Below, one piece after another: positions 1 through 64,000 of a stretch of DNA of 64,000 nt. The DNA lies in contig CAWKDB010000010.1 of NCBI GenBank assembly GCA_963848295.1, forward strand, positions 1,888,001 to 1,952,000, written 5' to 3'. A program made the position numbers and the translations under genes. The notes below the pieces were generated by a model, which made no database searches, was not told where the DNA came from, and saw only the letters and a program-made list of their open reading frames with translations. The DNA comes from an uncultured delta proteobacterium. GTDB taxonomy: Bacteria > Myxococcota_A > Polyangia > Haliangiales > Haliangiaceae. Every line of letters starts with the position of its first letter. The stretch's first letter is position 1.

Positions 1-2156
1 CCGAGCGTGAGCTGGGTGAGGTCGTTCGATCCGATCGAGAAGCCGTCGAAGATCTGCGCGAATTGCTTCGCCAGGATCACGTTGCTCGGGATCTCGCACA
101 TCACGTAGAGCTCGAGCCCGTTCTTGCCGCGCTCGAGGCCGTGCTTGGCCATCTCCACCGCGACGGCGCGGCCTTCCGCGACCGTCCGGCAGAACGGGAT
201 CATGAGCTTCACGTTGGTGAGCCCCATGTCGTCACGCACCTTCTTCATGGCCCGGCACTCGAGCGCAAAGCCGGCCTGATAGCGCGGGTCGTAGTAGCGC
301 GACGCCCCGCGGAACCCGATCATCGGGTTCTCCTCCACCGGCTCGTACGCTTTGCCGCCGACGAGGTTCGCGTACTCGTTCGACTTGAAGTCGCTCATCC
401 GGACGATCACGTCCTTGGGGTAGAACGCGGCCGCGATCATCGCGACGCCCTGGGCGAGTTTGTCGACGAAGAAACCGGGCTTGTCGGCGTAACCGGCGGT
501 CAGTCGATCGATCTCGGCCTTGACGCCCGCGTCATCGAGTCGGTCGTAGTCCAGCAGTGCCAGCGGATGGACCTTGATGTAATTGCTGATGATGAACTCT
601 TCGCGCGCGAGGCCGACACCATCGTTGGGAATGAACGAGAGCGCGAATGCGTCCTCCGGGTTGCCGACGTTCATCATCACCTTCGTGTGCGGCCGCGCGA
701 GCGCCTTCAGGTCGGTACGCTCGATCTCGAACGCAAGCTTCCCCTCATAGACGACGCCCTCGTCACCCCCGGCGCACGACACGGTGACGATCTGTCCATC
801 CTTGAGGACCTCCGTACCCTGCTCGGTGCCGACCACGGCGGGAAGCCCGAGCTCGCGGCTCACGATCGCCGCATGGCACGTGCGGCCGCCGCGGTTCGTC
901 ACGATCGCGGCGGCCTTCTTCATGATCGGCTCCCAATCGGGGTCGGTCTTGTCGGTGACCAGGACCTCGCCGTCCTTGAACTGCTGGAGGAACTGCGCGC
1001 TCTTGATCACGCGCACGGGACCGCTCGCGATCTTCTCGCCGACGCTCCGGCCCGTGACGAGGCTCTTTCCCTGCTCTTTTAGCTGGTAGGTCTCGAGGAC
1101 GTCTTGCGCCTTCCTCGACTCGACCGTCTCCGGTCGAGCCTGGACGACGAACAGCTCCCCGGTGCGCCCGTCCTTGGCCCACTCGATGTCCATCGGGCTC
1201 TCGTGGCCCTTCTTGTTCGAGTAGTGATCCTCGATCTCGCAGCCCCAGCGCGCGAGCGTGAGGATCTCGTCGTCGGCAAGCGCGAACCGAGCGCGGTCCT
1301 CGGGCGCTACCGGGATGTTCTTGACCATCTTGCCGCCGCCGACGTCGTAGACGAGCTTGAACTCCTTGTTGCCGAGGCTCTTCTGCAAGATGGGGCGGCT
1401 GCCGGTCTTGAGCGTCGGCTTGAACACGTAATACTCGTCGGGGTTCACCGAGCCCTGGACGACGTTCTCGCCGAGTCCGTACGAGGCGTTGATGAGGACC
1501 ACGTCCCGGAAGCCCGACTCGGTATCGATCGTGAACATCACGCCGGCGGCGGCGAGATCCGAGCGCACCATGCGCTGGATGCCGATGGACAGCGCGACCT
1601 TCGTATGGTCGAAGCCCTTGTCGGCGCGGTACGAGATCGCGCGGTCCGTAAACAGCGACGCGAAACACCGCTTGCAGCTCTCGATCAGCTCGCGATGACC
1701 CCGGACGTTGAGGTAGGTCTCCTGCTGTCCAGCAAAGCTCGCGTCGGGGAGATCCTCCGCGGTCGCGCTGCTTCGAACGGCGACGTCGACCGGCTCCGAG
1801 CTCTTGTCGCCGAGTCGATCGTACGCCTCGATGATCGCGCGCTCGAGCGCGTCCGGGAGCTCGGCCGCGAGGATCGCCTGCCGGACTTTGAGGCCGCGCG
1901 CGCGAAGATCGGCGAGGTCTCGCGTCTTCAAGCCGGCGAGGATGTCCTCGAGCTTGCGATCGAGCTCGGTCTCGCGAAGGAACTGGCGGTAGGCATCCGC
2001 CGTCGTCGCGAAGCCGTTCGGGACCTTGACGCCCCTCGGAGTGAGCTGCCGATACATCTCACCGAGCGAGGCGTTCTTGCCACCCACGTCCGGGACGTCC
2101 TCGATGCCGATCTCGCTGAACCAACGAACGAGCGCTGTCTTGCCGGTCTTCGTCAC
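1..2156 (-). CDS. ppsA: Phosphoenolpyruvate synthase (3' end runs off the window; absent from the ORF track)
   Basis: Minus strand from GTG 2156 (GAGGT RBS upstream) reads MTKTGKTALVRWFSEIGIEDVPDVGGKNASLGEM...GFATTA. It contains AVRSSATAEDLPDASFAGQQETYLN, the phospho-His motif GGRTCHAAIVSRELG, and FDGFSIGSNDLTQLTL at the window edge. Confidence 0.96.
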   Translation of the reverse strand, partial: MTKTGKTALVRWFSEIGIEDVPDVGGKNASLGEMYRQLTPRGVKVPNGFATTADAYRQFLRETELDRKLEDILAGLKTRDLADLRARGLKVRQAILAAELPDALERAIIEAYDRLGDKSSEPVDVAVRSSATAEDLPDASFAGQQETYLNVRGHRELIESCKRCFASLFTDRAISYRADKGFDHTKVALSIGIQRMVRSDLAAAGVMFTIDTESGFRDVVLINASYGLGENVVQGSVNPDEYYVFKPTLKTGSRPILQKSLGNKEFKLVYDVGGGKMVKNIPVAPEDRARFALADDEILTLARWGCEIEDHYSNKKGHESPMDIEWAKDGRTGELFVVQARPETVESRKAQDVLETYQLKEQGKSLVTGRSVGEKIASGPVRVIKSAQFLQQFKDGEVLVTDKTDPDWEPIMKKAAAIVTNRGGRTCHAAIVSRELGLPAVVGTEQGTEVLKDGQIVTVSCAGGDEGVVYEGKLAFEIERTDLKALARPHTKVMMNVGNPEDAFALSFIPNDGVGLAREEFIISNYIKVHPLALLDYDRLDDAGVKAEIDRLTAGYADKPGFFVDKLAQGVAMIAAAFYPKDVIVRMSDFKSNEYANLVGGKAYEPVEENPMIGFRGASRYYDPRYQAGFALECRAMKKVRDDMGLTNVKLMIPFCRTVAEGRAVAVEMAKHGLERGKNGLELYVMCEIPSNVILAKQFAQIFDGFSIGSNDLTQLTL

Positions 2157-2223
2157 GATGCGACCTCACGGTGAGCTGGATGAAGCGGCATCGATGACCG
2201 AGTCCGCTGACGCGATCACGAGT

Positions 2224-2239
2224 TGCAACGGCCGTGCCT
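2224..2239 (-). promoter_or_regulatory. sigma54-type -24/-12 promoter of ppsA
   Basis: AGGCACGGCCGTTGCA (GG-N10-GC). Confidence 0.7.
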
Positions 2240-2308
2240 CGTATCTGGCCGGACCCGCTAGGTGACTACGAAAGCAACGGTTCGCTCATGGGACCGTGGC
2301 GCCTGGCG

Positions 2309-3250
2309 CTATGCGCTCGTTATCGCGATCTCGTTGTAGATCGCGGCAAGGGGTATCTGGTTCTCCAGGCACGCGCGCAAGCGCGTCTCGCTCGGCTTGC
2401 CACGCAGGCTCGCGAGCACTCGCGCCGGAGTCCCCCAGTCGTTCCATCCGACGTCGATCATCGTGACGAGCGCGAGCTCCGTCGCCAGCTGCAACAGGTC
2501 GCGGCTAAAATCTGCGGACGCCAGGCCGTCAAACGCCTCGCGGATCGACCCGCCGCCCGAGGCCCACGCAGCGAACCGCTCGGCATGCACCGGCAGGTGG
2601 GAACGGACGAGCTGATCGAGCGACGCGATCGGCGCCGCGAACACGAAGGTGTTCCATAGCCCACCGTCGCGCTGTAGGCGTGCTGCGAGCTCGCGGTCCG
2701 GCTTCTCGACGAAACCGTCGACCGTCATGACGCCCGGCCCGATCGCGGTGCCGGGGACGATCCATCCGTAGTCCGGATCGGGCGCATCGGGCGTGGTCCC
2801 GACCAACACGACGCGATCGAGCTGCCGGCTCGCCGAGGCCGCGGCTCGCGCGGCGTTCAGGAAGCCGCATTCGTCAGCGACATAGTGGTCGCTCGGGAAC
2901 ACCAGGACGTTGCCCGCGTGATCGTGAGCTCGGATCCACGCGACGCCGTAAAGGATCGCGACGGCGGTGCCGAGGCTGGCAGGCTGAATCAGCAGCGTGA
3001 CCCCGTCGAACGCTTCGAGTTGCGCGCGCGCGAGCGCGGTGTGTTTCGGGCCGACCACCACGACGATGCGGTCGCGCGGCACGATCTGCTCGACGCGTGC
3101 GACGGTCTCCTGGAGCATCGAGCGGGCGCCGTCGAGCGCAGCGAACTGCTTGGGCATCGGCTGCCCGTAGAGCGCGGAAGTAAGGGAGGCCAGCCGCGTT
3201 CCCTCGCCGCCTGCAAGGATCACTGCCCAGGTTCGCTCGTCGTTCGTCAT
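2309..3250 (-). CDS. manC: Mannose-1-phosphate guanylyltransferase-like nucleotidyltransferase (no PMI domain)
   Basis: ILAGGEGTRL...PKQF, VFPSDHY, DYGWI, FVEKP, WNTFVF, GWNDWG motifs; ATG at 3250. Confidence 0.85.
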   Translation of the reverse strand: MTNDERTWAVILAGGEGTRLASLTSALYGQPMPKQFAALDGARSMLQETVARVEQIVPRDRIVVVVGPKHTALARAQLEAFDGVTLLIQPASLGTAVAILYGVAWIRAHDHAGNVLVFPSDHYVADECGFLNAARAAASASRQLDRVVLVGTTPDAPDPDYGWIVPGTAIGPGVMTVDGFVEKPDRELAARLQRDGGLWNTFVFAAPIASLDQLVRSHLPVHAERFAAWASGGGSIREAFDGLASADFSRDLLQLATELALVTMIDVGWNDWGTPARVLASLRGKPSETRLRACLENQIPLAAIYNEIAITSA

Positions 3251-3269
3251 CGGTGCTTGCTCGGAACAC

Positions 3270-3285
3270 AGCAAGCCGCGATCCA
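3270..3285 (-). promoter_or_regulatory. sigma54-type promoter of manC
   Basis: TGGATCGCGGCTTGCT (GG-N10-GC). Confidence 0.55.
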
Positions 3286-3419
3286 GCGTGTATCTCGTCA
3301 GCCGGATCGTTCACGCGCAAATCTAGCGGGCGGGGTACTCTAGCCCGCGGCGATTGCGCGCTCCCGGCGACACGCAAACCGATCACGCCGAACCCTAGGT
3401 CAAACGTGCCGCGTTGCGC

Positions 3420-3435
3420 GGGCACGACACCTGCA
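3420..3435 (+). promoter_or_regulatory. sigma54-type promoter of glgP
   Basis: GGGCACGACACCTGCA (GG-N10-GC). Confidence 0.6.
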
Positions 3436-3482
3436 CTTCACACGTCGCCGCCGGCACGTGCAGATCGCCGTTCGAGCAAGCC

Positions 3483-6032
3483 ATGCTTCACGCTCACACG
3501 CGCGTCGGCCACCCGATCTACAATCTCCTGCCCACGCACATCGAGGGCTTCGATTCACTGGCGGACCTCGCCCTGGACCTGCGCTGGTCGTGGAGTCACG
3601 CCACCGACGAAGTCTGGCGGCAGCTCGATCACGAGCTGTGGGAGCGCACGCACAATCCGTGGGTCGTCCTGCAAACCGTCTCGCGCGATCGAATCGAGCG
3701 TGTGCTGGCTGACCCGATGTTCCGCAAGCAGGTCGATAGTCTCGTCGAAGCGACTCGTCAGGCGGCCGAAGCGCCGGCCTGGTTTCAGCGGGCTCATGCG
3801 AACTCCCCGCTGACGTGCACTGCGTATTTCAGCATGGAGTTCATGTTGAGCGATGCGCTGCCGGTCTACGCCGGTGGGCTCGGCAACGTGGCCGGTGATC
3901 AACTCAAAGCCGCCAGCGATCTCGGCGTGCCGGTGGTCGGCGTCGGCCTGCTGTATCAGCAAGGCTACTTCCGACAGGTGATCGACAAGAATGGAGAGCA
4001 ACGGGCCCTGTTCCCGTACAACGATCCCGGACAGCTTCCGATCACGCCATTGCGCCAGCCCAACGGCGAGTGGTTGCGACTAGAGATCGCCCTCCCTGGA
4101 TACTCGGTGTGGCTGCGCGCCTGGCAGGTCCAAGTCGGCAGAGTGAAGCTGTATCTGCTCGACACCAATGACGCGACGAATTTTCCGGCGCATCGGGGAA
4201 TCACGAGCGCGCTCTACGGCGATGGACAGGAGTTGCGTCTCGCGCAGGAGCTGCTCCTCGGGATCGGTGGATGGCGACTACTCCGCACGCTCGGGCTCAG
4301 ACCAGAGGTCTGTCATCTCAATGAAGGGCATGCGGCGTTCGTGGTGGTGGAGCGTGCCCGCACGTTCATGGAGGATACAGGGCAGCCGTTCGACGTCGCG
4401 CTGGCCGTTACTCGAGCGGGGAACCTGTTCACGACCCACACCGCGGTGGCCGCTGGGTTCGACCGTTTCGCTCCAGACATGATCGAGCGATATCTCGGTC
4501 GTTATGCGGAGCAGAGGCTCGGCATCACATGCCACGAGCTGCTGGCCCTGGGCCGCCAGAATCCGAACGACTCGTCGGAGAGCTTCAACATGGCCTATCT
4601 GTCGATTCGCGGCAGCGGGGCCGTGAACGCCGTGAGTCGGCTCCACGGGAACGTCAGCCGACAGCTGTTCGAGCCGTTGTTCCCTCGATGGCCGATCGAC
4701 GAAGTGCCCGTCGGGCACGTGACCAACGGGGTTCACGTGCCGACCTGGGACTCGGTGGCAGCCGACGATCTCTGGACGCGAGCCTGTGGCAAACACCGCT
4801 GGTTGGAGCCCACGGATCCCCTCGAGCAAAAGATTCGCGGCCTTTCCAATGCCGCGCTCTGGCAATCGCGCACCGCCGCCCGCGAGACTCTGATCGTGTA
4901 CGCGCGCGAGCGGTTAGCGAGACAACTCGCGGCGTCCGGCGCATCGCGCGACGAGCTCGACCAGGTGAAGCAGTTGTTCGATCCCCGTGCGTTGACGCTG
5001 GGCTTCGCGCGCCGCTTCGCGACCTACAAGCGACCGAACCTGCTGCTGCATGACCGGCAGCGACTGCTGCGTTTGTTGGCCGACTCCCAGCGCCCCGTTC
5101 AGCTCATCATCGCCGGTAAGGCGCATCCCGCGGATCAGGCGGGGCAGGATCTGATCCGGGAATGGATCCACTTCATCCGCCAACCCGAGACGCGCCCCCA
5201 CGTGATCTTCCTCGGTGACTACGACATGCTCGTGTCCGAGCACCTCGTTCAAGGCGTGGACGTCTGGATCAATACGCCGCGCCGGCCGTGGGAAGCGTGT
5301 GGAACCAGCGGCATGAAGGTGCTCGTCAACGGGGGCTTGAACTTGTCGGAGCTGGACGGCTGGTGGGCGGAGGCGTATGCGCCCGACATCGGGTGGGCGT
5401 TGGGGGACGGCCGCGAACACGGTGAGGATCCCGCATGGGATGCCGCCGAGGCAGACGCGCTGTACGGCCTGCTCGAGCGAGAGGTGATTCCCGAGTTCTA
5501 TACCCGCGACGCACAGGACATCCCCACGGCCTGGGTCGCCCGGATGAGGGAGAGCATGGCGCGGTTGACTCCGCAATTCTCGACGAACCGGGTGGTCCGC
5601 GAATACGCCGAGCAACACTATCTGCCGGCGGCAACCGAGTACCGAGCGCGCGCGGCCGACAACGGCGCAGGTGGCAGAGCCATCGTCAGCTGGGAGCGTA
5701 CGTTGAAGGACAAGTGGAGCGGGCTACGTTTCGGCGGGGTCACGGTCGAGACGACCTCGACGCAGCACCTCTTCGAGGTGGAAGTGTCCCTGGGCGATAT
5801 CGATCCGAGCATCGTGCGAGTCGAGCTGTATGCCGACGGGATCGACGGCAGCGGTCCGATCCGGCAGGAGATGACCCACGTCCCGGAGCCGGCCCGCGAA
5901 CGAGTCGGGCGGGTCTATCGAGCGTCGGTTTCGGCGACCCGCTTCGCAACTGACTATACGCCGCGCATCATCCCGCATTACCCCGGCGTAGCGGTACCGC
6001 TGGAGGTCGCTCCCATTCTCTGGCGGCAGTGA
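3483..6032 (+). CDS. glgP: Alpha-glucan (glycogen/maltodextrin) phosphorylase
   Basis: AYFSMEF, GGLG, HLNEGHAAF, FARRFATYKR, PLP motif EACGTSGMK. Confidence 0.96.
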   Translation: MLHAHTRVGHPIYNLLPTHIEGFDSLADLALDLRWSWSHATDEVWRQLDHELWERTHNPWVVLQTVSRDRIERVLADPMFRKQVDSLVEATRQAAEAPAWFQRAHANSPLTCTAYFSMEFMLSDALPVYAGGLGNVAGDQLKAASDLGVPVVGVGLLYQQGYFRQVIDKNGEQRALFPYNDPGQLPITPLRQPNGEWLRLEIALPGYSVWLRAWQVQVGRVKLYLLDTNDATNFPAHRGITSALYGDGQELRLAQELLLGIGGWRLLRTLGLRPEVCHLNEGHAAFVVVERARTFMEDTGQPFDVALAVTRAGNLFTTHTAVAAGFDRFAPDMIERYLGRYAEQRLGITCHELLALGRQNPNDSSESFNMAYLSIRGSGAVNAVSRLHGNVSRQLFEPLFPRWPIDEVPVGHVTNGVHVPTWDSVAADDLWTRACGKHRWLEPTDPLEQKIRGLSNAALWQSRTAARETLIVYARERLARQLAASGASRDELDQVKQLFDPRALTLGFARRFATYKRPNLLLHDRQRLLRLLADSQRPVQLIIAGKAHPADQAGQDLIREWIHFIRQPETRPHVIFLGDYDMLVSEHLVQGVDVWINTPRRPWEACGTSGMKVLVNGGLNLSELDGWWAEAYAPDIGWALGDGREHGEDPAWDAAEADALYGLLEREVIPEFYTRDAQDIPTAWVARMRESMARLTPQFSTNRVVREYAEQHYLPAATEYRARAADNGAGGRAIVSWERTLKDKWSGLRFGGVTVETTSTQHLFEVEVSLGDIDPSIVRVELYADGIDGSGPIRQEMTHVPEPARERVGRVYRASVSATRFATDYTPRIIPHYPGVAVPLEVAPILWRQ

Positions 6033-6120
6033 TCGCGCACACGGTTCGAGCGACATCGTCGATCTTTTGAACTCTCGCCGTCACGGCCCAGAGCCGCTGC
6101 CCGGAGCAGCGACATGCGCA

Positions 6121-6136
6121 CGGCATGGTCGATGCA
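6121..6136 (+). promoter_or_regulatory. sigma54-type promoter of the N-ATPase operon
   Basis: CGGCATGGTCGATGCA (GG-N10-GC). Confidence 0.6.
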
Positions 6137-6195
6137 AGCGATGCTCTTATGACGGCCATCCGCATCCGGAGCGAGCGCCCCTGCGGCACCCGTAA

Positions 6196-8147
<1,952 letters not shown>

Positions 8148-8155
<8 letters not shown>

Positions 8156-8474
8156 CGAACCGACCAAGCAACCCGCGAAGAGCGCGCCGACGCTCGCCGA
8201 GCAGGTCGGCGCGAAGGCGGCGCGCAAGCTCAAGGCGCGGCGGAACACGCACGGCGTCTGGTTCGGCCTGGGCATGATGGGCCTCATCGGCTGGTCGGTC
8301 GCGCTCCCGACGCTGCTCGGCGCGGCGCTCGGATACTGGCTGGATCGCCGCCACGCCGGCGAGCATTCGTGGACGCTGGCGCTGCTGGTGGCCGGGCTCG
8401 TGCTCGGCTGTTTCAATGCGTGGCATTGGATCGCCAAAGAAGACAAGGCGATGGGGGAGGATGACGATGAGTGA
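8148..8474 (+). CDS. atpQ: N-ATPase AtpQ (AtpZ/AtpI-like)
   Basis: VWFGLGMMGLIGWSVALPTLLG, two TM helices, operon position. Confidence 0.85.
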
Positions 8475-8763
8475 ACCGGTGGCGCTCGTGCTCGCGTGGG
8501 CGGCTGGAAGCGGGCTCGGTGCGATCTTCTTCGGCGGCCTCTGGTGGACGGTTCGCAAGGGCGTTACGGCCAACCAGCCCGCGCTGTGGTTCTTCGGCAG
8601 CTTGCTCGTACGGATGGGCGTTGCCCTGGCCGGCTTCTACGTCGTCTCCGGAGGCCATCTGGATCGGTTGCTCGCGTGTCTCTTTGGATTTGTCGTGGCA
8701 CGCCCGGTCGTGACATGGCTGACGCGAACGCGACCGGCACCGGAGGCGGGCCATGCACCTTAG
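8467..8763 (+). CDS. atpR: N-ATPase AtpR
   Basis: LGAIFFGGLWWTV, GSLLVRM, GFVVAR; Arg residues inside TM segments; operon position. Confidence 0.85.
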   Translation: MSEPVALVLAWAAGSGLGAIFFGGLWWTVRKGVTANQPALWFFGSLLVRMGVALAGFYVVSGGHLDRLLACLFGFVVARPVVTWLTRTRPAPEAGHAP

Positions 8764-9442
8764 TGCCGATCAGATGATCTTCTGGCACCACGGGGTCCTG
8801 AAGCTCAATGGAACGATCGTGTTCACGTGGGGACTGATGTTCGTGCTGGTCGTCGGCTCGAAGCTCATCACACGCAGGTTATCCACGGAGCTAGAGCGTT
8901 CTCGCTGGCAGAACCTGCTGGAGATGATCGTCATCAACATCGAGACGCAGATCGAAGAGGTCGGCCTCCCCCATCCCGAGAAGTATCTCGGCTTTCTGGG
9001 CACGCTCCTGTTGTTCCTCGCCACGGCCAACCTGTTCACCGTCATCCCCGGCTACCAGCCGCCGACCGGCTCGCTCTCGACCACCGCCGCACTCGCGCTG
9101 TGCGTGTTCGTCGCCGTGCCTTGGTTCGGCATCAAGGAGCAGGGGCTCGGCGACTACCTCAAGTCGTACGTCGAGCCGACGTTCATCATGCTTCCGTTCA
9201 ACATCATCAGCGAGGTCTCCCGCACCCTGGCTCTGGCCGTGCGCCTGTTCGGCAACATGATGAGCGGCGTGATGATCATCGGCATTCTGCTCACCATCAC
9301 TCCATTCATCTTCCCGATCGTCATGACGACGCTCGGTCTGCTGACTGGCATGGTGCAGGCTTACATCTTCAGCATCCTCGCGGCGGTCTACATCGCCGCC
9401 GCGACAAGCGCGCGCAGACCGAAGCGTGCCGTCAAGACGTGA
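8753..9442 (+). CDS. atpB: ATPase a subunit
   Basis: SRTLALAVRLFGN (essential Arg), QAYIFSILAAVYI. Confidence 0.95.
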   Translation: MHLSADQMIFWHHGVLKLNGTIVFTWGLMFVLVVGSKLITRRLSTELERSRWQNLLEMIVINIETQIEEVGLPHPEKYLGFLGTLLLFLATANLFTVIPGYQPPTGSLSTTAALALCVFVAVPWFGIKEQGLGDYLKSYVEPTFIMLPFNIISEVSRTLALAVRLFGNMMSGVMIIGILLTITPFIFPIVMTTLGLLTGMVQAYIFSILAAVYIAAATSARRPKRAVKT

Positions 9443-9471
9443 ACCGACACGAGTGACCGAGAGGACAAACC

Positions 9472-9753
9472 ATGGACAACATGACAATCATCGCGGTGGC
9501 ATCCATTGTCATCGCCGGCATGACGATCGCGGTCGGCAGTCTCGGGCCCGCGCTGGCGGAAGGCAGGGCGGTCGCGACGGCGTTGAGCTCGCTCGCCCAG
9601 CAGCCGGATGCGTCCAAGACGATCACGCGGACCTTGTTCGTGGGTCTAGCGATGATCGAGTCGCTGGCCATCTATTGCTTTGTGGTCGCGATGATCCTGA
9701 TCTTTGCCAATCCGTTCTGGAATCACGTCATCTCCCAGACTGCGCCGAAGTGA
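9472..9753 (+). CDS. atpE: ATPase c subunit (N-type)
   Basis: GPALAEG...QQP...AMIESLAIY hairpin; GAGGA RBS. Confidence 0.95.
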   Translation: MDNMTIIAVASIVIAGMTIAVGSLGPALAEGRAVATALSSLAQQPDASKTITRTLFVGLAMIESLAIYCFVVAMILIFANPFWNHVISQTAPK

Positions 9754-9756
9754 CTC

Positions 9757-10563
9757 GTGCTGATCGACTGGTACACCGTCGGCGCGCAGGCGCTCAACTT
9801 CGTCATCCTCGTGTGGTTGATGAAGCACTTCCTGTACAAGCCCGTGCTCCGCGCCATCGACACGCGCGAGAAGCTGATCGCCACCGAGCTCGCAGATGCC
9901 GCCGCGAAGGAGGCCGAGGCCCATAAGGAGCGTGACGAATTCCAGCACAAGAACGAGGAGCTCGACCGGCAGCGCGTGGCGCTGTTGAAGAAGGCGTCCG
10001 ACGATGCCAACGCGGAACGCCACCGGCTTCTCGACCATGCCCGCCGGGCAGCCGACGCGCTGAGAGCGAAGCAACAGGCCGCGCTGCGGGACGACGCCAG
10101 GAGCCTCCAAGAAGCCATCCAGCGCCGGACGCAGCACGAGGTCTTTGCCATCGCACGAAAGGCGCTGACAGATCTCGCCGCGACGGGTCTCGAGGAACGG
10201 TTCGCCGCCGTATTCACTCGCCGGTTGCGAGAGCTGGACGGCGCGACGAAAACCGATCTCGCCAAGGGCATCAAGGCGGCGTCCGACTCCGCGCTCGTTC
10301 GCAGCGCGTTCGAGCTGCCCGCCGATCAGCGCGCGGTGATCCAGAACGCGCTCAACGAGACGTTCTCCGCCGATATCCATGTCCGGTTCGAGACCGCGCC
10401 GGATCTCGTCAGCGGGATCGAGCTCGCCACGAATGGCCAGAAAGTCGGCTGGACCATCGCCGAGTACCTTGGTTCGCTCGAACGGGGCGTGGACGAGCTC
10501 TTGAAGGAGAACGCGAAGACCGAGATCAAAGCCGAGCCCACGCCGGAAGCCAAGAGCGAATGA
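9757..10563 (+). CDS. atpF: ATPase b subunit (b/delta-like fusion typical of N-ATPases)
   Basis: [28 protein letters not shown]; coiled coil; C-terminal DLVSGIEL...GWTI. Confidence 0.92.
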
Positions 10564-11781
10564 ACAGCACGCCTGACAGCTTGCAGAGCGTCTTCGACCG
10601 CGCGTTCGCCGAGATCGCGGAGGTGCGCCACGCCTTCACGCCGCAGCTGACGCCACGCGAGGTGGGCAGGATCACCAGCATCGCAACCGGGATCGCGAAG
10701 GTCTCCGGCCTTCCCGGCGTGGGCTTCGAGGAGCTCGTGAAGTTTTCCGGCGGCGTGTTCGGGATCGCGTTCAACGTGGACGAGGACGAGATCGGCGTCG
10801 TCCTGCTTGGCGACTACTGGCATCTACACGCCGGCGACGAGGTCGAGCGCACCGGCCGGGTCATGGACGTGGCCGTCGGCAATGGCTTGGTGGGACGCGT
10901 CATCGACCCGCTCGGTCGGCCACTCGATGGCAAGGGACCGGTGGTTTCCAGCAAGCGCCTGCCGATCGAACGCCCGGCGGCCCACATCATGGATCGCGCG
11001 CCGGTCACGGTGCCGCTTCAGAGCGGCTTGAAGGTCATCGACGCCCTTATTCCGATCGGGCGCGGCCAGCGCGAGCTGATCCTGGGTGACCGGCAGACGG
11101 GCAAGACTGCCATCGCGATCGACACGATTCTGAACCAGCGTGGCCGGGACGTCGCGTGCGTTTACTGCGCCATTGGTCAGCGCGCTGCCGCCGTGGCGAA
11201 AGTCGTGGCGATGCTGCGGGAGAAGGGCGCGATGGATTACACGGTCGTGGTCGTGACCGAGGGCAACGACCCGCCGGGTCTCGCATACATCGCTCCATAC
11301 GCCGCGACGAGCATCGCGGAGCATTTCATGGAAGCGGGACGCGACGTGCTGATCGTCTACGACGACCTCACGCAGCACGCCCGGGCGTACCGCGAGCTCT
11401 CCCTCCTGCTCCGCCGTCCACCGGGGCGCGAGGCGTTCCCCGGCGACATCTTCTACATCCACTCGCGCCTGCTCGAACGCGCCACTTGTCTCTGTCCGGA
11501 GCTCGGTGGTGGCTCGCTGACCGCGCTGCCGATCATCGAGACCGAAGCGCAGAACATCTCCGCGTACATTCCGACCAACCTGATCTCCATCACGGACGGG
11601 CAGATCTACCTGTCACCCTCGCTGTTCGAGCTTGGAGTCCTGCCCGCGGTCGATGTCGCCAAGTCCGTCTCGCGCGTCGGCGGCAAGGCACAGCGAGCGG
11701 CGTACCGCGCCGTCGCGGGCGACCTAAAGCTCGCCTACGCGCAGTTCGAGGAGCTCGAGACGTTCGCGCGGTTCGGCGCCC
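10560..11781 (+). pseudogene. atpA: ATPase alpha subunit, 5' fragment (interrupted by IS)
   Basis: [27 protein letters not shown]; similarity stops at [12 protein letters not shown] where the IS begins. Confidence 0.95.
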
Positions 11782-14075
11782 AGACTTCGGGACGCTGATC
11801 TCATTGGAGTTGGGTTTCGAAGCGTAGGGGAAGGCGCTTGTGATCACTCGGCAGGATCAGGCCGCGCTGGGTAAGATGACCGAGCAGATGATGAATCGCG
11901 TCGAGCTCGGATCGATTGGCTGCGGGCGCGAGGCGGACGATGATGGCGTGTTCGGTGATTGCCACCTTTGCCGGCGCGGCGAACAGGTTCGCGACGAGCT
12001 TCTTCGCCTCTCGGGGCCGGCTCATGTGCGGTGCGGCGATCGCGGCCAGCTCGGACTCGGCGTTGGCGCAGACGACGCGGATGACGTCGATGACAGTCTT
12101 GAGCTTGCCCGTGTGGCGGACGAGCTTGCCGGCGAGCTCGGTCTCTTCGACGGCGGCGTGCTTCGGAAACAGCGGGCGGAGCGCCTCGAGCTGCCGCTGC
12201 CATTCGAGCGACTCTGCGAGCTCGCGTTCGACACGCTCGCGTCGCTTGTCGTCCGCGGCCAGCCGCGCCAGCTCGCGGCGTGCGTCGCCCTCGGCGGTGC
12301 GCCAGACCCGCAGCGCGCGCTCGAGCTTTCGACGTGCCGGGTTCGGGATGATCGTCCCGGGTGGATACGGTTCGACGCGCCGGCCGTCGAGCTGGTTGAT
12401 GCCCCAGCGCTCGACCCCGTGCTTGAAGCCGTTCTCCTGGCGCCAGCGGAGCCACAGGATCTCGACGAGCCGCTCCGCGGGCAGCTTCGAGGCGGCGAGC
12501 AAGCTCACCTGTCGACCATCTTCGGTGCAGACCATGATGCGACGAAGGCGCCCGCGACCCTCGCCGAGATTTCGCAATCGGCTCTCGTGCAGCCCGACCT
12601 GTTCGCCCGCGATCGTCGCCGCTGTAAACGCCGTCGCCGGCAGCTCGGCGTAGGGCTTTCGCTCGTACGTGACGAAGTCGAAGTGGGCCTCGCGCAGCGC
12701 CGCGAGTTGCGCGGCAAACGCACCACCGCGATCGAAGGCGAGCAGGATCGTCTCGTCGGGGCCGAGCGCTTTGCGCAGGCGCTGGCCCAGGGGCAGCAGC
12801 CACTCGGTCAGGTGATCGTGCGACGGCACCGGCACGCGAAACATCGGCCGGCCGTCCTCGTCGTGGACGTAGTAGTCGGTCGTCCCGGGCAGCACGCGCT
12901 TGGCCTGCATCCGCCAGCCCTTTCGCACGACATGCTTGCCCGTATACGGCCGTAGATGGTTGTCGACGTAGAAGATCGCCGGGGCGCCGTCGCTCGCTGC
13001 GGTTGCGATCAGCCGCTCGGCCATCCGTGCCTCCAGCGCGGCGCCGGCGTCGGTCTGTGCGAGCAATCGACCGAGGATCTTGCGGACCCCGCTGGCCGTG
13101 GGCACGCGCTCGGCGCGCAGCAGCGTCGCGCCGGTCGGTGTCGCGAGTCGGCGCACACCCTCGACGACGAATTGCTTGAGCGCGAGCGCACAGATCACCG
13201 CGTCGAGCGCGATCCGCAGCCCATCGGGATGCCGGCCCTCGAACGCGCGCTGCGCCTCTTCGTGCAGCCCCATCTCGCCGGCAAGCGCGAGCAAGATCCA
13301 GCAGCCGGCGTGCTGCACGAGCTTTCCGCCGCGGACCGGCTGCGCCGTCATCGGCACCTGATCCTTGTCGTCGAATTCGTCGGCCGTGACCGGATCGTCG
13401 CCGAGGTCGACATCGCGATCCGGTCCGGCGATCAGCAGTGCGAGCTGCCCGGCGATCGCGGTCGGCGCGGCCTGCCGTGCCGCCTCGACAGGGCTCCCGG
13501 CGGCGCGCTCACGACGCCAGTCGTCCCAAACGCGCCACACCGTCGAATACACGAGGCGCTGTTTGCGCGGCTGTTCGCGGTGCGCGTCGATCGGCATTCG
13601 CCCCGCGTCGAACATCGCGTACCAAACAGTTCGCAACTCCCGCGTTACCTTCGTAACTCCTCCGCGTCGCGGTCCCAGCACCGCAGCAAACCCCGCGGCT
13701 TCTTCCTTCCGCCGCAGGCGCCGCAAATGTTCGTCCGTGATCCCGAATGCTGTTGCCAGTCGCCCGAGGTGGAACTGATCGGTTTTCGCGAGCGTCACTG
13801 CCAGTACGTTGCGAGGGCCGCGGTCATCGTCGTCCAGATCGAACCCGCCGATCAGCGTCCCGCCGATGTACACGCTCGCGATCGTGTCCCGGACGATCAC
13901 CACCCCGTCCGACGAGAAACGCCGGATTTCGTGGGCGGGCTTTGGCGACGGCTCAGGCAAGGCGAGGTCGAGAGCTTCCATCGTTGCCAAGACAACCGCC
14001 AGCGATCCGAAATTCCCACAATCCATCGATCTAATCGAATTCTCGTAAACCTGCGTCATTCGATCAGTTCAAAAT
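11782..14075 (-). mobile_element. Insertion sequence (about 2.3 kb) inside atpA
   Basis: Flanked by the direct repeat GGCGCCC (11775-11781 and 14076-14082). Removing the element plus one copy restores in-frame ...FARFGARVDEDTRKS... Confidence 0.92.
11801..14059 (-). CDS. Large DDE transposase (IS4-superfamily-like); start may be ATG 13981
   Basis: N-terminal HTH-like LATAFGITDEHLRRLRR; FYVDNH...FDRGG...RWRQENGFK catalytic-triad pattern; fills the element. Confidence 0.85.
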   Translation of the reverse strand: MTQVYENSIRSMDCGNFGSLAVVLATMEALDLALPEPSPKPAHEIRRFSSDGVVIVRDTIASVYIGGTLIGGFDLDDDDRGPRNVLAVTLAKTDQFHLGRLATAFGITDEHLRRLRRKEEAAGFAAVLGPRRGGVTKVTRELRTVWYAMFDAGRMPIDAHREQPRKQRLVYSTVWRVWDDWRRERAAGSPVEAARQAAPTAIAGQLALLIAGPDRDVDLGDDPVTADEFDDKDQVPMTAQPVRGGKLVQHAGCWILLALAGEMGLHEEAQRAFEGRHPDGLRIALDAVICALALKQFVVEGVRRLATPTGATLLRAERVPTASGVRKILGRLLAQTDAGAALEARMAERLIATAASDGAPAIFYVDNHLRPYTGKHVVRKGWRMQAKRVLPGTTDYYVHDEDGRPMFRVPVPSHDHLTEWLLPLGQRLRKALGPDETILLAFDRGGAFAAQLAALREAHFDFVTYERKPYAELPATAFTAATIAGEQVGLHESRLRNLGEGRGRLRRIMVCTEDGRQVSLLAASKLPAERLVEILWLRWRQENGFKHGVERWGINQLDGRRVEPYPPGTIIPNPARRKLERALRVWRTAEGDARRELARLAADDKRRERVERELAESLEWQRQLEALRPLFPKHAAVEETELAGKLVRHTGKLKTVIDVIRVVCANAESELAAIAAPHMSRPREAKKLVANLFAAPAKVAITEHAIIVRLAPAANRSELDAIHHLLGHLTQRGLILPSDHKRLPLRFETQLQ

Positions 14076-14492
14076 GGCGCCCGCGTGGATGAGGACACCC
14101 GCAAGAGCATCGACCACGGACGGCGAATTCGCGCTTGCCTCGAGCAGCCCGAATTCGATCCGGTGTCCGTGCCCGCGCAGATCGCGATCCTGCTCGCGCT
14201 GACCGCGAAGCTCTTCGATCCGGTGCCGCTCGACCAAATGACCGCCGCCGAGCAGGCCGTGCGTGAGGCGGCGGCGGGCATCCCGGCGGAGGTGAGCGCT
14301 GGATTCGAAACGGCCTCAGCCTTGAGCGCCGAGGATCGCAAGTCGATCGTCGAGCTCGCCCGCCGAGCGCTCGCGCCGTTCTATCCGAAGCCTGAGGCCG
14401 CGCCGAAGCTCGAAGTCAAGGCTGGGCCGAAGCTCGAAACCGAGCCGAAGCCGAAGGTCTCGGCGGAGGCGGCACCTGTGGAGAAGTCATGA
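14076..14492 (+). pseudogene. atpA: ATPase alpha subunit, 3' fragment
   Basis: VDEDTRKSIDHGRRIRACLEQPEFDPVSVPAQIAIL is the alpha C-terminal domain; stop overlaps the atpG start. Confidence 0.93.
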
Positions 14493-15385
14493 GCGACACC
14501 ACGGCGAGCCTGCGCCGAAAGATCGCGACTGCGGGTGATCTGCAATCCGTCGTCCGCACGATGAAAGCCTTGGCCGCTTCGAGTATCGGACAGTATGAAA
14601 GGTCGGTGCGCGCACTGGCCGACTACTATCGAACCGTCGAGCTGGGGTTGGGCGCCTGCTTCCGGAAGAGCGAGGCCGCGACGTTCACGGGCAACAGAAG
14701 ACGTCGGGCCGGTGCGCGCGTGATCGGCGCCGTCGTGTTCGGTTCGGACCAGGGGCTGGTGGGGCAGTTCAACGAGGTCGTGGTCGAGCACGCGATCGTG
14801 ACGCTCGCCGCTCTGCCCGGTACACACCGCGTCTGGGCCGTCGGCGAGCGCGTTCACGCCCGCCTCGCGGGCGCCGGTCTACAACCGACCGAACTCTTCA
14901 CCGTGCCTAACTCCGTCCAGGCCATTACCCCGCTGGTCCGGCAGATCCTCGTGGACAGCGAGACGCGTCATCGCCAGGATGAAGTGACCGAGCTCTACCT
15001 CTTTTACAACCGCCCCACTGCCGGAGCGGTCTATGTTCCGATCTCTCAGCGATTGCTACCGCTGGACGAAACCTGGCGCCGCAAGCTCGCCGAGCTTCCA
15101 TGGCCGACGGGAACGCTGCCGGAGGTCCTCGGGAGCGGCACGGCGACGCTGCGCGCACTCGTCCACGAATACCTCTTCATTTCGCTCTTCCGGGCGTGCG
15201 CCGAATCTCTCGCGAGTGAGAACGCGAGCCGCCTCGCGGCGATGGAACGCGCCGAGCAGAACATCGACGAGTTGCTCGAGACTCTCCACGGCACGTTCCA
15301 GCGTCTGCGGCAGGCAAGCATCGACGAAGAGCTATTCGACGTGGTTTCTGGTTTCGAGGCGCAAGTCGAACCGACGTTGCATTAG
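14489..15385 (+). CDS. atpG: ATPase gamma subunit
   Basis: LQSVVRTMKALA, GSDQGLVGQFN, SENASRLAAMERA, RLRQASIDEEL. Confidence 0.95.
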   Translation: MSDTTASLRRKIATAGDLQSVVRTMKALAASSIGQYERSVRALADYYRTVELGLGACFRKSEAATFTGNRRRRAGARVIGAVVFGSDQGLVGQFNEVVVEHAIVTLAALPGTHRVWAVGERVHARLAGAGLQPTELFTVPNSVQAITPLVRQILVDSETRHRQDEVTELYLFYNRPTAGAVYVPISQRLLPLDETWRRKLAELPWPTGTLPEVLGSGTATLRALVHEYLFISLFRACAESLASENASRLAAMERAEQNIDELLETLHGTFQRLRQASIDEELFDVVSGFEAQVEPTLH

Positions 15386-15411
15386 CGCGTTGCGCGACGC
15401 GCTCGACGAGC

Positions 15412-17460
15412 TCAAGATCGATTCGAGCGAACGAGCACGACGACCGACCGCGTACGAACGACGTACGATGCATGGGGCAGCGCTACCGCCGCGGCGATGT
15501 CGATGTCCTCCGGGCTCGCGCTTGCCGTATCGACGGCGAGCCGCCAGGGGCGCTCCTCGACATCCTGGATCACGAAGCACGCGTCATCTGGACCGCCGTT
15601 GACCATGATGTAGAGGTCGTCGTCCCTTTGCGACGAGCCGCGCAGGCACAGCGCGATCTCGTGCGACGACTGAGACAGGTCGACGACGCCGCGCGGACCA
15701 AACCACCGGACGTCCTCGCGCCAGAACCGACTGCGCGCGAGCGACGGATGCCGCTTGCGAAATGCGATCATCTGCCGGACGAATCGGAAGAAGTCCCGAT
15801 TGCGGTCGAGGCACGACCAATCCAGCCAGCTGGTCTTGTTATCCTGGTTGTACGGATTGTTGTTGCCGCCCTGCGAGAACAAGAACTCGTCACCGGCTCG
15901 TAGCATCGGTGTGCCATTCGATAGCAGCAGCAACGCGATCAGATTCTTGGCCTGGCGCTCGCGCAGCGCGGCGACGTCGGCCGGCGCGTTCGCGTCGCCC
16001 TCCCAACCGCAGTTCGTGCTGAAATTCTCGGCCGGTCCGTCGAGGTTGCCGTGGCCGTTCGCCTCGTTGTGCTTGTGCTCGTAGGCGAGCAGATCGTAGA
16101 GCGTGAAGCCGTCGTGACAGGTGACGTGGTTGACGCTCTGATAGGCGTGGTACGCGTCGATCACGTCGTCGGGAAACAAGTCGTCACTTCCGTAAAGCCG
16201 CTGCATGACGGCCCCGACCATTCCGTTGTCGCCGCGCACGAAGCGGCGCATGTCGTCGCGGAATCGGCTGTTCCACTGTTGCCACGTCGTCCCCGGAAAG
16301 CCGCGTCCGAGCTCGTAGGCACCGGCGGCATCCCAGGGCTCCGCAATCATCCGCATCCGGTCGAAGGACGGGTCCGACGAGATGTCGCCGAAGATCGGCG
16401 GGTCGTCGAAGTTGAGCGAGCCGTCCGGGCCGCGTGTGAACACGGAGGCGAGATCGAAGCGAAAGCCATCGATGCGCATCTCGTCCACCCAGTAGCGCAT
16501 GCTGTCGAGGATCATCGAGCGGACGTAGCGGTTGTTCGCGTTCAGGCTGTTGCCACACCCGGAGTAGTCCGCGTAGTCGGTCGGCGCTTGGTACTTCATC
16601 AAGTAGTACGTGCTGTTGTCGAGGCCCTTGAAGCTATAGATCGGGCCTCCCGCGCCACCCTCCGTCGTGTGGTTGTAGACGGAGTCGAGGACAACTTCGA
16701 TGTCGGCGGCGTGGAGCGCGTCGACCATCTCGCGAAACTCACGCACGGCGTCGTCGTGTGCGTAGCCGGCATGCGGCGCGAAGAAGCTCATCGGCATGTA
16801 GCCCCAGTAGTCGCCGGCCTGCGGATCGAACTGGAAGACCGGCATCAACTCGACGATGGTGACGCCGAGCTCGCGGAGATACGGGATCTTCTCGATCACG
16901 CCGGCGAACGTCCCGCGAGCAGCCTCGGACACACCGGAGCTCGCGTCGCGCGTGAAGCCGCGCACGTGGAGCTCGTAGATGACGGCGTCGGCTTCGTGGC
17001 GCGTCGGCCTGTGATCGCGCCACGGGAACGTCGGCACTCGCACATCGAGCACGCCGAGCGGTGCGCGACCGAGATTCTTCACTCCATCGAGCGCTGCAGC
17101 GCGATCGAATGCCGGCGGGAAGTGAATGCTGCGCGCGTAGGGATCGAGCAGCAGCTTCTCGGGATGGAACGCGTGCGCCTCGAACGGTCCGGTGGCTTCT
17201 GGCCCGTCCACGACATAGCCGTAGAATCGCGCCCCGTGCAGCGCGTCGGCCGCCACACGGCAGTGCCACACACGACCCGACTTATTGAGGAGCGGGTCGA
17301 GCACGTGCTCGTACATCGCATGCTCGACGTCGTCGCCGAAGACGAGCAAGCGGACGGTCGTCGCGTGCTTCGAGTAGACCGCGAAGTTATGCGCTTGATC
17401 GTCGGCGGACCAGGATACGCCGAGCGGATACGGCAATCCTTCGTCGCGTTCCCAGGTCAT
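15412..17460 (-). CDS. glgX: Glycogen debranching enzyme / isoamylase (GH13)
   Basis: PYPLG, YELHVRGFT, YWGY, VYNHT, DGFRFDLA, IAEPWD, TCHDGFTL, GNNNPYNQDN; ATG 17460. Confidence 0.93.
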   Translation of the reverse strand: MTWERDEGLPYPLGVSWSADDQAHNFAVYSKHATTVRLLVFGDDVEHAMYEHVLDPLLNKSGRVWHCRVAADALHGARFYGYVVDGPEATGPFEAHAFHPEKLLLDPYARSIHFPPAFDRAAALDGVKNLGRAPLGVLDVRVPTFPWRDHRPTRHEADAVIYELHVRGFTRDASSGVSEAARGTFAGVIEKIPYLRELGVTIVELMPVFQFDPQAGDYWGYMPMSFFAPHAGYAHDDAVREFREMVDALHAADIEVVLDSVYNHTTEGGAGGPIYSFKGLDNSTYYLMKYQAPTDYADYSGCGNSLNANNRYVRSMILDSMRYWVDEMRIDGFRFDLASVFTRGPDGSLNFDDPPIFGDISSDPSFDRMRMIAEPWDAAGAYELGRGFPGTTWQQWNSRFRDDMRRFVRGDNGMVGAVMQRLYGSDDLFPDDVIDAYHAYQSVNHVTCHDGFTLYDLLAYEHKHNEANGHGNLDGPAENFSTNCGWEGDANAPADVAALRERQAKNLIALLLLSNGTPMLRAGDEFLFSQGGNNNPYNQDNKTSWLDWSCLDRNRDFFRFVRQMIAFRKRHPSLARSRFWREDVRWFGPRGVVDLSQSSHEIALCLRGSSQRDDDLYIMVNGGPDDACFVIQDVEERPWRLAVDTASASPEDIDIAAAVALPHASYVVRTRSVVVLVRSNRS

Positions 17461-18041
17461 CGCAGAGTCCGCAGCAACTCGCGGATGCGCGGCCACTCGT
17501 CGGCCGCGTGACTCGGCTCCGCCGCGCACAGGTCGGCGAACGCCACCAGCTCGCAATGCACGGGCTCGCGCACGGTTTCTGAGAGCCCGCGCACGAGCTC
17601 GCCGAGCGTCGCGAGCTCGCCATGGACCCAGGCCCAATCGCCACCGATGGTGAGCTCGCCGATCACGGTCTTGGCCCACGGTGATCCGTCGCGCTCCGCG
17701 AGGATGGCGGCGAGGTGGGCATGCGCAGCGAGCAGCGCGCCGTAAGCCGTAGCCACTTCTCGATCAGCGATGGCGTCGGGGTCGATCGCCCGAGAGCCGC
17801 GCCGAGGCCACGGAATCGACGTGAGCATGAACAGCCCGCCGATCGCGGCTCCGAGACTCCAGAGCGACGTTAGAGGTAGCGATGCGATCAGGCAGGCGAA
17901 TGCGAGCAGAGCCGCAACGCCGGATCCGAATACGAACGGCGCCGGCATGCGATCCGCCAACGATCGTCGGCAACAGCTCGCGTCGTGCACCGGGACGAGT
18001 GCCACGCTGCGCTCATCGAGTGAGTGAGATGTCGAGTCCAT
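17457..18041 (-). CDS. Hypothetical membrane protein
   Basis: Two hydrophobic helices followed by a helical domain; stop overlaps the glgX start; sigma54 motif 14 nt upstream of ATG 18041. Confidence 0.6.
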   Translation of the reverse strand: MDSTSHSLDERSVALVPVHDASCCRRSLADRMPAPFVFGSGVAALLAFACLIASLPLTSLWSLGAAIGGLFMLTSIPWPRRGSRAIDPDAIADREVATAYGALLAAHAHLAAILAERDGSPWAKTVIGELTIGGDWAWVHGELATLGELVRGLSETVREPVHCELVAFADLCAAEPSHAADEWPRIRELLRTLR

Positions 18042-18053
18042 GGCTCGAGCGTT

Positions 18054-18069
18054 TGCAGGGACCGCGCCA
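18054..18069 (-). promoter_or_regulatory. sigma54-type promoter (hypothetical gene + glgX)
   Basis: TGGCGCGGTCCCTGCA. Confidence 0.65.
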
Positions 18070-18078
18070 CGCCCGGCC

Positions 18079-18210
18079 TCAAGCGCGCTTCGAGCGCGGT
18101 ACCCAGACGCCGCCTGGAACGCGAGCATAGCGCCGCTTGACCGCGGCCCAGGCGATGCGGTGGGCGATCGGTTCGCGTGCGGGCAGATCGGTGGTCTTGG
18201 CGTAGGGCAT
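18079..18210 (-). CDS. chaB: Miniature / internally deleted ChaB-family protein (43 aa)
   Basis: MPYAKTTDLP joined directly to REPIAHRIAWAAVKRRY: both ChaB terminal motifs with the middle missing. Confidence 0.7.
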   Translation of the reverse strand: MPYAKTTDLPAREPIAHRIAWAAVKRRYARVPGGVWVPRSKRA

Positions 18211-18212
18211 GG

Positions 18213-18707
18213 CTAGCTCTCGATGCGTTTGGTGATCGCGGCCACCGCGACCTCGTCTTCGCCGCCGTGCGCGATCACATCCGGCGCCAGCGGTGGTTCG
18301 TAAGCCGCGCCGGCGCCTGGCAACGTCGGAATTTCGCCGCGGCGAGCCGCTGCATAGAGTCCCTTCGTGTCGCGCCGTGTACACTCGTCGAGCGGCGTAT
18401 CGACGAACACCTCCACGAACTGCGATGCGAACGTCCGCGCGAGCTCGCGGTGGGCACGCAATGGCGCCGTCGCGGCGACGATCACGGTCGGGCCCTGGCG
18501 CGCGATCAACGCGGCGAGCTCTGCGAGCGCGCGGTAAAAGTAGTCGCGCGCGGCGTTCTGATAGCTATGGATCCCTAGCGCGCGACGGACATCGTCTCCG
18601 TCGAGCACCACGGCGCTGCGCTGACCGGCGATCAACCGCTCGCGGAGCCGCTCGGCGAGTGTCGACTTGCCGGACGACGGAAGGCCCGTGATCCACACGA
18701 TCGTCAT
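18213..18707 (-). CDS. Adenylyl-sulfate kinase family P-loop kinase
   Basis: WITGLPSSGKST, LDGDDVR, RDTKGLY, YEPP. Confidence 0.88.
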   Translation of the reverse strand: MTIVWITGLPSSGKSTLAERLRERLIAGQRSAVVLDGDDVRRALGIHSYQNAARDYFYRALAELAALIARQGPTVIVAATAPLRAHRELARTFASQFVEVFVDTPLDECTRRDTKGLYAAARRGEIPTLPGAGAAYEPPLAPDVIAHGGEDEVAVAAITKRIES

Positions 18708-19783
18708 TCGAACAACGCTTCCGCCGCATCCGGGTCGAGACGCCCCGCGTCGAGGACATGTTCGGCGAGCCCGAGCAGCGCTTCGCGACCGGCGGTCGAC
18801 AACTTTGGGTAGAAGCGTGGGTTACACACGACCAGCGTGCGCCACGCGAAGAACGGCGGCGCCACGGCAAGCAGCTCCGGATCGGGGCGATGCTCGGCGC
18901 AGCGCGACCACCACCGCCGCCACAGGACACCGAGACCGCCGGCCCATGTCTCGCGTGCGTCGATGGCGAACAGGACGAAGTTGATCGCGAGGGCGGTCAA
19001 ATCATCGGCCGGATCGCCGCACGCACCTCGGCTCGCGTCGAGCAGCGACGGCATGAGGCGCTCGAATACGATGTTGAACGGATGGAAGTCGCCGTGCGTC
19101 CGCGCGAGTCGATCGCCCCGATCGCGAAGACGCCATCGCCATGACGCGCATCGCTCTTCGATCGCGCGCAGCCGGCTCGGCGGCGCACCGGGAACGTCGT
19201 CCGGATAACCGTCGATGATGCCGAAGATGCCTTCGCCGTGACCGATGAGGTCGCGGAGCGCGCGTCGGTAGCGATGGTGGCCATTCGCGATCGGCAGGTG
19301 GAGGTCCGCCAGATACGCGGCGAGCGTATCGAGTCGCTCGAGATCTTGATCCGCGAGCGGTTCACCTGCGGCGAGTCGCCGGAGGTCGTTCGCATAGATC
19401 GTGCCCCGTGCGTAGGTGGTGATCAGATAATACTCGCCCGCATCTCGCAGCGACACGAGCTGACCGTCGCGACGCACGGCCCCGACATCCAACGGTGCGA
19501 CGTGGGCTGGAACTTCGGTGAAGTCGTCGTACGCGAGCAGCGTCTCCGCCGCACGGTCGGAGCGGCGATCGTGGCCGAACTCGTTCGGCGCTGCGACTCG
19601 CCAGACCAAGTCGCGACGACGGCCACCATCGTCGATCACGAGGTGTGCCGGTTCGCCGTAGCCGGCGACCTTTGCCGTCGAGCTCATGGTCGCCCCCGCG
19701 TCCGGCGCGAGCGGTTTGACCGCCAGCAACTTCGCGCCGGGGAACAGCCGCGCGACATGCTCGTGAAGCTTCGGAGCTGTCAT
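18704..19783 (-). CDS. Aminoglycoside/choline phosphotransferase (APH) family kinase
   Basis: Brenner-type motif HGDFHPFNI followed by LLDASRG...GDPADD. Confidence 0.8.
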   Translation of the reverse strand: MTAPKLHEHVARLFPGAKLLAVKPLAPDAGATMSSTAKVAGYGEPAHLVIDDGGRRRDLVWRVAAPNEFGHDRRSDRAAETLLAYDDFTEVPAHVAPLDVGAVRRDGQLVSLRDAGEYYLITTYARGTIYANDLRRLAAGEPLADQDLERLDTLAAYLADLHLPIANGHHRYRRALRDLIGHGEGIFGIIDGYPDDVPGAPPSRLRAIEERCASWRWRLRDRGDRLARTHGDFHPFNIVFERLMPSLLDASRGACGDPADDLTALAINFVLFAIDARETWAGGLGVLWRRWWSRCAEHRPDPELLAVAPPFFAWRTLVVCNPRFYPKLSTAGREALLGLAEHVLDAGRLDPDAAEALFE

Positions 19784-20928
19784 GACGCCAGCGGGGGGGC
19801 GAGATGCGTGGGGTAGCCGCGCACCGCGCGGAGCTCGAGCGTTCGCGCGATGTCGCGCGGTCCGACTAGCCCTGTCACCGTTGCGGGTGGGTCAACCGCG
19901 ACGACGTAGCTCGCGCCCTCCTCGGCCGCTGCGCGGAGTGCTTCATTGGCACCCGCGGTTTCCGAAACGATCACGTATCGCGCATGAAGATGAGCTGTGA
20001 GCGATCCTATCGGCGCGGTGGGACGCAGGCGCGAGAGTCGCGATACGTCGTCGGCCTCGATCACCGCGATCGGCCGACGCCGATCGACCACGACAAGCTC
20101 GAGCCGATCGAGCTCTGACATCCGGCGAAGTGCGTCGTCGAGATATTCGTCGCTTCCGATCACCGGTGGTTGTTTGCGACTCGGAAGGAAGTCCGTAACC
20201 CGGAGATCGCTCAGACGCTGGCTGATGCGCTCGCTAGCACCCTCCGCCGTGGCGCCGGAGTAGATGAACAGTGCGATCAAACCGAGCAACAGGTTGACTT
20301 GAAGGATGGCCAGGACACCCAGTCCGATCGCGAACAGCCTACCGATCGCGGTCGCGATCGCCGTTGCACGGCCCAGACCGAGCCGGGCGGCGAGCACGGC
20401 GCGGAAGATGCGACCGCCGTCCATGGGGAACGCCGGCAGCAAGTTGAAGAGACCGAGCGTCATGTTCATCGCCGCTACGTAGAACAGGGCCATCTGGAGG
20501 TCGGCGCGACCACCGAACACCGCGTAGCCGACGAAGCTCAGTGCGCCGATCGCAAAGCTTGCTGCCGGACCGGCCGCGGCCATGAGCGCTTGGTGCAGCG
20601 GTCGAGTCGGGGCTCGCGAGATCTGAGACACGCCGCCGATCAACATCAGCGTTATCGAGCGAACGCGACCGCCATAACGTAGGGCGAGCATCGTGTGCGC
20701 GAGCTCGTGCAGCGCGACGGATGCAAACAACGCCGCTGCGAGCAACGCACCCCAGACGATGGGTGGCAACGTCAGCCGTGTTTGCTCGACCCCAGCAAGA
20801 TCCGCGATCGAACCGAACTGATACGACAGTGCGACCGCGAGGTATGGAATGACGAGCAGTAACGTCCAGTGCGCCCGTACCGGGACGCCGCGAACGCGAA
20901 ACAACGTGAGCGAGCCGTCGCGAATCAT
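19780..20928 (-). CDS. Site-2 (M50) zinc metalloprotease with C-terminal CBS-like domains
   Basis: HELAH, AGP, FNLLPAFPMDGGR; ATG 20928. Confidence 0.92.
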   Translation of the reverse strand: MIRDGSLTLFRVRGVPVRAHWTLLLVIPYLAVALSYQFGSIADLAGVEQTRLTLPPIVWGALLAAALFASVALHELAHTMLALRYGGRVRSITLMLIGGVSQISRAPTRPLHQALMAAAGPAASFAIGALSFVGYAVFGGRADLQMALFYVAAMNMTLGLFNLLPAFPMDGGRIFRAVLAARLGLGRATAIATAIGRLFAIGLGVLAILQVNLLLGLIALFIYSGATAEGASERISQRLSDLRVTDFLPSRKQPPVIGSDEYLDDALRRMSELDRLELVVVDRRRPIAVIEADDVSRLSRLRPTAPIGSLTAHLHARYVIVSETAGANEALRAAAEEGASYVVAVDPPATVTGLVGPRDIARTLELRAVRGYPTHLAPPLAS

Positions 20929-20940
20929 GGGACCTCGCGT

Positions 20941-20956
20941 TGCATCGTGCGTGCCG
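20941..20956 (-). promoter_or_regulatory. sigma54-type promoter (site-2 protease, APH, kinase, chaB unit)
   Basis: CGGCACGCACGATGCA, 14 nt from the ATG. Confidence 0.7.
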
Positions 20957-21073
20957 CGGTATGGAACGTTCGCGAGCCTCTGCACGAGCGCGAGGCGCGG
21001 CAATTGCGTGATGCCGGAGAGCTCGCACGTTGCGATGCCCGGGTGGCGCCAACTCGACCGCGGGTATCGCGAG

Positions 21074-21853
21074 CTACGGAAGCTTCGCGTGCGTCGACGC
21101 ATGGCATGCCGCGCAAGTCACGAGCATCTCGCCATAGGCGGTTCCTCGCTCGTCGAGCAGCGTCGTGGTTCGGTTCGCGAGCTGCGCGCGCGCCTTGGCC
21201 TGGAGATCGATCGCGAGTTGCGGTGGATCGCCGGTCGGGGGAAACGGCAGCGGCGTCGCCGCGAGGACCTCGAGCCCGCGCGTCCATCGCACGTCATCGG
21301 CGCCGACCAGGCTTTCCCACAGCCGATCGACGGCCCACACGTGGCGGGCCATTCGGTCCTGCCGGCGTGGTCCATCGGGTGGCGGCGCCGAGACCGGACC
21401 GAATCGGGGCCAGTTCTGCGATGCGACGTGGCAGCCAGCGCATTCAACTGCGAGCTGGGCCTCGCGCCGCAGCGCATCGTCAAGGCCCGGTGCGTGAACG
21501 AGCCTATCCGCGGCGTCAGCTACACGGTTCACGTGAAGGGACCATGGCTCGAGCCCCGGCTCGTCCGGTTGGCCGACGAGCAGCTGAGCTAGTGTGAGCC
21601 CCTCATCGAGCTTTCCCGCGATCAGCAGCTCCTCGATCATGCGCAGATCATCGAAGTGCTGCCTCATGTGGTAGCGCGCTGCGGCCAGGTCACGAAACCG
21701 CGCGGGCGGCAGCGGGTCCGGAAGCGGCTCGTACCACGGCGCGCGCGGAGGCACGTAGGTCGTCTCCGGATCGATGTAGTCGCGACAAACATCGCTGCTG
21801 CACGATGCCGCGACGACGGTGAACAGCGCGAGTCCGGCTCTCATCGCTTCCAC
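21074..21853 (-). CDS. Di-heme c-type cytochrome lipoprotein (paralog 1)
   Basis: Lipobox-like VVAASC; CAGCH and C-terminal CAACH. Confidence 0.8.
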   Translation of the reverse strand: MEAMRAGLALFTVVAASCSSDVCRDYIDPETTYVPPRAPWYEPLPDPLPPARFRDLAAARYHMRQHFDDLRMIEELLIAGKLDEGLTLAQLLVGQPDEPGLEPWSLHVNRVADAADRLVHAPGLDDALRREAQLAVECAGCHVASQNWPRFGPVSAPPPDGPRRQDRMARHVWAVDRLWESLVGADDVRWTRGLEVLAATPLPFPPTGDPPQLAIDLQAKARAQLANRTTTLLDERGTAYGEMLVTCAACHASTHAKLP

Positions 21854-22449
21854 GCCCAGATCAACGGCTCGCGGCGCGTGGTCGGCTGCGCCGGAGCGGC
21901 GGGCACGCCGACGATGATCGGCGCGAACGTCGTCACGTCCGGTGGAATGCCGAGCTCGGCCTTCGTCGCCGGGTCACCGAGCGCGATCACCGCTAACCCG
22001 ATCGGACAGGTCGCGAGGCCCATCGCCGTCGCAGCGATCATCAGGTTCTCCGCGGCGAGCCAGCAGTCCGCGGTAACGAACGAGCTGCCCGGCCGTCCGC
22101 AGATCACGATCAGCGTGCCCGCGTTGTAGAAGATGTTGAACGCGGGATTACCGAACATCGCTGGTCGCCGCGGCGCCGAGGGCTCGCGCGCGAGCTCGCG
22201 ATGAGCCGCACCCTGCGGTGCGGCAACGAGCTCCTTCGCCCGGTCGGAGATCCGCCGGAGTAGTGCGGCGTCTTGGACGACGACGAACGCCCACGGCTCG
22301 ACATGCATCGCAGTGGGAGCGTGGACCGCCGCGGAGAGCAGCTCGCGAATCGCAGGCTCGGTGGCCAGATCGGGCGTGAAAGCACGCGTCGCGTGACGTG
22401 CGTAGATCGCATCGAGTGCGGACATCGTGGCGCGAGGAGACGTGATCAT
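21841..22449 (-). CDS. Nitroreductase family protein
   Basis: IYARHATRAF, APTAMHVEPWAF, AAENLMIAATAMGLATC. Confidence 0.9.
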   Translation of the reverse strand: MITSPRATMSALDAIYARHATRAFTPDLATEPAIRELLSAAVHAPTAMHVEPWAFVVVQDAALLRRISDRAKELVAAPQGAAHRELAREPSAPRRPAMFGNPAFNIFYNAGTLIVICGRPGSSFVTADCWLAAENLMIAATAMGLATCPIGLAVIALGDPATKAELGIPPDVTTFAPIIVGVPAAPAQPTTRREPLIWAWKR

Positions 22450-22461
22450 GACGACCACCGG

Positions 22462-22477
22462 TGCACACCGCGTACCT
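22462..22477 (-). promoter_or_regulatory. sigma54-type promoter of the nitroreductase
   Basis: AGGTACGCGGTGTGCA, 14 nt from ATG 22449. Confidence 0.65.
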
Positions 22478-22567
22478 TGTGGTTCGCGTGCTTTGCCGCC
22501 GGGGCGCGCAAGTCGTGCGCGTCGTCGCCAGCGCCCGCAAGGTGTGCGCGGAATTCGTTCGCCGCGC

Positions 22568-22583
22568 GGGCCTTGCGTTTGCA
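22568..22583 (+). promoter_or_regulatory. sigma54-type promoter of the mla-like operon
   Basis: GGGCCTTGCGTTTGCA, 15 nt from GTG 22597. Confidence 0.5.
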
Positions 22584-22596
22584 CTTCGGCCGACGG

Positions 22597-23709
22597 GTGA
22601 CCGTGTGGCACATCGATACGAGCCCGGGCCGGATCTCGCTGGCCGGCGCGTTCGGCACAGCGGAGGCCGCCGCGATATGGGCGGTGCTGCAGCGCCACGC
22701 CCGCGAGCTTCCCCGTGCCTGCGGCGTCGACCTCGAGCTCGCGAAGGCAACGACGATCGACGGGACCGTGATGGCTTTGCTCGTCGATCTCCGCGCGTCT
22801 CTTGCGCGCCGCGGCATCGCCGCGCGGATCACCGGCGCGAACGAGTCACTCGGCAGGCTTGTCCACCTCTACGGCGGTGATCGCGCGCCGAGCGAGGCAT
22901 CGACAGAGCACCGCGAGCCGGTGATCGCCCGCGTCGGCGGCGCGATCGCTGCTACGGCGCGGCGTGGCCGCGGTCTCGTCGAATTCGCCGGCGAGCTCGT
23001 GCACGGCGCGGTTGCGGTCATTCGGCAGCCCTCGATCGCTGGCTGGCGCGAGCTCGGCCCACTGGTCGCGCGCACGGGCGCAGACGGCATCGCGATCGTG
23101 CTCGTGCTCGATTTCTTGGTCGGCTTTGTCATGGCGTACCAGTCGACGCGTCAGCTACAGACGTATGGCGCGAACCTCTACGTCGCAGACATCGTCGGGA
23201 TTTCGATGCTACGCGAGCTCGCCCCGTTGATCACCGCGATCATCATCGCCGGCCGATCCGGTGCCGGCTTCGCCGCCGAGCTCGGCACGATGCGCGTCTC
23301 CGAAGAGATCGACGCGCTGCGTACGATGGGCATCGCGCCGGTGCCGTATCTCGTCGTTCCGCGCATCGTGGCGCTCGCGATCGCGGCGCCGGTGCTCGTG
23401 CTCGTCGGCGACCTCGCCGGGGTCATGGGTGGGCTCGTGGTCGGCGCGATGACCCTCGACGTCCATCCCCACGCATACCTGACCGAGCTGCGCGAGGTGA
23501 CCGTCGCGTCGGACCTGTGGACCGGCCTGGTCAAGAGCATCGCGTTCGGGATCGCGATCGCGATCATCGGCTGTCAGCAGGGCCTGACCACGCGCGGCGC
23601 GGCATCAGGCGTTGGCCGCAGTACGACGACGACCGTCGTCGCGTGCCTATTCATGCTGGTCGCGATCGATACCGGGCTGACCATGCTGTTCAGGGGAATC
23701 GGCGCATGA
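22597..23709 (+). CDS. MlaE-family ABC permease with N-terminal STAS domain
   Basis: RELAPLITAIIIAGRSG, AELGTMRVSEEIDALRTMG, VPRI; STAS-like N-terminus; start approximate. Confidence 0.9.
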   Translation: MTVWHIDTSPGRISLAGAFGTAEAAAIWAVLQRHARELPRACGVDLELAKATTIDGTVMALLVDLRASLARRGIAARITGANESLGRLVHLYGGDRAPSEASTEHREPVIARVGGAIAATARRGRGLVEFAGELVHGAVAVIRQPSIAGWRELGPLVARTGADGIAIVLVLDFLVGFVMAYQSTRQLQTYGANLYVADIVGISMLRELAPLITAIIIAGRSGAGFAAELGTMRVSEEIDALRTMGIAPVPYLVVPRIVALAIAAPVLVLVGDLAGVMGGLVVGAMTLDVHPHAYLTELREVTVASDLWTGLVKSIAFGIAIAIIGCQQGLTTRGAASGVGRSTTTTVVACLFMLVAIDTGLTMLFRGIGA

Positions 23710-24449
23710 CCGCCGCGCCCATGATCGTCGCGCGCGACCTGTCGATCGGCTGGTCAGAGGACGCCGTGCTACTCGAGCACGCGAGCTTCGACGTCCGGTG
23801 CGGTGAAATATTCGGCATCCTCGGACGCAGCGCGTGCGGTAAGTCGACGCTGCTGCGTGCGCTGATCGGCCTCGAGCCAGTGCTCGGTGGAGCGATCGAG
23901 ATCGCGGGCGTCGGTGCGCCTCAACTGACCTCGCGCCGCCCGGCGTTCGGCGTGATGTTCCAGCAGGGCGCGCTGTTCGGCTCGATGACGCTCGGAGAGA
24001 ACCTCGCCTTGCCGCTCGAGCGCTGGACCGACTTGCCGCGCGACGCGATCCGCGCTGTCGTACGCGCGAAGCTCGACCTGGTCGGGCTCGGTGGCGCCGA
24101 GCACGCAGCACCGTCGACCCTGTCCGGCGGCATGCGCAAGCGCGCCGCGATCGCCCGCGCGCTCGCCCTCGAGCCGCCGTTGGTGTTTCTCGACGAGCCA
24201 TCATCGGGGCTCGACCCGATCACGTCGGCCGAGATCGATCGGTTGATCGTGACGCTCGCCCGCACGCTCGGCCTCACGATCGTGTTGGTCACGCACGAGC
24301 TCGGCAGCATCGACGCGATCGTCGACTCCTGCATCCTGCTCGACCGCGGGTCCCGCAGCATCCTCGCTCGCGGCGCACCGCGCGAGCTGCGTGCGAGCGA
24401 CGTACCCGGCGTCCAGCACTTCTTCCGCCGTATCCCCGAGGCCGCATGA
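23706..24449 (+). CDS. MlaF-family ABC ATP-binding protein
   Basis: GRSACGKST, FQQGALF, LSGGMRKR, LDEPSSGLDP, VTHE. Confidence 0.92.
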   Translation: MTAAPMIVARDLSIGWSEDAVLLEHASFDVRCGEIFGILGRSACGKSTLLRALIGLEPVLGGAIEIAGVGAPQLTSRRPAFGVMFQQGALFGSMTLGENLALPLERWTDLPRDAIRAVVRAKLDLVGLGGAEHAAPSTLSGGMRKRAAIARALALEPPLVFLDEPSSGLDPITSAEIDRLIVTLARTLGLTIVLVTHELGSIDAIVDSCILLDRGSRSILARGAPRELRASDVPGVQHFFRRIPEAA

Positions 24450-25378
24450 CACTCGCCACGAATTTCAAGCTCGGGTTGTTCACGCTCGCCGGCGTCGGCG
24501 GGCTGGCAGCGGCCGCAGTGGTCCTCGGCCTACACGTTCGGAAGACGCCGACCACCGAGTACCACACGCTGTTCGACGAGTCGGTACAGGGCCTCGACCT
24601 CGGCGCGCCGGTCAAGTACCGAGGCGTCGAGATCGGCAGCGTCGCCGCAATCGCGGTCGCGACTGACCGCCGCCATATCGACGTCGCGATGGCCATCGAT
24701 AGTCGCCACAGTAGCCAGCTGGACCTCGCCGCAGCCCCGCCGGCGCTGCACGCACATCTCGCGAGCCAGGGACTAACGGGCGTGAAGTTCGTCGATCTCG
24801 ACTTTGCCAGCGCGGACGAGTCCACAGAGACAATCATCGCGCCGCAGGCCAACGGAGTCGTTTATCTTCCGTCGCAGCCCTCGCTTGCCGCGCGGCTCGA
24901 AGACGAAGGTTTGCGGCTGGGTCGCTCGCTGCCGGTGCTTGCCGACGATGCGATCGCTACGCTGCACCGACTCGACGGAATGCTCGACGACATCCGCGGC
25001 CAGCGCGTGCCGGAGCGCGTCGCGACGCTGCTCGACCATGCGCGCGCCGCGATCGATGACGTTCGCCGGCTGACCCCGAGCGCCGCCGCGCTATTCCAGC
25101 ACCTCGATGTGCTCGCAGCCGACTCCGACGCAACGGTCGGCGGCGTGCGTCAGCTCGTCGGGCATATCGACGCCCGTGACGGGCTCGCCGTGAGTGCGCA
25201 ACGCGCCACCGATGCACTCGGTGAGCTCGGCCACCGCGGGCTCGAGTCGACCCGTGATCTGCAACATACGATCGATGACGTCGGCCAAGCAGCGCGCGCG
25301 CTCCGCGCGTTCGTCGACGAGCTCGAACGCGATCCCGACATGCTCGTCAAGGGCCACGCCCGATCGAGGCGACCGTGA
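24446..25378 (+). CDS. MlaD/MCE family protein
   Basis: FKLGLF TM anchor, ESVQGLDLGAPVKYRGVEIGSV, GLTG, LERDP. Confidence 0.9.
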   Translation: MTLATNFKLGLFTLAGVGGLAAAAVVLGLHVRKTPTTEYHTLFDESVQGLDLGAPVKYRGVEIGSVAAIAVATDRRHIDVAMAIDSRHSSQLDLAAAPPALHAHLASQGLTGVKFVDLDFASADESTETIIAPQANGVVYLPSQPSLAARLEDEGLRLGRSLPVLADDAIATLHRLDGMLDDIRGQRVPERVATLLDHARAAIDDVRRLTPSAAALFQHLDVLAADSDATVGGVRQLVGHIDARDGLAVSAQRATDALGELGHRGLESTRDLQHTIDDVGQAARALRAFVDELERDPDMLVKGHARSRRP

Positions 25379-25950
25379 TCCGCGGGTTCTCGATCGGGTT
25401 GCTGGCGCTGTCGGCATGCGCCCTGACGTCGAAGGCGGAGCCGCGCGAATTGCGCTTCTTCGCGCCTGAGCTCGCAGAGGTTACGCCGGCGGTCGGCGAG
25501 CCATGTGCGCGCGTCCGACTCGATCGAGTGACAGCGGGTTCCGAGCTCCGACTCGCGATCGAGCGCCGCGTTTCCAACGTGGAGCTCGAGCCCTACGAGA
25601 CTTTGAGGTGGATCGAGGCTCCGGACGCATACGCGCGACGCGCGGTCGCGCGCGCATTGTTCGCGCGCCCACTCGCCGAGGCGATCACCGGACCGAGCCT
25701 CGTGCTCGACATCGACGTGACGGCGTTCGAGGAGCTCGCGCATGCCGGTCATCACGCCGGGGTCGTGGCGTTGCACTACGAGCTGCGAGACGACCGCGAG
25801 GTCATCGCTCGTGGCGACGTGCGCGATGAGCGCCCTGCGGCCGACGCGTCGATCGAAGCTGTCGTCCGTGCAATCGGTGAGGCATTGATTGCGTCAGGGG
25901 ACGATCTCGCAGGCCGCATCGTCGCGGCAGCCTGCCCCGCCCGACCGTGA
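25375..25950 (+). CDS. ABC-type auxiliary lipoprotein (PqiC-like)
   Basis: Lipobox LSAC; YETLRWIEAP; last gene of the MCE operon. Confidence 0.75.
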   Translation: MIRGFSIGLLALSACALTSKAEPRELRFFAPELAEVTPAVGEPCARVRLDRVTAGSELRLAIERRVSNVELEPYETLRWIEAPDAYARRAVARALFARPLAEAITGPSLVLDIDVTAFEELAHAGHHAGVVALHYELRDDREVIARGDVRDERPAADASIEAVVRAIGEALIASGDDLAGRIVAAACPARP

Positions 25951-25962
25951 AGCCGCGGCGAG

Positions 25963-26886
25963 CTAGTGACGCGCCACGACTGCCGAATGCCAGCGCTCGG
26001 TCGGCGCTGCGGTCGAGAACATCGGGATCCGGCCGGTGCTCGCAGGTTCGACCTCGGGCGTCGCGGCCGAGATCGCCCGTGCGAACTGTGGAGCGCTGCG
26101 AAAGCGTGCGACCGGTGCCTTCTCGAGAGCGCGCAGAATGACACGCTCGATCGCGACGGGGATCGTGCGGTCTGGACAGCGCAGGCTTGGTGGGACGACA
26201 TCGTCCTCGAGGTGGCGCATCAGGATCTCGCGTGACGCACCACCGGCGAACGGCGTCGTGCCCGTGAGCAGCTCGTACAGCAGCGCGCCGACCGAGTAGA
26301 GATCCGACTCGAGCACGGCCCCCTCGCCGCGGATCACTTCCGGCGCCATGTAGTCGGGCGTCCCGGACGCCAAGCCGTCGCGTGCTGGCGCAACCTCTGA
26401 ACGCGACCGCATCAGCCCGAGATCGATCAGCGTCACGCGATCGCCGTCGTCGATCAGGACGTTCTCGGCCTTGACGTCGCCGTGAACGAAGCCTGCAGCG
26501 TGAATCGCGTGTAGACCCGCGAGCACCTGCCGAATGATCGCGGAGATGCGGCCGAGTGCGAGCGGTGCTTGCTCGACGAGGACGTCGCGCAGCGAGCGAC
26601 CGGGCGCCAGCTCCATCACGAGATACGGCTCGCGACCGGGCGTAGTCCCCCACGCCCTGACCGCGACGACGTTGCTGTGCGAGATCCGGCCGATCGCGCG
26701 CGACTCGCCCCGCAGGTCGCTGCGGGCGACCGGGTCCGACAGGAGCTCGGACCGCAGGACCTTGACCGCGACATCGCAGCCGCGCTCGAGATCGCGGGCC
26801 CGATAAACCACGCCCATCCCACCGGCGCCGATCAGCGGGCCGACCTGATAGCGACCCGCGAGTAGGCTCGTAGTCTCCTCCGGCAC
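25963..26886 (-). CDS. Hanks-type Ser/Thr protein kinase (kinase domain only)
   Basis: IGAGGMGVVY, VAVK, HGDVKAEN, DLG, GTPDYMAPE; GTG 26886 chosen because the sigma54 motif overlaps the TTG given in the ORF track. Confidence 0.9.
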   Translation of the reverse strand: MPEETTSLLAGRYQVGPLIGAGGMGVVYRARDLERGCDVAVKVLRSELLSDPVARSDLRGESRAIGRISHSNVVAVRAWGTTPGREPYLVMELAPGRSLRDVLVEQAPLALGRISAIIRQVLAGLHAIHAAGFVHGDVKAENVLIDDGDRVTLIDLGLMRSRSEVAPARDGLASGTPDYMAPEVIRGEGAVLESDLYSVGALLYELLTGTTPFAGGASREILMRHLEDDVVPPSLRCPDRTIPVAIERVILRALEKAPVARFRSAPQFARAISAATPEVEPASTGRIPMFSTAAPTERWHSAVVARH

Positions 26887-26898
26887 GCGGGGAGTCAG

Positions 26899-26914
26899 AG
26901 CATGCAACGTGCCG
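26899..26914 (-). promoter_or_regulatory. sigma54-type promoter of the kinase
   Basis: CGGCACGTTGCATGCT, 14 nt from GTG 26886. Confidence 0.6.
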
Positions 26915-26962
26915 GGTTGGTCATCGCGAGGTTGTCACATCGGTATATCGATTATTCGCGAA

Positions 26963-26994
26963 CGCTTTGCAGTGCCGACGCCGCGCTTTGCAGT
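26963..26994. repeat. 11-bp direct repeat CGCTTTGCAGT, period 21 bp
   Basis: Copies at 26963-26973 and 26984-26994, between divergent sigma54 motifs. Confidence 0.7.
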
Positions 26995-27031
26995 TCCCGC
27001 GCGATCGACCGCGCGCCACCTCACGGCTCAC

Positions 27032-27047
27032 CGGCACGACCGATGCA
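27032..27047 (+). promoter_or_regulatory. sigma54-type promoter of the CBS gene
   Basis: CGGCACGACCGATGCA. Confidence 0.7.
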
Positions 27048-27062
27048 GCCTCCGTAACTGCC

Positions 27063-27452
27063 ATGTTGATCCCACCGATCTCGCGCTATATGACTCCGAC
27101 TCCGTTCGTCATCGAAGAACGGATGCGTTTGACCGAGGCCGGTGAGCTGATGCGCGAGCACCGCGTAGGTCACCTTCCCGTGGTCGACCATGGCCGACTT
27201 GTCGGGCTTGTCTGCAAGCACGACCTGCTGCGTATCCATAGTCCAGATGACGTCGTGCAGGATGCGATGTCTCCGGCGACGACCGTCGGTGCGGCCACGC
27301 CGATCGATGAGGTCGTCGCGCTGATGGAGACCAAGCAAGCCGGTTCGGTCGTTGTCGTCCAGGATGCCGACGTCACCGGTATCTTCACTCGCACCGATGC
27401 CATGCGCGCGCTCGTCGATCTACTCCGCCACACCGGCGAGAGCGAGCGGTAA
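27063..27452 (+). CDS. CBS-domain pair protein
   Basis: ISRYMT, MREHRVGHLPVVDHGRLVGLV, VTGIFTRTD. Confidence 0.9.
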   Translation: MLIPPISRYMTPTPFVIEERMRLTEAGELMREHRVGHLPVVDHGRLVGLVCKHDLLRIHSPDDVVQDAMSPATTVGAATPIDEVVALMETKQAGSVVVVQDADVTGIFTRTDAMRALVDLLRHTGESER

Positions 27453-27470
27453 CCCCGGCCGTCGCGCCGC

Positions 27471-27515
27471 GGTGACCTGATCGAGCTCGCATCCGGAGAC
27501 CTCGTCCCCGCCGAT
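27471..27515 (+). pseudogene. P-type ATPase actuator-domain fragment
   Basis: An isolated in-frame GDLIELASGDLVPAD in a 67-bp intergenic gap. Confidence 0.55.
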
Positions 27516-27519
27516 GATC

Positions 27520-27747
27520 CTAGCGCCGTCGCAACGCGCGCACCGCGAGCATGCCTATGCCGATCGCGACGAGGATCGCGACTGTCGGGTGGTCCGCAAC
27601 CGCATTTACGAGCTTGCGGCCAGGGGCTGGTTCGCGGCGGTCTCTGCGAAAGTCCGCGACCTCGCCGGCGATCGCGTCATAGAAGCCGGTGAGATCGGTG
27701 GCGAGTCTATCGAGACGGGTGCCCAACGTGACATTCGATTCCATCAT
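27520..27747 (-). CDS. Small tail-anchored membrane protein (ElaB/DUF883-like)
   Basis: C-terminal VADHPTVAILVAIGIGML...LRRR; sigma54 motif 15 nt upstream. Confidence 0.65.
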   Translation of the reverse strand: MMESNVTLGTRLDRLATDLTGFYDAIAGEVADFRRDRREPAPGRKLVNAVADHPTVAILVAIGIGMLAVRALRRR

Positions 27748-27760
27748 GTAAACCCGTCCA

Positions 27761-27776
27761 AGCACGGCCCGTGCCG
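27761..27776 (-). promoter_or_regulatory. sigma54-type promoter
   Basis: CGGCACGGGCCGTGCT. Confidence 0.7.
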
Positions 27777-27813
27777 GAGCGCGTCGTGTGCTCGACAACG
27801 AGCCCGCGGGCGA

Positions 27814-28521
27814 TCATCTGTCTCTCAACATGGAGTGACAGTGCGCGCACGTAATAAGGATCCGACCGAACAATTCCGCACGAGCGTCCTGCGTTGGCGT
27901 GTCGAGCGCGCGGTTCGCGTACAGCTTGATGCGAGCGACGTCGTCGATATCGTCGTCGGGTGAACGCGTCGACCGCTGAGCGAGGATGCTCGCGGGCATC
28001 TTCGTCAGACCCGAGGCGCCGGTCTGCCACAGATCATCGGCGGGTCCGATCACTCCCTGCCACATCTGGAGTGCCGACCATTGATGACCCGCCATGTCGC
28101 TTGCGAGCGTGTCACGGACAATCGGTGGACGCGCGGCGGGGAAAGTGACGTGCGCCCCGGTCGCCTCGTGGCATTGGCCGCAAGCACGTCCGAGGGCAGC
28201 CGCACTCTCCGCCGCGGAGTCGAGACCCGTAGCGATCGCAATGCGATGTGCGTCGGTACGGACTACTTGAAGATACGGTTGCCACTGCGCGAGGATCTCG
28301 GGTTCGTCGAAGTCGAGCGTGTGCGCGTCCGCGCGAGCCGTATAGAGATCGCTGTGGGCGATCGCCTTCTCCATCTCCATCGCTGCGCTGTACCGAAGGT
28401 GCATCTCCTGCTCGGCGGCAAGGATGCTCGACGCGAGGGAAGGATCGCGCGTCGCAGGCACCAAGTCGTGGGTCTCGCACGCCGCTAGACACGCAACGCA
28501 GACTGAGATCGACCGGATCAT
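27814..28521 (-). CDS. Di-heme c-type cytochrome lipoprotein (paralog 2)
   Basis: Lipobox LAAC; CGQCH and CAHCH. Confidence 0.82.
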   Translation of the reverse strand: MIRSISVCVACLAACETHDLVPATRDPSLASSILAAEQEMHLRYSAAMEMEKAIAHSDLYTARADAHTLDFDEPEILAQWQPYLQVVRTDAHRIAIATGLDSAAESAAALGRACGQCHEATGAHVTFPAARPPIVRDTLASDMAGHQWSALQMWQGVIGPADDLWQTGASGLTKMPASILAQRSTRSPDDDIDDVARIKLYANRALDTPTQDARAELFGRILITCAHCHSMLRDR

Positions 28522-28533
28522 GCCTCGCGCTAC

Positions 28534-28549
28534 AGCACGCGACGTGCCG
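28534..28549 (-). promoter_or_regulatory. sigma54-type promoter
   Basis: CGGCACGTCGCGTGCT, 14 nt from the ATG. Confidence 0.7.
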
Positions 28550-28750
28550 ACCGGAACGCGAGGATCCGACCGCGTTTGCGCAATCGCTGCTGCACGATCC
28601 TGCCATCGCGCAAGCCGTGCGGACCTTCATCGCTACTCGACCCCTCCGGTTTCGTAGCGGGACTCGAGCCGCGATCGCGCACATCTCGCGTGGCGCCGAA
28701 CAAGGAACGTGATTCGTTCGCGATGTGCGTGCACTGCGGCCCTCACTCAC

Positions 28751-28766
28751 TGGCGCGCACCTTGCT
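28751..28766 (+). promoter_or_regulatory. sigma54-type promoter of the BON gene
   Basis: TGGCGCGCACCTTGCT. Confidence 0.72.
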
Positions 28767-28801
28767 CTTGGCTCGTTCACACCCTTCAAGGAGCAATCGA
28801 G

Positions 28802-28877
28802 ATGACCGACATCGTAAAGAAGGCGAGGCGCCCAGGCCAAGAAAATCGCGATCTCGACCGGCACTTCAAAGTCGTAG
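28802..28877 (+). pseudogene. Possible Hsp20 deletion scar
   Basis: AAGGAG RBS plus MTDIVKK, then in another frame AQAKKIAISTGTSKS* (IxI-type tail); no alpha-crystallin domain. Confidence 0.4.
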
Positions 28878-28887
28878 GGAGGACACC

Positions 28888-29544
28888 GTGAAAACCGATA
28901 GCCAGATCCAGCAAGATGTTCTGAACGAGCTCAAGTGGGATACCCGCGTCGCGCCGAACGAAGTCGGCGTCGAAGTCGGCAACGGCATCGTCACGCTGAC
29001 CGGGACTGTTTCGAGCTATGCAAAGAAGCTCGCGGCAGAGGAGGCAGCGCACCACGTTCTCGGCGTCTTGGACGTCGCGAACGATCTCGCCGTGAAGCTC
29101 GCGCCCGATGCGAAGCCTGACGATACGGAGATCGCCGCAGCGGTTCGCCAGGCCCTCCAATGGGACGTATTCGTACCGGATGACAAGATCCAGACGACGG
29201 TCGCCCACGGGTTCGTCACGCTGCAAGGCACGGTCGAGTACGCGTCGCAGCGTCACGATGCGGCGCGAGCGGTCCAGAACCTCGCCGGCGTATGTGCGAT
29301 CGACAACCTGATCAAGGTCAAACGAGTCGACGTCCAGAAGCCGATGCTCAAGACCGCGATCCACGATGCGCTAGAACGCCGGGCGGAACGAGACGCGGAC
29401 CGAATCCAGCTCCAGATCGACGCGGGTCACGTCACCCTGTCGGGCACCGTGCACTCCTGGAGCGAGCGCCAAGCGGTCGTGGGCGCGGCGTGGGGCACGC
29501 GCGGCGTCGAGATGGTCACGGACGAGTTGCACATCTCGCCGTAG
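28888..29544 (+). CDS. Triple BON-domain protein (OsmY-like)
   Basis: Three repeats of D..I...V...L...G.VTL.GTV...A....GV..V.N.L; GGAGG RBS before GTG. Confidence 0.92.
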   Translation: MKTDSQIQQDVLNELKWDTRVAPNEVGVEVGNGIVTLTGTVSSYAKKLAAEEAAHHVLGVLDVANDLAVKLAPDAKPDDTEIAAAVRQALQWDVFVPDDKIQTTVAHGFVTLQGTVEYASQRHDAARAVQNLAGVCAIDNLIKVKRVDVQKPMLKTAIHDALERRAERDADRIQLQIDAGHVTLSGTVHSWSERQAVVGAAWGTRGVEMVTDELHISP

Positions 29545-29645
29545 TTCAAGCGTCGGTCCGCCGACCCACGATCCTGTGGCTGTCGCTCAGCTCCCATCGC
29601 GGCCTGGCGCCGATGTCGATCCAAACCCGGGTCCGGGCGACTCGG

Positions 29646-30353
29646 CTAATCGCGCTTCTGCTTGTCGGCAACGGCGTGGCAGCCCGCGCAGGTGACGAGC
29701 AGCTCGCCGTAGGCAGTCGCCCGGTCGGCTGCAGTATCGGTTGACCCTCGCTTGCGTGCGCGGTCTGCAACGTCGTGGATTCGACGAGCGAGGAGCGAGC
29801 GGTCGGCGTCGTCGGCCGGCCATGGAAGCGGTGCCTGTGCGAGCACGTCGAGCCCAGCCCGCCACGGATCATCGACAGCGCCGATCACGCCTTCGCGGAC
29901 GCGCTCGACGGCCCAGAGGTGGCGCATCATGCGGGCTTCAACGGTCGGTCGGTCCGGCGGCAGCTCGGGCGGGATGCGAAACTCGGGCACCGCGTTCGTA
30001 TCGACGTGGCAATTCGCGCAGGCCTCGGCCAACCTCGCCGTTCGGCGGCACGCCTCGTCGACGCTGGTCGCATTCGCGAGCGCGGTTGCACGGTCCCGAA
30101 CGAGCGCAGCTTGAGTCGCCCACGCCGACAGTCCGGCTTCATCAGGCGCGATACCGATCGAGCGTGCGAGATCGCGAGCTTCGTCGAGCTTGCCGTGAAC
30201 CAGGAGATGCTCGATCGCCCCGAACATCGAGTAGCTCTCGTGCATGTGAAAGCGCGCCATCATATCGTGCTCGAACTGCTTGCTCGGCGGTTGGTCGGCG
30301 TAGCTCGTACCACAGGCGATCAGCGCGAGCATGAGGAGTGGGCTTGGGCGCAT
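29646..30353 (-). CDS. Di-heme c-type cytochrome lipoprotein (paralog 3)
   Basis: Lipobox LIAC; CANCH and CAGCH. Confidence 0.82.
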   Translation of the reverse strand: MRPSPLLMLALIACGTSYADQPPSKQFEHDMMARFHMHESYSMFGAIEHLLVHGKLDEARDLARSIGIAPDEAGLSAWATQAALVRDRATALANATSVDEACRRTARLAEACANCHVDTNAVPEFRIPPELPPDRPTVEARMMRHLWAVERVREGVIGAVDDPWRAGLDVLAQAPLPWPADDADRSLLARRIHDVADRARKRGSTDTAADRATAYGELLVTCAGCHAVADKQKRD

Positions 30354-30365
30354 GTTCGTACCTCG

Positions 30366-30381
30366 TGCACGCTCCGTTCCC
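30366..30381 (-). promoter_or_regulatory. sigma54-type promoter
   Basis: GGGAACGGAGCGTGCA, 14 nt from the ATG. Confidence 0.6.
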
Positions 30382-30451
30382 GCTGGTGCCGGCCCAAGCG
30401 CGCAATCCTTGCGTCTCTGCGGTTCGCTCCGCAGTCAATGCGCGAAGGTCG

Positions 30452-31162
30452 TTACGCGAACCGGTTACGGGAGATAAACGCCGCTGGATCGCGCCGCACT
30501 CTCGGACCGGTCGAACACCCGATCGCGTGACCGATGCGGATCGCATAAGCAACGCGCCATGGGGCGGGAATACCGAGCACGCGCTTGACGGCGGGTTCGG
30601 CGCCTTCACCGCTGAACGCGCTCACGACCTGAACGTCGAGACGCGCCGCTTGCGCGGCGAGCCACATGTTCTCGAGGACGCAGCCGAGGCTGATCGTTCC
30701 AAGCACGTCGCCTTCGGATGCCGGTGCTCGGATGCTCGGGTCGAACACGACGACGATCACCATCGGCGCACCCGCGATGGTCTCGCCGAGCAAGCGCGAT
30801 AGGTTTGTGGGAACGCGCTGCAGATCGCCCGTACGCCAGGCCGGCGGAAACGTACTTCCGAGAATGCCAACCCGGCGCGCGGCGAGCTCTTCCGGGGACC
30901 ATGACAACTGCCGGAAGTTCTCGACGATGAACGCCGGTGATACCGGAGCGCGGATCCGGCCGAGCTCGTCGAGCTTGGCTCGGTCGTCGACGACGACCAG
31001 ACGAAAGTTCTGCATGTTGTGCGCGGTCGGCGACCAGCGCGCCGCGTCGATGATGTCCGCAAGCTCGAGCTCGGTCACGGTGCGCGCCGGATCGAACGGC
31101 ACGCGCGAGGAGTGGCGCTGCTCGATCAACCATCGCATTCGGCAGGCGTTGTCAGGATCCAT
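30452..31162 (-). CDS. Nitroreductase family protein
   Basis: RHSSRVPF, ARWSPTAHNMQN, SLGCVLENMWLAA. Confidence 0.88.
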   Translation of the reverse strand: MDPDNACRMRWLIEQRHSSRVPFDPARTVTELELADIIDAARWSPTAHNMQNFRLVVVDDRAKLDELGRIRAPVSPAFIVENFRQLSWSPEELAARRVGILGSTFPPAWRTGDLQRVPTNLSRLLGETIAGAPMVIVVVFDPSIRAPASEGDVLGTISLGCVLENMWLAAQAARLDVQVVSAFSGEGAEPAVKRVLGIPAPWRVAYAIRIGHAIGCSTGPRVRRDPAAFISRNRFA

Positions 31163-31174
31163 GATCAGCGACCG

Positions 31175-31190
31175 TGCACCCGGCGTGCCT
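31175..31190 (-). promoter_or_regulatory. sigma54-type promoter
   Basis: AGGCACGCCGGGTGCA, 14 nt from the ATG. Confidence 0.7.
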
Positions 31191-31336
31191 CATCGGCGCG
31201 CGATGCACCTAGTGAATTTTCAGCAGCGCGTGCGCGAGCTCGCGAGGCGTCAAGTGGCGCGACACGAGTGTCACGGTACGACGAAAGACTGAGGCGAGGG
31301 ACGAGCCAACCCCGCGCGACCAATCGCGGCGTGCGA

Positions 31337-31352
31337 TGGCATTCTCCTTGCT
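31337..31352 (+). promoter_or_regulatory. sigma54-type promoter
   Basis: TGGCATTCTCCTTGCT, 14 nt from the ATG. Confidence 0.72.
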
Positions 31353-31364
31353 GCCCGACGGCGC

Positions 31365-31718
31365 ATGAGGATCATCGCGGTCGTGCTCGCAGCGATCGGT
31401 TGCACGTCGCCCGCGCCGGACTATCCAAACTGTCCCGATACGCCGCCGCCGGCCTCGTGTCCGGGGATGTTCCCATGCGGCGCTGGTGGTCTGTTCTGCG
31501 ACGAGACCACGCAGTTCTGCGATCTCACCGCGGCGCCGAGGTGTGTGATCGCCAGCCTGAGCTCGGGCGAAGCGTGCCTGAGCAACGGCGACGTATCGCG
31601 CGTGATAGCGAGCACGCAGGAATGCGATGACTCCGGCGGCGGGCCGTCCGGGCCCTTCACCGACCCGGTGTGCTCGCGCGCGCAAGGCGGCATCGAGGTG
31701 TACTGCAACGGACCGTAA
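31365..31718 (+). CDS. Cys-rich lipoprotein
   Basis: Lipobox AIGC plus ten further Cys in 117 aa. Confidence 0.75.
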   Translation: MRIIAVVLAAIGCTSPAPDYPNCPDTPPPASCPGMFPCGAGGLFCDETTQFCDLTAAPRCVIASLSSGEACLSNGDVSRVIASTQECDDSGGGPSGPFTDPVCSRAQGGIEVYCNGP

Positions 31719-32069
31719 TCAGGAGTTGCACTTCGACTGTTGCTGCGCTTGAATGCGACCGGCTCGACGATCTGCGTCAGTCGCCCAGTGCGGACCGTCG
31801 ACAGCTCCTTAGCTCGGCGGGCGGCCCGCAGCGTTTCGCCGCCGTCAGGCATGCAGCTAGCGCGGGCGACAGGCGAGCGCGAGCGTCGCACACGAAACGG
31901 AGACCCCGACGGCCGGTCCGGGCGAGCCGGTCGCCGGCACGAAGTCACGCTCGTCGATGTCGACACACGCCCAGTCCGTGCCTGCCCGTCGCAGTCGCAC
32001 GGCCGTGTAGGTCGGGTCTCCGTGTTGCCCAGCTAGTCGAACTGCAAACTCACCTAGCACTTCATTGTC

Positions 32070-33306
32070 TGTCGGTGGCGTACCGCCCGACGTCCAAAAA
32101 AAAGTAGCAAGCTTGTTGGGGGAGACGCTGGCGGAGCCGACGGCGGAAGACTTCGCGCGCGGCCCGGAGACCTCCGCCCGGAGGCGCCGGTGATGCAGGG
32201 GCTCGTGTCTCTGATCCCGATCGTCGGCATCATCGCCGCGTGTCTTGCGCTCGGTGTGAACCGCGCGAGCTACTACCGCGCGCAGAAGCCGAAGGCACCG
32301 GCGCAGCGGCGGCCACGGCCGGCTCGCGCACTCGGAGAGGACGAGCGCGCCCACGTGCTCGCCGTGCTCGACAGCGATCCGTTCATGGACAAGGCGCCTG
32401 CGCAGGTCTACGCGAAGCTGCTCGAAGACGGCGAGTACCTGTGCTCGACGCGCACGATGTACCGCGTTCTCGATGACGCCAGCCAGGTGCGTGAACGCCG
32501 CGCGCAGCGCCGGCACCCCGAGTACGTCAAGCCCCAGCTCGTCGCGACCGCACCGAACCAGGTGTGGACGTGGGACACGACCAAGCTGCCTGGCCCGGTG
32601 AAGGGCACGTACTACACGCTGTACGTCATCCTCGACCTGTTCAGCCGCTACGTCGTCGGCTGGCAGATCGCCAAGAGCGAGTCGGCGAAGATCGCGCAGC
32701 GCCTCATCGCGGCGTGCTGCGAACAGCAGCGGGTGGTGCGCGGTCAGCTGACGGTACACGCGGACCGCGGCTCGCCGATGATCGCGAAATCGACCGCGCA
32801 GCTCTACGTCGATCTCGGCATCGCGCAGAGCCACAGCAGGCCGCACGTCTCGAACGACAACCCGTACTCCGAGGCGGGCTTCAAGACCATCAAGTACCGA
32901 CCGGAGATGCCCGAGCGCTTCGGTTCCATCGAGCACGCGCGTGCTGTGATGGCTCCGCTCCTCGGCTGGTACAACACGGCGCACTACCACACCGGCCTCG
33001 CGCTGCTCACGCCGGCCGATGTCCACCATGGTCGCGCGCCCGCCATCGTCGCCGCGCGGCAGCTCGTGCTCGACGCCGCGCACCTCCGTCACCCCGAGCG
33101 CTTCGTGAACGGCCGACCGATCCAGAAGTCGCCGCCACCCGCCGCGTGGATCAACCCGCCGCCAATGGATCAGATCGGGAGCGCGGATCGGATCACGGAT
33201 CGGATCGCGATCACGGATCTGATCACATCCGCGGATCGGATCGAGGAGGTCGCTGCTCACAAAATACGTGCGAGCGCCGTCTCAAAGTCGTTGACACGCA
33301 CCGACA
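32070..33306 (+). mobile_element. IS3-family element with most of orfA deleted
   Basis: Left end TGTCGGTGGCGT matches the right end read in reverse complement, TGTCGGTGCGT. The orfA tail DVQKKVASLLG carries an A8G slippery site at 32096-32104. No target duplication seen. Confidence 0.75.
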
Positions 33307-33335
33307 CGAAGATCCGGACGGGCTCGCACACGTAG
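32190..33335 (+). CDS. IS3-family transposase OrfB (rve integrase core)
   Basis: PNQVWTWDTT, LDLFSRYVVGW, HADRG, SRPHVSNDNPYSEAGFKT; the ORF reads through the right end. Confidence 0.92.
   Translation: MMQGLVSLIPIVGIIAACLALGVNRASYYRAQKPKAPAQRRPRPARALGEDERAHVLAVLDSDPFMDKAPAQVYAKLLEDGEYLCSTRTMYRVLDDASQVRERRAQRRHPEYVKPQLVATAPNQVWTWDTTKLPGPVKGTYYTLYVILDLFSRYVVGWQIAKSESAKIAQRLIAACCEQQRVVRGQLTVHADRGSPMIAKSTAQLYVDLGIAQSHSRPHVSNDNPYSEAGFKTIKYRPEMPERFGSIEHARAVMAPLLGWYNTAHYHTGLALLTPADVHHGRAPAIVAARQLVLDAAHLRHPERFVNGRPIQKSPPPAAWINPPPMDQIGSADRITDRIAITDLITSADRIEEVAAHKIRASAVSKSLTRTDTKIRTGSHT
33168..33242. repeat. GATC-dense short tandem repeat tract
   Basis: 11 GATC sites in 75 bp (GGATC/GATCAC/GATCG units). 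Confidence 0.75.
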
Positions 33336-33491
33336 TGTCGCATACCGGTTGTACCAAGCCAGTAACAGCGTGGTTCGCACGCACGCACGAGCTCGAGTCC
33401 GCGTTGGTGAGCTCGAGTTGACCGATCGCGTGATGCAATCTCGCACACCCGATGTCGGGAGCGAGCGGTAGCGACGCGTGCCGTCGTCGAT

Positions 33492-34775
33492 CTGAGATAT
33501 CCCCTCAGATCAGCCCGAACACAGCGCGGAAAATTTCCTGCTGCCGAACGATGTGGTCGAACGATTTCATGAGCGGCGCGAGCTTCTCGTCTCCCATGTA
33601 CGGAATGGCCTCGTAGAGGTGAATGCCTTGGTTGAGGAGCGACATGGTGCGCTTCTTCGAGGTGTTGGTTTTCATCAGCCGATCGAGTCCGCACGCCTCG
33701 CCGGCGGCGCCGAGCAACGTCAGCAACGCCTGTGCGACTGCCGCCAGAAGCAGCAAGCGGTCCCGGCGATCCGTGGTGCCGATGTGCGTCGCCGATAGCC
33801 CCATGCCGAAGCGAAAGTTCTTCTGGTCGCGAAACGTTTCTTCGATCGTGAACCGTCGGCCGTACAGCTTCACGATCTCTGCGGCCTTGAGCTCGCTCAG
33901 CGTCGTCGCTAGGCACCACGCCTCCTTCATCCTCTTGGCGTGCATGACGACAACCGCCGGCACTTCGGCGCGCGTGCGCGTGACTCGAGCCCCGCGCAGG
34001 ATCAGGGCGCGACCGTTGTCTGGCACCCACGCGTTCGCCGTCTTCCGAGTTCCCGTTGCGTCCTCGACCTGAATCGCTCCTCGAAAGCGGATAACGAAAT
34101 CCCAGCCGAGCGTCTGCAGGAACCGATACAGCTTCTGATCGCCGAAGCCGCGATCCGCCAGCACTGTGATCTTCACGTCGGGCGCGACGCAGTCGTGCAG
34201 CCGTTCGAGCAACCGATACTCGTGGTCATTCCGCTTGTTCTTGAGCGTGGTCTTGCTCACCGTCATCCAGATCAACGGGGTCGCCCGCCCATGGCTGGTG
34301 ATCAGGTAGCCCGCCAGCGTCGCGTGGTCGTCGCCATCGAACTCTGTCCAGTCGAGCGCGACGACGATCTCCTTGCGCTCTGCGACGACAAACTGGGCCC
34401 ACGGTCGGAACAACGTCCACACGTCGATGCCCGGGTTTCCGAGCAAACGATCGGTCTGCTTCACCCCGTGCTTCTTGTCGTTGTTGGTGACGCGCGCGTA
34501 TCCACGACCGATCGCGTGGATCGACAGCACCGCTGCGTCGACGGTGCCCACGACACCGTTCGCCAACGACAGCACGCGCATCGCATGCAGATCATCACCG
34601 AAGATTTGGTGCACCGTCTTCGCGACTTCCAGCGGGTCTCGAACAAACTCTGTCATCGATCGACGGCTCATCATGCCGCTCGAACCGACGCGCGAGCTCC
34701 GAAATTCCGCCTCAGCTGGGAAAAATCCGGAGCGCTTTCGATCACCTACGCCGCCAAAGCGAGGGGATCCATCAG
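33492..34775 (-). mobile_element. Intact IS4-family insertion sequence (1284 bp)
   Basis: Imperfect IRs CTGAGATATCCCCTC / CTGATGGATCCCCTC; 9-bp target duplication GTCGTCGAT (33483-33491 and 34776-34784). Confidence 0.93.
33505..34674 (-). CDS. IS4-family transposase
   Basis: ALDWT, LADRGFG, YGRRFTIEETFRDQK (YREK signature). Confidence 0.94.
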   Translation of the reverse strand: MMSRRSMTEFVRDPLEVAKTVHQIFGDDLHAMRVLSLANGVVGTVDAAVLSIHAIGRGYARVTNNDKKHGVKQTDRLLGNPGIDVWTLFRPWAQFVVAERKEIVVALDWTEFDGDDHATLAGYLITSHGRATPLIWMTVSKTTLKNKRNDHEYRLLERLHDCVAPDVKITVLADRGFGDQKLYRFLQTLGWDFVIRFRGAIQVEDATGTRKTANAWVPDNGRALILRGARVTRTRAEVPAVVVMHAKRMKEAWCLATTLSELKAAEIVKLYGRRFTIEETFRDQKNFRFGMGLSATHIGTTDRRDRLLLLAAVAQALLTLLGAAGEACGLDRLMKTNTSKKRTMSLLNQGIHLYEAIPYMGDEKLAPLMKSFDHIVRQQEIFRAVFGLI

Positions 34776-34990
34776 GTCGTCGATGCCATCCGGAGCGCCA
34801 TGTGCGACGTAGCTGAAGAGCTGCTTCGACACCGCTTCAACCCGACGTTTCAGGAGATCACCGCGAGTCCACACGGTGTATCGCGCCTCAGCGACTCGGG
34901 CCGAGTGAAGGTCCGACCGTAGCGACCGTCGAGACTCATGCGAATCACGTGATCTGGAATGTGATTCGAGCTGCCGCTACGTCGTCGATG
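34776..34990 (+). pseudogene. Degenerate C-terminus of a glucoamylase-family (GH144-like) gene, copy 1
   Basis: Frameshifted FNPTFQEITASPHG...APQRLGPSEGPTVATVETHANHVIWNVIR; its 5' part probably lies at about 32030-32069 and 33307-33491. Confidence 0.45.
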
Positions 34991-35295
34991 CACTGTGCTG
35001 GTTCGATTCGCGCGTTTCGAAGTGAGCGATCGCGCCGCCGATCATTAAGAGCACTCTCCAACCGAACGAATCGTTGGGCCGAGCGCGACGAACGGCGTGA
35101 CGGTCTGGCGAGCTCGAGCTCATCGCGATCGTCGCTGACGTCGCCGCGGGTCATGGTGGGGCGACACCACTTCAGCGCGGAAGGCCCCCTCGCGCGACCG
35201 GCGCCGCGACGGTGGCAGACGTGTATGCGGATCCGCTCGTCGGGCGATTTCGCTCGGAACCGCGCCGTCGAAACCCCGCGTACGAGGTCCTTTGG

Positions 35296-35311
35296 AGGCA
35301 CGAGGCATGCA
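35296..35311 (+). promoter_or_regulatory. sigma54-type promoter upstream of the remnant and the ACIII cluster
   Basis: AGGCACGAGGCATGCA. Confidence 0.65.
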
Positions 35312-35351
35312 GTCAGCCCAAGCCACTTTGCCCTTGACCGTGAAGCTCGCA

Positions 35352-35745
35352 ATGACACGCAACGAGGTCAGCGCGAGCAACGCGATCGATGCCGATGTCA
35401 TGAATGCGAGCAACCGCGGAAGGCTCGAGACTACGTTCGATCACTTCGTACGTCACGCCGATCCGTACACCTGCTTCATCGCGGATCCCGACGACATCGA
35501 GTGCGCGACGTTGCATCACGAGATCGATCGACTCGGACTCACGAACCGCGCCGGCGCGGGCTTCGAAGCCAGCTTCGATCCAACGTTTCCCGAGACACCG
35601 CCAATCCACATGGCTGGGTCGCGCCGCCTCGGCTCGGGCTGAACGAAGAAGGCCGATCGTGCTGATGATCGAGAATCATTCGATTGGACCGATCTGGAAC
35701 GTGATCCGACGCTCGGCCGACGTCCCCTTCTCGTCGGCTGCACCG
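35352..35745 (+). pseudogene. Internally deleted glucoamylase-family (GH144-like) gene, copy 2
   Basis: N-terminal TFDHFVRHADP...IAD joined to frameshifted GFEASFDPTFP / NPHGWVAPPRLGLNE / PIVLMIENHSIGPIWNVIRR. Confidence 0.55.
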
Positions 35746-35810
35746 ATCGCGCATCGCGAGTCCAACGCGGAGACGCGTCGCCTCCCGCGGGAGACCGCCT
35801 AGAGGTCCGG

Positions 35811-36455
35811 ATGGCAGCGCTGTTCCCACCGTGGACGAACACGGCAACCCGGGTCGCGCTGGCAGTGCTCTCGCTGGGCGCGGCCGGCGCGCTCGCCGCG
35901 CCGATGATCTACGCGCGCATGCCGTTCGCGACCGGGCAGAACAATCCGCTCCTCCAGCCGGTGCAGTTCGATCACCGTCATCACGTGCGCGACGACGGCA
36001 TCGATTGCCGATATTGCCACGGTGCCGCCGGGCACGCGCCCTACGCCGGCGTTCCCGCGACCGAGGTCTGCCTCGGTTGTCACAACCAGATCTGGAACGA
36101 CAGCACGTTGCTCGCTCCCGTGCGCGAGAGCGCAGCCTCCGGACGGCCGATCGCATGGCAACGCGTCCACTCGCTGCCCGACTTTGTCTACTTCGATCAC
36201 TCGATCCACGTCAACAAAGGCATCGGTTGCGTGTCGTGTCACGGCCGCGTCGATGAGATGGCCGCGGTCTATCAAGTGGCGCCGCTGACGATGGGGTGGT
36301 GTCTCGATTGTCATCGCGATCCCGTGCCGAACCTCCGACCGCGCGATCAGATCACGAGCATGACCTGGCAGCCGGCGAGCTCCGACGTCACGGCCGCGCT
36401 CGCGAGCCAGTACGGGACCCGAAGTCTCACCAACTGCACGACGTGCCACCGATGA
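35811..36455 (+). CDS. actA: Alternative complex III pentaheme cytochrome c
   Basis: Five CxxCH motifs (CRYCH, CLGCH, CVSCH, CLDCH, CTTCH), QPVQFDHRHH, LPDFVYFDHS. Confidence 0.93.
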   Translation: MAALFPPWTNTATRVALAVLSLGAAGALAAPMIYARMPFATGQNNPLLQPVQFDHRHHVRDDGIDCRYCHGAAGHAPYAGVPATEVCLGCHNQIWNDSTLLAPVRESAASGRPIAWQRVHSLPDFVYFDHSIHVNKGIGCVSCHGRVDEMAAVYQVAPLTMGWCLDCHRDPVPNLRPRDQITSMTWQPASSDVTAALASQYGTRSLTNCTTCHR

Positions 36456-39358
36456 CCCGAGATCACGACGAAGACGATCGCGCACCGATCCAGACGGGTC
36501 GAGGCTGGGCCGGCGTCGCAGCGCTCGTCCGGCTCGGCGCGGCGGACCGCGGTTGGCGCGAGCCCGATGTTGCCGAAGGTCTCGACCAGATCAGTCGCCG
36601 CAGCTTGTTCAAGTGGATCGGGGGCAGTGCGGCGCTCGCGGGGTTGGCATCGTGCTCGTCGCGACCTGCACGCGACATCCGGCCGTACGTGCATCAGCCG
36701 CCCGAGCTAACACCCGGAGTCGCGCAATACTACGCGACCGCATTCGTCGAGGATGGCTTCGCGACCGGCATGGTGGTCGAAGCGCACGAAGGGCGCCCCA
36801 CCAAGGTCGAGGGCAATCCCGATCACCCGGCCAGCCTCGGCGCCACGCGCGCGATCGACCAGGCCGCCGTACTGTCTCTGTTCGATCCTCAGCGCGTGCG
36901 CGCGATCACCGATCGCGGTGTGCCTGGCACGTGGGACGATATCGAGCGTTTTCTCGCGGCCGCACGCGCCGACGCAGGCGCCGGGCTCCACGTGGTGCTC
37001 GAACCGACGAGCTCGCCGATCGTGATCGAGCTGCTCGGTCAGGTGCGAGCCAAGCTACCTCGCGCGACCGTCACGTTCTGGGCACCCTTCGCGCTCCGCG
37101 CGTCGCTCGCCGGCAACGCGATCGCGTTCGGCCGACCGTTACAGACCCAGCTCGATCTGCGCCGCGCGGACGTGATCGTCGCGCTCGATGCCGACCTGCT
37201 CGGCGAGCATCCGATGGGCCTGGCCTACGCGCGGCAGCTTACCGACCGCAGGCGCGTCGATGGTCCCCATGCCGCGATGAGTCGGGTTTATGCGGTCGAA
37301 GCCACCCACACCACGACCGGCACGCTTGCAGATCATCGTATCCGACTGCGCAGCGGCGAGGTCGAAGCGATCGCGCGCGAGCTCGCAGCGGAGCTCGCGG
37401 CACGAGGCATCGAGGGGCTGCCGACGACGCCTCGCCCGACGGGCGGTCGCGCGCGCTGGCTCGGTGCGATCGCGGCCGACCTCGTGCAAGCGCGCGGGCG
37501 CTCGGTGGTGATCGCCGGCGAGCGTCAGCCCGCGATCGTGCACGCGATCGTCGCGGCGATCGATCACGCACTCGGCAATGTCGGTGCGACGGTCACGTAT
37601 AGCGAGCCGGTCGTGTTCGAGGCGGGCGGACCGAGTCACGAGCTCGACGCGCTCGCAGCCGCGTTGACCGCTGGCACGGCGACGTCACTGTTGATCCTCG
37701 GCGGTAATCCCGCCTACACCGCGCCTGCACAGCTCGATCTCGCCCGCGCCATCGCACGAGCTCCGAGCCTGTACCTCGGCCTGTATGCGAACGAGACGGC
37801 GCAGGCCTGTCGCTACGTCGTGCCCGCGCAACACGTGCTCGAACAGTGGGACCTCGCGCGCGCGTTCGACGGGACGCTCACCCCGATCCAGCCGTTGATC
37901 GAGCCGCTGTTCGGCGGTCACTCGACGAGTGACGTCCTCGCCGCGCTGGTCGGCGCGCCCGCGATGCGCGCGCGCGATCGCGCGCACACCGCATGGACAC
38001 GCATGGTCCCCGCGATGAACTTCGCCGCCGGCCTCGCGCTCGGCCGCGCTCGCGACCCGGCGACCGTCGTCGCGGTCTCCGCACCCGCCGCGATCGCAGG
38101 CGCGGCCAGCGAGCCATTCGCGCTCGAGCTCGACGTCCGACCACACCCGATGGTCTACGACGGGCGCCACACGAACAACCCGTGGTTGTTAGAGCTCCCC
38201 GAGCCGATCACGAAGCTGACGTGGGACAACGCCGCGCAGGTCTCACCGCAAACCGCGGCGCGGCTGGGGATCGAGACCGGCGACGTGATCGCGCTGGGTG
38301 TCGACGGCATCTCCCTCGACGTGCCTGCGATCGTCGTGCCCGGTCACGCCGACGAAGCGGTCACGCTACACGCCGGCTACGGCCGGAGCGGGGACGAACG
38401 AATCGCGCACGGCATCGGCGCGAATGCCTTCGCGCTGTGGCGCGGTCCGTTCCAGTCCGCGGTGACGGTGACGACACGCGACGCGCATCGCGAGCTCGCG
38501 ATCACGCAGGAGCACTGGCGGATGGAGCATCGTCCGATCGCGCTGTCGGGCAAGCTCGCCGACCTCGGCAGCGGGCCCTGGCTCGCCGAGCTCGCCACGC
38601 ATCGCGGCGATCCTCCGAGCCTGCTCGCGAGGTTCCCGACGCAAGGCGAGCAGTGGGCGATGTCGATCGATCTCACCAGTTGCAGCGGCTGCTCCGCGTG
38701 CGTGATGGCATGTGCGGCCGAGAACAACACGCCGGTCGTCGGTCGCACGCAGGTCCTGAACAGCCGCGAGATGCACTGGCTGCGCATCGATCGCTACGTC
38801 GATGACGGGAGCGCTCCCGGTGACCCGGTGATCGCGGTCCAGCCCATGCTGTGCCAGCACTGCGAGGACGCGCCGTGCGAGTACGTGTGCCCGGTCGAGG
38901 CGACGACCCACAGCCCCGACGGCCTCAACGAGATGGTCTACAACCGCTGCGTCGGCACGCGGTTCTGCTCGAACAACTGCCCGTATAAGGTCCGCCGCTT
39001 CAACTGGTTCGACTTCAAGCAGCACGATGGCTTGCAGATCCTCGCGCGCAACCCCGACGTCACGGTTCGCGATCGCGGCGTGATGGAGAAGTGCACGTAC
39101 TGCGTGCAGCGGATTCGCCGCACCGAGATCGACGCACGCATCGCCGGCCGACCGATCGGAGCGACCGAGGTTCGCACCGCCTGCCAGCAAGCCTGCCCGA
39201 CCCAGGCGATCAGCTTCGGCTCGATCACCAACGCGACCTCGACGGTCACCGAGCAACGCACGCGCCCGCATAGCTACGAGGTGCTGCACGATCAAGGCAC
39301 GCGGCCGCGGACGACGTACCTCGCCCGGATCCGCAATCCGAACCCGGAGCTCGGATGA
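36452..39358 (+). CDS. actB: ACIII subunit B (molybdopterin-oxidoreductase-like plus Fe-S domains)
   Basis: Tat motif SRRSLFK with lipobox Cys, [65 protein letters not shown]. Confidence 0.94.
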
Positions 39359-40721
39359 GCGAGACCGCGCTCGCAGCCAGCGACGAGATCCTGATCGGTC
39401 GCCCCGACGATGCGCAGCTCTCCGATCAGCTGCTGTCGACGACTTGGCGGCCGTGGACGCGCGGCTGGAAGATCGCGTTCGCGGTATGCGGCACGCTCAC
39501 GCTGTTGCTCGCCACCGCGGTGACGCTGACCGTGACTCGCGGCATCGGCATGTGGGGCAACAACATCCCCAACGCGTGGGGCTTCGGGATCATCAACTTC
39601 GTGTGGTGGATCGGCATCGGTCACGCCGGCACGTTCATCTCGGCGATCCTGCTCGTGCTCGAGCAGAACTGGCGAACCTCGATCAATCGATTCACCGAAG
39701 GCATGACGCTGTTCGCGGTGATGCAGGCCGGGCTGTTCCCACTCCTCCATCTCGGCCGGCCGTGGTTCGCCTACTGGCTGTTCCCTTACCCGAGCGTGAT
39801 GACCACGTGGCCGCAGGTGCGCAGCGCGCTGCCGTGGGACGCGGCCGCGGTCTCGACGTATTTCCTCGTCTCGCTGATGTTCTGGTACCTCGGTATGGTT
39901 CCCGATCTCGCCGCGTTGCGCGATCGCTCGCCGACCCGCCGGCGCCGCATCATCTACGGCATCTTCGCGCTCGGCTGGCGCGGCTCGGTTCAACAATGGC
40001 GCCACCACAAGGTCGCCTACCTGCTGCTCGCCGGCCTCGCGACGCCGCTCGTCGTCTCGGTCCACTCGATCGTCAGCCTCGACTTCGCGATCACCGGCCT
40101 GCCCGGCTGGCACTCGACGATCTTCCCGCCATTCTTCGTCGCCGGCGCGATCTTCTCGGGCTTCGCGCTCGTGATGACGCTGATCATTCCCGCGCGGCGC
40201 GTGTTCAAGCTCCACAACGTGATCACCGCGGCGCACCTCGACGCGATGGCCAAGATGATGCTCGTCATGAGCCACATCGCGTTCTACTCGTACCTGATCG
40301 AGTTCTTCGTCGCGTGGTACTCCGGCGACAAGTTCGAGATCTATCAAGCGTTGGTCAATCGCCCGACCGGTTGGTACGCGTGGACGTACTGGACGATGAT
40401 CTTCTGCAACTGCGTCGTCACCCAGCTGTTCTGGTCACGGCGGATGCGCCGCAACCTGTGGGTCCTGTTCGGCGTGACGCTGCTGATCAACCTCGGGATG
40501 TGGCTCGAGCGCTTCGAGATCATCGTCGTCTCCCTGTCGCGCGACTTTCTGCCTTCGAGCTGGCACGTGTTCGTGCCGTCGTGGGTCGACCTCAGCCTGC
40601 TCGCCGGGACGCTCGGCTTCTTCGGCCTGTTGTTCTTGTTGTTCTTGCGGTTCATCCCGTTCATCCCGGTCGCCGAGATGAAGCACATGCGCGCCGAGCT
40701 CCAGCGCGGCGAGAAGGTCAC

Positions 40722-40725
<4 letters not shown>
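39355..40725 (+). CDS. actC: ACIII subunit C (NrfD/PsrC family)
   Basis: [37 protein letters not shown]. Confidence 0.95.
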
Positions 40726-41254
<529 letters not shown>

Positions 41255-41258
<4 letters not shown>

Positions 41259-41839
41259 AGGTCATCGTGCTCGTCCTCGCGCTGGTCGCGTGCGACAACC
41301 ACGGCTCCACGCCGGATTGGTCGCGCATGATCACGCAGCCCAAGCTGCTGCCGTTCGGCGCGACCTCGCAATTCGCGGACGGGGCGGCGATGCGCCCGGT
41401 ACCGGCGGGCACGATCACGCGTGACTGGATCGCCGACGGCGCCGTCCGCGATGGTGTCATGGGCTCCGGCGCGCCGGTCGAGGTGATCCCGATCGCGATC
41501 ACCCGGCCCTTGCTCGAGCGCGGCCGCGAGCGCTTCGAGATCGTGTGCGCGGCCTGCCACGGTATCGCCGGCGACGGCGACAGCGCCGTCGCACACAACA
41601 TGCAGCGCCGGCGCCCGCCATCGTTCCACGAGCCGCGCTTGGTCGCGCTCTCGCCGGGCGAGCTCTATCGCACGATCGTCGACGGCTACGGCCTGATGCC
41701 TTCGTACGCGGCAATGATCAGCGTCGACGATCGCTGGGCGGTCATCGCATACGTGCGAACGCTGCAGCGCGCGTGGCAGCTCGACCTGCAAACGCTGCCA
41801 CCGGCCGAGGCGGCCGAGATCGTCGAGAGCTTACCGTGA
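41255..41839 (+). CDS. actE: ACIII monoheme cytochrome c lipoprotein
   Basis: Lipobox LVAC, MITQPK, CAACHG, GYGLMPSY, DRWAVIAYVR. Confidence 0.92.
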
Positions 41840-42987
41840 GCCGTCGCGCGCTGTTGATCGCCTCGCTCGTGCTCGGGACCCTCGGGACGATCGGCATGGC
41901 GATCGGTTTTGTCGTCGAGCCGACGCAGGCCGCGTTCTCGTACCTCACCGCGTGGGTGTACGCGGTGTCGATCGCGCTCGGCGCGCTGATCTTCCTGCTG
42001 ATCGCGCACGCTACGCAGGGCAAGTGGTTCATCGTGTTTCGCCGACTCGCCGAAGCGATCACGAGCAGCCTGCCCGCGCTCGCGATCGGCTTCATCCCGA
42101 TCGCGCTCGTGCTCGGCCGGATCTACGTGTGGGTCGATCCTTCGCCGGCCCTCGGCCACGACGCGCTGCTCACGATCGCGCACAAGGCGCCGTATCTGAA
42201 TCCGACGTTCTTTATCGTTCGCGCCGCGATCTTCTTCACGTTCTGGATCGTCCTCGCCGAGCTGCTGACCCGATGGGCCGCGCGTTCTGATCGCGACCTC
42301 GCGAGCCACCTCTATCGATTGCGTGCGCTGGCATGCGGTGCACTGCCGGCGGTCGCACTGACCCTCACGTTCGCCGCGTTCGACTGGCTGATGTCGATGA
42401 CGCCGCTGTGGTACTCGACCGTGTTCGGCTTGTTGTACTTCTCGGGCGGCTTCGTCGCGGCGCTAGCGGCGCTCGCCGTGATCTCGCGCGACGCCCGCCG
42501 GGTGCCGGACGTCGACTCGAGCATCCACCCGAGTCATACCGGTGCCCTCGGGCGCTTGCTGTTCGCGTTCCTCGTGTTCTGGGCTTACATGGAGTTCGCG
42601 CAGGGCCTGATCATCTGGATCGCGAACAAGCCCGGCGAGGTGCCGTGGTACGTGGTGCGCGGCGCCACCGCGTGGGGCGCGGTGTTCGCGGTGCTGGTCG
42701 TCGGCCACTTCGCGCTGCCGTTCTTCATCCTGCTGTCGAAGCCGCTCAAGCGCAGAGCTACTCCGCTCGCGCTCGTCGGTTGGTGGTTGCTCCTCATGCA
42801 TTACGTCGACATCTACTGGATGGTGATGCCGGTCCTGCATCCGACGTTGGCGTTTCACTGGCTCGACGTGGCGGCGCCGCTCGCCGTCATCGGCTTCGCG
42901 ACGGCATTCGTCGTCGCTCGCAACCGCAACCCGCTCGCGACCGCCGATCCGCGATTCGCGGCCGCCGTGCGCTACGAGGGCTCGTGA
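41836..42987 (+). CDS. actF: ACIII subunit F
   Basis: KAPYLN..FF, FAAFDWLMS..P.WYST, FWAYMEFAQGLIIW..N.P.E. Confidence 0.92.
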   Translation: MSRRALLIASLVLGTLGTIGMAIGFVVEPTQAAFSYLTAWVYAVSIALGALIFLLIAHATQGKWFIVFRRLAEAITSSLPALAIGFIPIALVLGRIYVWVDPSPALGHDALLTIAHKAPYLNPTFFIVRAAIFFTFWIVLAELLTRWAARSDRDLASHLYRLRALACGALPAVALTLTFAAFDWLMSMTPLWYSTVFGLLYFSGGFVAALAALAVISRDARRVPDVDSSIHPSHTGALGRLLFAFLVFWAYMEFAQGLIIWIANKPGEVPWYVVRGATAWGAVFAVLVVGHFALPFFILLSKPLKRRATPLALVGWWLLLMHYVDIYWMVMPVLHPTLAFHWLDVAAPLAVIGFATAFVVARNRNPLATADPRFAAAVRYEGS

Positions 42988-43313
42988 GCGACCAAGAAGC
43001 CGATCAGATCCGGACGCGCGCGATCGTCGTCGTCGGGCTCGCAGGGCTCGCGATCACGCTGGCGCTGGTCGGCGTCGCGTGGCTGTTCGTCGTGGCCCCG
43101 GCCGCGCCTCGGCACACGCCGAGCGCTCCCTCGGTCTTGGAGCACGGGCTGTTCGTCCAGGCCTCGGGCGGCGCCGACGCGAACGCGCGCGGCGCCAAGC
43201 GGCTCGAAGTGTACCGCTGGATCGATCGGGCTCATCACGTCGCACGGATTCCGATCGACCGGGCGATCGATGCGGTGGTCGCGGATCCGGCCCTTATCGG
43301 AGGACATCGCTGA
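42984..43313 (+). CDS. ACIII-associated small membrane protein (ActG-like)
   Basis: One TM helix, YRWIDR...ARIPIDRAI. Confidence 0.7.
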   Translation: MSDQEADQIRTRAIVVVGLAGLAITLALVGVAWLFVVAPAAPRHTPSAPSVLEHGLFVQASGGADANARGAKRLEVYRWIDRAHHVARIPIDRAIDAVVADPALIGGHR

Positions 43314-44131
43314 TGCGCGCTGCACTCGTCATCGCACTCTCGCTCGGTTTCTCCTTGCGCGCGGTCGCCGCCGATCCGCCTCCCGGCTCGCCCGCGTGGG
43401 CCGAGCAAGCCGACGTCACGGAGCACCTCGGCGACCAGCTTCCCCTCGATCTCCGGTTCACAGACAGCACCGGCCATCCGATCGAGCTCCGCCAGCTGTT
43501 CGACGGCGTTCATCCGGTGCTGCTCGTGCTCGCTTACTACGAGTGCCCGCAGCTGTGCAGTCTCGTGCTCGCTGGTGCCGTCTCGGCGATGCGGCAGCTC
43601 GACACGTGGGGCTGGAAGCTCGGACCGCAATATCGCGTCGCCACGATCAGCTTCGATTCTACCGAGCGCATCGATCAAGCGGCGCGCAAGCAGGCGAGCG
43701 TGGTCGGCACGCTCGGCGCCCCGCTCGAGGCATGGCCGTTCTTCGTCGGCAACGAGGCCAACGTGCGCGCGCTCACCGACCATCTCGGCTTCAAGTTCTT
43801 GCGTGATCCGCGCACCGGCAATATCGCGCACGCCGCGGTCGTGTTCGTGTTGACCCCCGACGGCAAGATCTCGCGCTACCTGTACGGCACCGACTACGCG
43901 CCCCGCGATCTCAAGCTCGCGCTGCTCGAGGCCTCCGATGGCAAGACCGGTTCGTTCGGCGACAAGATCCTGCTGCGCTGCTTTCATTACGATCCGACGA
44001 CCCGGCGCTACGGTCTGTTCATCAGCCGATTCATGAAGGTCGGAGGGCTCCTGATCCTCGTAATCGCGCTCGTCATCGGTCGCATTTTTTGGCGCCACGA
44101 GCGGCGGCGCGCGCGGAGGGGCGTGGCGTGA
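43313..44131 (+). CDS. SCO/SenC copper chaperone
   Basis: YYECPQLC (CxxxC), conserved His, LTPDGKISRYLYG. Confidence 0.92.
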   Translation: MRAALVIALSLGFSLRAVAADPPPGSPAWAEQADVTEHLGDQLPLDLRFTDSTGHPIELRQLFDGVHPVLLVLAYYECPQLCSLVLAGAVSAMRQLDTWGWKLGPQYRVATISFDSTERIDQAARKQASVVGTLGAPLEAWPFFVGNEANVRALTDHLGFKFLRDPRTGNIAHAAVVFVLTPDGKISRYLYGTDYAPRDLKLALLEASDGKTGSFGDKILLRCFHYDPTTRRYGLFISRFMKVGGLLILVIALVIGRIFWRHERRRARRGVA

Positions 44132-45183
44132 ACGAGCTGCTCCGTCACGCGTTGAATTTGCCGCCGCAGCGGTCGTCGATCGCGAGCTCGGTCGATCATC
44201 TACATTATGTGGTGATCCTGTGCACGATCGCCGGTGCGATGGTCGCGGGCGGGTTCGGCGCGATGTTCCTGGTGCGCTACCGGCGCCGCACCAAAGCCAT
44301 CCCGCTGACCCCATACGTGGTCGTCCCGCGCTGGCTCGAGGCGCTCGTGATCGCGGGGCTGCTCTCGCTGTTCTGCGGGTTCTGGGTCGTCGGGTTCTCG
44401 CAGTACACCACGATCGAATCCGCGCCTCCCGACGCGCTGCCGATCTACGTCACCGCCAAGCAGTGGATGTGGCAGTTCGCGTATCCCGACGGCCCGACGT
44501 CGGCGAACGTCCTGACCGTGCCGGTCGGCCGGCCGATCAAGCTGATCATGACGTCGCGCGACGTGATCCACAGCTTCTTCGTGCCCGACTTCCGGATCAA
44601 GCAGGACGTCGTGCCGGGACGCACGATGACGACCTGGTTCGAAGCCATCGCGCCGGGCACATCGGACGTATTGTGCTCGCAATACTGCGGCACCCGGCAC
44701 TCGCTGATGCGCGCGCAGGTCGTCGCCCTCCGACCGGCTGACTATGCGCGCTGGCTCGCGACCGCACGAGGTCCGCTCGCGTTGCCGGGCGCCAAGGGCA
44801 ATGGCATCGGGCTCGCCGCCACCGGCAAAGCTGTCGCGGCCGCGCACGGCTGTCTGCGCTGCCACTCGATCGACGGTACGCCGTTCATCGGCCCGACCTG
44901 GGCCAACGCGTTCGGCAGGCAGCGGCCCACCGCGGACGGCCGCTCGGTACTCGTCGACGAAGCCTATTTGACCGAGTCGATGATGGACCCCAAGGCGGTG
45001 ATCGCGGCGGGCTTTCAACCGGTGATGCCGTCGTATCAGGGGCTGCTCTCGCCCGAGGATATCTCCGCGATCATCGAGTACATCCGTTCGCTGCGCGACG
45101 TGCAGCCCGTGGTCGCGGAGCCGCCGCCGGTCGCCCCGATCACCTACCCGCCAGGAGCGCCCCATGACGCCGCCACCGACTGA
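44128..45183 (+). CDS. coxB: Cytochrome c oxidase subunit II with C-terminal cytochrome c (caa3 type)
   Basis: KQWMWQF, DVIHSF, CuA motif CSQYCGTRHSLM, CLRCH. Confidence 0.95.
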   Translation: MNELLRHALNLPPQRSSIASSVDHLHYVVILCTIAGAMVAGGFGAMFLVRYRRRTKAIPLTPYVVVPRWLEALVIAGLLSLFCGFWVVGFSQYTTIESAPPDALPIYVTAKQWMWQFAYPDGPTSANVLTVPVGRPIKLIMTSRDVIHSFFVPDFRIKQDVVPGRTMTTWFEAIAPGTSDVLCSQYCGTRHSLMRAQVVALRPADYARWLATARGPLALPGAKGNGIGLAATGKAVAAAHGCLRCHSIDGTPFIGPTWANAFGRQRPTADGRSVLVDEAYLTESMMDPKAVIAAGFQPVMPSYQGLLSPEDISAIIEYIRSLRDVQPVVAEPPPVAPITYPPGAPHDAATD

Positions 45184-46780
45184 CTACCTGCGCGCGAGAA
45201 GCGGCATCAAGTCGTGGCTGACGACCACCGACCACAAGCGGATCGCGCTGATGTTCTTCGTCGCGGTCACGCTCGCGATGATGCTCGGCGGTGCGTTCGC
45301 GATGGCGTTGCGCACCAAGCTGCTGATTCCGGGCCCGGCCCTGTTCAGCCCGCTCACGTACAACCGGTTGTTCACGCTCCACGGCGTGACGATGGTGTTC
45401 CTGTTCATGATCCCCGCGATCCCGACGGTGTTCGGCAACTTCTTCCTGCCGATGATGGTCGGCGCGAAGGATCTCGCGTTCCCGCGACTCAACCTCGCGA
45501 GCTTCTACGTCTACTTCGCGGGCGCCACCCTGACGCTGTGGGGCATGATCCACGGCGGCGCCGATACCGGCTGGACGTTCTACGCCCCGTATGCGACCGC
45601 GTCGCCGACCGATGTCGCGCCGATCGCGATCGGCGTGTTCGTGCTCGGCGTGTCGTCGATCATGACGGGCCTCAACTTCATCGCCACGACCCACATGCTG
45701 CGTCGTAGCGGGCTCCGGTGGTTCAAGCTGCCGCTCTTCGTGTGGGCGATCTACGCCACGAGCGTGATCCAGGTGCTCGCGACGCCGGTGCTCGGCCTAT
45801 CGGTGATCCTCGTCGCGCTCGATCACGCGCTGCACATGGGAATGTTCGATCCAGCGCTCGGCGGTGATCCGGTGCTGTTCCAGCATCTGTTCTGGTTCTA
45901 TTCGCACCCCGCCGTCTACATCATGATCTTGCCGGCGATGGGCGTGATCGCAGAGATCGTGCCTACGTTCTCGAAGAAGAACCTCCTGTCGTACAACGCA
46001 CTCGCGTATTCATCGCTCGGCATCGCCTTCGTCGGGTTCTTGACGTGGGGCCATCACATGTTCGTCGCCGGGATCTCGCAATTCGACGCCGCGCTCTTCG
46101 GGCTGCTCTCGATGTTCGTCGCGATCTTCTCGGCGATCAAAGTGTTCACGTGGATCGGCACGATGTATCGCGGCTCGATCACGTTCAACACACCGATGCT
46201 GTACTTCTTCTCGTTCGTCTTCTTGTTCGTGTTCGGCGGGATGACCGGCGTCGCGGTCGCGACCACGTCGCTCGACGTCCACTGGCACGACACCTACTTC
46301 GTGGTCGCGCACTTTCACTTCATCATGGTCGGCGGCACGCTGACCGCGTTCCTCGCCGCGATCCACTACTGGTTTCCGAAGATGTTCGGCCGGATGTACC
46401 CCGAGCGCCTCGGCCTGCTCTCCGCATCGCTCGTGTTCGTCGGCTTCAACCTGACGTTCTTCCCTCAGTTCCTGCTCGGCAATGCCGGCATGCCGCGGCG
46501 CTACTACAGCTACCCGGCTCGCTATCACGTCCTGAATGTGTTCTCGACGTGTGGCGCGTATCTACTCGGGCTGGCGATGACGATCACGCTGATCTACTTG
46601 CTCGTGTCGCTCAAGTACGGCAAGCGCGCCCCCGCCAATCCGTGGGGCTCGCGCGGCTTCGAGTGGCGCACGACCTCACCTCCGCCCGTCCACAACTTCG
46701 TGGTGCCGTTCGATCCCGCGTACGGCGCGTACTCGTACAACGAGCCACCTCCGCCAGACCATCCGACGGAATCGGAATGA
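45164..46780 (+). CDS. coxA: Cytochrome c oxidase subunit I (A2 type)
   Basis: [32 protein letters not shown]. Confidence 0.97.
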
Positions 46781-47403
46781 TCGAGCACGAAGTTCAATAC
46801 GATTCGATCGAGCGCCAGCACGCGACTGCGCGCCTCGGGATCTGGATCTTTCTGGGCAGCGAGCTCCTGTTATTCGCCGGTCTGTTCACGCTGTTCGTGG
46901 CGTATCGCTTCCAGTACCCCGCGGAGTTTCGCGCGGCCTCGGCGCACGCCAACGTCCTGATCGGCACGGTCAACACGTACCTGCTCTTGACGTCGAGCCT
47001 CACGGTCGCACTCGCGATCCATGCCGCCCGCCACGGACATCGCGGTCGCATCGTGATGTTCCTCGCAATCACGATCGCGCTCGGGATCGCGTTCGATGTG
47101 TTGAAGGGCATCGAATACGCCGAGCACGTGTCCAAGGGTATCGCGCCCGGTCACTACTACTCGTTCTCCGCGCTTCCCGCCCACGGCGCGGTCTTGTACT
47201 TCACGCTGTACTACCTGCTCACGGGGATCCACGCGATCCATGTCACCGGTGGCCTGATCATGCTCGTCTGGCTGGCGGTCAAAGCAAAGCGCGGCGACTT
47301 CACCCCGAGCTCGCACATCACCCTCGAGCTTGGCGGATTGTATTGGCACCTCGTCGACGTGGTGTGGCTCTTCCTATGGCCTCTGATCTACCTCATCCGA
47401 TGA
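46777..47403 (+). CDS. coxC: Cytochrome c oxidase subunit III
   Basis: GIWIFLGSE, NTYLLLTSS, TGIHAIHV, YWHLVDVVW. Confidence 0.94.
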   Translation: MIEHEVQYDSIERQHATARLGIWIFLGSELLLFAGLFTLFVAYRFQYPAEFRAASAHANVLIGTVNTYLLLTSSLTVALAIHAARHGHRGRIVMFLAITIALGIAFDVLKGIEYAEHVSKGIAPGHYYSFSALPAHGAVLYFTLYYLLTGIHAIHVTGGLIMLVWLAVKAKRGDFTPSSHITLELGGLYWHLVDVVWLFLWPLIYLIR

Positions 47404-47852
47404 CCCAGCCCTCCCAGCCATCCGCGCTGACCTACGTGATCGTGTGGCTTGCACTCGCGTCGCTCGCGACCCTGTCACTGTTGGCATCGTACGCGCACCT
47501 CGGCGATTGGAACGTGGTCTTCGCGTTCGCGATCGCGACGGTCAAGGCGGGGCTCGTATTTGCGGTCTTCATGCATCTCATGCACGGGCCGCCGCTTCAC
47601 CGCATCGTCATCGTCGTTGCGATGTGCTTCGTCGCGCTGATCATTCTTGGCGTGCTCGCGGATGTCGCCACTCGATCGGTCGCCAGTCCGTATGCGCTGG
47701 GATCACGCGATCGACGACCCACGACGGGCGTTCGCCTCGGCGTCCGACGCGCTCAGGACGGACGACCTATCTGCTTCGCGCCCTTCGCGAGCAGGAGCAC
47801 CGGCAGCATGCAGGCAGCGAGGATCGCCATCGTGCGCATCGCGTCGACGTAG
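47400..47852 (+). CDS. coxD: Cytochrome c oxidase subunit IV
   Basis: IATVKAGLVFAVFMHL; three TM helices; the tail overlaps the convergent MFS gene by 100 nt. Confidence 0.85.
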   Translation: MTQPSQPSALTYVIVWLALASLATLSLLASYAHLGDWNVVFAFAIATVKAGLVFAVFMHLMHGPPLHRIVIVVAMCFVALIILGVLADVATRSVASPYALGSRDRRPTTGVRLGVRRAQDGRPICFAPFASRSTGSMQAARIAIVRIAST

Positions 47853-49342
47853 GCGAGCTGGGTCGCTTGCACCTGCAGCTGGCGGTACGCGACCGCGAGC
47901 GCGTCGTGCGCCGCATCTGGCGCCGAGCGGCCGGCGTGCTCGAGCACGCGCGCGATGCCTTGGAGTTGGGCGACGAATGCCGGGTTGTAGTTGTTGGTGT
48001 GGCTTGCGAGGTAGGTCTGATGCATCTGCGCGTGGCGTGCGAGCTGCGTCGTGGCCAGCGCGATGCCGAGCGAGCCGCCCAAGTTACGCCCGAGGTTCAG
48101 CACGCCGGACACGGCGTTGTTCTGCTCCGGTCGAACGTGCGCATAGACGAGCGTGTTGATCGGAACGAACAGCAGCGAGAGCCCGACGACCTGGTAGACG
48201 CGCATCAGGATCGCGCTGCGAAAGTCGATGCCGACGTAGAGGTGGGTCGACATGTAGAACAGCGAGACCACGAGCATCGAAGCGCCGGTCGCGATCAGCC
48301 ATCGCGCATCGACCCTCGAGACCAGCGCGCCGGCCACGGGCATCAGCAGGATCAGCGCGAACCCGCCGGGCGACAACGTCTCGCCGGCTTGCTGTGCGCT
48401 GTAGCCCATCAACGTCTGCTCGAACGTCGGCAGCAGCACGGTCGGCGCGTACAGCACCATGCCGAGCAGCAGCATCAACAGGCTCGAGCTCGCGAAGGTC
48501 CGGTTCGTGAACATCCGGACGTCGATGACGGGATGGCGCTGGCGCCACTCCCACAGCACGAACCCGATGAGCCCGGCGCCGGCGATGATCGCGAAGCCGA
48601 CGATCGACGACGCGTTGAACCAATCGTCCTCTTGGCCCTTATCGAGCACGAACTCGAGCGAGCCCAGGCCGACCGCGATCAGGCCGAGGCCGATGTAGTC
48701 GATGCCTCCGGAGCGCTCGCGCATCTGCGCGAGGTGCGGCGGGTCGGTGACCACGTGCGAGGTGAGCAGCAGCGAGACGAGGCCGACCGGGATGTTGATG
48801 AAGAAGATCCACCGCCAGCTGAAGTGATCGGTGATGAAACCGCCGACCGTCGGGCCGATCGCCGGCGCGAGCACGACCGCCATGCCGTAGATCGCCATCG
48901 CCATGCCGCGCGATCGCGGCGGAAACGTGTCCGCGAGGATCGCCTGCTCGCTCGGCGCGAGCCCGCCGCCGCCAATACCCTGCAGCACGCGAAACAGCAC
49001 GAGTAGATCGAGGCTCGGCGCGATGCCGCACAAGAACGAGCTCGCGACGAACAGCCCGACGCTGAGCATGTAGTAGCGCTTGCGCCCGATCTTCGTCGCG
49101 AGCCAGCCGCTGATCGGTAGGACGATCGCGTTCGACACCAGGTACGACGTCAGGATCCACGTGCTCTCGTCCTCGGTCGCCGATAGGTTGCCTGCGATGT
49201 GCGGCAGGCTCACGTTCGCGATGCTCGTATCGAGCACCTCCATGAACGTCGCCATCGAGACGACGAGCGCGATGCCCCACGGATTGTGGCCGCCCGTCCA
49301 TCCGCTATCGAAGTACGCCGGGCGAGCTTCGCCCGCGGTCAC
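47753..49342 (-). CDS. DHA2 family MFS efflux permease (EmrB-like)
   Basis: TFMEVLDTSIANVSLPHI, WILTSYL, FRVLQG, GPTVGG, WRWIFFINIPVG; GTG 49342. Confidence 0.93.
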   Translation of the reverse strand: MTAGEARPAYFDSGWTGGHNPWGIALVVSMATFMEVLDTSIANVSLPHIAGNLSATEDESTWILTSYLVSNAIVLPISGWLATKIGRKRYYMLSVGLFVASSFLCGIAPSLDLLVLFRVLQGIGGGGLAPSEQAILADTFPPRSRGMAMAIYGMAVVLAPAIGPTVGGFITDHFSWRWIFFINIPVGLVSLLLTSHVVTDPPHLAQMRERSGGIDYIGLGLIAVGLGSLEFVLDKGQEDDWFNASSIVGFAIIAGAGLIGFVLWEWRQRHPVIDVRMFTNRTFASSSLLMLLLGMVLYAPTVLLPTFEQTLMGYSAQQAGETLSPGGFALILLMPVAGALVSRVDARWLIATGASMLVVSLFYMSTHLYVGIDFRSAILMRVYQVVGLSLLFVPINTLVYAHVRPEQNNAVSGVLNLGRNLGGSLGIALATTQLARHAQMHQTYLASHTNNYNPAFVAQLQGIARVLEHAGRSAPDAAHDALAVAYRQLQVQATQLAYVDAMRTMAILAACMLPVLLLAKGAKQIGRPS

Positions 49343-50601
49343 CGCACCCTCACCTTGACCTCCACCGACATCCCGGGGCGCAGCCGGTCTAACCCCGGCT
49401 GGCCGCGGTCGAGCGCGACGCGCACCGGGAGGCGCTGGACCACCTTGACGTAGTTGCCGGTCGCGTTCTCCGGCGGCAGTACGCTGAGCCGCGATCCGGT
49501 CGCGCCGCCGAACGCCTCGATCGAACCGTGCAGCGTCCGGTCGATCGCGTCGACGTGGACCTCGGCGGCAAGCCCGACGTGCATACGCTCGATCTGCGTC
49601 TCGCGGAAGTTCGCGGTGACCCACAGCGACTCGGTCTGCGCGATCGCCATCAGCTCTTGGCCAGGCGCGACGCGATCGCCGACGTCGACCGACTTTCTGC
49701 CCACCACGCCGGCGACCGGCGCGGCGATCTTCGCGTAGCCGAGGTTGAGGCGCGCCTGGTCGAGCTCTGCCTTCGCGAGGTCGCGGGCGGCGGTCCGTGC
49801 GAGCACCGCGGCGCGTTGCGTATCTTCTTCGCGCGGTGCGTTTGCTTCGATCTCGATCAGCTTGCTGCGGGCCAACGCCAGCTTCTGCTGTTGCTCGTCG
49901 ATGCGTTCGCGTGCGGCTTCGAGCGAATGCTCGAGCGCGTCGACGTTGGAGGCAGACGCTCTCGCGGCGTTGATCCGCTGGTCGGCCTCGGATCTCGGGA
50001 TCGCGCCACCGTCGACCAACTGCTCTGCGCGGCCGCGATCGAGCTGCGCTGTGTCGTCGAGTGCGCGGGCCTGCGCGAGCCGGGCGCGTCCCTGCTCGAA
50101 CGACTGGTTCGCCTCGGCGACCGACGCCTGCGCCGCCGCGAGGTCCGATCGACTGCTTGCCAGCGCGGCGCGATTGCTCGCCTCGGTGATCGATACGCTT
50201 GGCTGTTGCTGCGAGAGCTCGGCGCCGGCGCGCGCGAACGACGCTTTGGCCTCCGCGGCTGCGACCTCGAGGTCGGACGGATCGAGCTCGAGCAACGGCT
50301 GGCCCGCCTTGATCGGCTGATCCTCGACGACATACACCGCCTTCACGGTCCCCGCGACGCGCGGGCTCAGCTCGGTAATGTCGCCGTCGATCTCGGCGTC
50401 GTCCGTCGTCTCGAATTGCCGCGCATAGAGCCAATAGCCGAACCCGACCAGCGCGACCACGGTGACGCCGCCGGCGATCAGTAGCCACTTGCGACGCGAT
50501 CGCCGCGGCGTGTCGGGCGGTATGTCTCTCGCCGTGGCGGCAGGTCGCTCGGGCGCCGGCGGTGACGCCGGTGCGGCATCCTCATTCGCTCGCTCGGCCA
50601 T
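49339..50601 (-). CDS. HlyD/EmrA membrane fusion protein
   Basis: ETTDDA, VTANFRETQ, LPPENATGNYVKVVQRLPV, LRPGMSV. Confidence 0.94.
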   Translation of the reverse strand: MAERANEDAAPASPPAPERPAATARDIPPDTPRRSRRKWLLIAGGVTVVALVGFGYWLYARQFETTDDAEIDGDITELSPRVAGTVKAVYVVEDQPIKAGQPLLELDPSDLEVAAAEAKASFARAGAELSQQQPSVSITEASNRAALASSRSDLAAAQASVAEANQSFEQGRARLAQARALDDTAQLDRGRAEQLVDGGAIPRSEADQRINAARASASNVDALEHSLEAARERIDEQQQKLALARSKLIEIEANAPREEDTQRAAVLARTAARDLAKAELDQARLNLGYAKIAAPVAGVVGRKSVDVGDRVAPGQELMAIAQTESLWVTANFRETQIERMHVGLAAEVHVDAIDRTLHGSIEAFGGATGSRLSVLPPENATGNYVKVVQRLPVRVALDRGQPGLDRLRPGMSVEVKVRVR

Positions 50602-50616
50602 ACTGCGGTTCGTAGA

Positions 50617-50632
50617 TTCAACTCTCGTGCCG
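50617..50632 (-). promoter_or_regulatory. sigma54-like promoter of emrAB (GA at -12)
   Basis: CGGCACGAGAGTTGAA. Confidence 0.5.
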
Positions 50633-50799
50633 CGCGATGCTCCGGTGAGCGTGCGCGAATCGGTACGGTGGGCTGCGAGTGCGTCACACCCGTCACACCG
50701 TGGCCGTCATGCGCGCCGCCGCGAGCCGTGCGCGACCGCCGGGGCCATCGCGTGGACTTCAAATGCGGCTTTCGGCCGGGAGGCCACGTCCGGAACAGC

Positions 50800-51954
50800 A
50801 TGACCGGTGTCTCCAGAGATGATCGTGCCTCGATCGCGCTTGTCGTACTCTGCGCAGCCGGCTGTGGCCACGGAGCGAACGAGCGCACCGATGCTGGACT
50901 TGGCGACGCGACGTCGGATTCGTCGTCCGATACGGGCGGCACCGGGTCCGACTCGGGCAACACGGGCCCGTGCGGCGGCGCTGTCTGTTACGCCGGGCAG
51001 TCGTGCGTCAGCGACCAGTGTTCCTTTACCGCGTGCAGCGGTGCTCACGTGCCGGGAGACTACGCCACGATCCAACAGGCGATCGATGCGCTGACCCACG
51101 CCGGTGGTCACGGAACGATCTGTCTTGCTGCACAAACCTATGCCGAGAGTCCTTCGCTCGTCATGGGTAGCGTCACGATCCAAGGCGTATCGCCGAGCCA
51201 ATCGCGTGTGACCGGCGCCCTCGACATGCCGTATGGCGCTGGCCTGGGAGATGTCGGCGTAAGTCTGGTGGGGCTCGCGATCCATGGCGTGACGCTTCGA
51301 ACAGGCGCGAATCCCGGAAACGGCACGGCGTCGTTCACCGCGTGCTCGATCGGGACCCTCAACATCGCCGCGGGGAGCGCGACGGTCGCGGTCTCGCTCG
51401 ACGGGGTCGACATATCGTCCGGCGACGCCGCCGCTGCGATCACGGTCGGACAGTCGCAAGGAGCGTTCTCGATCTCGGTGGAAAATTCCTATATCCATGA
51501 CTCCGGTTACGGCCTTCAGTTCACGAGCAGCACCGCGTCGACCGCGACCGCCTCGCTGACCTTTCTCGACAACACGTTCGAGCACGACGGCACCGCGATA
51601 GCGACGCCGGAGGGTTGCGTCGATCTCGAGGTCTGCGGTCAACCCGTCGTCAACTACTTCAACAACGTGTTCACCAACAACACGCTTGCCATCGAGACCG
51701 AGACCAACGAAGTCATCGCGGACGGCAACAACGCGCTATTCGCGAACACGACGAACTACGCTGGCATCGCAACGGATGGCCCTGGCTACGTGAAATCGGA
51801 TCCCCTGCTCGACGCGTCGACCACCCCACCCGGGCTCGACGCCGGATCGCCTTGTCGTGGCGCTGGCGATCCCTCGCACGCGTCGCCGCACGATTTTTGG
51901 GGGAGGCCGCGCGGATCCGCGATCGATATCGGCGCCGTTCAATCATCGCCGTAG
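50800..51954 (+). CDS. Secreted/lipoprotein right-handed beta-helix (pectin-lyase-like) protein
   Basis: Lipobox AAGC, Asp/Gly/Ser linker, Cys repeat, VPGDYATIQQAID, Asn-rich repeats, C-terminal GSPC...DFWG.PR...DIGA. Confidence 0.75.
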   Translation: MTGVSRDDRASIALVVLCAAGCGHGANERTDAGLGDATSDSSSDTGGTGSDSGNTGPCGGAVCYAGQSCVSDQCSFTACSGAHVPGDYATIQQAIDALTHAGGHGTICLAAQTYAESPSLVMGSVTIQGVSPSQSRVTGALDMPYGAGLGDVGVSLVGLAIHGVTLRTGANPGNGTASFTACSIGTLNIAAGSATVAVSLDGVDISSGDAAAAITVGQSQGAFSISVENSYIHDSGYGLQFTSSTASTATASLTFLDNTFEHDGTAIATPEGCVDLEVCGQPVVNYFNNVFTNNTLAIETETNEVIADGNNALFANTTNYAGIATDGPGYVKSDPLLDASTTPPGLDAGSPCRGAGDPSHASPHDFWGRPRGSAIDIGAVQSSP

Positions 51955-51963
51955 CTCCAATAG

Positions 51964-52785
51964 CTACCGCACGAATTCGAGCAAGGCCTTGTTGACCTCG
52001 GTCGCGTGAGTCCAGATGCAGCCGTGCGGCGCGTTCTTGATGAGGTGCAAGTGCGCGTGCTTCACGAACTGCGGCATCCGCTTGCCGCTCGCCTCGGCGG
52101 GGACGATGCGGTCGGAGTCGCCGTGGATGACGAGCGTCGGCGCGGTGATCGTCTTGACGTCCGGCCGGAAGTCCTCCAACCACGCGTCGACGCACTTCAG
52201 CATCGCGCCGTACGACGAGCCCGCGGCGACGTTGAACGAAGCTCCGAGCGCGGCGTCGCTGATCTTCGTCTGGTCCTTGTTGTAGAAGTTGGCGAAGAAC
52301 TCGCCCAGAAACTCGAAGCGATCGTGCTCGATACCCTGCTTGATGCCTTCGAACACCGAAGGATCGACGCCGTCTGGGTTGTTGCCGTCTTTGCGCAGCG
52401 CCGGCGCGATCGACGAGACGAACGCGCACTTCGCGACGCCCTTGCCGTTGTACTTGCTCATGTAGCGAGCGACTTCGCCACCGCCCATCGAGAACCCGAC
52501 GAGCGCGAGGTCGCGCAAACCGAGCGTGTCGATGACCTTCGCGGTGTCGCCGGCGAGGGTGTCGTAGTCGTAGCCCGCTGCGGGCGCCGAGCTGCGACCG
52601 AAGCCACGACGGTCGTACGTGATCACGCGGAAGCCCGCCGCCAGCAACATCGAGGATTGCCGCTCCCACGAGCTGCCGTTCAACGGCCAACCGTGAACGA
52701 GCAGCACCGGTTTTCCGGAGCCGCGGTCTTCGTAATACAGTTGGATATCCGCGCTGTTTTCTTTTCCGACGGTGATGAATGCCAT
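51964..52785 (-). CDS. Alpha/beta hydrolase, non-heme haloperoxidase/arylesterase family
   Basis: HGWPL, YDRRGFGRS, GFSMGGG, HGDSDRIVP, APHG. Confidence 0.92.
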   Translation of the reverse strand: MAFITVGKENSADIQLYYEDRGSGKPVLLVHGWPLNGSSWERQSSMLLAAGFRVITYDRRGFGRSSAPAAGYDYDTLAGDTAKVIDTLGLRDLALVGFSMGGGEVARYMSKYNGKGVAKCAFVSSIAPALRKDGNNPDGVDPSVFEGIKQGIEHDRFEFLGEFFANFYNKDQTKISDAALGASFNVAAGSSYGAMLKCVDAWLEDFRPDVKTITAPTLVIHGDSDRIVPAEASGKRMPQFVKHAHLHLIKNAPHGCIWTHATEVNKALLEFVR

Positions 52786-52828
52786 GCGCGCAGCATGCCT
52801 CCCGATCCGCGCAGGTTCTCGTTCACGC

Positions 52829-52844
52829 GCGCGAAATTTCGCGC
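52829..52844. promoter_or_regulatory. Perfect 16-bp palindrome between divergent genes (candidate operator)
   Basis: GCGCGAAATTTCGCGC. Confidence 0.4.
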
Positions 52845-52969
52845 TCCGGAGTGCGCGACATGAGCTCGCCGCCGCTCACTCTTCGAGCAACGCAACCAAC
52901 GACGCGGCTCCACCCGCATCGGGCTCACCGTCCCCGACCGCGCTACCATCGGGTAGTGGAGCCTCCGGT

Positions 52970-54946
52970 ATGAGCGTACCGATCTTACTGGTCACGATGC
53001 CTTGGGGGTCGGTCCGATTCCCGTCGATCCAGCTCGGGACACTCAAGTCGGTACTGCAGCGCGGAGGTCTCGAGGCGCGAGTGCTGTACTTGAATCTCAA
53101 GTTCGCCGAGTTCATCTCCGAACAAGGAGCGAAGGCGGCGAGCACATCGGACGAGGACCGGATCTCGATCAAAGAGCTGCTCCAGCTTGGGGACAACCCG
53201 AGGTTAGGTGACTGGGTCTTTGCGGTCCCGCCGTTCCGCCCAACCAACGATGACGCCGATCGGGACTTCCTCACGCCGCGCGGTGTCCGCGAGCCGGCGG
53301 TCGAAAGGGTCGTCGCGAGCCTCACACGTCTGCGTGCTCTGGCTCCGGCGTTTCTGACTGACTGTCTAGAAGAGATCATCGCGCTGGAACCTCGCGTCAT
53401 CGGGTTTACGACCAGCTTCGGTCAGAACGTCGCGTCGCTCGCATTGGCGCAACTGATCAAAGAACGCTTGCCTGCGACGAGGATCGTGTTCGGTGGGGCG
53501 AACTGCGATGGGCCGATGGGCGTGGCGCTCCACCACAGCTTCCCGTGGGTCGATGTCGTCGTGCGCGGCGAAGCGGAGCGCGTGGTGGTTCCGTTGTTCG
53601 AAGATCTGCTGGCGGGCCGTCCGGTGCGAGATCTGCCCGGCATGTGTCGGCGCGATGAGGGCGTGAGCATCGTCACGCCACAGAGCCACGATCTGGTCAG
53701 CATGGCCGAAGTTCCCGCGCCCGACTACGAGGAGTACTTCGAGGCGCTCGCGGCGAGTCCGCTCCGACACGATCTGCTGAGCGACGTGCGCATCCTCTAC
53801 GAGAGCGCGCGCGGATGTTGGTGGGGCGAGAAGAACCACTGCACGTTCTGCGGGCTCAACGGCTCGTCGATGAAGTTCCGCAGCAAGAGTGCCGACCAGA
53901 CGTATCGAGAGATGGTCGAGCTCGGCCGCCGGCACACAAACCTCCATTTTCAGGTGGTCGACAACATCATCGAGCTGCGCTACCTGGAGGAGCTCCTGCC
54001 TCGGCTACGCGATACCGAGTGGGATTGGAATGTGTTTTACGAAACCAAGGCCAACCTCAAGCGCGATCAGCTGCGCCTGTTTCGCGAAGCGGGAGTTCGC
54101 GACATTCAACCCGGCATCGAGAGCCTGAGCACTCCGATTCTCAGGTTGATGAACAAGGGCGTTACCGCGCTCCAGAACATTCGGCTGTTGAAATGGTGCG
54201 CCGAGCTCGGGATCCACATCGAGTGGAACCTCATCTTTGGCTTCCCCGGGGAAGATCCCGCGGAATACGAAGCGATGGCCGCGCTGATCCCGTCGTTGGT
54301 TCACTTGACTGCGCCCACAGTGACGCCGCTCAACGTCGAACGGTTCAGCCCGTATCACGAGCACCCCGAGCGCTACGGTATCGAGATCCTCGGCGCGGCG
54401 AGACACTACGCGCTCCTCTACCCGCTCCCCGCGGTGCAACTCGCCGAGCTCGCATACGCCTTCGAGTTCCGCTATCTCGATGGCCGCGATCCCCACGCGT
54501 ATGCCGATCCGCTGGTGAGCCAAGTCAACGCGTGGCGGGAAGCGGCCGCGGACGGAACCTTGGCGTACGATGTCGGGCCCGGTTTCGTGGTCATCGATGA
54601 CCATCGCCCGACGGTGGAGTCGGCGCGCTACACGTTTCACGAGCGCGAAGCGCTGATCTATCTGGCGTGCGACGCCGGTGCGACGCCGGCGCAGGTGCAC
54701 GACCTCCTCACGAAGCGCGGCGAACACGAGCTCACGCCAGGAGACATCGCAGAGTTCCTCGACAGCTTGGTCGAGCTCCGTCTGGTCTACCGCGAGCGCG
54801 GCAAGTACCTCTCCCTCGCGACCGCGCGTGACCAGCACCGGGCGCTCAGGCGACTCGGCATCACCGACCTCGACGACGAGCACGATCGCGACGAAGCTGC
54901 AGCGGCAGCTGGTTTGATCCAGCTCAAGCGCGCTGCGAGCCAGTAG
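52970..54946 (+). CDS. B12-dependent radical SAM RiPP C-methyltransferase (rSAM_ocin_1/TIGR03975-like)
   Basis: LVTMPW...PSIQLGTLK; cobalamin domain GFTTSFGQN...FGGANC...GEAE; ESARGCWWGEKNHCTFCGLN (CX7CX2C); VDNI, YETKANL, QPGIESLS; C-terminal wHTH/RRE-like region. Confidence 0.92.
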   Translation: MSVPILLVTMPWGSVRFPSIQLGTLKSVLQRGGLEARVLYLNLKFAEFISEQGAKAASTSDEDRISIKELLQLGDNPRLGDWVFAVPPFRPTNDDADRDFLTPRGVREPAVERVVASLTRLRALAPAFLTDCLEEIIALEPRVIGFTTSFGQNVASLALAQLIKERLPATRIVFGGANCDGPMGVALHHSFPWVDVVVRGEAERVVVPLFEDLLAGRPVRDLPGMCRRDEGVSIVTPQSHDLVSMAEVPAPDYEEYFEALAASPLRHDLLSDVRILYESARGCWWGEKNHCTFCGLNGSSMKFRSKSADQTYREMVELGRRHTNLHFQVVDNIIELRYLEELLPRLRDTEWDWNVFYETKANLKRDQLRLFREAGVRDIQPGIESLSTPILRLMNKGVTALQNIRLLKWCAELGIHIEWNLIFGFPGEDPAEYEAMAALIPSLVHLTAPTVTPLNVERFSPYHEHPERYGIEILGAARHYALLYPLPAVQLAELAYAFEFRYLDGRDPHAYADPLVSQVNAWREAAADGTLAYDVGPGFVVIDDHRPTVESARYTFHEREALIYLACDAGATPAQVHDLLTKRGEHELTPGDIAEFLDSLVELRLVYRERGKYLSLATARDQHRALRRLGITDLDDEHDRDEAAAAAGLIQLKRAASQ

Positions 54947-54988
54947 CGCTTTCCCGCGAGGGTCGAACGGCTCGCGGATCAGTCGTGT

Positions 54989-57900
54989 TTGGGACTCGTG
55001 CGATCGACGTGCGCTATGCCCGGGCGGCGTCCACGGATTCCGTACCGGTGCGCCGTTCGGGTATCGTTGGTCGTGGGCAGCGATACGCGAACCGGATCGG
55101 GTGTTCCGACCGGCGTGCCGGCGAGCTTCGCATCGAGTGCGACCCCCGGTCAGTTGACCGGTCGGGAGCTCGGCGGCTTCACGTTGCGCGAAGTGATCGG
55201 CGCGGGCGGCTACGGCGACGTGTATCTCGCCGTGCAGGAGGCGTTGCATCGCGACGCGATCGTGAAGGTGCTGCGCCAAGAGGCGATGGACGAGATGCGA
55301 GTGCAGCGGTTCCTGCGCGAAGCGCGGCTCGCCTCGCGACTCGACCATCCGTATGCGGCGCACATCTATGCGTTTGGCGCTGAAGACGACGGCGTGTTCT
55401 GGATCGCGATGGAGCACGTGCGCGGGGCGTCACTCCGTGCCGTCCTCGAAGCGCAAGGCCCGATGGTCCTCGAGAGATTCGTGCCGCTGCTCGAACGGAT
55501 CTGCGAGGTCGTCCAGACCGCACACGAGCAAGGGATCATTCACCGCGACCTCAAGCCAGACAACATCATGGTGATCTCGCGGGCGGGGAAGCTCATGCCC
55601 AAGCTGCTCGATTTCGGGATCGCGCGGGCGCTGGGCGAGGAGGCGACGTTGCCGAATGAAGCGGCGAGCGCGGAGGACCTTGCGCGTCCCGTCGAAAAGA
55701 CGACGCAGCGCGGATCCGTGTTGGGATCGCCCCCGTACATGGCGCCGGAGGTGTGGAGGGATGCGCACGGCGTCGGACCTGGCGCGGACCAGTACGCACT
55801 CGGCGCGCTCGCCTACGAGGCCCTGAGTGGCCGGATCGCGTTCGATGGCAGGACCGTGATGGAGGTCGCGCGCGCGCACGCCAAGGGTGTGGTCGCGCCG
55901 CTCGGCGACGGATTTCCTGTCGAGCTCGATAGCGTGATCAGTCGTTCGCTCGCTCGTTCGCCTGCGAATCGGTATGGGAACATGCTCGAGCTTGCTCAGG
56001 CGTTCCGCGACGCCGCCGGGGTCAACGCCGCAGCGGTCGACATCCCCGAGCTCGACCAAGAGCTGCGGGCGCTGTACCTGGCGCGGGCGCCGCAGCCACT
56101 TGCGGACGCGGTCGCAGGCTACGACGCAGCGAAAAATGCGCACCAGGCTCGCGAGTCGTTGCGCGCACTGGTCCGGACCTCCGCGACCTATGTGGGAATC
56201 GTCGCGCTTGCCTGCCGGACACGCGTTGGCAGCGGAGGAGTGGTCGATTCGGAGCATACGCAAACGCTCCTGCGCGAGCTCCGCCGCGACGGACTGACAT
56301 CGAGTGGATGGATCGGGCTCGCCCGCCAGCTGACCGAGCCGTTCGCGCGTCTTCCCGACACGCATCCGATGCCGGAGCTGGTGACCCTGCTGCAGCGCGC
56401 ACGTGGAGTCGATCCGTTCGCCTCGGTGGTCGAGGGCTCGCTGTCGGAGTCGCTGGTCGATCCGTCGCAGGAAGCGGCGAGCCAAGCGATCGCGCGCGAG
56501 CTCCCCAGCGTGATCGGCCTGCTCCGTGCACTCGCGTTCGTCCTCGACTACCAGCTCGTCGTCGCACGCGATGGCTATGCGGAGTCCTGGGCCGGCGCGC
56601 GCGGTGCAGGCGCCCGCCGGCGCGTCCTGCTCGGCCGAGTGGTCTCGCAGGACCATCCAGTGCTCGTGGACAGCGACGGGCACCCACTCGTCTCGCTGTG
56701 GCCGCTGATGCAGCTGAGCATGGCGGTGCCCGGACGTACGGAAGAGCTCTTCATGTTGGCGGGACCGGGCCGACGCGGTGCCCGGCTCGTTTCGAGCCCC
56801 CACGGGTTCGAGCACAGCGATGATGGGCTGTGGGATTGGTTCCGCGAGCAGCTGTTCCGCGCCGAGGATCCGGAGGCGAACGCGACGGCCGTGGAGTCGC
56901 CATACCGCGGGCTGGCGGCATACCGCGCGAGCGACGCGGCGTGGTTCTTCGGTCGCGAGCGCGAGGTCGAGGTCGTGATCAATCGTCTCAAGGTCGAGGC
57001 GTTCGTCGCGGTGGTGGGACCGTCGGGTGTCGGCAAGAGCTCGTTCGTCCACGCCGGCGTCGCGTCTGCCCTGGCGGGCTTTCGAGTGGTGACGACCCGG
57101 CCCCAGCATGCGCCCCTCGAGCAACTCGGAGCAGCGCTCGGCATCCCCAACTTACGCGAGGCGGCGACCGCCGATGTCACCACGGCCGCAGCGCAAATCC
57201 GCGCGCTGGCAACCGAGTCGAACGGCCTGCTCGTCGTGATCGATCAGTTCGAGGAGACGCTCACTCTCGGTAGCTCGCCGGAAGAGCGCGATCTGTTTGC
57301 ACGGGTCCTGCTCGCCGCGACTCGCACGCCAGACCATCCGGTCCGCGTCGTGATCACGTTGCGCGACGACTTCTTAATACGCGCGGAACAGCTGCCCGGC
57401 TTCGACCAGGCGCTCGCCAGAGGACTCCAGCTCCTCGGACCACTGGGCGCGGCCGCACTCGAGCGTGTCGTCGTCGAGCCGGCACGTCGCGCGGGCTTCG
57501 AGTTCGAGGATGCGAACCTGCCGGCGAGGATGGTCGAGGCTGTCGCAGGTACTCCTGCCGCCGTTGCGCTGATCTCGTTCACCGCCACGCGACTGTGGGA
57601 GTTGCGCGATCGTCACTTCCATCAACTGCCAAGGAAAGCCTACGAGGCGATCGGGGGCGTGGCCGGTGCCCTCGCGCTGCACGCCGACGAAACGGTCGAA
57701 GCGATGCCTGCGGGCGAGCGTGCGCTGGTGCGCAAAGCCTTCCGCCATCTGGTGACGTTCGAAGGTACCCGCGCCGTGCTCGGCCGCGATGAGTTGATGC
57801 AGCTGCTCGGCGGCCGGGGGGACGCGGAGAAAGCGCTCGAGGGACTGATCGAGGCCCGGCTCTTGGTGTCGTCGGAGAACGAGGAAGGCGAGGCAGCGGT

Positions 57901-60418
57901 CGAGATCATTCACGAGACGCTGCTCACGGCGTGGCCGCGGCTGGCCGAGTGGCGACGAGAAGATAGCGAAGGCTCGCGGTTCCACGAACAGCTGCGCGCC
58001 GCCGCCAAGCAATGGCACGATCGCGGCCGCCCGCGCGGGGCACTGTGGCGCGGGGACGCCCTCGCCGAATACGAGCTGTGGCGCAAGCGCCACCCCGATA
58101 ACCTCACACCGGTCGAGGCCGCGTTCGGCGGGGCGAGCGTCGCGAGTGAAGCACGGGGGCGCCGGCTCCGTAGGTTGTCGGCAGCGATCGCTCTGGTCAT
58201 CGCCGCGGTGTTCGTCGCGTTCCTCTGGCGCGCAAACCGGATCGAGCATCGGATGCTGCGCGAAGCGACCTTCGATCAGGGCCGGATGATGATGCTCAAC
58301 GGCGATAGCCGCGCCGCGCTGCCCTATCTGCAGCATGCGTACGAACAAGGCGAGACCGGCCCGGCGAATCGCTTGCTGATCGAGGAGGCTCTTCGATCGG
58401 GACGCGCACGCATCGCGACCTTTGCCGGGCACACCGGCCGACTGCGGGCGGTTGCGTTCAGTCCCGATGGTACGGAGGTCGGGACGGCGAGCGACGACGG
58501 TACCGCCCGGGTCTGGAACAGCAAGACCGGGGCCCTGATCGATACGATCGCTCTGTCGGGCGTCGTCCGAGCGCTCGCGTTCAGTCCCGATGGCAAGATC
58601 GTCGCCTGCGGAGGCGACGAAGCAGCAGTCCACCTTTGGGACCTCGAGCAACACCGCGAGCTCGCCCCGCTCGCGGGAGCCGGGCCGGCGGTTCTCCAAC
58701 TGTCGTTCAGCGGCGACGGCCATCTCATCCTGGTCGTCGGCGCCGGCCGAATCAAGACGATGTCGCTAATCGGAGGCGCGGTCGTCGATTTCGGCCCAGT
58801 GGAGGGTTTTGCCGGCGCGGTCTTTGCGAACCACGACGCGACCATCGCGGGCTGGGATTCTGCCGGACACGTCGGGCTGTGGGACACGCGCTCGCGGCAG
58901 CCGATCGCTAGCCACGTTGCCGCGGTCGGTGATGGTGTAGGCGCCGCCGCCCCCGACGGATCCTTCGTTGCAGTGGCGACAAAGACCGGGCAGCTCGACG
59001 TGCTCCGTGCCGACGGAACCATCACCGCGATCACCGCGCACGATCAGACCATCATCTCGGTGGCGGTTTCGCCTTCAGGTTCGCTCGTAGCAACCGGCAG
59101 CGCGGATGGCACCGCCAAGACCTGGGACCTCGCGGGCCGGCCAGCTCGCGTCTTCGGTTGGGGAGGTGGTCCCGCGATCAACGTCGTGCGATTCTCACCG
59201 AACGGCGAATTGCTGTTGACGGCCTGCGCAGACGGCTCCGCGCGGCTCTGGCAGGTGCGGAGCGGGCTTTTGCTCGGCGAGCTGTCCGGCCATTCCACCG
59301 CGATCTTTGCCGCGGCGTTTTCTACGACAGGCGATCGTATCGTCACCGGCTCGCTCGATTCGCGCGCGATCGCGTGGGATGTCGCGAAGGCCCGCGAGTT
59401 TGTGTCGCTCCCGATCGGAGGGGTCACCTCGATCGCGTTTGTTTCACAGACGGCGTTCAGCCGAGATGGGCGGTTCGTCGCCGTGGCAACCGCCGATCGA
59501 TCGCTCGCGGTCCTACGGTCGGTGGACGGAGCCCTCGTGTGCAGCCACGCGTTCGACAAGCCGATCGATCAGATCGCGTGGGGGCCAGATGGCGCGACCA
59601 TCGTGACGGTGTTCGACTCGGACCTGATCATTCCCGTCTGGGATGCGCGCACTTGTACGGTCGTGCATCAGTTGAGACATCCTCGGCCCGCCTCGTGTGT
59701 CGCGTTTGCTCCGAACGGGGAGATCGTCAGCGGCTCCGATGACGGCATCCTCCGGCGCTGGGACATCGCCGGCGAACGCGTAGTGGCGAGTTACCCTCCC
59801 CTTCCCGGTCGAATCGACCTCGTCGGCTTCGATCCCGCCGAAGCGCAGATCTGGGCGACAACATCGAGCGAAACAGGCGGTGCCCTCACCCTCTTGGATC
59901 CCGCTCACCCGGTCAACCGACGGGTGCTCGCGGCGTCGAATCAATCGCTCTCCGCGGTAACGTTCGATCCAGCACACCATCGCATCCTCGCGTCGGCGCT
60001 CGATCAGCGCGTGTGGATCTGGGATGATCGCAGCGGGGCGTTGATCACCAAGCTCGACGCGAGCGGGGTTCTGGCGGGACTAGAGATGAGCCCGGATGGA
60101 CGTTTCCTCGTGGGCATCGGCGGGACCTCGCCCACGGTCTGGGATCCGGACACGCTGGCCGAGCTAGGCACTCTCGACGGTCACACCGATGTCGTCGGCC
60201 AGGGTGGCTTCCTACCGGGCGATCTGCTCGTGACCGCAAGCCGCGACGGTAGCGTCCGGGTCTGGGACCTAGCGACCCGGCGCTCGCTCTTGATACTGCA
60301 CGGCGCAGACGAGATGGCGCTCAGCCCCCAAGGTGCCGTGATCCTTGCCGACGGAGCAGGCGTGCGGGAGTGGTTTCCGAGCATGCCCACACCGGAGCTC
60401 GGTACGATGATGAAGTGA
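54989..60418 (+). CDS. Ser/Thr kinase - STAND (nSTAND1-like) NTPase - TM - WD40 repeat protein (start uncertain, maybe about 55115)
   Basis: GAGGYG, HRDLKPDN, DFG, YMAPE; PYRGL...FFGRE, GPSGVGKSS, IDQFEE; TM helix; many GH...WD repeats. Confidence 0.92.
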   Translation: MGLVRSTCAMPGRRPRIPYRCAVRVSLVVGSDTRTGSGVPTGVPASFASSATPGQLTGRELGGFTLREVIGAGGYGDVYLAVQEALHRDAIVKVLRQEAMDEMRVQRFLREARLASRLDHPYAAHIYAFGAEDDGVFWIAMEHVRGASLRAVLEAQGPMVLERFVPLLERICEVVQTAHEQGIIHRDLKPDNIMVISRAGKLMPKLLDFGIARALGEEATLPNEAASAEDLARPVEKTTQRGSVLGSPPYMAPEVWRDAHGVGPGADQYALGALAYEALSGRIAFDGRTVMEVARAHAKGVVAPLGDGFPVELDSVISRSLARSPANRYGNMLELAQAFRDAAGVNAAAVDIPELDQELRALYLARAPQPLADAVAGYDAAKNAHQARESLRALVRTSATYVGIVALACRTRVGSGGVVDSEHTQTLLRELRRDGLTSSGWIGLARQLTEPFARLPDTHPMPELVTLLQRARGVDPFASVVEGSLSESLVDPSQEAASQAIARELPSVIGLLRALAFVLDYQLVVARDGYAESWAGARGAGARRRVLLGRVVSQDHPVLVDSDGHPLVSLWPLMQLSMAVPGRTEELFMLAGPGRRGARLVSSPHGFEHSDDGLWDWFREQLFRAEDPEANATAVESPYRGLAAYRASDAAWFFGREREVEVVINRLKVEAFVAVVGPSGVGKSSFVHAGVASALAGFRVVTTRPQHAPLEQLGAALGIPNLREAATADVTTAAAQIRALATESNGLLVVIDQFEETLTLGSSPEERDLFARVLLAATRTPDHPVRVVITLRDDFLIRAEQLPGFDQALARGLQLLGPLGAAALERVVVEPARRAGFEFEDANLPARMVEAVAGTPAAVALISFTATRLWELRDRHFHQLPRKAYEAIGGVAGALALHADETVEAMPAGERALVRKAFRHLVTFEGTRAVLGRDELMQLLGGRGDAEKALEGLIEARLLVSSENEEGEAAVEIIHETLLTAWPRLAEWRREDSEGSRFHEQLRAAAKQWHDRGRPRGALWRGDALAEYELWRKRHPDNLTPVEAAFGGASVASEARGRRLRRLSAAIALVIAAVFVAFLWRANRIEHRMLREATFDQGRMMMLNGDSRAALPYLQHAYEQGETGPANRLLIEEALRSGRARIATFAGHTGRLRAVAFSPDGTEVGTASDDGTARVWNSKTGALIDTIALSGVVRALAFSPDGKIVACGGDEAAVHLWDLEQHRELAPLAGAGPAVLQLSFSGDGHLILVVGAGRIKTMSLIGGAVVDFGPVEGFAGAVFANHDATIAGWDSAGHVGLWDTRSRQPIASHVAAVGDGVGAAAPDGSFVAVATKTGQLDVLRADGTITAITAHDQTIISVAVSPSGSLVATGSADGTAKTWDLAGRPARVFGWGGGPAINVVRFSPNGELLLTACADGSARLWQVRSGLLLGELSGHSTAIFAAAFSTTGDRIVTGSLDSRAIAWDVAKAREFVSLPIGGVTSIAFVSQTAFSRDGRFVAVATADRSLAVLRSVDGALVCSHAFDKPIDQIAWGPDGATIVTVFDSDLIIPVWDARTCTVVHQLRHPRPASCVAFAPNGEIVSGSDDGILRRWDIAGERVVASYPPLPGRIDLVGFDPAEAQIWATTSSETGGALTLLDPAHPVNRRVLAASNQSLSAVTFDPAHHRILASALDQRVWIWDDRSGALITKLDASGVLAGLEMSPDGRFLVGIGGTSPTVWDPDTLAELGTLDGHTDVVGQGGFLPGDLLVTASRDGSVRVWDLATRRSLLILHGADEMALSPQGAVILADGAGVREWFPSMPTPELGTMMK

Positions 60419-60463
60419 ATCATCCCCCGATCTCATACATGTATAATATCATTACGTTTTCCA

Positions 60464-60492
60464 TTGAGATCGACACCGCGTCCGGGTACTTT
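60464..60492 (+). promoter_or_regulatory. sigma70-like promoter of the precursor peptide
   Basis: TTGAGA-N17-TACTTT ending 7 nt before ATG 60500, in an AT-rich gap; an alternative TATAAT at 60442-60447. Confidence 0.5.
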
Positions 60493-60499
60493 GGTAACC

Positions 60500-60640
60500 A
60501 TGAACAAGACCAAGAAGCCCACCAAGAAACAGGCGAAGCTTCAGGTTCTAAAAGTCGCGGTTCGGAGCCTCAGCGTGAAAGAGCTCAAGGACGCGGTGGG
60601 CGGAATCGCCGTCCACAATGCTGGGTGCGCGTTCACCTAG
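60500..60640 (+). CDS. Putative RiPP precursor peptide (46 aa, double-glycine leader)
   Basis: MNKTKKPTKKQAKLQVLKVAVRSLSVKELKDAVGG-IAVHNAGCAFT*; below the ORF-track size cut-off. Confidence 0.85.
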   Translation: MNKTKKPTKKQAKLQVLKVAVRSLSVKELKDAVGGIAVHNAGCAFT

Positions 60641-61758
60641 CCGAGTCGTCGGAACGAGAAGGCGGCCCAGCGGAACGTCCCCATCCAGGCGCGCGCGTTG
60701 CTTTTTGCGAAGCGCCTCTCCAGAGCGCGCCACATGCGCGCCGGATCCTCCCAGCCGGGTGAGGCCGCCGCTTTCAAGTGTTCCTGAGAAAGGAACGCTT
60801 TCGCGAACGGGATGCCGATCGACCGGCGCTCGTCGAGCTCGCAGCTCGCGAGATGTCGGACCGGGCACCCGAGCGCCGTCAGCCGCGTCTCGAGAGAGCG
60901 CGCGTGAGCCGCGGCGTCGAGACGCCCGCGCGTATTCAGCAACCGCGCCAGCGGATGTCGCCTCGGCACCGTGAGCCATCCGTCGATGATGACGAGATAG
61001 CCGCCCTGCTCGAGGACGGAGTAGATCCCTCGTGCCGCGCGCCCCGGGTCGAGCCAGTGGAGGGCGAGCGAGATCGTGACGACGTCGTAGTGCTCGGTGT
61101 GAAATGGCAGCCGGTTGCAGTTGTCATGCAGATAACGCACGCGCACACCACGCTGTGCCGCGTCCCCCGCAGCGATCCTCAGGAATGGCTCGGAGACGTC
61201 CATCCCCGTAACGTGAGACGAGATCTCTGCTAGCTGATTTGCCAAGGCTCCAGTTCCGGTCGCGAGATCGAGGACTCGCGTTGGTTTTCGGATCCTGGCC
61301 GCGCGAGCAACCCAACGCGCGATCGCGGGCGGAATCGTCCGGTGCTCGCGATAGTCGTCGGCCATGTCCGCCCCGTACATCGCGCGAGCATCGCCGACTC
61401 GAACGAGGATCTGGTGGCGCTCGAGCCCGCTCACCAGCTGATATGCGATCCGCTGGTGCTCGGCCGTGCGCGCGAGCCCGTTGACGCGAAGAAATGCAGC
61501 GATCGCCTCGCGGACAGATGTCCCGGTTCCGCTGAAGCAGCCGAGCAGCACGCGATGGGGTTCGGTCAGATTCACCGCGCGGTTGTACGGATGCGTGAGC
61601 GACGTGACGTATGGCTTGCCGTCGAAGTCGACTTCGAGCGCGAAGTGCGGCGATGGTTTGAGTACATCGTCGAACGCGGCATCTTTGCCCATTGAAGCGA
61701 TCCTACGTGACCCCGCGGACTTGATCGACGGCTCGGCGTGAACGTGGGGCTTCCTCAT
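60637..61758 (-). CDS. Class I SAM-dependent methyltransferase with RRE/wHTH-like N-terminal domain (start 61758 or 61692)
   Basis: VLDLATGTG, GMDVSEPFL, YDVVTISLALHW; N-terminal beta-strand plus helix module ending LVSGLERHQILV. Confidence 0.85.
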   Translation of the reverse strand: MRKPHVHAEPSIKSAGSRRIASMGKDAAFDDVLKPSPHFALEVDFDGKPYVTSLTHPYNRAVNLTEPHRVLLGCFSGTGTSVREAIAAFLRVNGLARTAEHQRIAYQLVSGLERHQILVRVGDARAMYGADMADDYREHRTIPPAIARWVARAARIRKPTRVLDLATGTGALANQLAEISSHVTGMDVSEPFLRIAAGDAAQRGVRVRYLHDNCNRLPFHTEHYDVVTISLALHWLDPGRAARGIYSVLEQGGYLVIIDGWLTVPRRHPLARLLNTRGRLDAAAHARSLETRLTALGCPVRHLASCELDERRSIGIPFAKAFLSQEHLKAAASPGWEDPARMWRALERRFAKSNARAWMGTFRWAAFSFRRLG

Positions 61759-61777
61759 CGCGTACCATGGTCGGGCT

Positions 61778-63223
61778 GTGACCCATAGTGCGAAACGTAG
61801 ACTCGCAGGCAAACGCGATCTGATCGTGATCGGCGCCGGGCCAGTGGGCTTGGCGGCACTCTGGTACGCGCATCGTTACAGCATCGACGCGATCGCGCTC
61901 GACGCCGGGCAAGCATCACTAGATTCGATTCGCTCGTTCGGCCCTGGGCTTGTCACGGTCTCGACCGCGCATGAATGGGAGATCGATGGGCTCCCGGTCG
62001 ATTGCCGCGCCCCGACCGAAGTCACGCGCGAGGACCTCCTGAGCTACTACTCTCGGATCGGCGCCTACGGCCGACTCGAGGTCGCATGTCGACAGCGCGT
62101 TACGGCGCTCACTGCGCGCCCCGACGCGGTGAGGGTCGAGGTCGAAACGCAAGACGGGCCAGCGTATTGGCTTGCACGCCGAGTGATCGTGACGCCATGG
62201 TTCCGTCGGCGCCGAGTCGCACTCGAGGGGCCCGGTGTGAGCGTCGTCGAGGCCGCGACCGACGCGATATCCGCCAGTGAGCGCGTGGTCGTGATCGGGG
62301 CTGGAATGTCGGGGCTCGAGACGTGCGATCATCTGCTCAGACGTGGCGTACGCGTCACGTTGCTCGACAAGCGCCGACAGGTGTTGCCTCCCGAGCTCCA
62401 GACTCTGTTCAAGGTATCGGGCTCTCGCTACGTCGATAACGTCGGATCGATCGCTGTTGCGAAATCCGGTGTGCTTGCGGTCTCGCAAAAGGGTCTGGCG
62501 ATCCAGGTTCCGTGCACGGTCGCGGTGAATTGCACGGGGCTGGAGGTCAATCGCGATCTGCTTCGAGCTCTTTTCGGCGCCGAGCTAATGTCTGAAACGG
62601 AGGCGCGCGCACTCGAACGCTTTCGGCCGCACCGATCGAGCTATCGCACGGACCCCCGAGCCATCGCGGCGCAGTTGCCGGCGTTGTCCGACGCGATCTG
62701 GCGCGGACGACGTGGCGTGCACTTCGCCGGGACCGTATTTCACGTCGGCGGTCCGCTCGGCGCAGGTATCAAGTGGTCGATCGAGACTGCTCGATGGGCG
62801 CTGGACGCGATCGCCGGGAAGTCGAAGGTCACCGTGGACCCCTCGATCCACCTGCCGACGTGGTTTCTCACCCTCGCCAATACGTCGCCTCTCGTGCATC
62901 GTGGACTCCGCTGGTCGAAGCACTTGGGGGCGATCGTGCCGACCCCGATTCCGACCTGGTCTCGGGGCACGAAGTTGTTCGAGGGTGAGACGCCGACGGG
63001 TGGGACGCTTGGAGCGCCGTCGCACGACACGCGTGCCCATGGCGTCGCCCGCCGCAGGGTGTTGACCGATCTCCGCGACGCTTGCTACTCGGGCCGATCG
63101 GTCGCCGCGCTCGTTGCAACTCTCGGTATCGATCGCGAAGTGATCCTCAGCGCGTTGGGCGCGTTGTGGACCGGAAATGGCCTGACGTGGGTACCGCCCG
63201 GAGCGACGCGACCGCGCGGTTGA
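61778..63223 (+). CDS. FAD/NAD(P)H-dependent oxidoreductase (YpdA/TrxB-like) with C-terminal wHTH-like extension
   Basis: VIGAGPVG and VIGAGMSG Rossmann motifs; STAHEWEIDGLP...TREDLLSYY resembles the YpdA N-terminus. Confidence 0.8.
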   Translation: MTHSAKRRLAGKRDLIVIGAGPVGLAALWYAHRYSIDAIALDAGQASLDSIRSFGPGLVTVSTAHEWEIDGLPVDCRAPTEVTREDLLSYYSRIGAYGRLEVACRQRVTALTARPDAVRVEVETQDGPAYWLARRVIVTPWFRRRRVALEGPGVSVVEAATDAISASERVVVIGAGMSGLETCDHLLRRGVRVTLLDKRRQVLPPELQTLFKVSGSRYVDNVGSIAVAKSGVLAVSQKGLAIQVPCTVAVNCTGLEVNRDLLRALFGAELMSETEARALERFRPHRSSYRTDPRAIAAQLPALSDAIWRGRRGVHFAGTVFHVGGPLGAGIKWSIETARWALDAIAGKSKVTVDPSIHLPTWFLTLANTSPLVHRGLRWSKHLGAIVPTPIPTWSRGTKLFEGETPTGGTLGAPSHDTRAHGVARRRVLTDLRDACYSGRSVAALVATLGIDREVILSALGALWTGNGLTWVPPGATRPRG

Positions 63224-63245
63224 CCGCGACCCCACCCGATCGCGC

Positions 63246-64000
63246 TCACGGAGCCGGTCGCGCGGCGGCGCACGCAGGTCCCGAGGTCGCTCGCCATCGC
63301 TCGCCTTCGCTCTCGGTCACGGTCGGGTCCCCGGCCACGAGCGCGGCTACGATGGTTCGGACGAACACCGCGCTCGGATCGGGCGGCTTCGCGGTGCGAC
63401 CGCGTGGGGCGCCGGGGAGCGCGGGCACGGTGATGCACGACGGAACTCCCGAGCGTCGGGCTCGCGCGACGAGGTCGAGCGCCGCGGGCAGCCAACGAAC
63501 GCCGTCGGTCGGCTCGGCTTCGACGGAAGCCAGCGCGTCCTCGGTGATCGAGACCGCACCCGCATGCGGTTCGATCGCGGCGGCCAGGAGTCGCAGCGCC
63601 GGAGCGCCGAGCGGGGCGCCGAGATGCGTGATGCGAATCTGGTCGGGATGGTCGAGATCGAGCGCGACGCGAACGAGCTTGCCGCTCTCTTTGGGCCAGA
63701 CGGCGCGGATGTCGTCGGCAAGGTCAGACGTGTAGCGATGAACCGTCTGGGCCACCGGCTCTGGAGTCGACGGCGGAGGCATCTCGTCGATCCGTCGAGT
63801 CAGCGCGCTCACCGATGCCGCATCGGGGACCGCCCACACCGAGAGCTTCGGATCGTCGACGCCCAGGCCGGCCAGGCGCTGGCGTAACACCGTCTCCAGC
63901 TCGCTCGCGGTGTGTGCATCGCCCACGACGACGACGCGGAGGATCACGGCTTTCGCGGTCTGATCGAGCGTGTACTGGACGACGCGACGCTTGTCCGAGT
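63246..64000 (-). CDS. Hypothetical protein, C-terminal part (5' end outside the window)
   Basis: The frame is open from the window edge (SDKRRVVQYTLDQTAKAVILRVVVVG...) to the stop at 63246. Confidence 0.6.
   Translation of the reverse strand, partial: SDKRRVVQYTLDQTAKAVILRVVVVGDAHTASELETVLRQRLAGLGVDDPKLSVWAVPDAASVSALTRRIDEMPPPSTPEPVAQTVHRYTSDLADDIRAVWPKESGKLVRVALDLDHPDQIRITHLGAPLGAPALRLLAAAIEPHAGAVSITEDALASVEAEPTDGVRWLPAALDLVARARRSGVPSCITVPALPGAPRGRTAKPPDPSAVFVRTIVAALVAGDPTVTESEGERWRATSGPACAAARPAP

Follow-up and report, generated by a model that had tools for sequence, protein, structure and literature searches.

An enzyme variant of a recurring receptor-kinase and leader-peptide cassette, likely a make-and-sense signalling system, in an uncultured delta proteobacterium

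The window, by which the whole analysed stretch of 64,000 nucleotides is meant, contains the following genes and features between positions 52970 and 63223.

52970..54946, plus strand: cobalamin-dependent radical SAM C-methyltransferase (TIGR03975), 658 aa; from HMM score and Cys motif
55016..60418 (alternative start 55073), plus strand: predicted giant receptor kinase; from profile matches and topology prediction
60441..60455, no strand given: AT-rich GTA..ATTAC box 5' of the peptide gene, a possible regulator site; from a pattern search
60500..60640, plus strand: 46-aa precursor with GG leader; from ORF and leader HMM
60637..61692, minus strand: class I SAM methyltransferase, 351 aa; from a profile match, its stop overlapping the peptide stop
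61778..63223, plus strand: flavoprotein of an unnamed family; from profile and fold comparison

The four genes named in a previous, sequence-only reading of this DNA are all in place: the cobalamin radical SAM gene of the rSAM_ocin_1 type, the double-glycine peptide gene (ending in GG|IAVHNAGCAFT), the convergent methyltransferase gene, whose stop shares the letters CTAG with that of the peptide gene, and the divergent two-Rossmann flavoprotein gene. However, that gene list omitted a 5.4-kb gene that follows the radical SAM gene and precedes the peptide gene; it encodes a kinase-nSTAND1-WD40 protein of about 1,780–1,800 aa. It is this giant kinase that organises the locus.

The precursor consists of a Lys-rich leader of 35 aa, of the LxLxK type and with GG at its end, and a core of 11 residues, IAVHNAGCAFT. 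Its NF038153 score is weak (11 bits, with a cut-off of 22); the paralogues L020 and L022 pass. Altogether, 10 paralogues with the same leader are present in the same genome. When 143,032 small ORFs of this genome were scored with a refined leader HMM at 12 bits or above, the 11 matches were the 11 known peptides, all of which had been training sequences. The same-leader paralogues and the HMM result place the peptide ORF beyond chance. The GTA..ATTAC box, a pattern picked after the sequences had been viewed, occurs at eight of 64 peptide genes compared with seven of 745 other genes. No sigma-54-like site, frequent at sister peptide genes, was found at the window peptide gene, and no sigma-70 promoter was detected between 60300 and 61900. 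Near-identical short contig pieces from two DNA runs match parts of the locus, none covering all of it; one piece crosses the junction of the peptide and methyltransferase genes without differences, one of the runs possibly being the source sample. No RNA run was listed among the sequencing runs that match the locus.

Counted from the start at 55016, the kinase is composed of a Ser/Thr kinase domain (residues 56–291, with HRDLKP and DFG), a 'mid' domain of about 280 aa that carries no annotation (340–620), an nSTAND1 domain with a Walker A motif (629–1007, E 1e-98), an Arg-flanked transmembrane helix that starts at about residue 1054, and a WD40 region of about 750 aa that is predicted to be extracytoplasmic. 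A STAND NTPase, a repeat sensor (WD40) and an effector domain (the kinase), the features of STAND or NLR-like proteins, are thus all present in one chain. A hydrophobic segment separates nSTAND1 from WD40 in 78 of 78 proteins of the kinase family. A search of viral contigs with one mid-domain kinase as query found no mid-domain kinase.

The pairing of this kinase with a peptide recurs. In the genome of the window, a GG-leader peptide adjoins all seven mid-domain kinases, none of the six nSTAND1 proteins lacking the mid domain has a leader peptide of its own, and four of the 11 leader peptides are not adjacent to a mid-domain kinase. Among relatives (64 loci in 36 genomes), an HMM trained on the own-genome leaders alone found leader peptides at 45, 40 and 32 loci at thresholds of at least 10, 12 and 15 bits, compared with 1, 0 and 0 of the 16 loci of a sister kinase group, made up of lower-scoring matches. 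Of 44 cases under the refined HMM, 36 have a peptide start no more than 450 nt from the kinase stop. RiPP enzymes or exporters stand at 32 of the 64 loci versus none of the 16; 13 of the 64 lack both a peptide and any RiPP gene. The counts at the 64 loci are 18 plus 5 for LanC-like proteins, 15 for the C39 exporter, 9 for LanB, 3 for LanD-like proteins, 2 for MNIO and 1 for B12-radical SAM. The enzymes are swapped from locus to locus (LanB/LanC, LanD-like, MNIO, JmjC, methyltransferases, B12-radical SAM), the swapped ones occupying the slot directly 3' of the peptide, and the cores differ too: they have no common motif, and some are only 10–12 residues long. Because kinase and peptide are found paired again and again in related genomes while the peptides and enzymes change, the pairing in the window is likely, as judged from sequence, to be one copy of a make-and-sense peptide signalling system. 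No description of such a kinase-leader peptide module was found in the literature searched.

The three-enzyme set had been put forward as a candidate new RiPP cluster that fits no recognised class. A new class defined by these enzymes is not supported, as the methyltransferase and the flavoenzyme were found at none of the 64 related loci; the trio was rejected as a conserved, class-defining set, and the recurring unit is therefore the kinase and the peptide with changing enzymes. The evidence favours reading the locus as one variant, in its enzymes, of a cassette of receptor kinase and peptide that recurs, rather than as a stand-alone new RiPP class. The co-occurrence of homologs with GG peptides, proposed as a check, was borne out for the radical SAM enzyme, with four peptide-adjacent copies. 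LanB and LanC are indeed lacking in the window; elsewhere the genome has one LanB, which stands without a local precursor, four LanC-like genes and one C39 (PF03412) exporter.

The radical SAM enzyme is a full-length member of TIGR03975 (625.3 bits, cut-off 281.85). It has a Cx7Cx2C motif at residues 283–294, matches PF04055 (E 3e-16) and, under the cut-off of that family, PF02310 (E 1e-5), and ends in a helical, winged-helix-like extension. Four radical SAM enzymes that adjoin GG-leader peptides form one clade (UFBoot/SH-aLRT 100/99), and together with the TIGR03975 membership this supports the RiPP reading for this enzyme. One of these pairs, L129, has no giant kinase within the 20 kb examined. 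All four cores linked to such an enzyme contain Val; two of the four contain no Cys, and Cys was rejected as the target. A His adjacent to Val is found in three of the four compared with five of 60 other cores, a post hoc observation. Systems of the PoyB/PoyC type have a nitrile-hydratase-like leader. In the available text of PMC11285071, PoyB/PoyC (polytheonamide) and BmbB/F/J (bottromycin) methylate carbons of Val, Ile, Pro or Phe, and the Cx7Cx2C motif given there for PoyC is shared by the window enzyme, as is TIGR03975 membership. Unlike these systems, the window locus has a short LxLxK-type GG leader and an 11-residue core, lacks an epimerase or YcaO, and continues from the radical SAM gene directly into a receptor kinase gene on the same strand.

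Two other known systems come close to the cassette. Class I lanthipeptides of Bacteroidetes are described, in the available text of 10.1101/2020.03.13.990614, with LxLxKx5L...GG leaders (NF038153) and a C39 peptidase. The leader type, the GG site and the C39 peptidase are shared, and LanB/LanC are present at many sister loci; however, the window locus has neither, the sole Thr of its core follows the sole Cys, and the cassette leader is also used with non-lanthipeptide enzymes. In ComC/ComAB/ComDE, BlpC/BlpH/BlpR and nisin NisK/NisR, a GG-leader peptide and a peptidase-ABC exporter go with an adjacent membrane histidine kinase. The cassette resembles such circuits in its GG leader, its adjacent membrane kinase and its predicted make-and-sense logic, the C39 exporter being encoded elsewhere in the genome, outside the window locus. 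It differs in that a Ser/Thr kinase-STAND-WD40 protein, not a histidine kinase with a response regulator, would serve as the receptor, that the output is likely FHA-sigma54, and that a Gram-negative host has up to 10 matches per genome with interchangeable modifying enzymes.

There is about an even chance, judging from sequence, that the locus works as a signal-and-receptor cassette with swappable parts, the three enzymes coding the core chemically and the kinase sensing the exported product. The domain order, the transmembrane segment, the pairing, the enzyme swapping and the radical SAM clade are established at that level. In such a cassette, the leader would recruit the modifying enzymes, the B12-radical SAM enzyme would C-methylate an unactivated carbon, most likely that of core Val3, and the methyltransferase and flavoenzyme would act on a heteroatom. 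A guess, and a doubtful one, is that this heteroatom belongs to the single Cys8, which would undergo S-methylation and redox chemistry. Cutting at GG and export of the core would fall, in trans, to the only C39-peptidase ABC exporter of the genome and its HlyD partners. The product may then bind the outer WD40 domain and switch the STAND domain, upon which the kinase would phosphorylate an FHA-sigma54 activator that drives the peptide genes.

Genes for such activators occur at 30 of the 64 related loci. They also follow 13 of 16 peptide-less sister kinases; the FHA-sigma54 output is therefore not peptide-specific. No FHA-sigma54 gene lies within the 64-kb window. A sigma-54-like GG-N9-TGC site, in a relaxed pattern that was fixed after the sequences had been viewed, accompanies 35 of 64 peptide genes at a distance of no more than 70 nt, versus 45 of 746 other genes; a stricter initial pattern gave 11 of 64 versus 10 of 743. 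Regulated expression of this kind also fits ordinary RiPP clusters whose products are weapons or other effectors. The kinase would there be their dedicated regulator, detecting an external cue (prey or competitors, for instance) instead of its own peptide, and would switch on the peptide gene. Complete lanthipeptide-type kits with exporters at many loci would suit such clusters, as would the outer domain: at 70–80% nSTAND identity, outer-domain likeness is 39% in the peptide group versus 40% in the peptide-less group, so that there is no peptide-linked excess divergence and, in the sequences, no sign that the sensor diversifies alongside the peptide. Against this, cores as short as 10–12 residues without a common motif, and a single genome with seven separate pairs of kinase and peptide, would point to one receptor for each peptide and not to one regulator for each cue. 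We regard the regulator explanation as possible, with a probability well below one half.

The methyltransferase and the flavoenzyme are rare accessories, and their codon fit is the lowest (0.07 and 0.01 versus a genome median of 0.25). The methyltransferase carries an N-terminal extension of about 105 aa; among Atlas clusters, those of the RRE proteins MftB/PqqD come nearest to it (score 0.79–0.81), which is a lead only; a PDB sequence search with this extension gave no match. The flavoenzyme has a two-Rossmann YpdA/TrxR-like fold without CxxC, followed by a C-terminal winged-helix-like domain. Its AlphaFold model (pLDDT 92) gives the C-terminus three helices and no clear three-stranded RRE sheet; the same part modelled from a single sequence was unusable (pLDDT 46). 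Neither protein has a Pfam RRE match, a profile comparison of the two gave no match, and hhalign of the radical SAM and flavoenzyme C-termini returned a probability of 5%. Of the 32 Pfam families of 48 flavoenzyme-family members, 25 are listed, and no PqqD family is one of them. The label 'YpdA-like' fits the fold but not the family: YpdA/Bdr, the bacillithiol disulfide reductase (PDB 7a76, 7a7b), is the best profile and top Foldseek match (E 9e-20, TM-score 0.75 on target), yet identity is only 17%, the whole family has an additional C-terminal domain of about 110 aa, and TIGR04018 scores 63 bits versus a cut-off of 339.9 (best E-value among the 48 members, 4e-30). A CxxC pattern is present in only three of the 48, a point of likeness to YpdA. 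An assignment as YpdA or thioredoxin reductase was rejected.

Searches of 61 relatives and, with 3–10 candidates scored per genome, of 147 order genomes (146 besides this one) and 401 phylum genomes gave a family-level match to the flavoenzyme in this genome alone, and the genome, metagenome and viral contigs and plasmids scanned gave none; in 251 genomes of the phylum sample, a marker search for Myxococcaceae had no match above cut-off. The family does have a member in cultured Corallococcus species (WP_043321513.1 / WP_375758994.1). In a sister strain, a family member and a mid-domain kinase lie on contigs of equal listed size (541,393 nt), and two more such matches were found (21,893 and 16,679 nt); a pair of further matches of this kind arose in 0.06% of jitter trials. 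In two assemblies besides, family members likely lie together with the kinase on small contigs. From these sequences, action of the two enzymes on the peptide is plausible. They may instead be a separate divergent pair that came to lie next to the cassette and acts on a small molecule, with only the radical SAM enzyme modifying the peptide, which would be compatible with the other readings. The weak RRE calls, the separate transcription units, the low codon fit and the absence of the pair from the related loci would agree with this; the slot after the peptide, where other loci keep their swapped RiPP enzymes, the extra domains in both proteins that plain relatives lack, and the likely contig link to the kinase speak against it, and we consider it unlikely.

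In the available text of PMC8195603 (Kaur et al. 2021) and 10.1101/2023.09.22.558884, predicted systems against invaders, with kinase and FHA domains, are the setting in which nSTAND1 was defined; those of the former occur in multicellular bacteria, as the cassette does. An NLR-like conflict system, in which the STAND protein would detect invaders or contact with non-kin and release the modified peptide as alarm or effector, would also suit a patchy, multi-copy kinase family and two accessory genes with atypical codon use. However, the repeat domain of the cassette follows a transmembrane helix and is predicted to be extracytoplasmic, the partner is a leader peptide, the term RiPP has no occurrence in the available text of PMC8195603, and nuclease, TIR or protease effectors are not prominent among 70 neighbours scanned; such a system is improbable here. 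It is very improbable that the giant kinase phosphorylates core Ser/Thr as class III/IV lanthipeptide synthetases do, with LanC-like proteins finishing the product: LanC-like proteins do exceed LanB at related loci (23 versus 9 cluster matches) and 58 of 62 cores contain Ser or Thr, but the own-genome cores L016 and L018 contain neither, no lyase domain was detected in the kinase, a membrane anchor and a large outer domain are predicted for it, and the LanB without a local precursor could act in trans.

The signal-and-receptor cassette may be extended, as a tentative reading that taken jointly is more apt to fail than to hold, to a combinatorial chemical language of the Kofleriaceae. Each NLR-like transmembrane kinase would read one self-made RiPP, whose identity would lie in a hypervariable core and swappable modifying enzymes; in this copy, the B12 enzyme would form tert-leucine, the methyltransferase would be guided by the leader, and the flavoenzyme would be the first of YpdA fold to act on a ribosomal peptide. 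Such a language would pair RiPP ligands with STAND receptors in Gram-negative bacteria, for quorum or kin sensing, with a logic like that of plant peptide-hormone receptor kinases. The locus offers a compact kit of a 46-aa precursor and three enzymes, together with an unnamed flavoenzyme family. Because one leader family serves lanthipeptide, MNIO, LanD-like, JmjC and B12-radical SAM enzymes, the conserved mid domain can be used as bait for RiPP clusters that would end up in different classes if mined by their enzymes. To our knowledge, defined ligands of myxobacterial Ser/Thr kinases are a gap, and the signalling reading, if true, would supply candidates. It would also link self-made modified peptides to bacterial STAND (NLR-like) proteins, which have so far been discussed as sensors of invaders.

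The four genes that the sequence-only reading took for a candidate new RiPP cluster (a radical SAM gene, a double-glycine peptide, a methyltransferase and a flavoprotein) were all found in place in the window sequence. A gene of 5.4 kb, absent from that reading, separates the radical SAM gene from the peptide:

52970-54946, plus strand, B12-dependent radical SAM enzyme (rSAM)
55016/55073-60418, plus strand, giant kinase: Ser/Thr kinase, an unannotated mid domain (~280 aa), nSTAND1, an Arg-preceded hydrophobic helix and WD40 repeats
60500-60640, plus strand, peptide
61692-60637, minus strand, methyltransferase
61778-63223, plus strand, flavoenzyme

The rSAM_ocin_1-type identity was upheld by the TIGR03975 profile (625 bits), and the enzyme carries the Cx7Cx2C motif that a review attributes to PoyC (PMC11285071). 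The peptide is a 46-aa ORF ending in GG followed by IAVHNAGCAFT, and its stop codon shares CTAG with that of the methyltransferase. The likeness of the flavoprotein to YpdA holds for the two Rossmann motifs but not for the profile, which scored only 63 bits against a cut-off of 340. The feature is real. The enzyme trio, however, does not define it, as methyltransferase and flavoenzyme relatives were found at none of 64 related loci; the three enzymes amount to an accessory version of a receptor-kinase/RiPP cassette that is widespread and apparently undescribed. The mid domain (window 56036-56875) has no Pfam match, and kinase, nSTAND1 and WD40 annotations are present in most of its 57 homologues.

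The pairing of kinase and peptide recurs within the organism's own genome (7.8 Mb, completeness 85%). Thirteen nSTAND1 loci are present, seven with the mid domain, and a Lys-rich GG-leader peptide adjoins all seven of these kinases; six of the peptides were located with a sequence pattern, and the seventh, outside the pattern, was recognised by reading the sequence. Since the refined leader HMM, run over 143,032 small ORFs of this genome, recovered only 11 peptides, all already known, the six nSTAND1 loci lacking the mid domain have no peptide of their own by this model. The remaining four leader peptides adjoin other kinases or LanC-like genes, or are solitary. Cores and neighbouring genes differ from pair to pair:

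L016, second TIGR03975 rSAM
L017, JmjC and metallo-beta-lactamase fold proteins
L018, TehB-like methyltransferase
L019 and L020, LanC-like proteins
L021, FHA-sigma54 activator

On another contig, at L032 (9180-19373; G000:C2 ~785-795 kb), a LanB gene lies together with a C39 ABC exporter and its HlyD-like partners. No precursor or LanC was detected there within 30 kb, which suggests that these genes act in trans; L032 is likely a shared hub serving the scattered peptides. The giant kinases of L016, L017, L019 and L020 (four of the seven copies) look frameshifted, through assembly error or decay.

Elsewhere in the window, by the look of the translations, lies an F/N-type ATP synthase operon (6292-15382), of which the alpha-subunit gene seems interrupted by a transposase-like gene (11804-13981). 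What we take to resemble an operon for alternative complex III with cytochrome oxidase genes spans 35811-47849, presumably with transposase-like genes upstream (32193-34656).

Among the 147 genomes searched in the order, 82 matched the mid-domain profile, as did 79 of the 137 in the family; these tallies take in one unpublished genome (G010) from which no locus was drawn. Of 198 matches 150 were listed, and 80 loci were sampled from these with a preference for long open reading frames. Sixty-four of them, from 36 genomes, score high and 16 score low (E > ~1e-41), a split fixed before peptides were counted. A leader HMM built from the 11 own-genome peptides only was positive at 45, 40 and 32 of the 64 loci at 10, 12 and 15 bits, versus 1, 0 and 0 of the 16. 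The refined HMM, which is partly circular, gave peptides at 44/64 versus 1/16, the peptide starting at most 450 nt from the kinase stop in 36 of the 44 cases. RiPP enzymes or exporters occur at 32/64 versus 0/16 loci. They were identified with Pfam in 70 selected neighbours and cluster representatives, the full set of neighbouring genes numbering several hundred; all related-locus counts are descriptive only, because kin are non-independent and several loci come from one genome.

Several variants were observed. N-terminally extended LanD-like flavoproteins (PF02441) stand immediately 3' of Cys-ending peptides at L064 (6853-7722), L066 (5449-6285) and L069, with LanC-like genes present; these are possible aminovinyl-cysteine variants. 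At L075, L078, L088, L093 and L095, a ~500-aa family without Pfam matches occupies the peptide slot 3' of the kinase, with export genes after it at four of the five; it may represent a new enzyme or a precursor of larger size. At L080 and L087, MNIO (PF05114) with its partner, LanB and an exporter adjoin the giant kinase, and the candidate precursor is ~100 aa and Cys/Gly-rich. A sister group of the kinase (L101-L115) is mostly single-copy, lacks a peptide and an HRD[LI]KP match, and usually has an FHA-sigma54 gene after it.

Gene content, domain order, kinase-peptide pairing and enzyme swapping were observed; the following chain of steps, with the peptide as the signal for its kinase, is about an even bet. 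The leader would guide modification, and a trans-acting exporter would cleave at GG and export the core. The product would then bind the outer propeller, the STAND domain would switch, and the kinase would signal to the FHA-sigma54 activator. All 78 giant kinase proteins have a hydrophobic segment at the expected site, which by prediction places the WD40 region in the periplasm. A sigma-54-like site lies upstream of 35/64 peptide genes versus 45/746 others, with a pattern relaxed after the sequences were viewed. Against the peptide as signal, the window locus has neither this site upstream of its peptide gene nor an FHA-sigma54 activator; FHA-sigma54 genes also lie 3' of peptide-less kinases (13/16); the outer domain outpaces nSTAND1 in divergence to the same degree in the group with peptides as in the group without (39% versus 40% alike); and 13/64 related loci have neither peptide nor RiPP gene. 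The main rival reading, that the RiPP is regulated and its kinase responds to something other than the peptide, is rather unlikely.

Comparing the neighbourhoods of rSAM homologues, as the sequence-only reading had proposed, brought out GG peptides beside members of one clade. TIGR03975 exceeds its cut-off in 17 of the 147 genomes, and among 20 regions covering most of 39 matches listed, only L129 has a leader peptide nearby. The four peptide-adjacent copies (window, L016, L044, L129) form a single clade with support 100/99 in a 34-row tree built without two incomplete proteins and four matches for which no sequence was retrieved. Their cores all contain Val and two lack Cys; His stands beside Val in three of the four versus 5/60 others, a post hoc comparison with pattern-set core limits, a few of them wrong. 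As Val is among the residues methylated by PoyC and the bottromycin enzymes according to PMC11285071, Val3 is the best guess for the target in the window core. Separate multi-methyltransferase clusters (L134, L141, L142, L127-L128) have three to five TIGR03975-like genes each and no peptide of the cassette leader family. At L125 (2084-13521), the closest relative outside the clade adjoins a C39 exporter and sugar-modifying genes, and no precursor was detected there.

The methyltransferase has two full-length relatives through its N-terminal region, for which the closest Atlas clusters are MftB and PqqD (~0.8), a lead only. At E<=1e-30 the flavoenzyme falls into an unnamed family of 55 clusters, and its extra C-terminal domain is covered by most of them. 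Members with a named source come from Corallococcus, from a Gemmatimonadota genome and from a Deltaproteobacteria genome. YpdA is the best match of its structure model (pLDDT 92). CxxC is rare in the family, and three single cysteines are conserved (42/48, 42/48, 31/48). By eye, the modelled helices at the C-terminus resemble an RRE's helical half; none of the tests run confirmed one. Relatives of flavoenzyme, methyltransferase and kinase (78-92% identity) are each listed on a contig of 541,393 nt. Among 30 flavoenzyme clusters checked, two more are listed on contigs equal in nt to a mid-domain kinase's (21,893; 16,679), as happened in 0.06% of jitter trials, and we infer that family and kinase are co-located on those contigs.

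In its predicted workings the cassette resembles GG-peptide pheromone and lantibiotic autoinduction circuits; those, however, use a histidine kinase, and the cassette has a Ser/Thr kinase. The leader type is known from Bacteroidetes class I lanthipeptides (10.1101/2020.03.13.990614), but the window locus, which shares it, is not one. The accessible parts of PMC8195603 and 10.1101/2023.09.22.558884 place nSTAND1 in conflict systems and draw no RiPP link. No description of the kinase-peptide cassette or of a YpdA-fold RiPP enzyme was found in the literature covered, most subscription journals and supplements lying outside its scope. What the window locus newly contributes is a B12-rSAM clade tied to peptides and an unnamed flavoenzyme family.

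Follow-up and report, generated by a model that had tools for sequence, protein, structure and literature searches.

A precursor gene with a double-glycine leader

Near the end of the window, by which we mean the whole stretch of 64,000 nucleotides analysed here, lies a short gene for what looks like a RiPP precursor, and the question raised by this locus is what such a peptide is made for at a place where neither lanthipeptide enzymes nor an exporter are encoded. An earlier note had described it as an unannotated precursor with a lanthipeptide-like leader. Its reading frame (60500..60640, plus strand, ATG to TAG, 46 aa) was reproduced exactly, with codon usage typical of the genome (log-odds +11, GC3 0.78); "unannotated" holds for the name of the product only, as the exact protein is already a called gene in the protein collection. 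The peptide begins with a Lys-rich leader of 35 aa (60500..60604), one of 11 paralogous leaders in the genome, and the stretch after the two glycines is the predicted 11-aa core, IAVHNAGCAFT (60605..60637), which has one Cys and a C-terminal Thr, as had been pointed out, and no Ser. Likewise, the double-glycine signal LSxxELxxxxGG is exact (L24-S25-x-x-E28-L29-x4-G34-G35). L[ST]xxELxxxxGG is the consensus of double-glycine leaders, and of the genome's 33,910 short ORFs starting with ATG just 2 have the LSxxELxxxxGG pattern, both belonging to this leader family. The second motif, previously given as LxLxKx5L, has the first Leu, the Lys and the last Leu in place (L14-x-V16-x-K18-x5-L24) and Val instead of the second Leu, the actual motif being LxVxKx5L; the NCBIfam profile lant_leader_L1a (NF038153) scored the leader at 11.1 bits, below its cut-off of 22, and Pfam had no match in the precursor.

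The division into leader, double glycine and core was supported by an orthologue, P0010, of 83% identity, equal length (46 residues) and shared C-terminus, in which 30 of the 35 leader residues and 8 of the 11 core residues are kept (I-A-V-H-x-x-G-C-x-F-T), Cys8 and Thr11 among them. P0010 was the sole match when a HMMER profile built from the two-peptide alignment was run against 1.84 billion representatives. Truncation of a longer core, the 31-aa one encoded at 730 kb of contig C2, was considered as the origin of the 11-mer and rejected, because P0010 has the same length and end and because DNA similarity to the C2:730 kb precursor drops off past the common N-x-G-C-A stretch. Three soil or root DNA runs contained short pieces at 99%+ identity, with zero differences listed in the covered peptide region; RNA datasets containing the window stretch were not listed. 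An AT-rich spacer of 81 bp (60419..60499, plus strand) separates the precursor from a kinase gene upstream and holds a TATAAT hexamer at 60442-60447, with neither a -35 box nor a sigma-54 (-24/-12) box. Promoter and terminator calling at the precursor returned no sigma-70 site and no matching terminator, and a clear ribosome-binding site is absent before the ORF.

Tailoring enzymes adjoin the precursor

The absence of lanthipeptide machinery was correctly seen in that LanB and LanC lie outside the window; the absence of maturation enzymes that this implied did not hold, as a TIGR03975 enzyme and a methyltransferase with an RRE-like domain adjoin the precursor. The former is a B12-dependent radical-SAM RiPP C-methyltransferase (52970..54946, plus strand; the longest ORF begins at 52772), which scores 624.7 bits against a TIGR03975 cut-off of 281.85, carries a Cx7Cx2C motif that reads CWWGEKNHCTFC in translation, gives a weak B12-binding match and ends 5.5 kb upstream of the precursor. 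PoyC-type enzymes, in the account given in PMC5682303, have a Cx7Cx2C motif and methylate Val at C-beta; the core here opens with Ile-Ala-Val. Among 91 genomes of the genus there were 21 TIGR03975 matches. A leader-family precursor was present beside every one of the three closest homologues (60, 51 and 49%; 3/3), and such a precursor was found for none of 17 homologues at 32-41% in the fetched stretches, some of them short contigs (0/17). This genomic association makes it likely that the enzyme C-methylates the leader-family precursor here.

On the other side, convergent with the precursor and overlapping it at the stop codons (CTAG), is the gene for a class I SAM methyltransferase (60637..61692, minus strand; Pfam Methyltransf_25), with an orthologue of 79% identity. 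Its residues about 2-100 form a putative RRE/PqqD-like domain. In the structure model, three strands and three helices of the first 100 residues make up a PqqD-like winged helix, the model being poor past residue 100. Foldseek matched this domain to PqqD with a probability of 1.0 and a TM of 0.66, but at a weak E of 0.027, and also to TbiB1, a lasso-peptide RRE. VIA-align placed TigE (Z 8.4), MibB (8.1) and TbiB1 (7.8) among its matches, the RRE proteins ranging from 7.5 to 8.4, behind a top match to Rv2067c (Z 8.7), a protein methyltransferase outside RiPP biosynthesis. In the ESM Atlas the domain reached 0.79-0.81 to the MftB/PqqD type, and the C-terminus of a neighbouring flavoprotein reached 0.81 to MftB/PqqD, all below 0.9. 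When the three candidate RRE domains were compared with one another by profile, no similarity emerged (probabilities of 5% or less), so that the RRE status of the radical-SAM C-terminus and of the flavoprotein C-terminus is a lead only. One distant methyltransferase homologue (33%) adjoins an ABC-transporter ATPase fragment.

The flavoprotein, a likely member of the peptide cassette, is an FAD/NAD(P)H oxidoreductase resembling YpdA, extended at the C-terminus by an additional winged-helix-like domain (61778..63223, plus strand; NCBIfam and Pfam matches, 78% orthologue), encoded divergently from the methyltransferase. The orthologues of the peptide, the methyltransferase, the flavoprotein and the upstream hydrolase are each on a contig of 541,393 bases, equated by equal size alone, which implies that the cassette is conserved. 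A search of 90 congeners for the methyltransferase and the flavoprotein gave no match to either at the thresholds used (0/90), and a scan of the genome contigs for DNA of the orthologous cassette (P0002, P0010, P0012) was empty. The core would seem to suit methylation rather than lanthionine rings. With good confidence we regard the gene as a genuine RiPP precursor that its neighbours serve.

The upstream gene encodes a receptor-like kinase

Besides the tailoring enzymes, the earlier note had missed the partner that is the defining feature of the locus, a receptor-like Ser/Thr kinase-STAND-TM-WD40 protein (54989..60418, plus strand; Pfam Pkinase, nSTAND1 at 1e-98, WD40). The gene has 1,809 codons, with an uncertain start codon, and ends 81 bp before the precursor ATG. 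In its product a Ser/Thr kinase is followed by a helical middle domain of ~280 aa, an nSTAND1 NTPase, one TM helix and a WD40 region of ~730 aa, with HRD, DFG, Walker A and Walker B all intact. The TM helix (about 58172-58228) is Arg-rich on its N-side, and the same holds for all receptors examined (25/25), each of which has one such helix and 566-786 residues beyond it. By the positive-inside rule, the WD40 part is predicted to face outward (N-in, C-out) in every one of the 25. The cytoplasmic part is conserved and the outer part divergent (mean normalised similarity of 0.55 vs 0.15). A scan of viral contigs with the receptor middle and STAND part gave no match. Complex prediction for the WD40 region with precursor residues 17-46, that is, part of the leader plus the core, returned a score of 0.01 and a mark of 0.32, values that speak neither for nor against a complex.

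Precursors and receptor kinases are paired in the genome and its relatives

A search for sibling precursors, which the earlier note had proposed, was carried out in the genome (7.78 Mb, 85% complete) with a leader profile and ahead of any look at neighbours, and it collected 11 precursors. For seven of these, a kinase-STAND-WD40 gene is no more than about 500 bp away. Seen from the kinases, all loci with the kinase-middle-STAND-TM-WD40 order (7/7) have a GG-leader peptide, as against 0/7 of the other strong nSTAND1 loci (Fisher p 0.0006); four of the seven receptor genes are split across frames in the assembly. A close receptor homologue occurs in 21 of 41 genomes, the source genome (G000) counted. 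From 17 genomes we fetched 40 loci, corresponding to 41 of the 48 listed matches outside G000 (G010 and six short or cut places were left out). These relatives were chosen by similarity to the window receptor and are kin, hence not independent; a precursor was present at 23 of the 40 loci, within 500 bp at 22, one weak non-GG match in L080 having been dropped from the count. The 17 loci without a precursor comprised (i) five cut inside the receptor, (ii) eight with a non-WD40 C-terminus, (iii) one of another STAND clade, and (iv) three true misses, two of which are loci cut upstream.

A quick IQ-TREE analysis was made of 46 STAND domains from the genome and its relatives; the five cut loci were excluded, as were L016 and L068, two frames that lack Walker A, and L051b was scored as having no peptide despite its following a paired receptor. 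It resolved a clade of 31 rows (SH-aLRT 93), 28 of them with a peptide, as against 0/15 outside. All family cores differ from one another. The paralogue at C2:730 kb ranks as the nearest to the window locus for STAND, WD40, leader and core alike, and shares N-x-G-C-A in its core. Over 26 pairs, with STAND similarity removed, core similarity was not related to WD40 similarity (partial Mantel r -0.001, p 0.49), in a test that has little power because the cores are short and saturated.

Two other groups of kinases were seen alongside these. Loci L077-L084 form a sister clade of kinase-middle-STAND proteins on short branches, about one per genome, with a C-terminal region of ~700 aa without a Pfam match and no peptide gene. 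At L010 (G000 C1:20.7-25.7 kb), a Cys/Thr-rich precursor sits between LanC and a non-STAND Ser/Thr kinase, together with an ECF-like sigma factor (a label read from sequence); this is a second type of kinase-peptide pairing.

Promoters, export and lanthipeptide genes across the family

For 30 loci, 175 neighbouring genes had been called, and 93 of these were annotated with Pfam. FHA-type sigma-54 activators were seen next to 14 of the 30 loci, against an estimated chance adjacency of about 6-7% for 63 sigma-54 activators in 7.78 Mb. A -24/-12 box, the consensus of sigma-54 promoters, was found 20-70 bases before 20 of 39 precursors, where 1.1 were expected. The window precursor has neither this box nor an adjacent sigma-54 activator, and its output would consequently be in trans. 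FHA-domain activators are known in Myxococcus, as the title of a reference in PMC4320627 indicates. Other enzymes at the 30 loci were LanC-like proteins (9), LanB (3) and PCAT (2), and further neighbours included glycosyltransferases, a decarboxylase-family flavoprotein, a metallo-beta-lactamase-fold protein and a JmjC protein.

That the window encodes no C39 transporter, and that export would have to be encoded elsewhere, agrees with the whole-genome search for PCAT and LanB/LanC recommended in the earlier note, which found one PCAT, a LanB and three LanC matches, all outside the window. The genome's single PF03412 match is the PCAT at C2:792 kb, which has the catalytic Cys/His motifs of C39 (DCGPACL and HFVV) and adjoins HlyD, an outer-membrane efflux (OEP) gene and LanB, the latter at C2:786 kb. 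All three LanC matches lie beside other precursors and none at the window locus. PCAT or HlyD genes also adjoin the family loci L060, L062 and L069, and the 11 precursors of the genome likely share its single PCAT exporter.

The HlyD-type adaptor beside the PCAT (L009:12274-14232) has a long N-terminal extension and its L062 homologue carries a GAF domain, which suggests regulated export. Three paralogous long-core precursors without a STAND receptor (C10:2866493, C10:2999764 and C10:2562936) have KKLSL...GGAG leaders and Thr/Arg/Cys-rich cores; one of them is beside LanC, so that the other two are likely matured in trans.

A candidate peptide signal and its alternatives

The interpretation to which we lean, with a little less than even confidence, is that a methylated, trans-exported peptide is the signal for the neighbouring receptor kinase. 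The leader would dock on the RRE-like domains; the TIGR03975 enzyme would, by analogy with PoyC, C-methylate an aliphatic core residue, Val3 or Ile1; the class I methyltransferase would add a further methyl, for which His4, Cys8 and the C-terminus are candidates; and the flavoprotein might conceivably act on the Cys8 thiol. The C2 PCAT would cut after Gly35, and the 11-mer would leave through HlyD and the outer-membrane efflux protein. Binding of the peptide to the WD40 propellers would lead to a putative STAND ATPase oligomer and an active kinase, and in the family as a whole the output would likely run through FHA-domain sigma-54 activators to the peptide promoters. Since export through HlyD and an outer-membrane channel bypasses the periplasm, the peptide would have to come back into the cell envelope before a sensor in the inner membrane could meet it; the family cores span 8 to 46 aa, and peptides of such sizes are mostly too big for general porins. 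What the locus likely represents is a peptide-signalling system that has yet to be described, not an orphan lantibiotic. Somewhat more tentatively, we propose that Kofleriaceae and related myxobacteria possess a bank of private peptide-hormone channels, each made of a GG-leader RiPP with a chemistry particular to it, at the window locus radical-SAM and SAM methylation of an 11-mer, and of a dedicated single-pass Ser/Thr receptor kinase, whose STAND domain would be an NLR-type switch relaying ligand binding by the outer WD40 propeller to FHA-sigma-54 activators. If so, bacteria would have in these channels an equivalent of the peptide/receptor-like-kinase signalling of plants, with possible uses in kin recognition or multicellular coordination.

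Adjacency alone would fit equally well with a sensor that controls production of the peptide. It is quite possible, though we think it less probable than a signal, that the kinase-STAND-WD40 protein senses prey, a competitor, phage or envelope damage, and that the methylated, exported peptide is a bacteriocin or effector that hits other cells rather than a ligand. The adjacency data would be identical, antibiotic-type RiPP enzymes do occur in the family (LanC-like at 9/30 and LanB at 3/30 loci), the export genes cross the envelope, core and sensor showed no co-variation, and nSTAND1 was defined in counter-invader systems, according to the description in PMC8195603. Yet one peptide per sensor, with an outer domain that is always different, goes beyond what co-regulation needs, given that one sensor could drive many peptides just as one PCAT serves 11 precursors. 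Furthermore, no obvious immunity gene was noticed at the locus, and typical membrane-active bacteriocins differ from a weakly charged core of 11 aa. More remote from the signal is the lanthipeptide framing of the earlier note, in which the precursor would be matured in trans by the LanB at C2:786 kb and a LanC into a class I lanthipeptide with a Cys8-Thr11 methyllanthionine. The leader does resemble the LxLxKx5L/GG leaders of that class in the account of PMC7268733, the genome has the LanB and the three LanC matches, cores typical of lanthipeptides and neighbouring LanC genes are seen for sister precursors, and both Cys8 and Thr11 are retained in P0010. We consider it quite improbable nonetheless: the leader stays below the NF038153 cut-off, the core has no Ser and its sole Thr is the last residue, the three LanC matches are all at loci of other precursors, and the window locus, devoid of LanB and LanC, has methylating enzymes of its own.

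A real leader-family gene could also have become a decayed or silent remnant, its expression or maturation lost, or its neighbours could be unrelated passengers. The absence of a sigma-54 box and of a clear ribosome-binding site would be in keeping with this, as would the frameshifts of several sister receptor genes in the assembly and a core slightly less conserved than the leader (8/11 vs 30/35). P0010, by comparison, has the same length and C-terminus, the peptide is as well conserved as the neighbouring enzymes (83% against their 78-79%), and the receptor, the radical-SAM enzyme and the methyltransferase are intact with their catalytic motifs, all of which makes decay improbable. An intracellular role had been allowed for in the earlier note; unexported, the peptide might act, for instance, on the kinase or the STAND domain. 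STAND proteins are usually cytoplasmic sensors, and the exporter is away from the locus; against these points stand the exact double-glycine motif, the PCAT or HlyD genes that adjoin L060, L062 and L069, and the variable domain predicted on the far side of the membrane, and we regard such a role as very improbable. Even if the peptide were an effector, it would represent a new, non-lanthionine, methylated type of RiPP, missed by cluster-finding based on LanB/LanC or on proximity to C39. If it is a signal, the pairing provides named candidate ligands for a large family of myxobacterial receptor-like Ser/Thr kinases, and the window locus is among the easiest to test, with a synthesisable 11-mer, three small co-expressible tailoring enzymes and an intact receptor.

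Comparison with known systems

ComC/ComAB/ComD/ComE and BlpC/BlpH/BlpR are Gram-positive pheromone circuits built on double-glycine peptides. They share with the loci described here a GG-leader peptide, a C39 ABC exporter, an adjacent membrane kinase with a variable sensor and, likely, transcriptional feedback. The differences are that a Ser/Thr kinase-nSTAND1-WD40 protein takes the place of a histidine kinase with its response regulator, that the host is a two-membraned myxobacterium with many paralogous pairs per genome, and that the peptide likely carries radical-SAM methylations, its role as a ligand being a prediction here. Class I lanthipeptides, as presented in Walker et al. 2020 (PMC7268733) and NF038153, have in common with our precursor the nearly identical LxLxKx5L motif and the GG end, and LanB, LanC and a C39 transporter are encoded in the genome. 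They differ from it in the second Leu, replaced here by Val in a leader below the cut-off, in the LanB/LanC genes, which the locus lacks, and in the core, here without Ser, with a terminal Thr and with methyltransferases in place of a cyclase. Proteusin leaders are nitrile-hydratase-like, unlike the short, Lys-rich leader of 35 aa found here, and the 11-aa core, the receptor kinase partner and the lack of any epimerase seen at the locus are further differences. The resemblance to the proteusin/bottromycin enzymes PoyB/PoyC, so far as these are described in PMC5682303, lies in the TIGR03975 score above cut-off, the Cx7Cx2C motif and the presence of Val and Ile in the core.

An nSTAND1 module with an N-terminal kinase effector also occurs in the counter-invader systems of Kaur et al. 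2021 (PMC8195603). In the receptors studied here the repeat domain is instead placed beyond a TM helix and tied to a peptide gene, a peptide partner not being named in the account in PMC8195603. The open literature searched contained no description of a kinase-STAND-WD40 protein paired with a peptide, though supplementary lists of Walker 2020 and Kaur 2021 may include loci of this kind, and none of a STAND ATPase as a transmembrane relay for modified peptides, which is how it would act if the signalling interpretation is true.

Additional observations

At loci L051 and L053 a peptide gene is accompanied by a truncated LanC-like gene and by one for a family 28 glycosyltransferase, and the products are possible glycosylated RiPPs. 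Arrays of four and five TIGR03975 methyltransferases in 10-25 kb were seen at L113-L114 (G105:C1) and L120-L121 (G005:C13); a leader-family precursor was not found at these arrays, which are unexplored RiPP clusters. The window itself is rich in mobile elements. A transposase gene with a match to Pfam Transposase_29 (11801-14059, minus strand) cuts in two the ATP synthase alpha gene of an F-type (N-ATPase-like) operon at 10560-14489, where the C-terminal domain of alpha resumes at about 14085. Two more transposase genes, one with an rve integrase core and one of DDE_Tnp_1, lie at 32190-34674.
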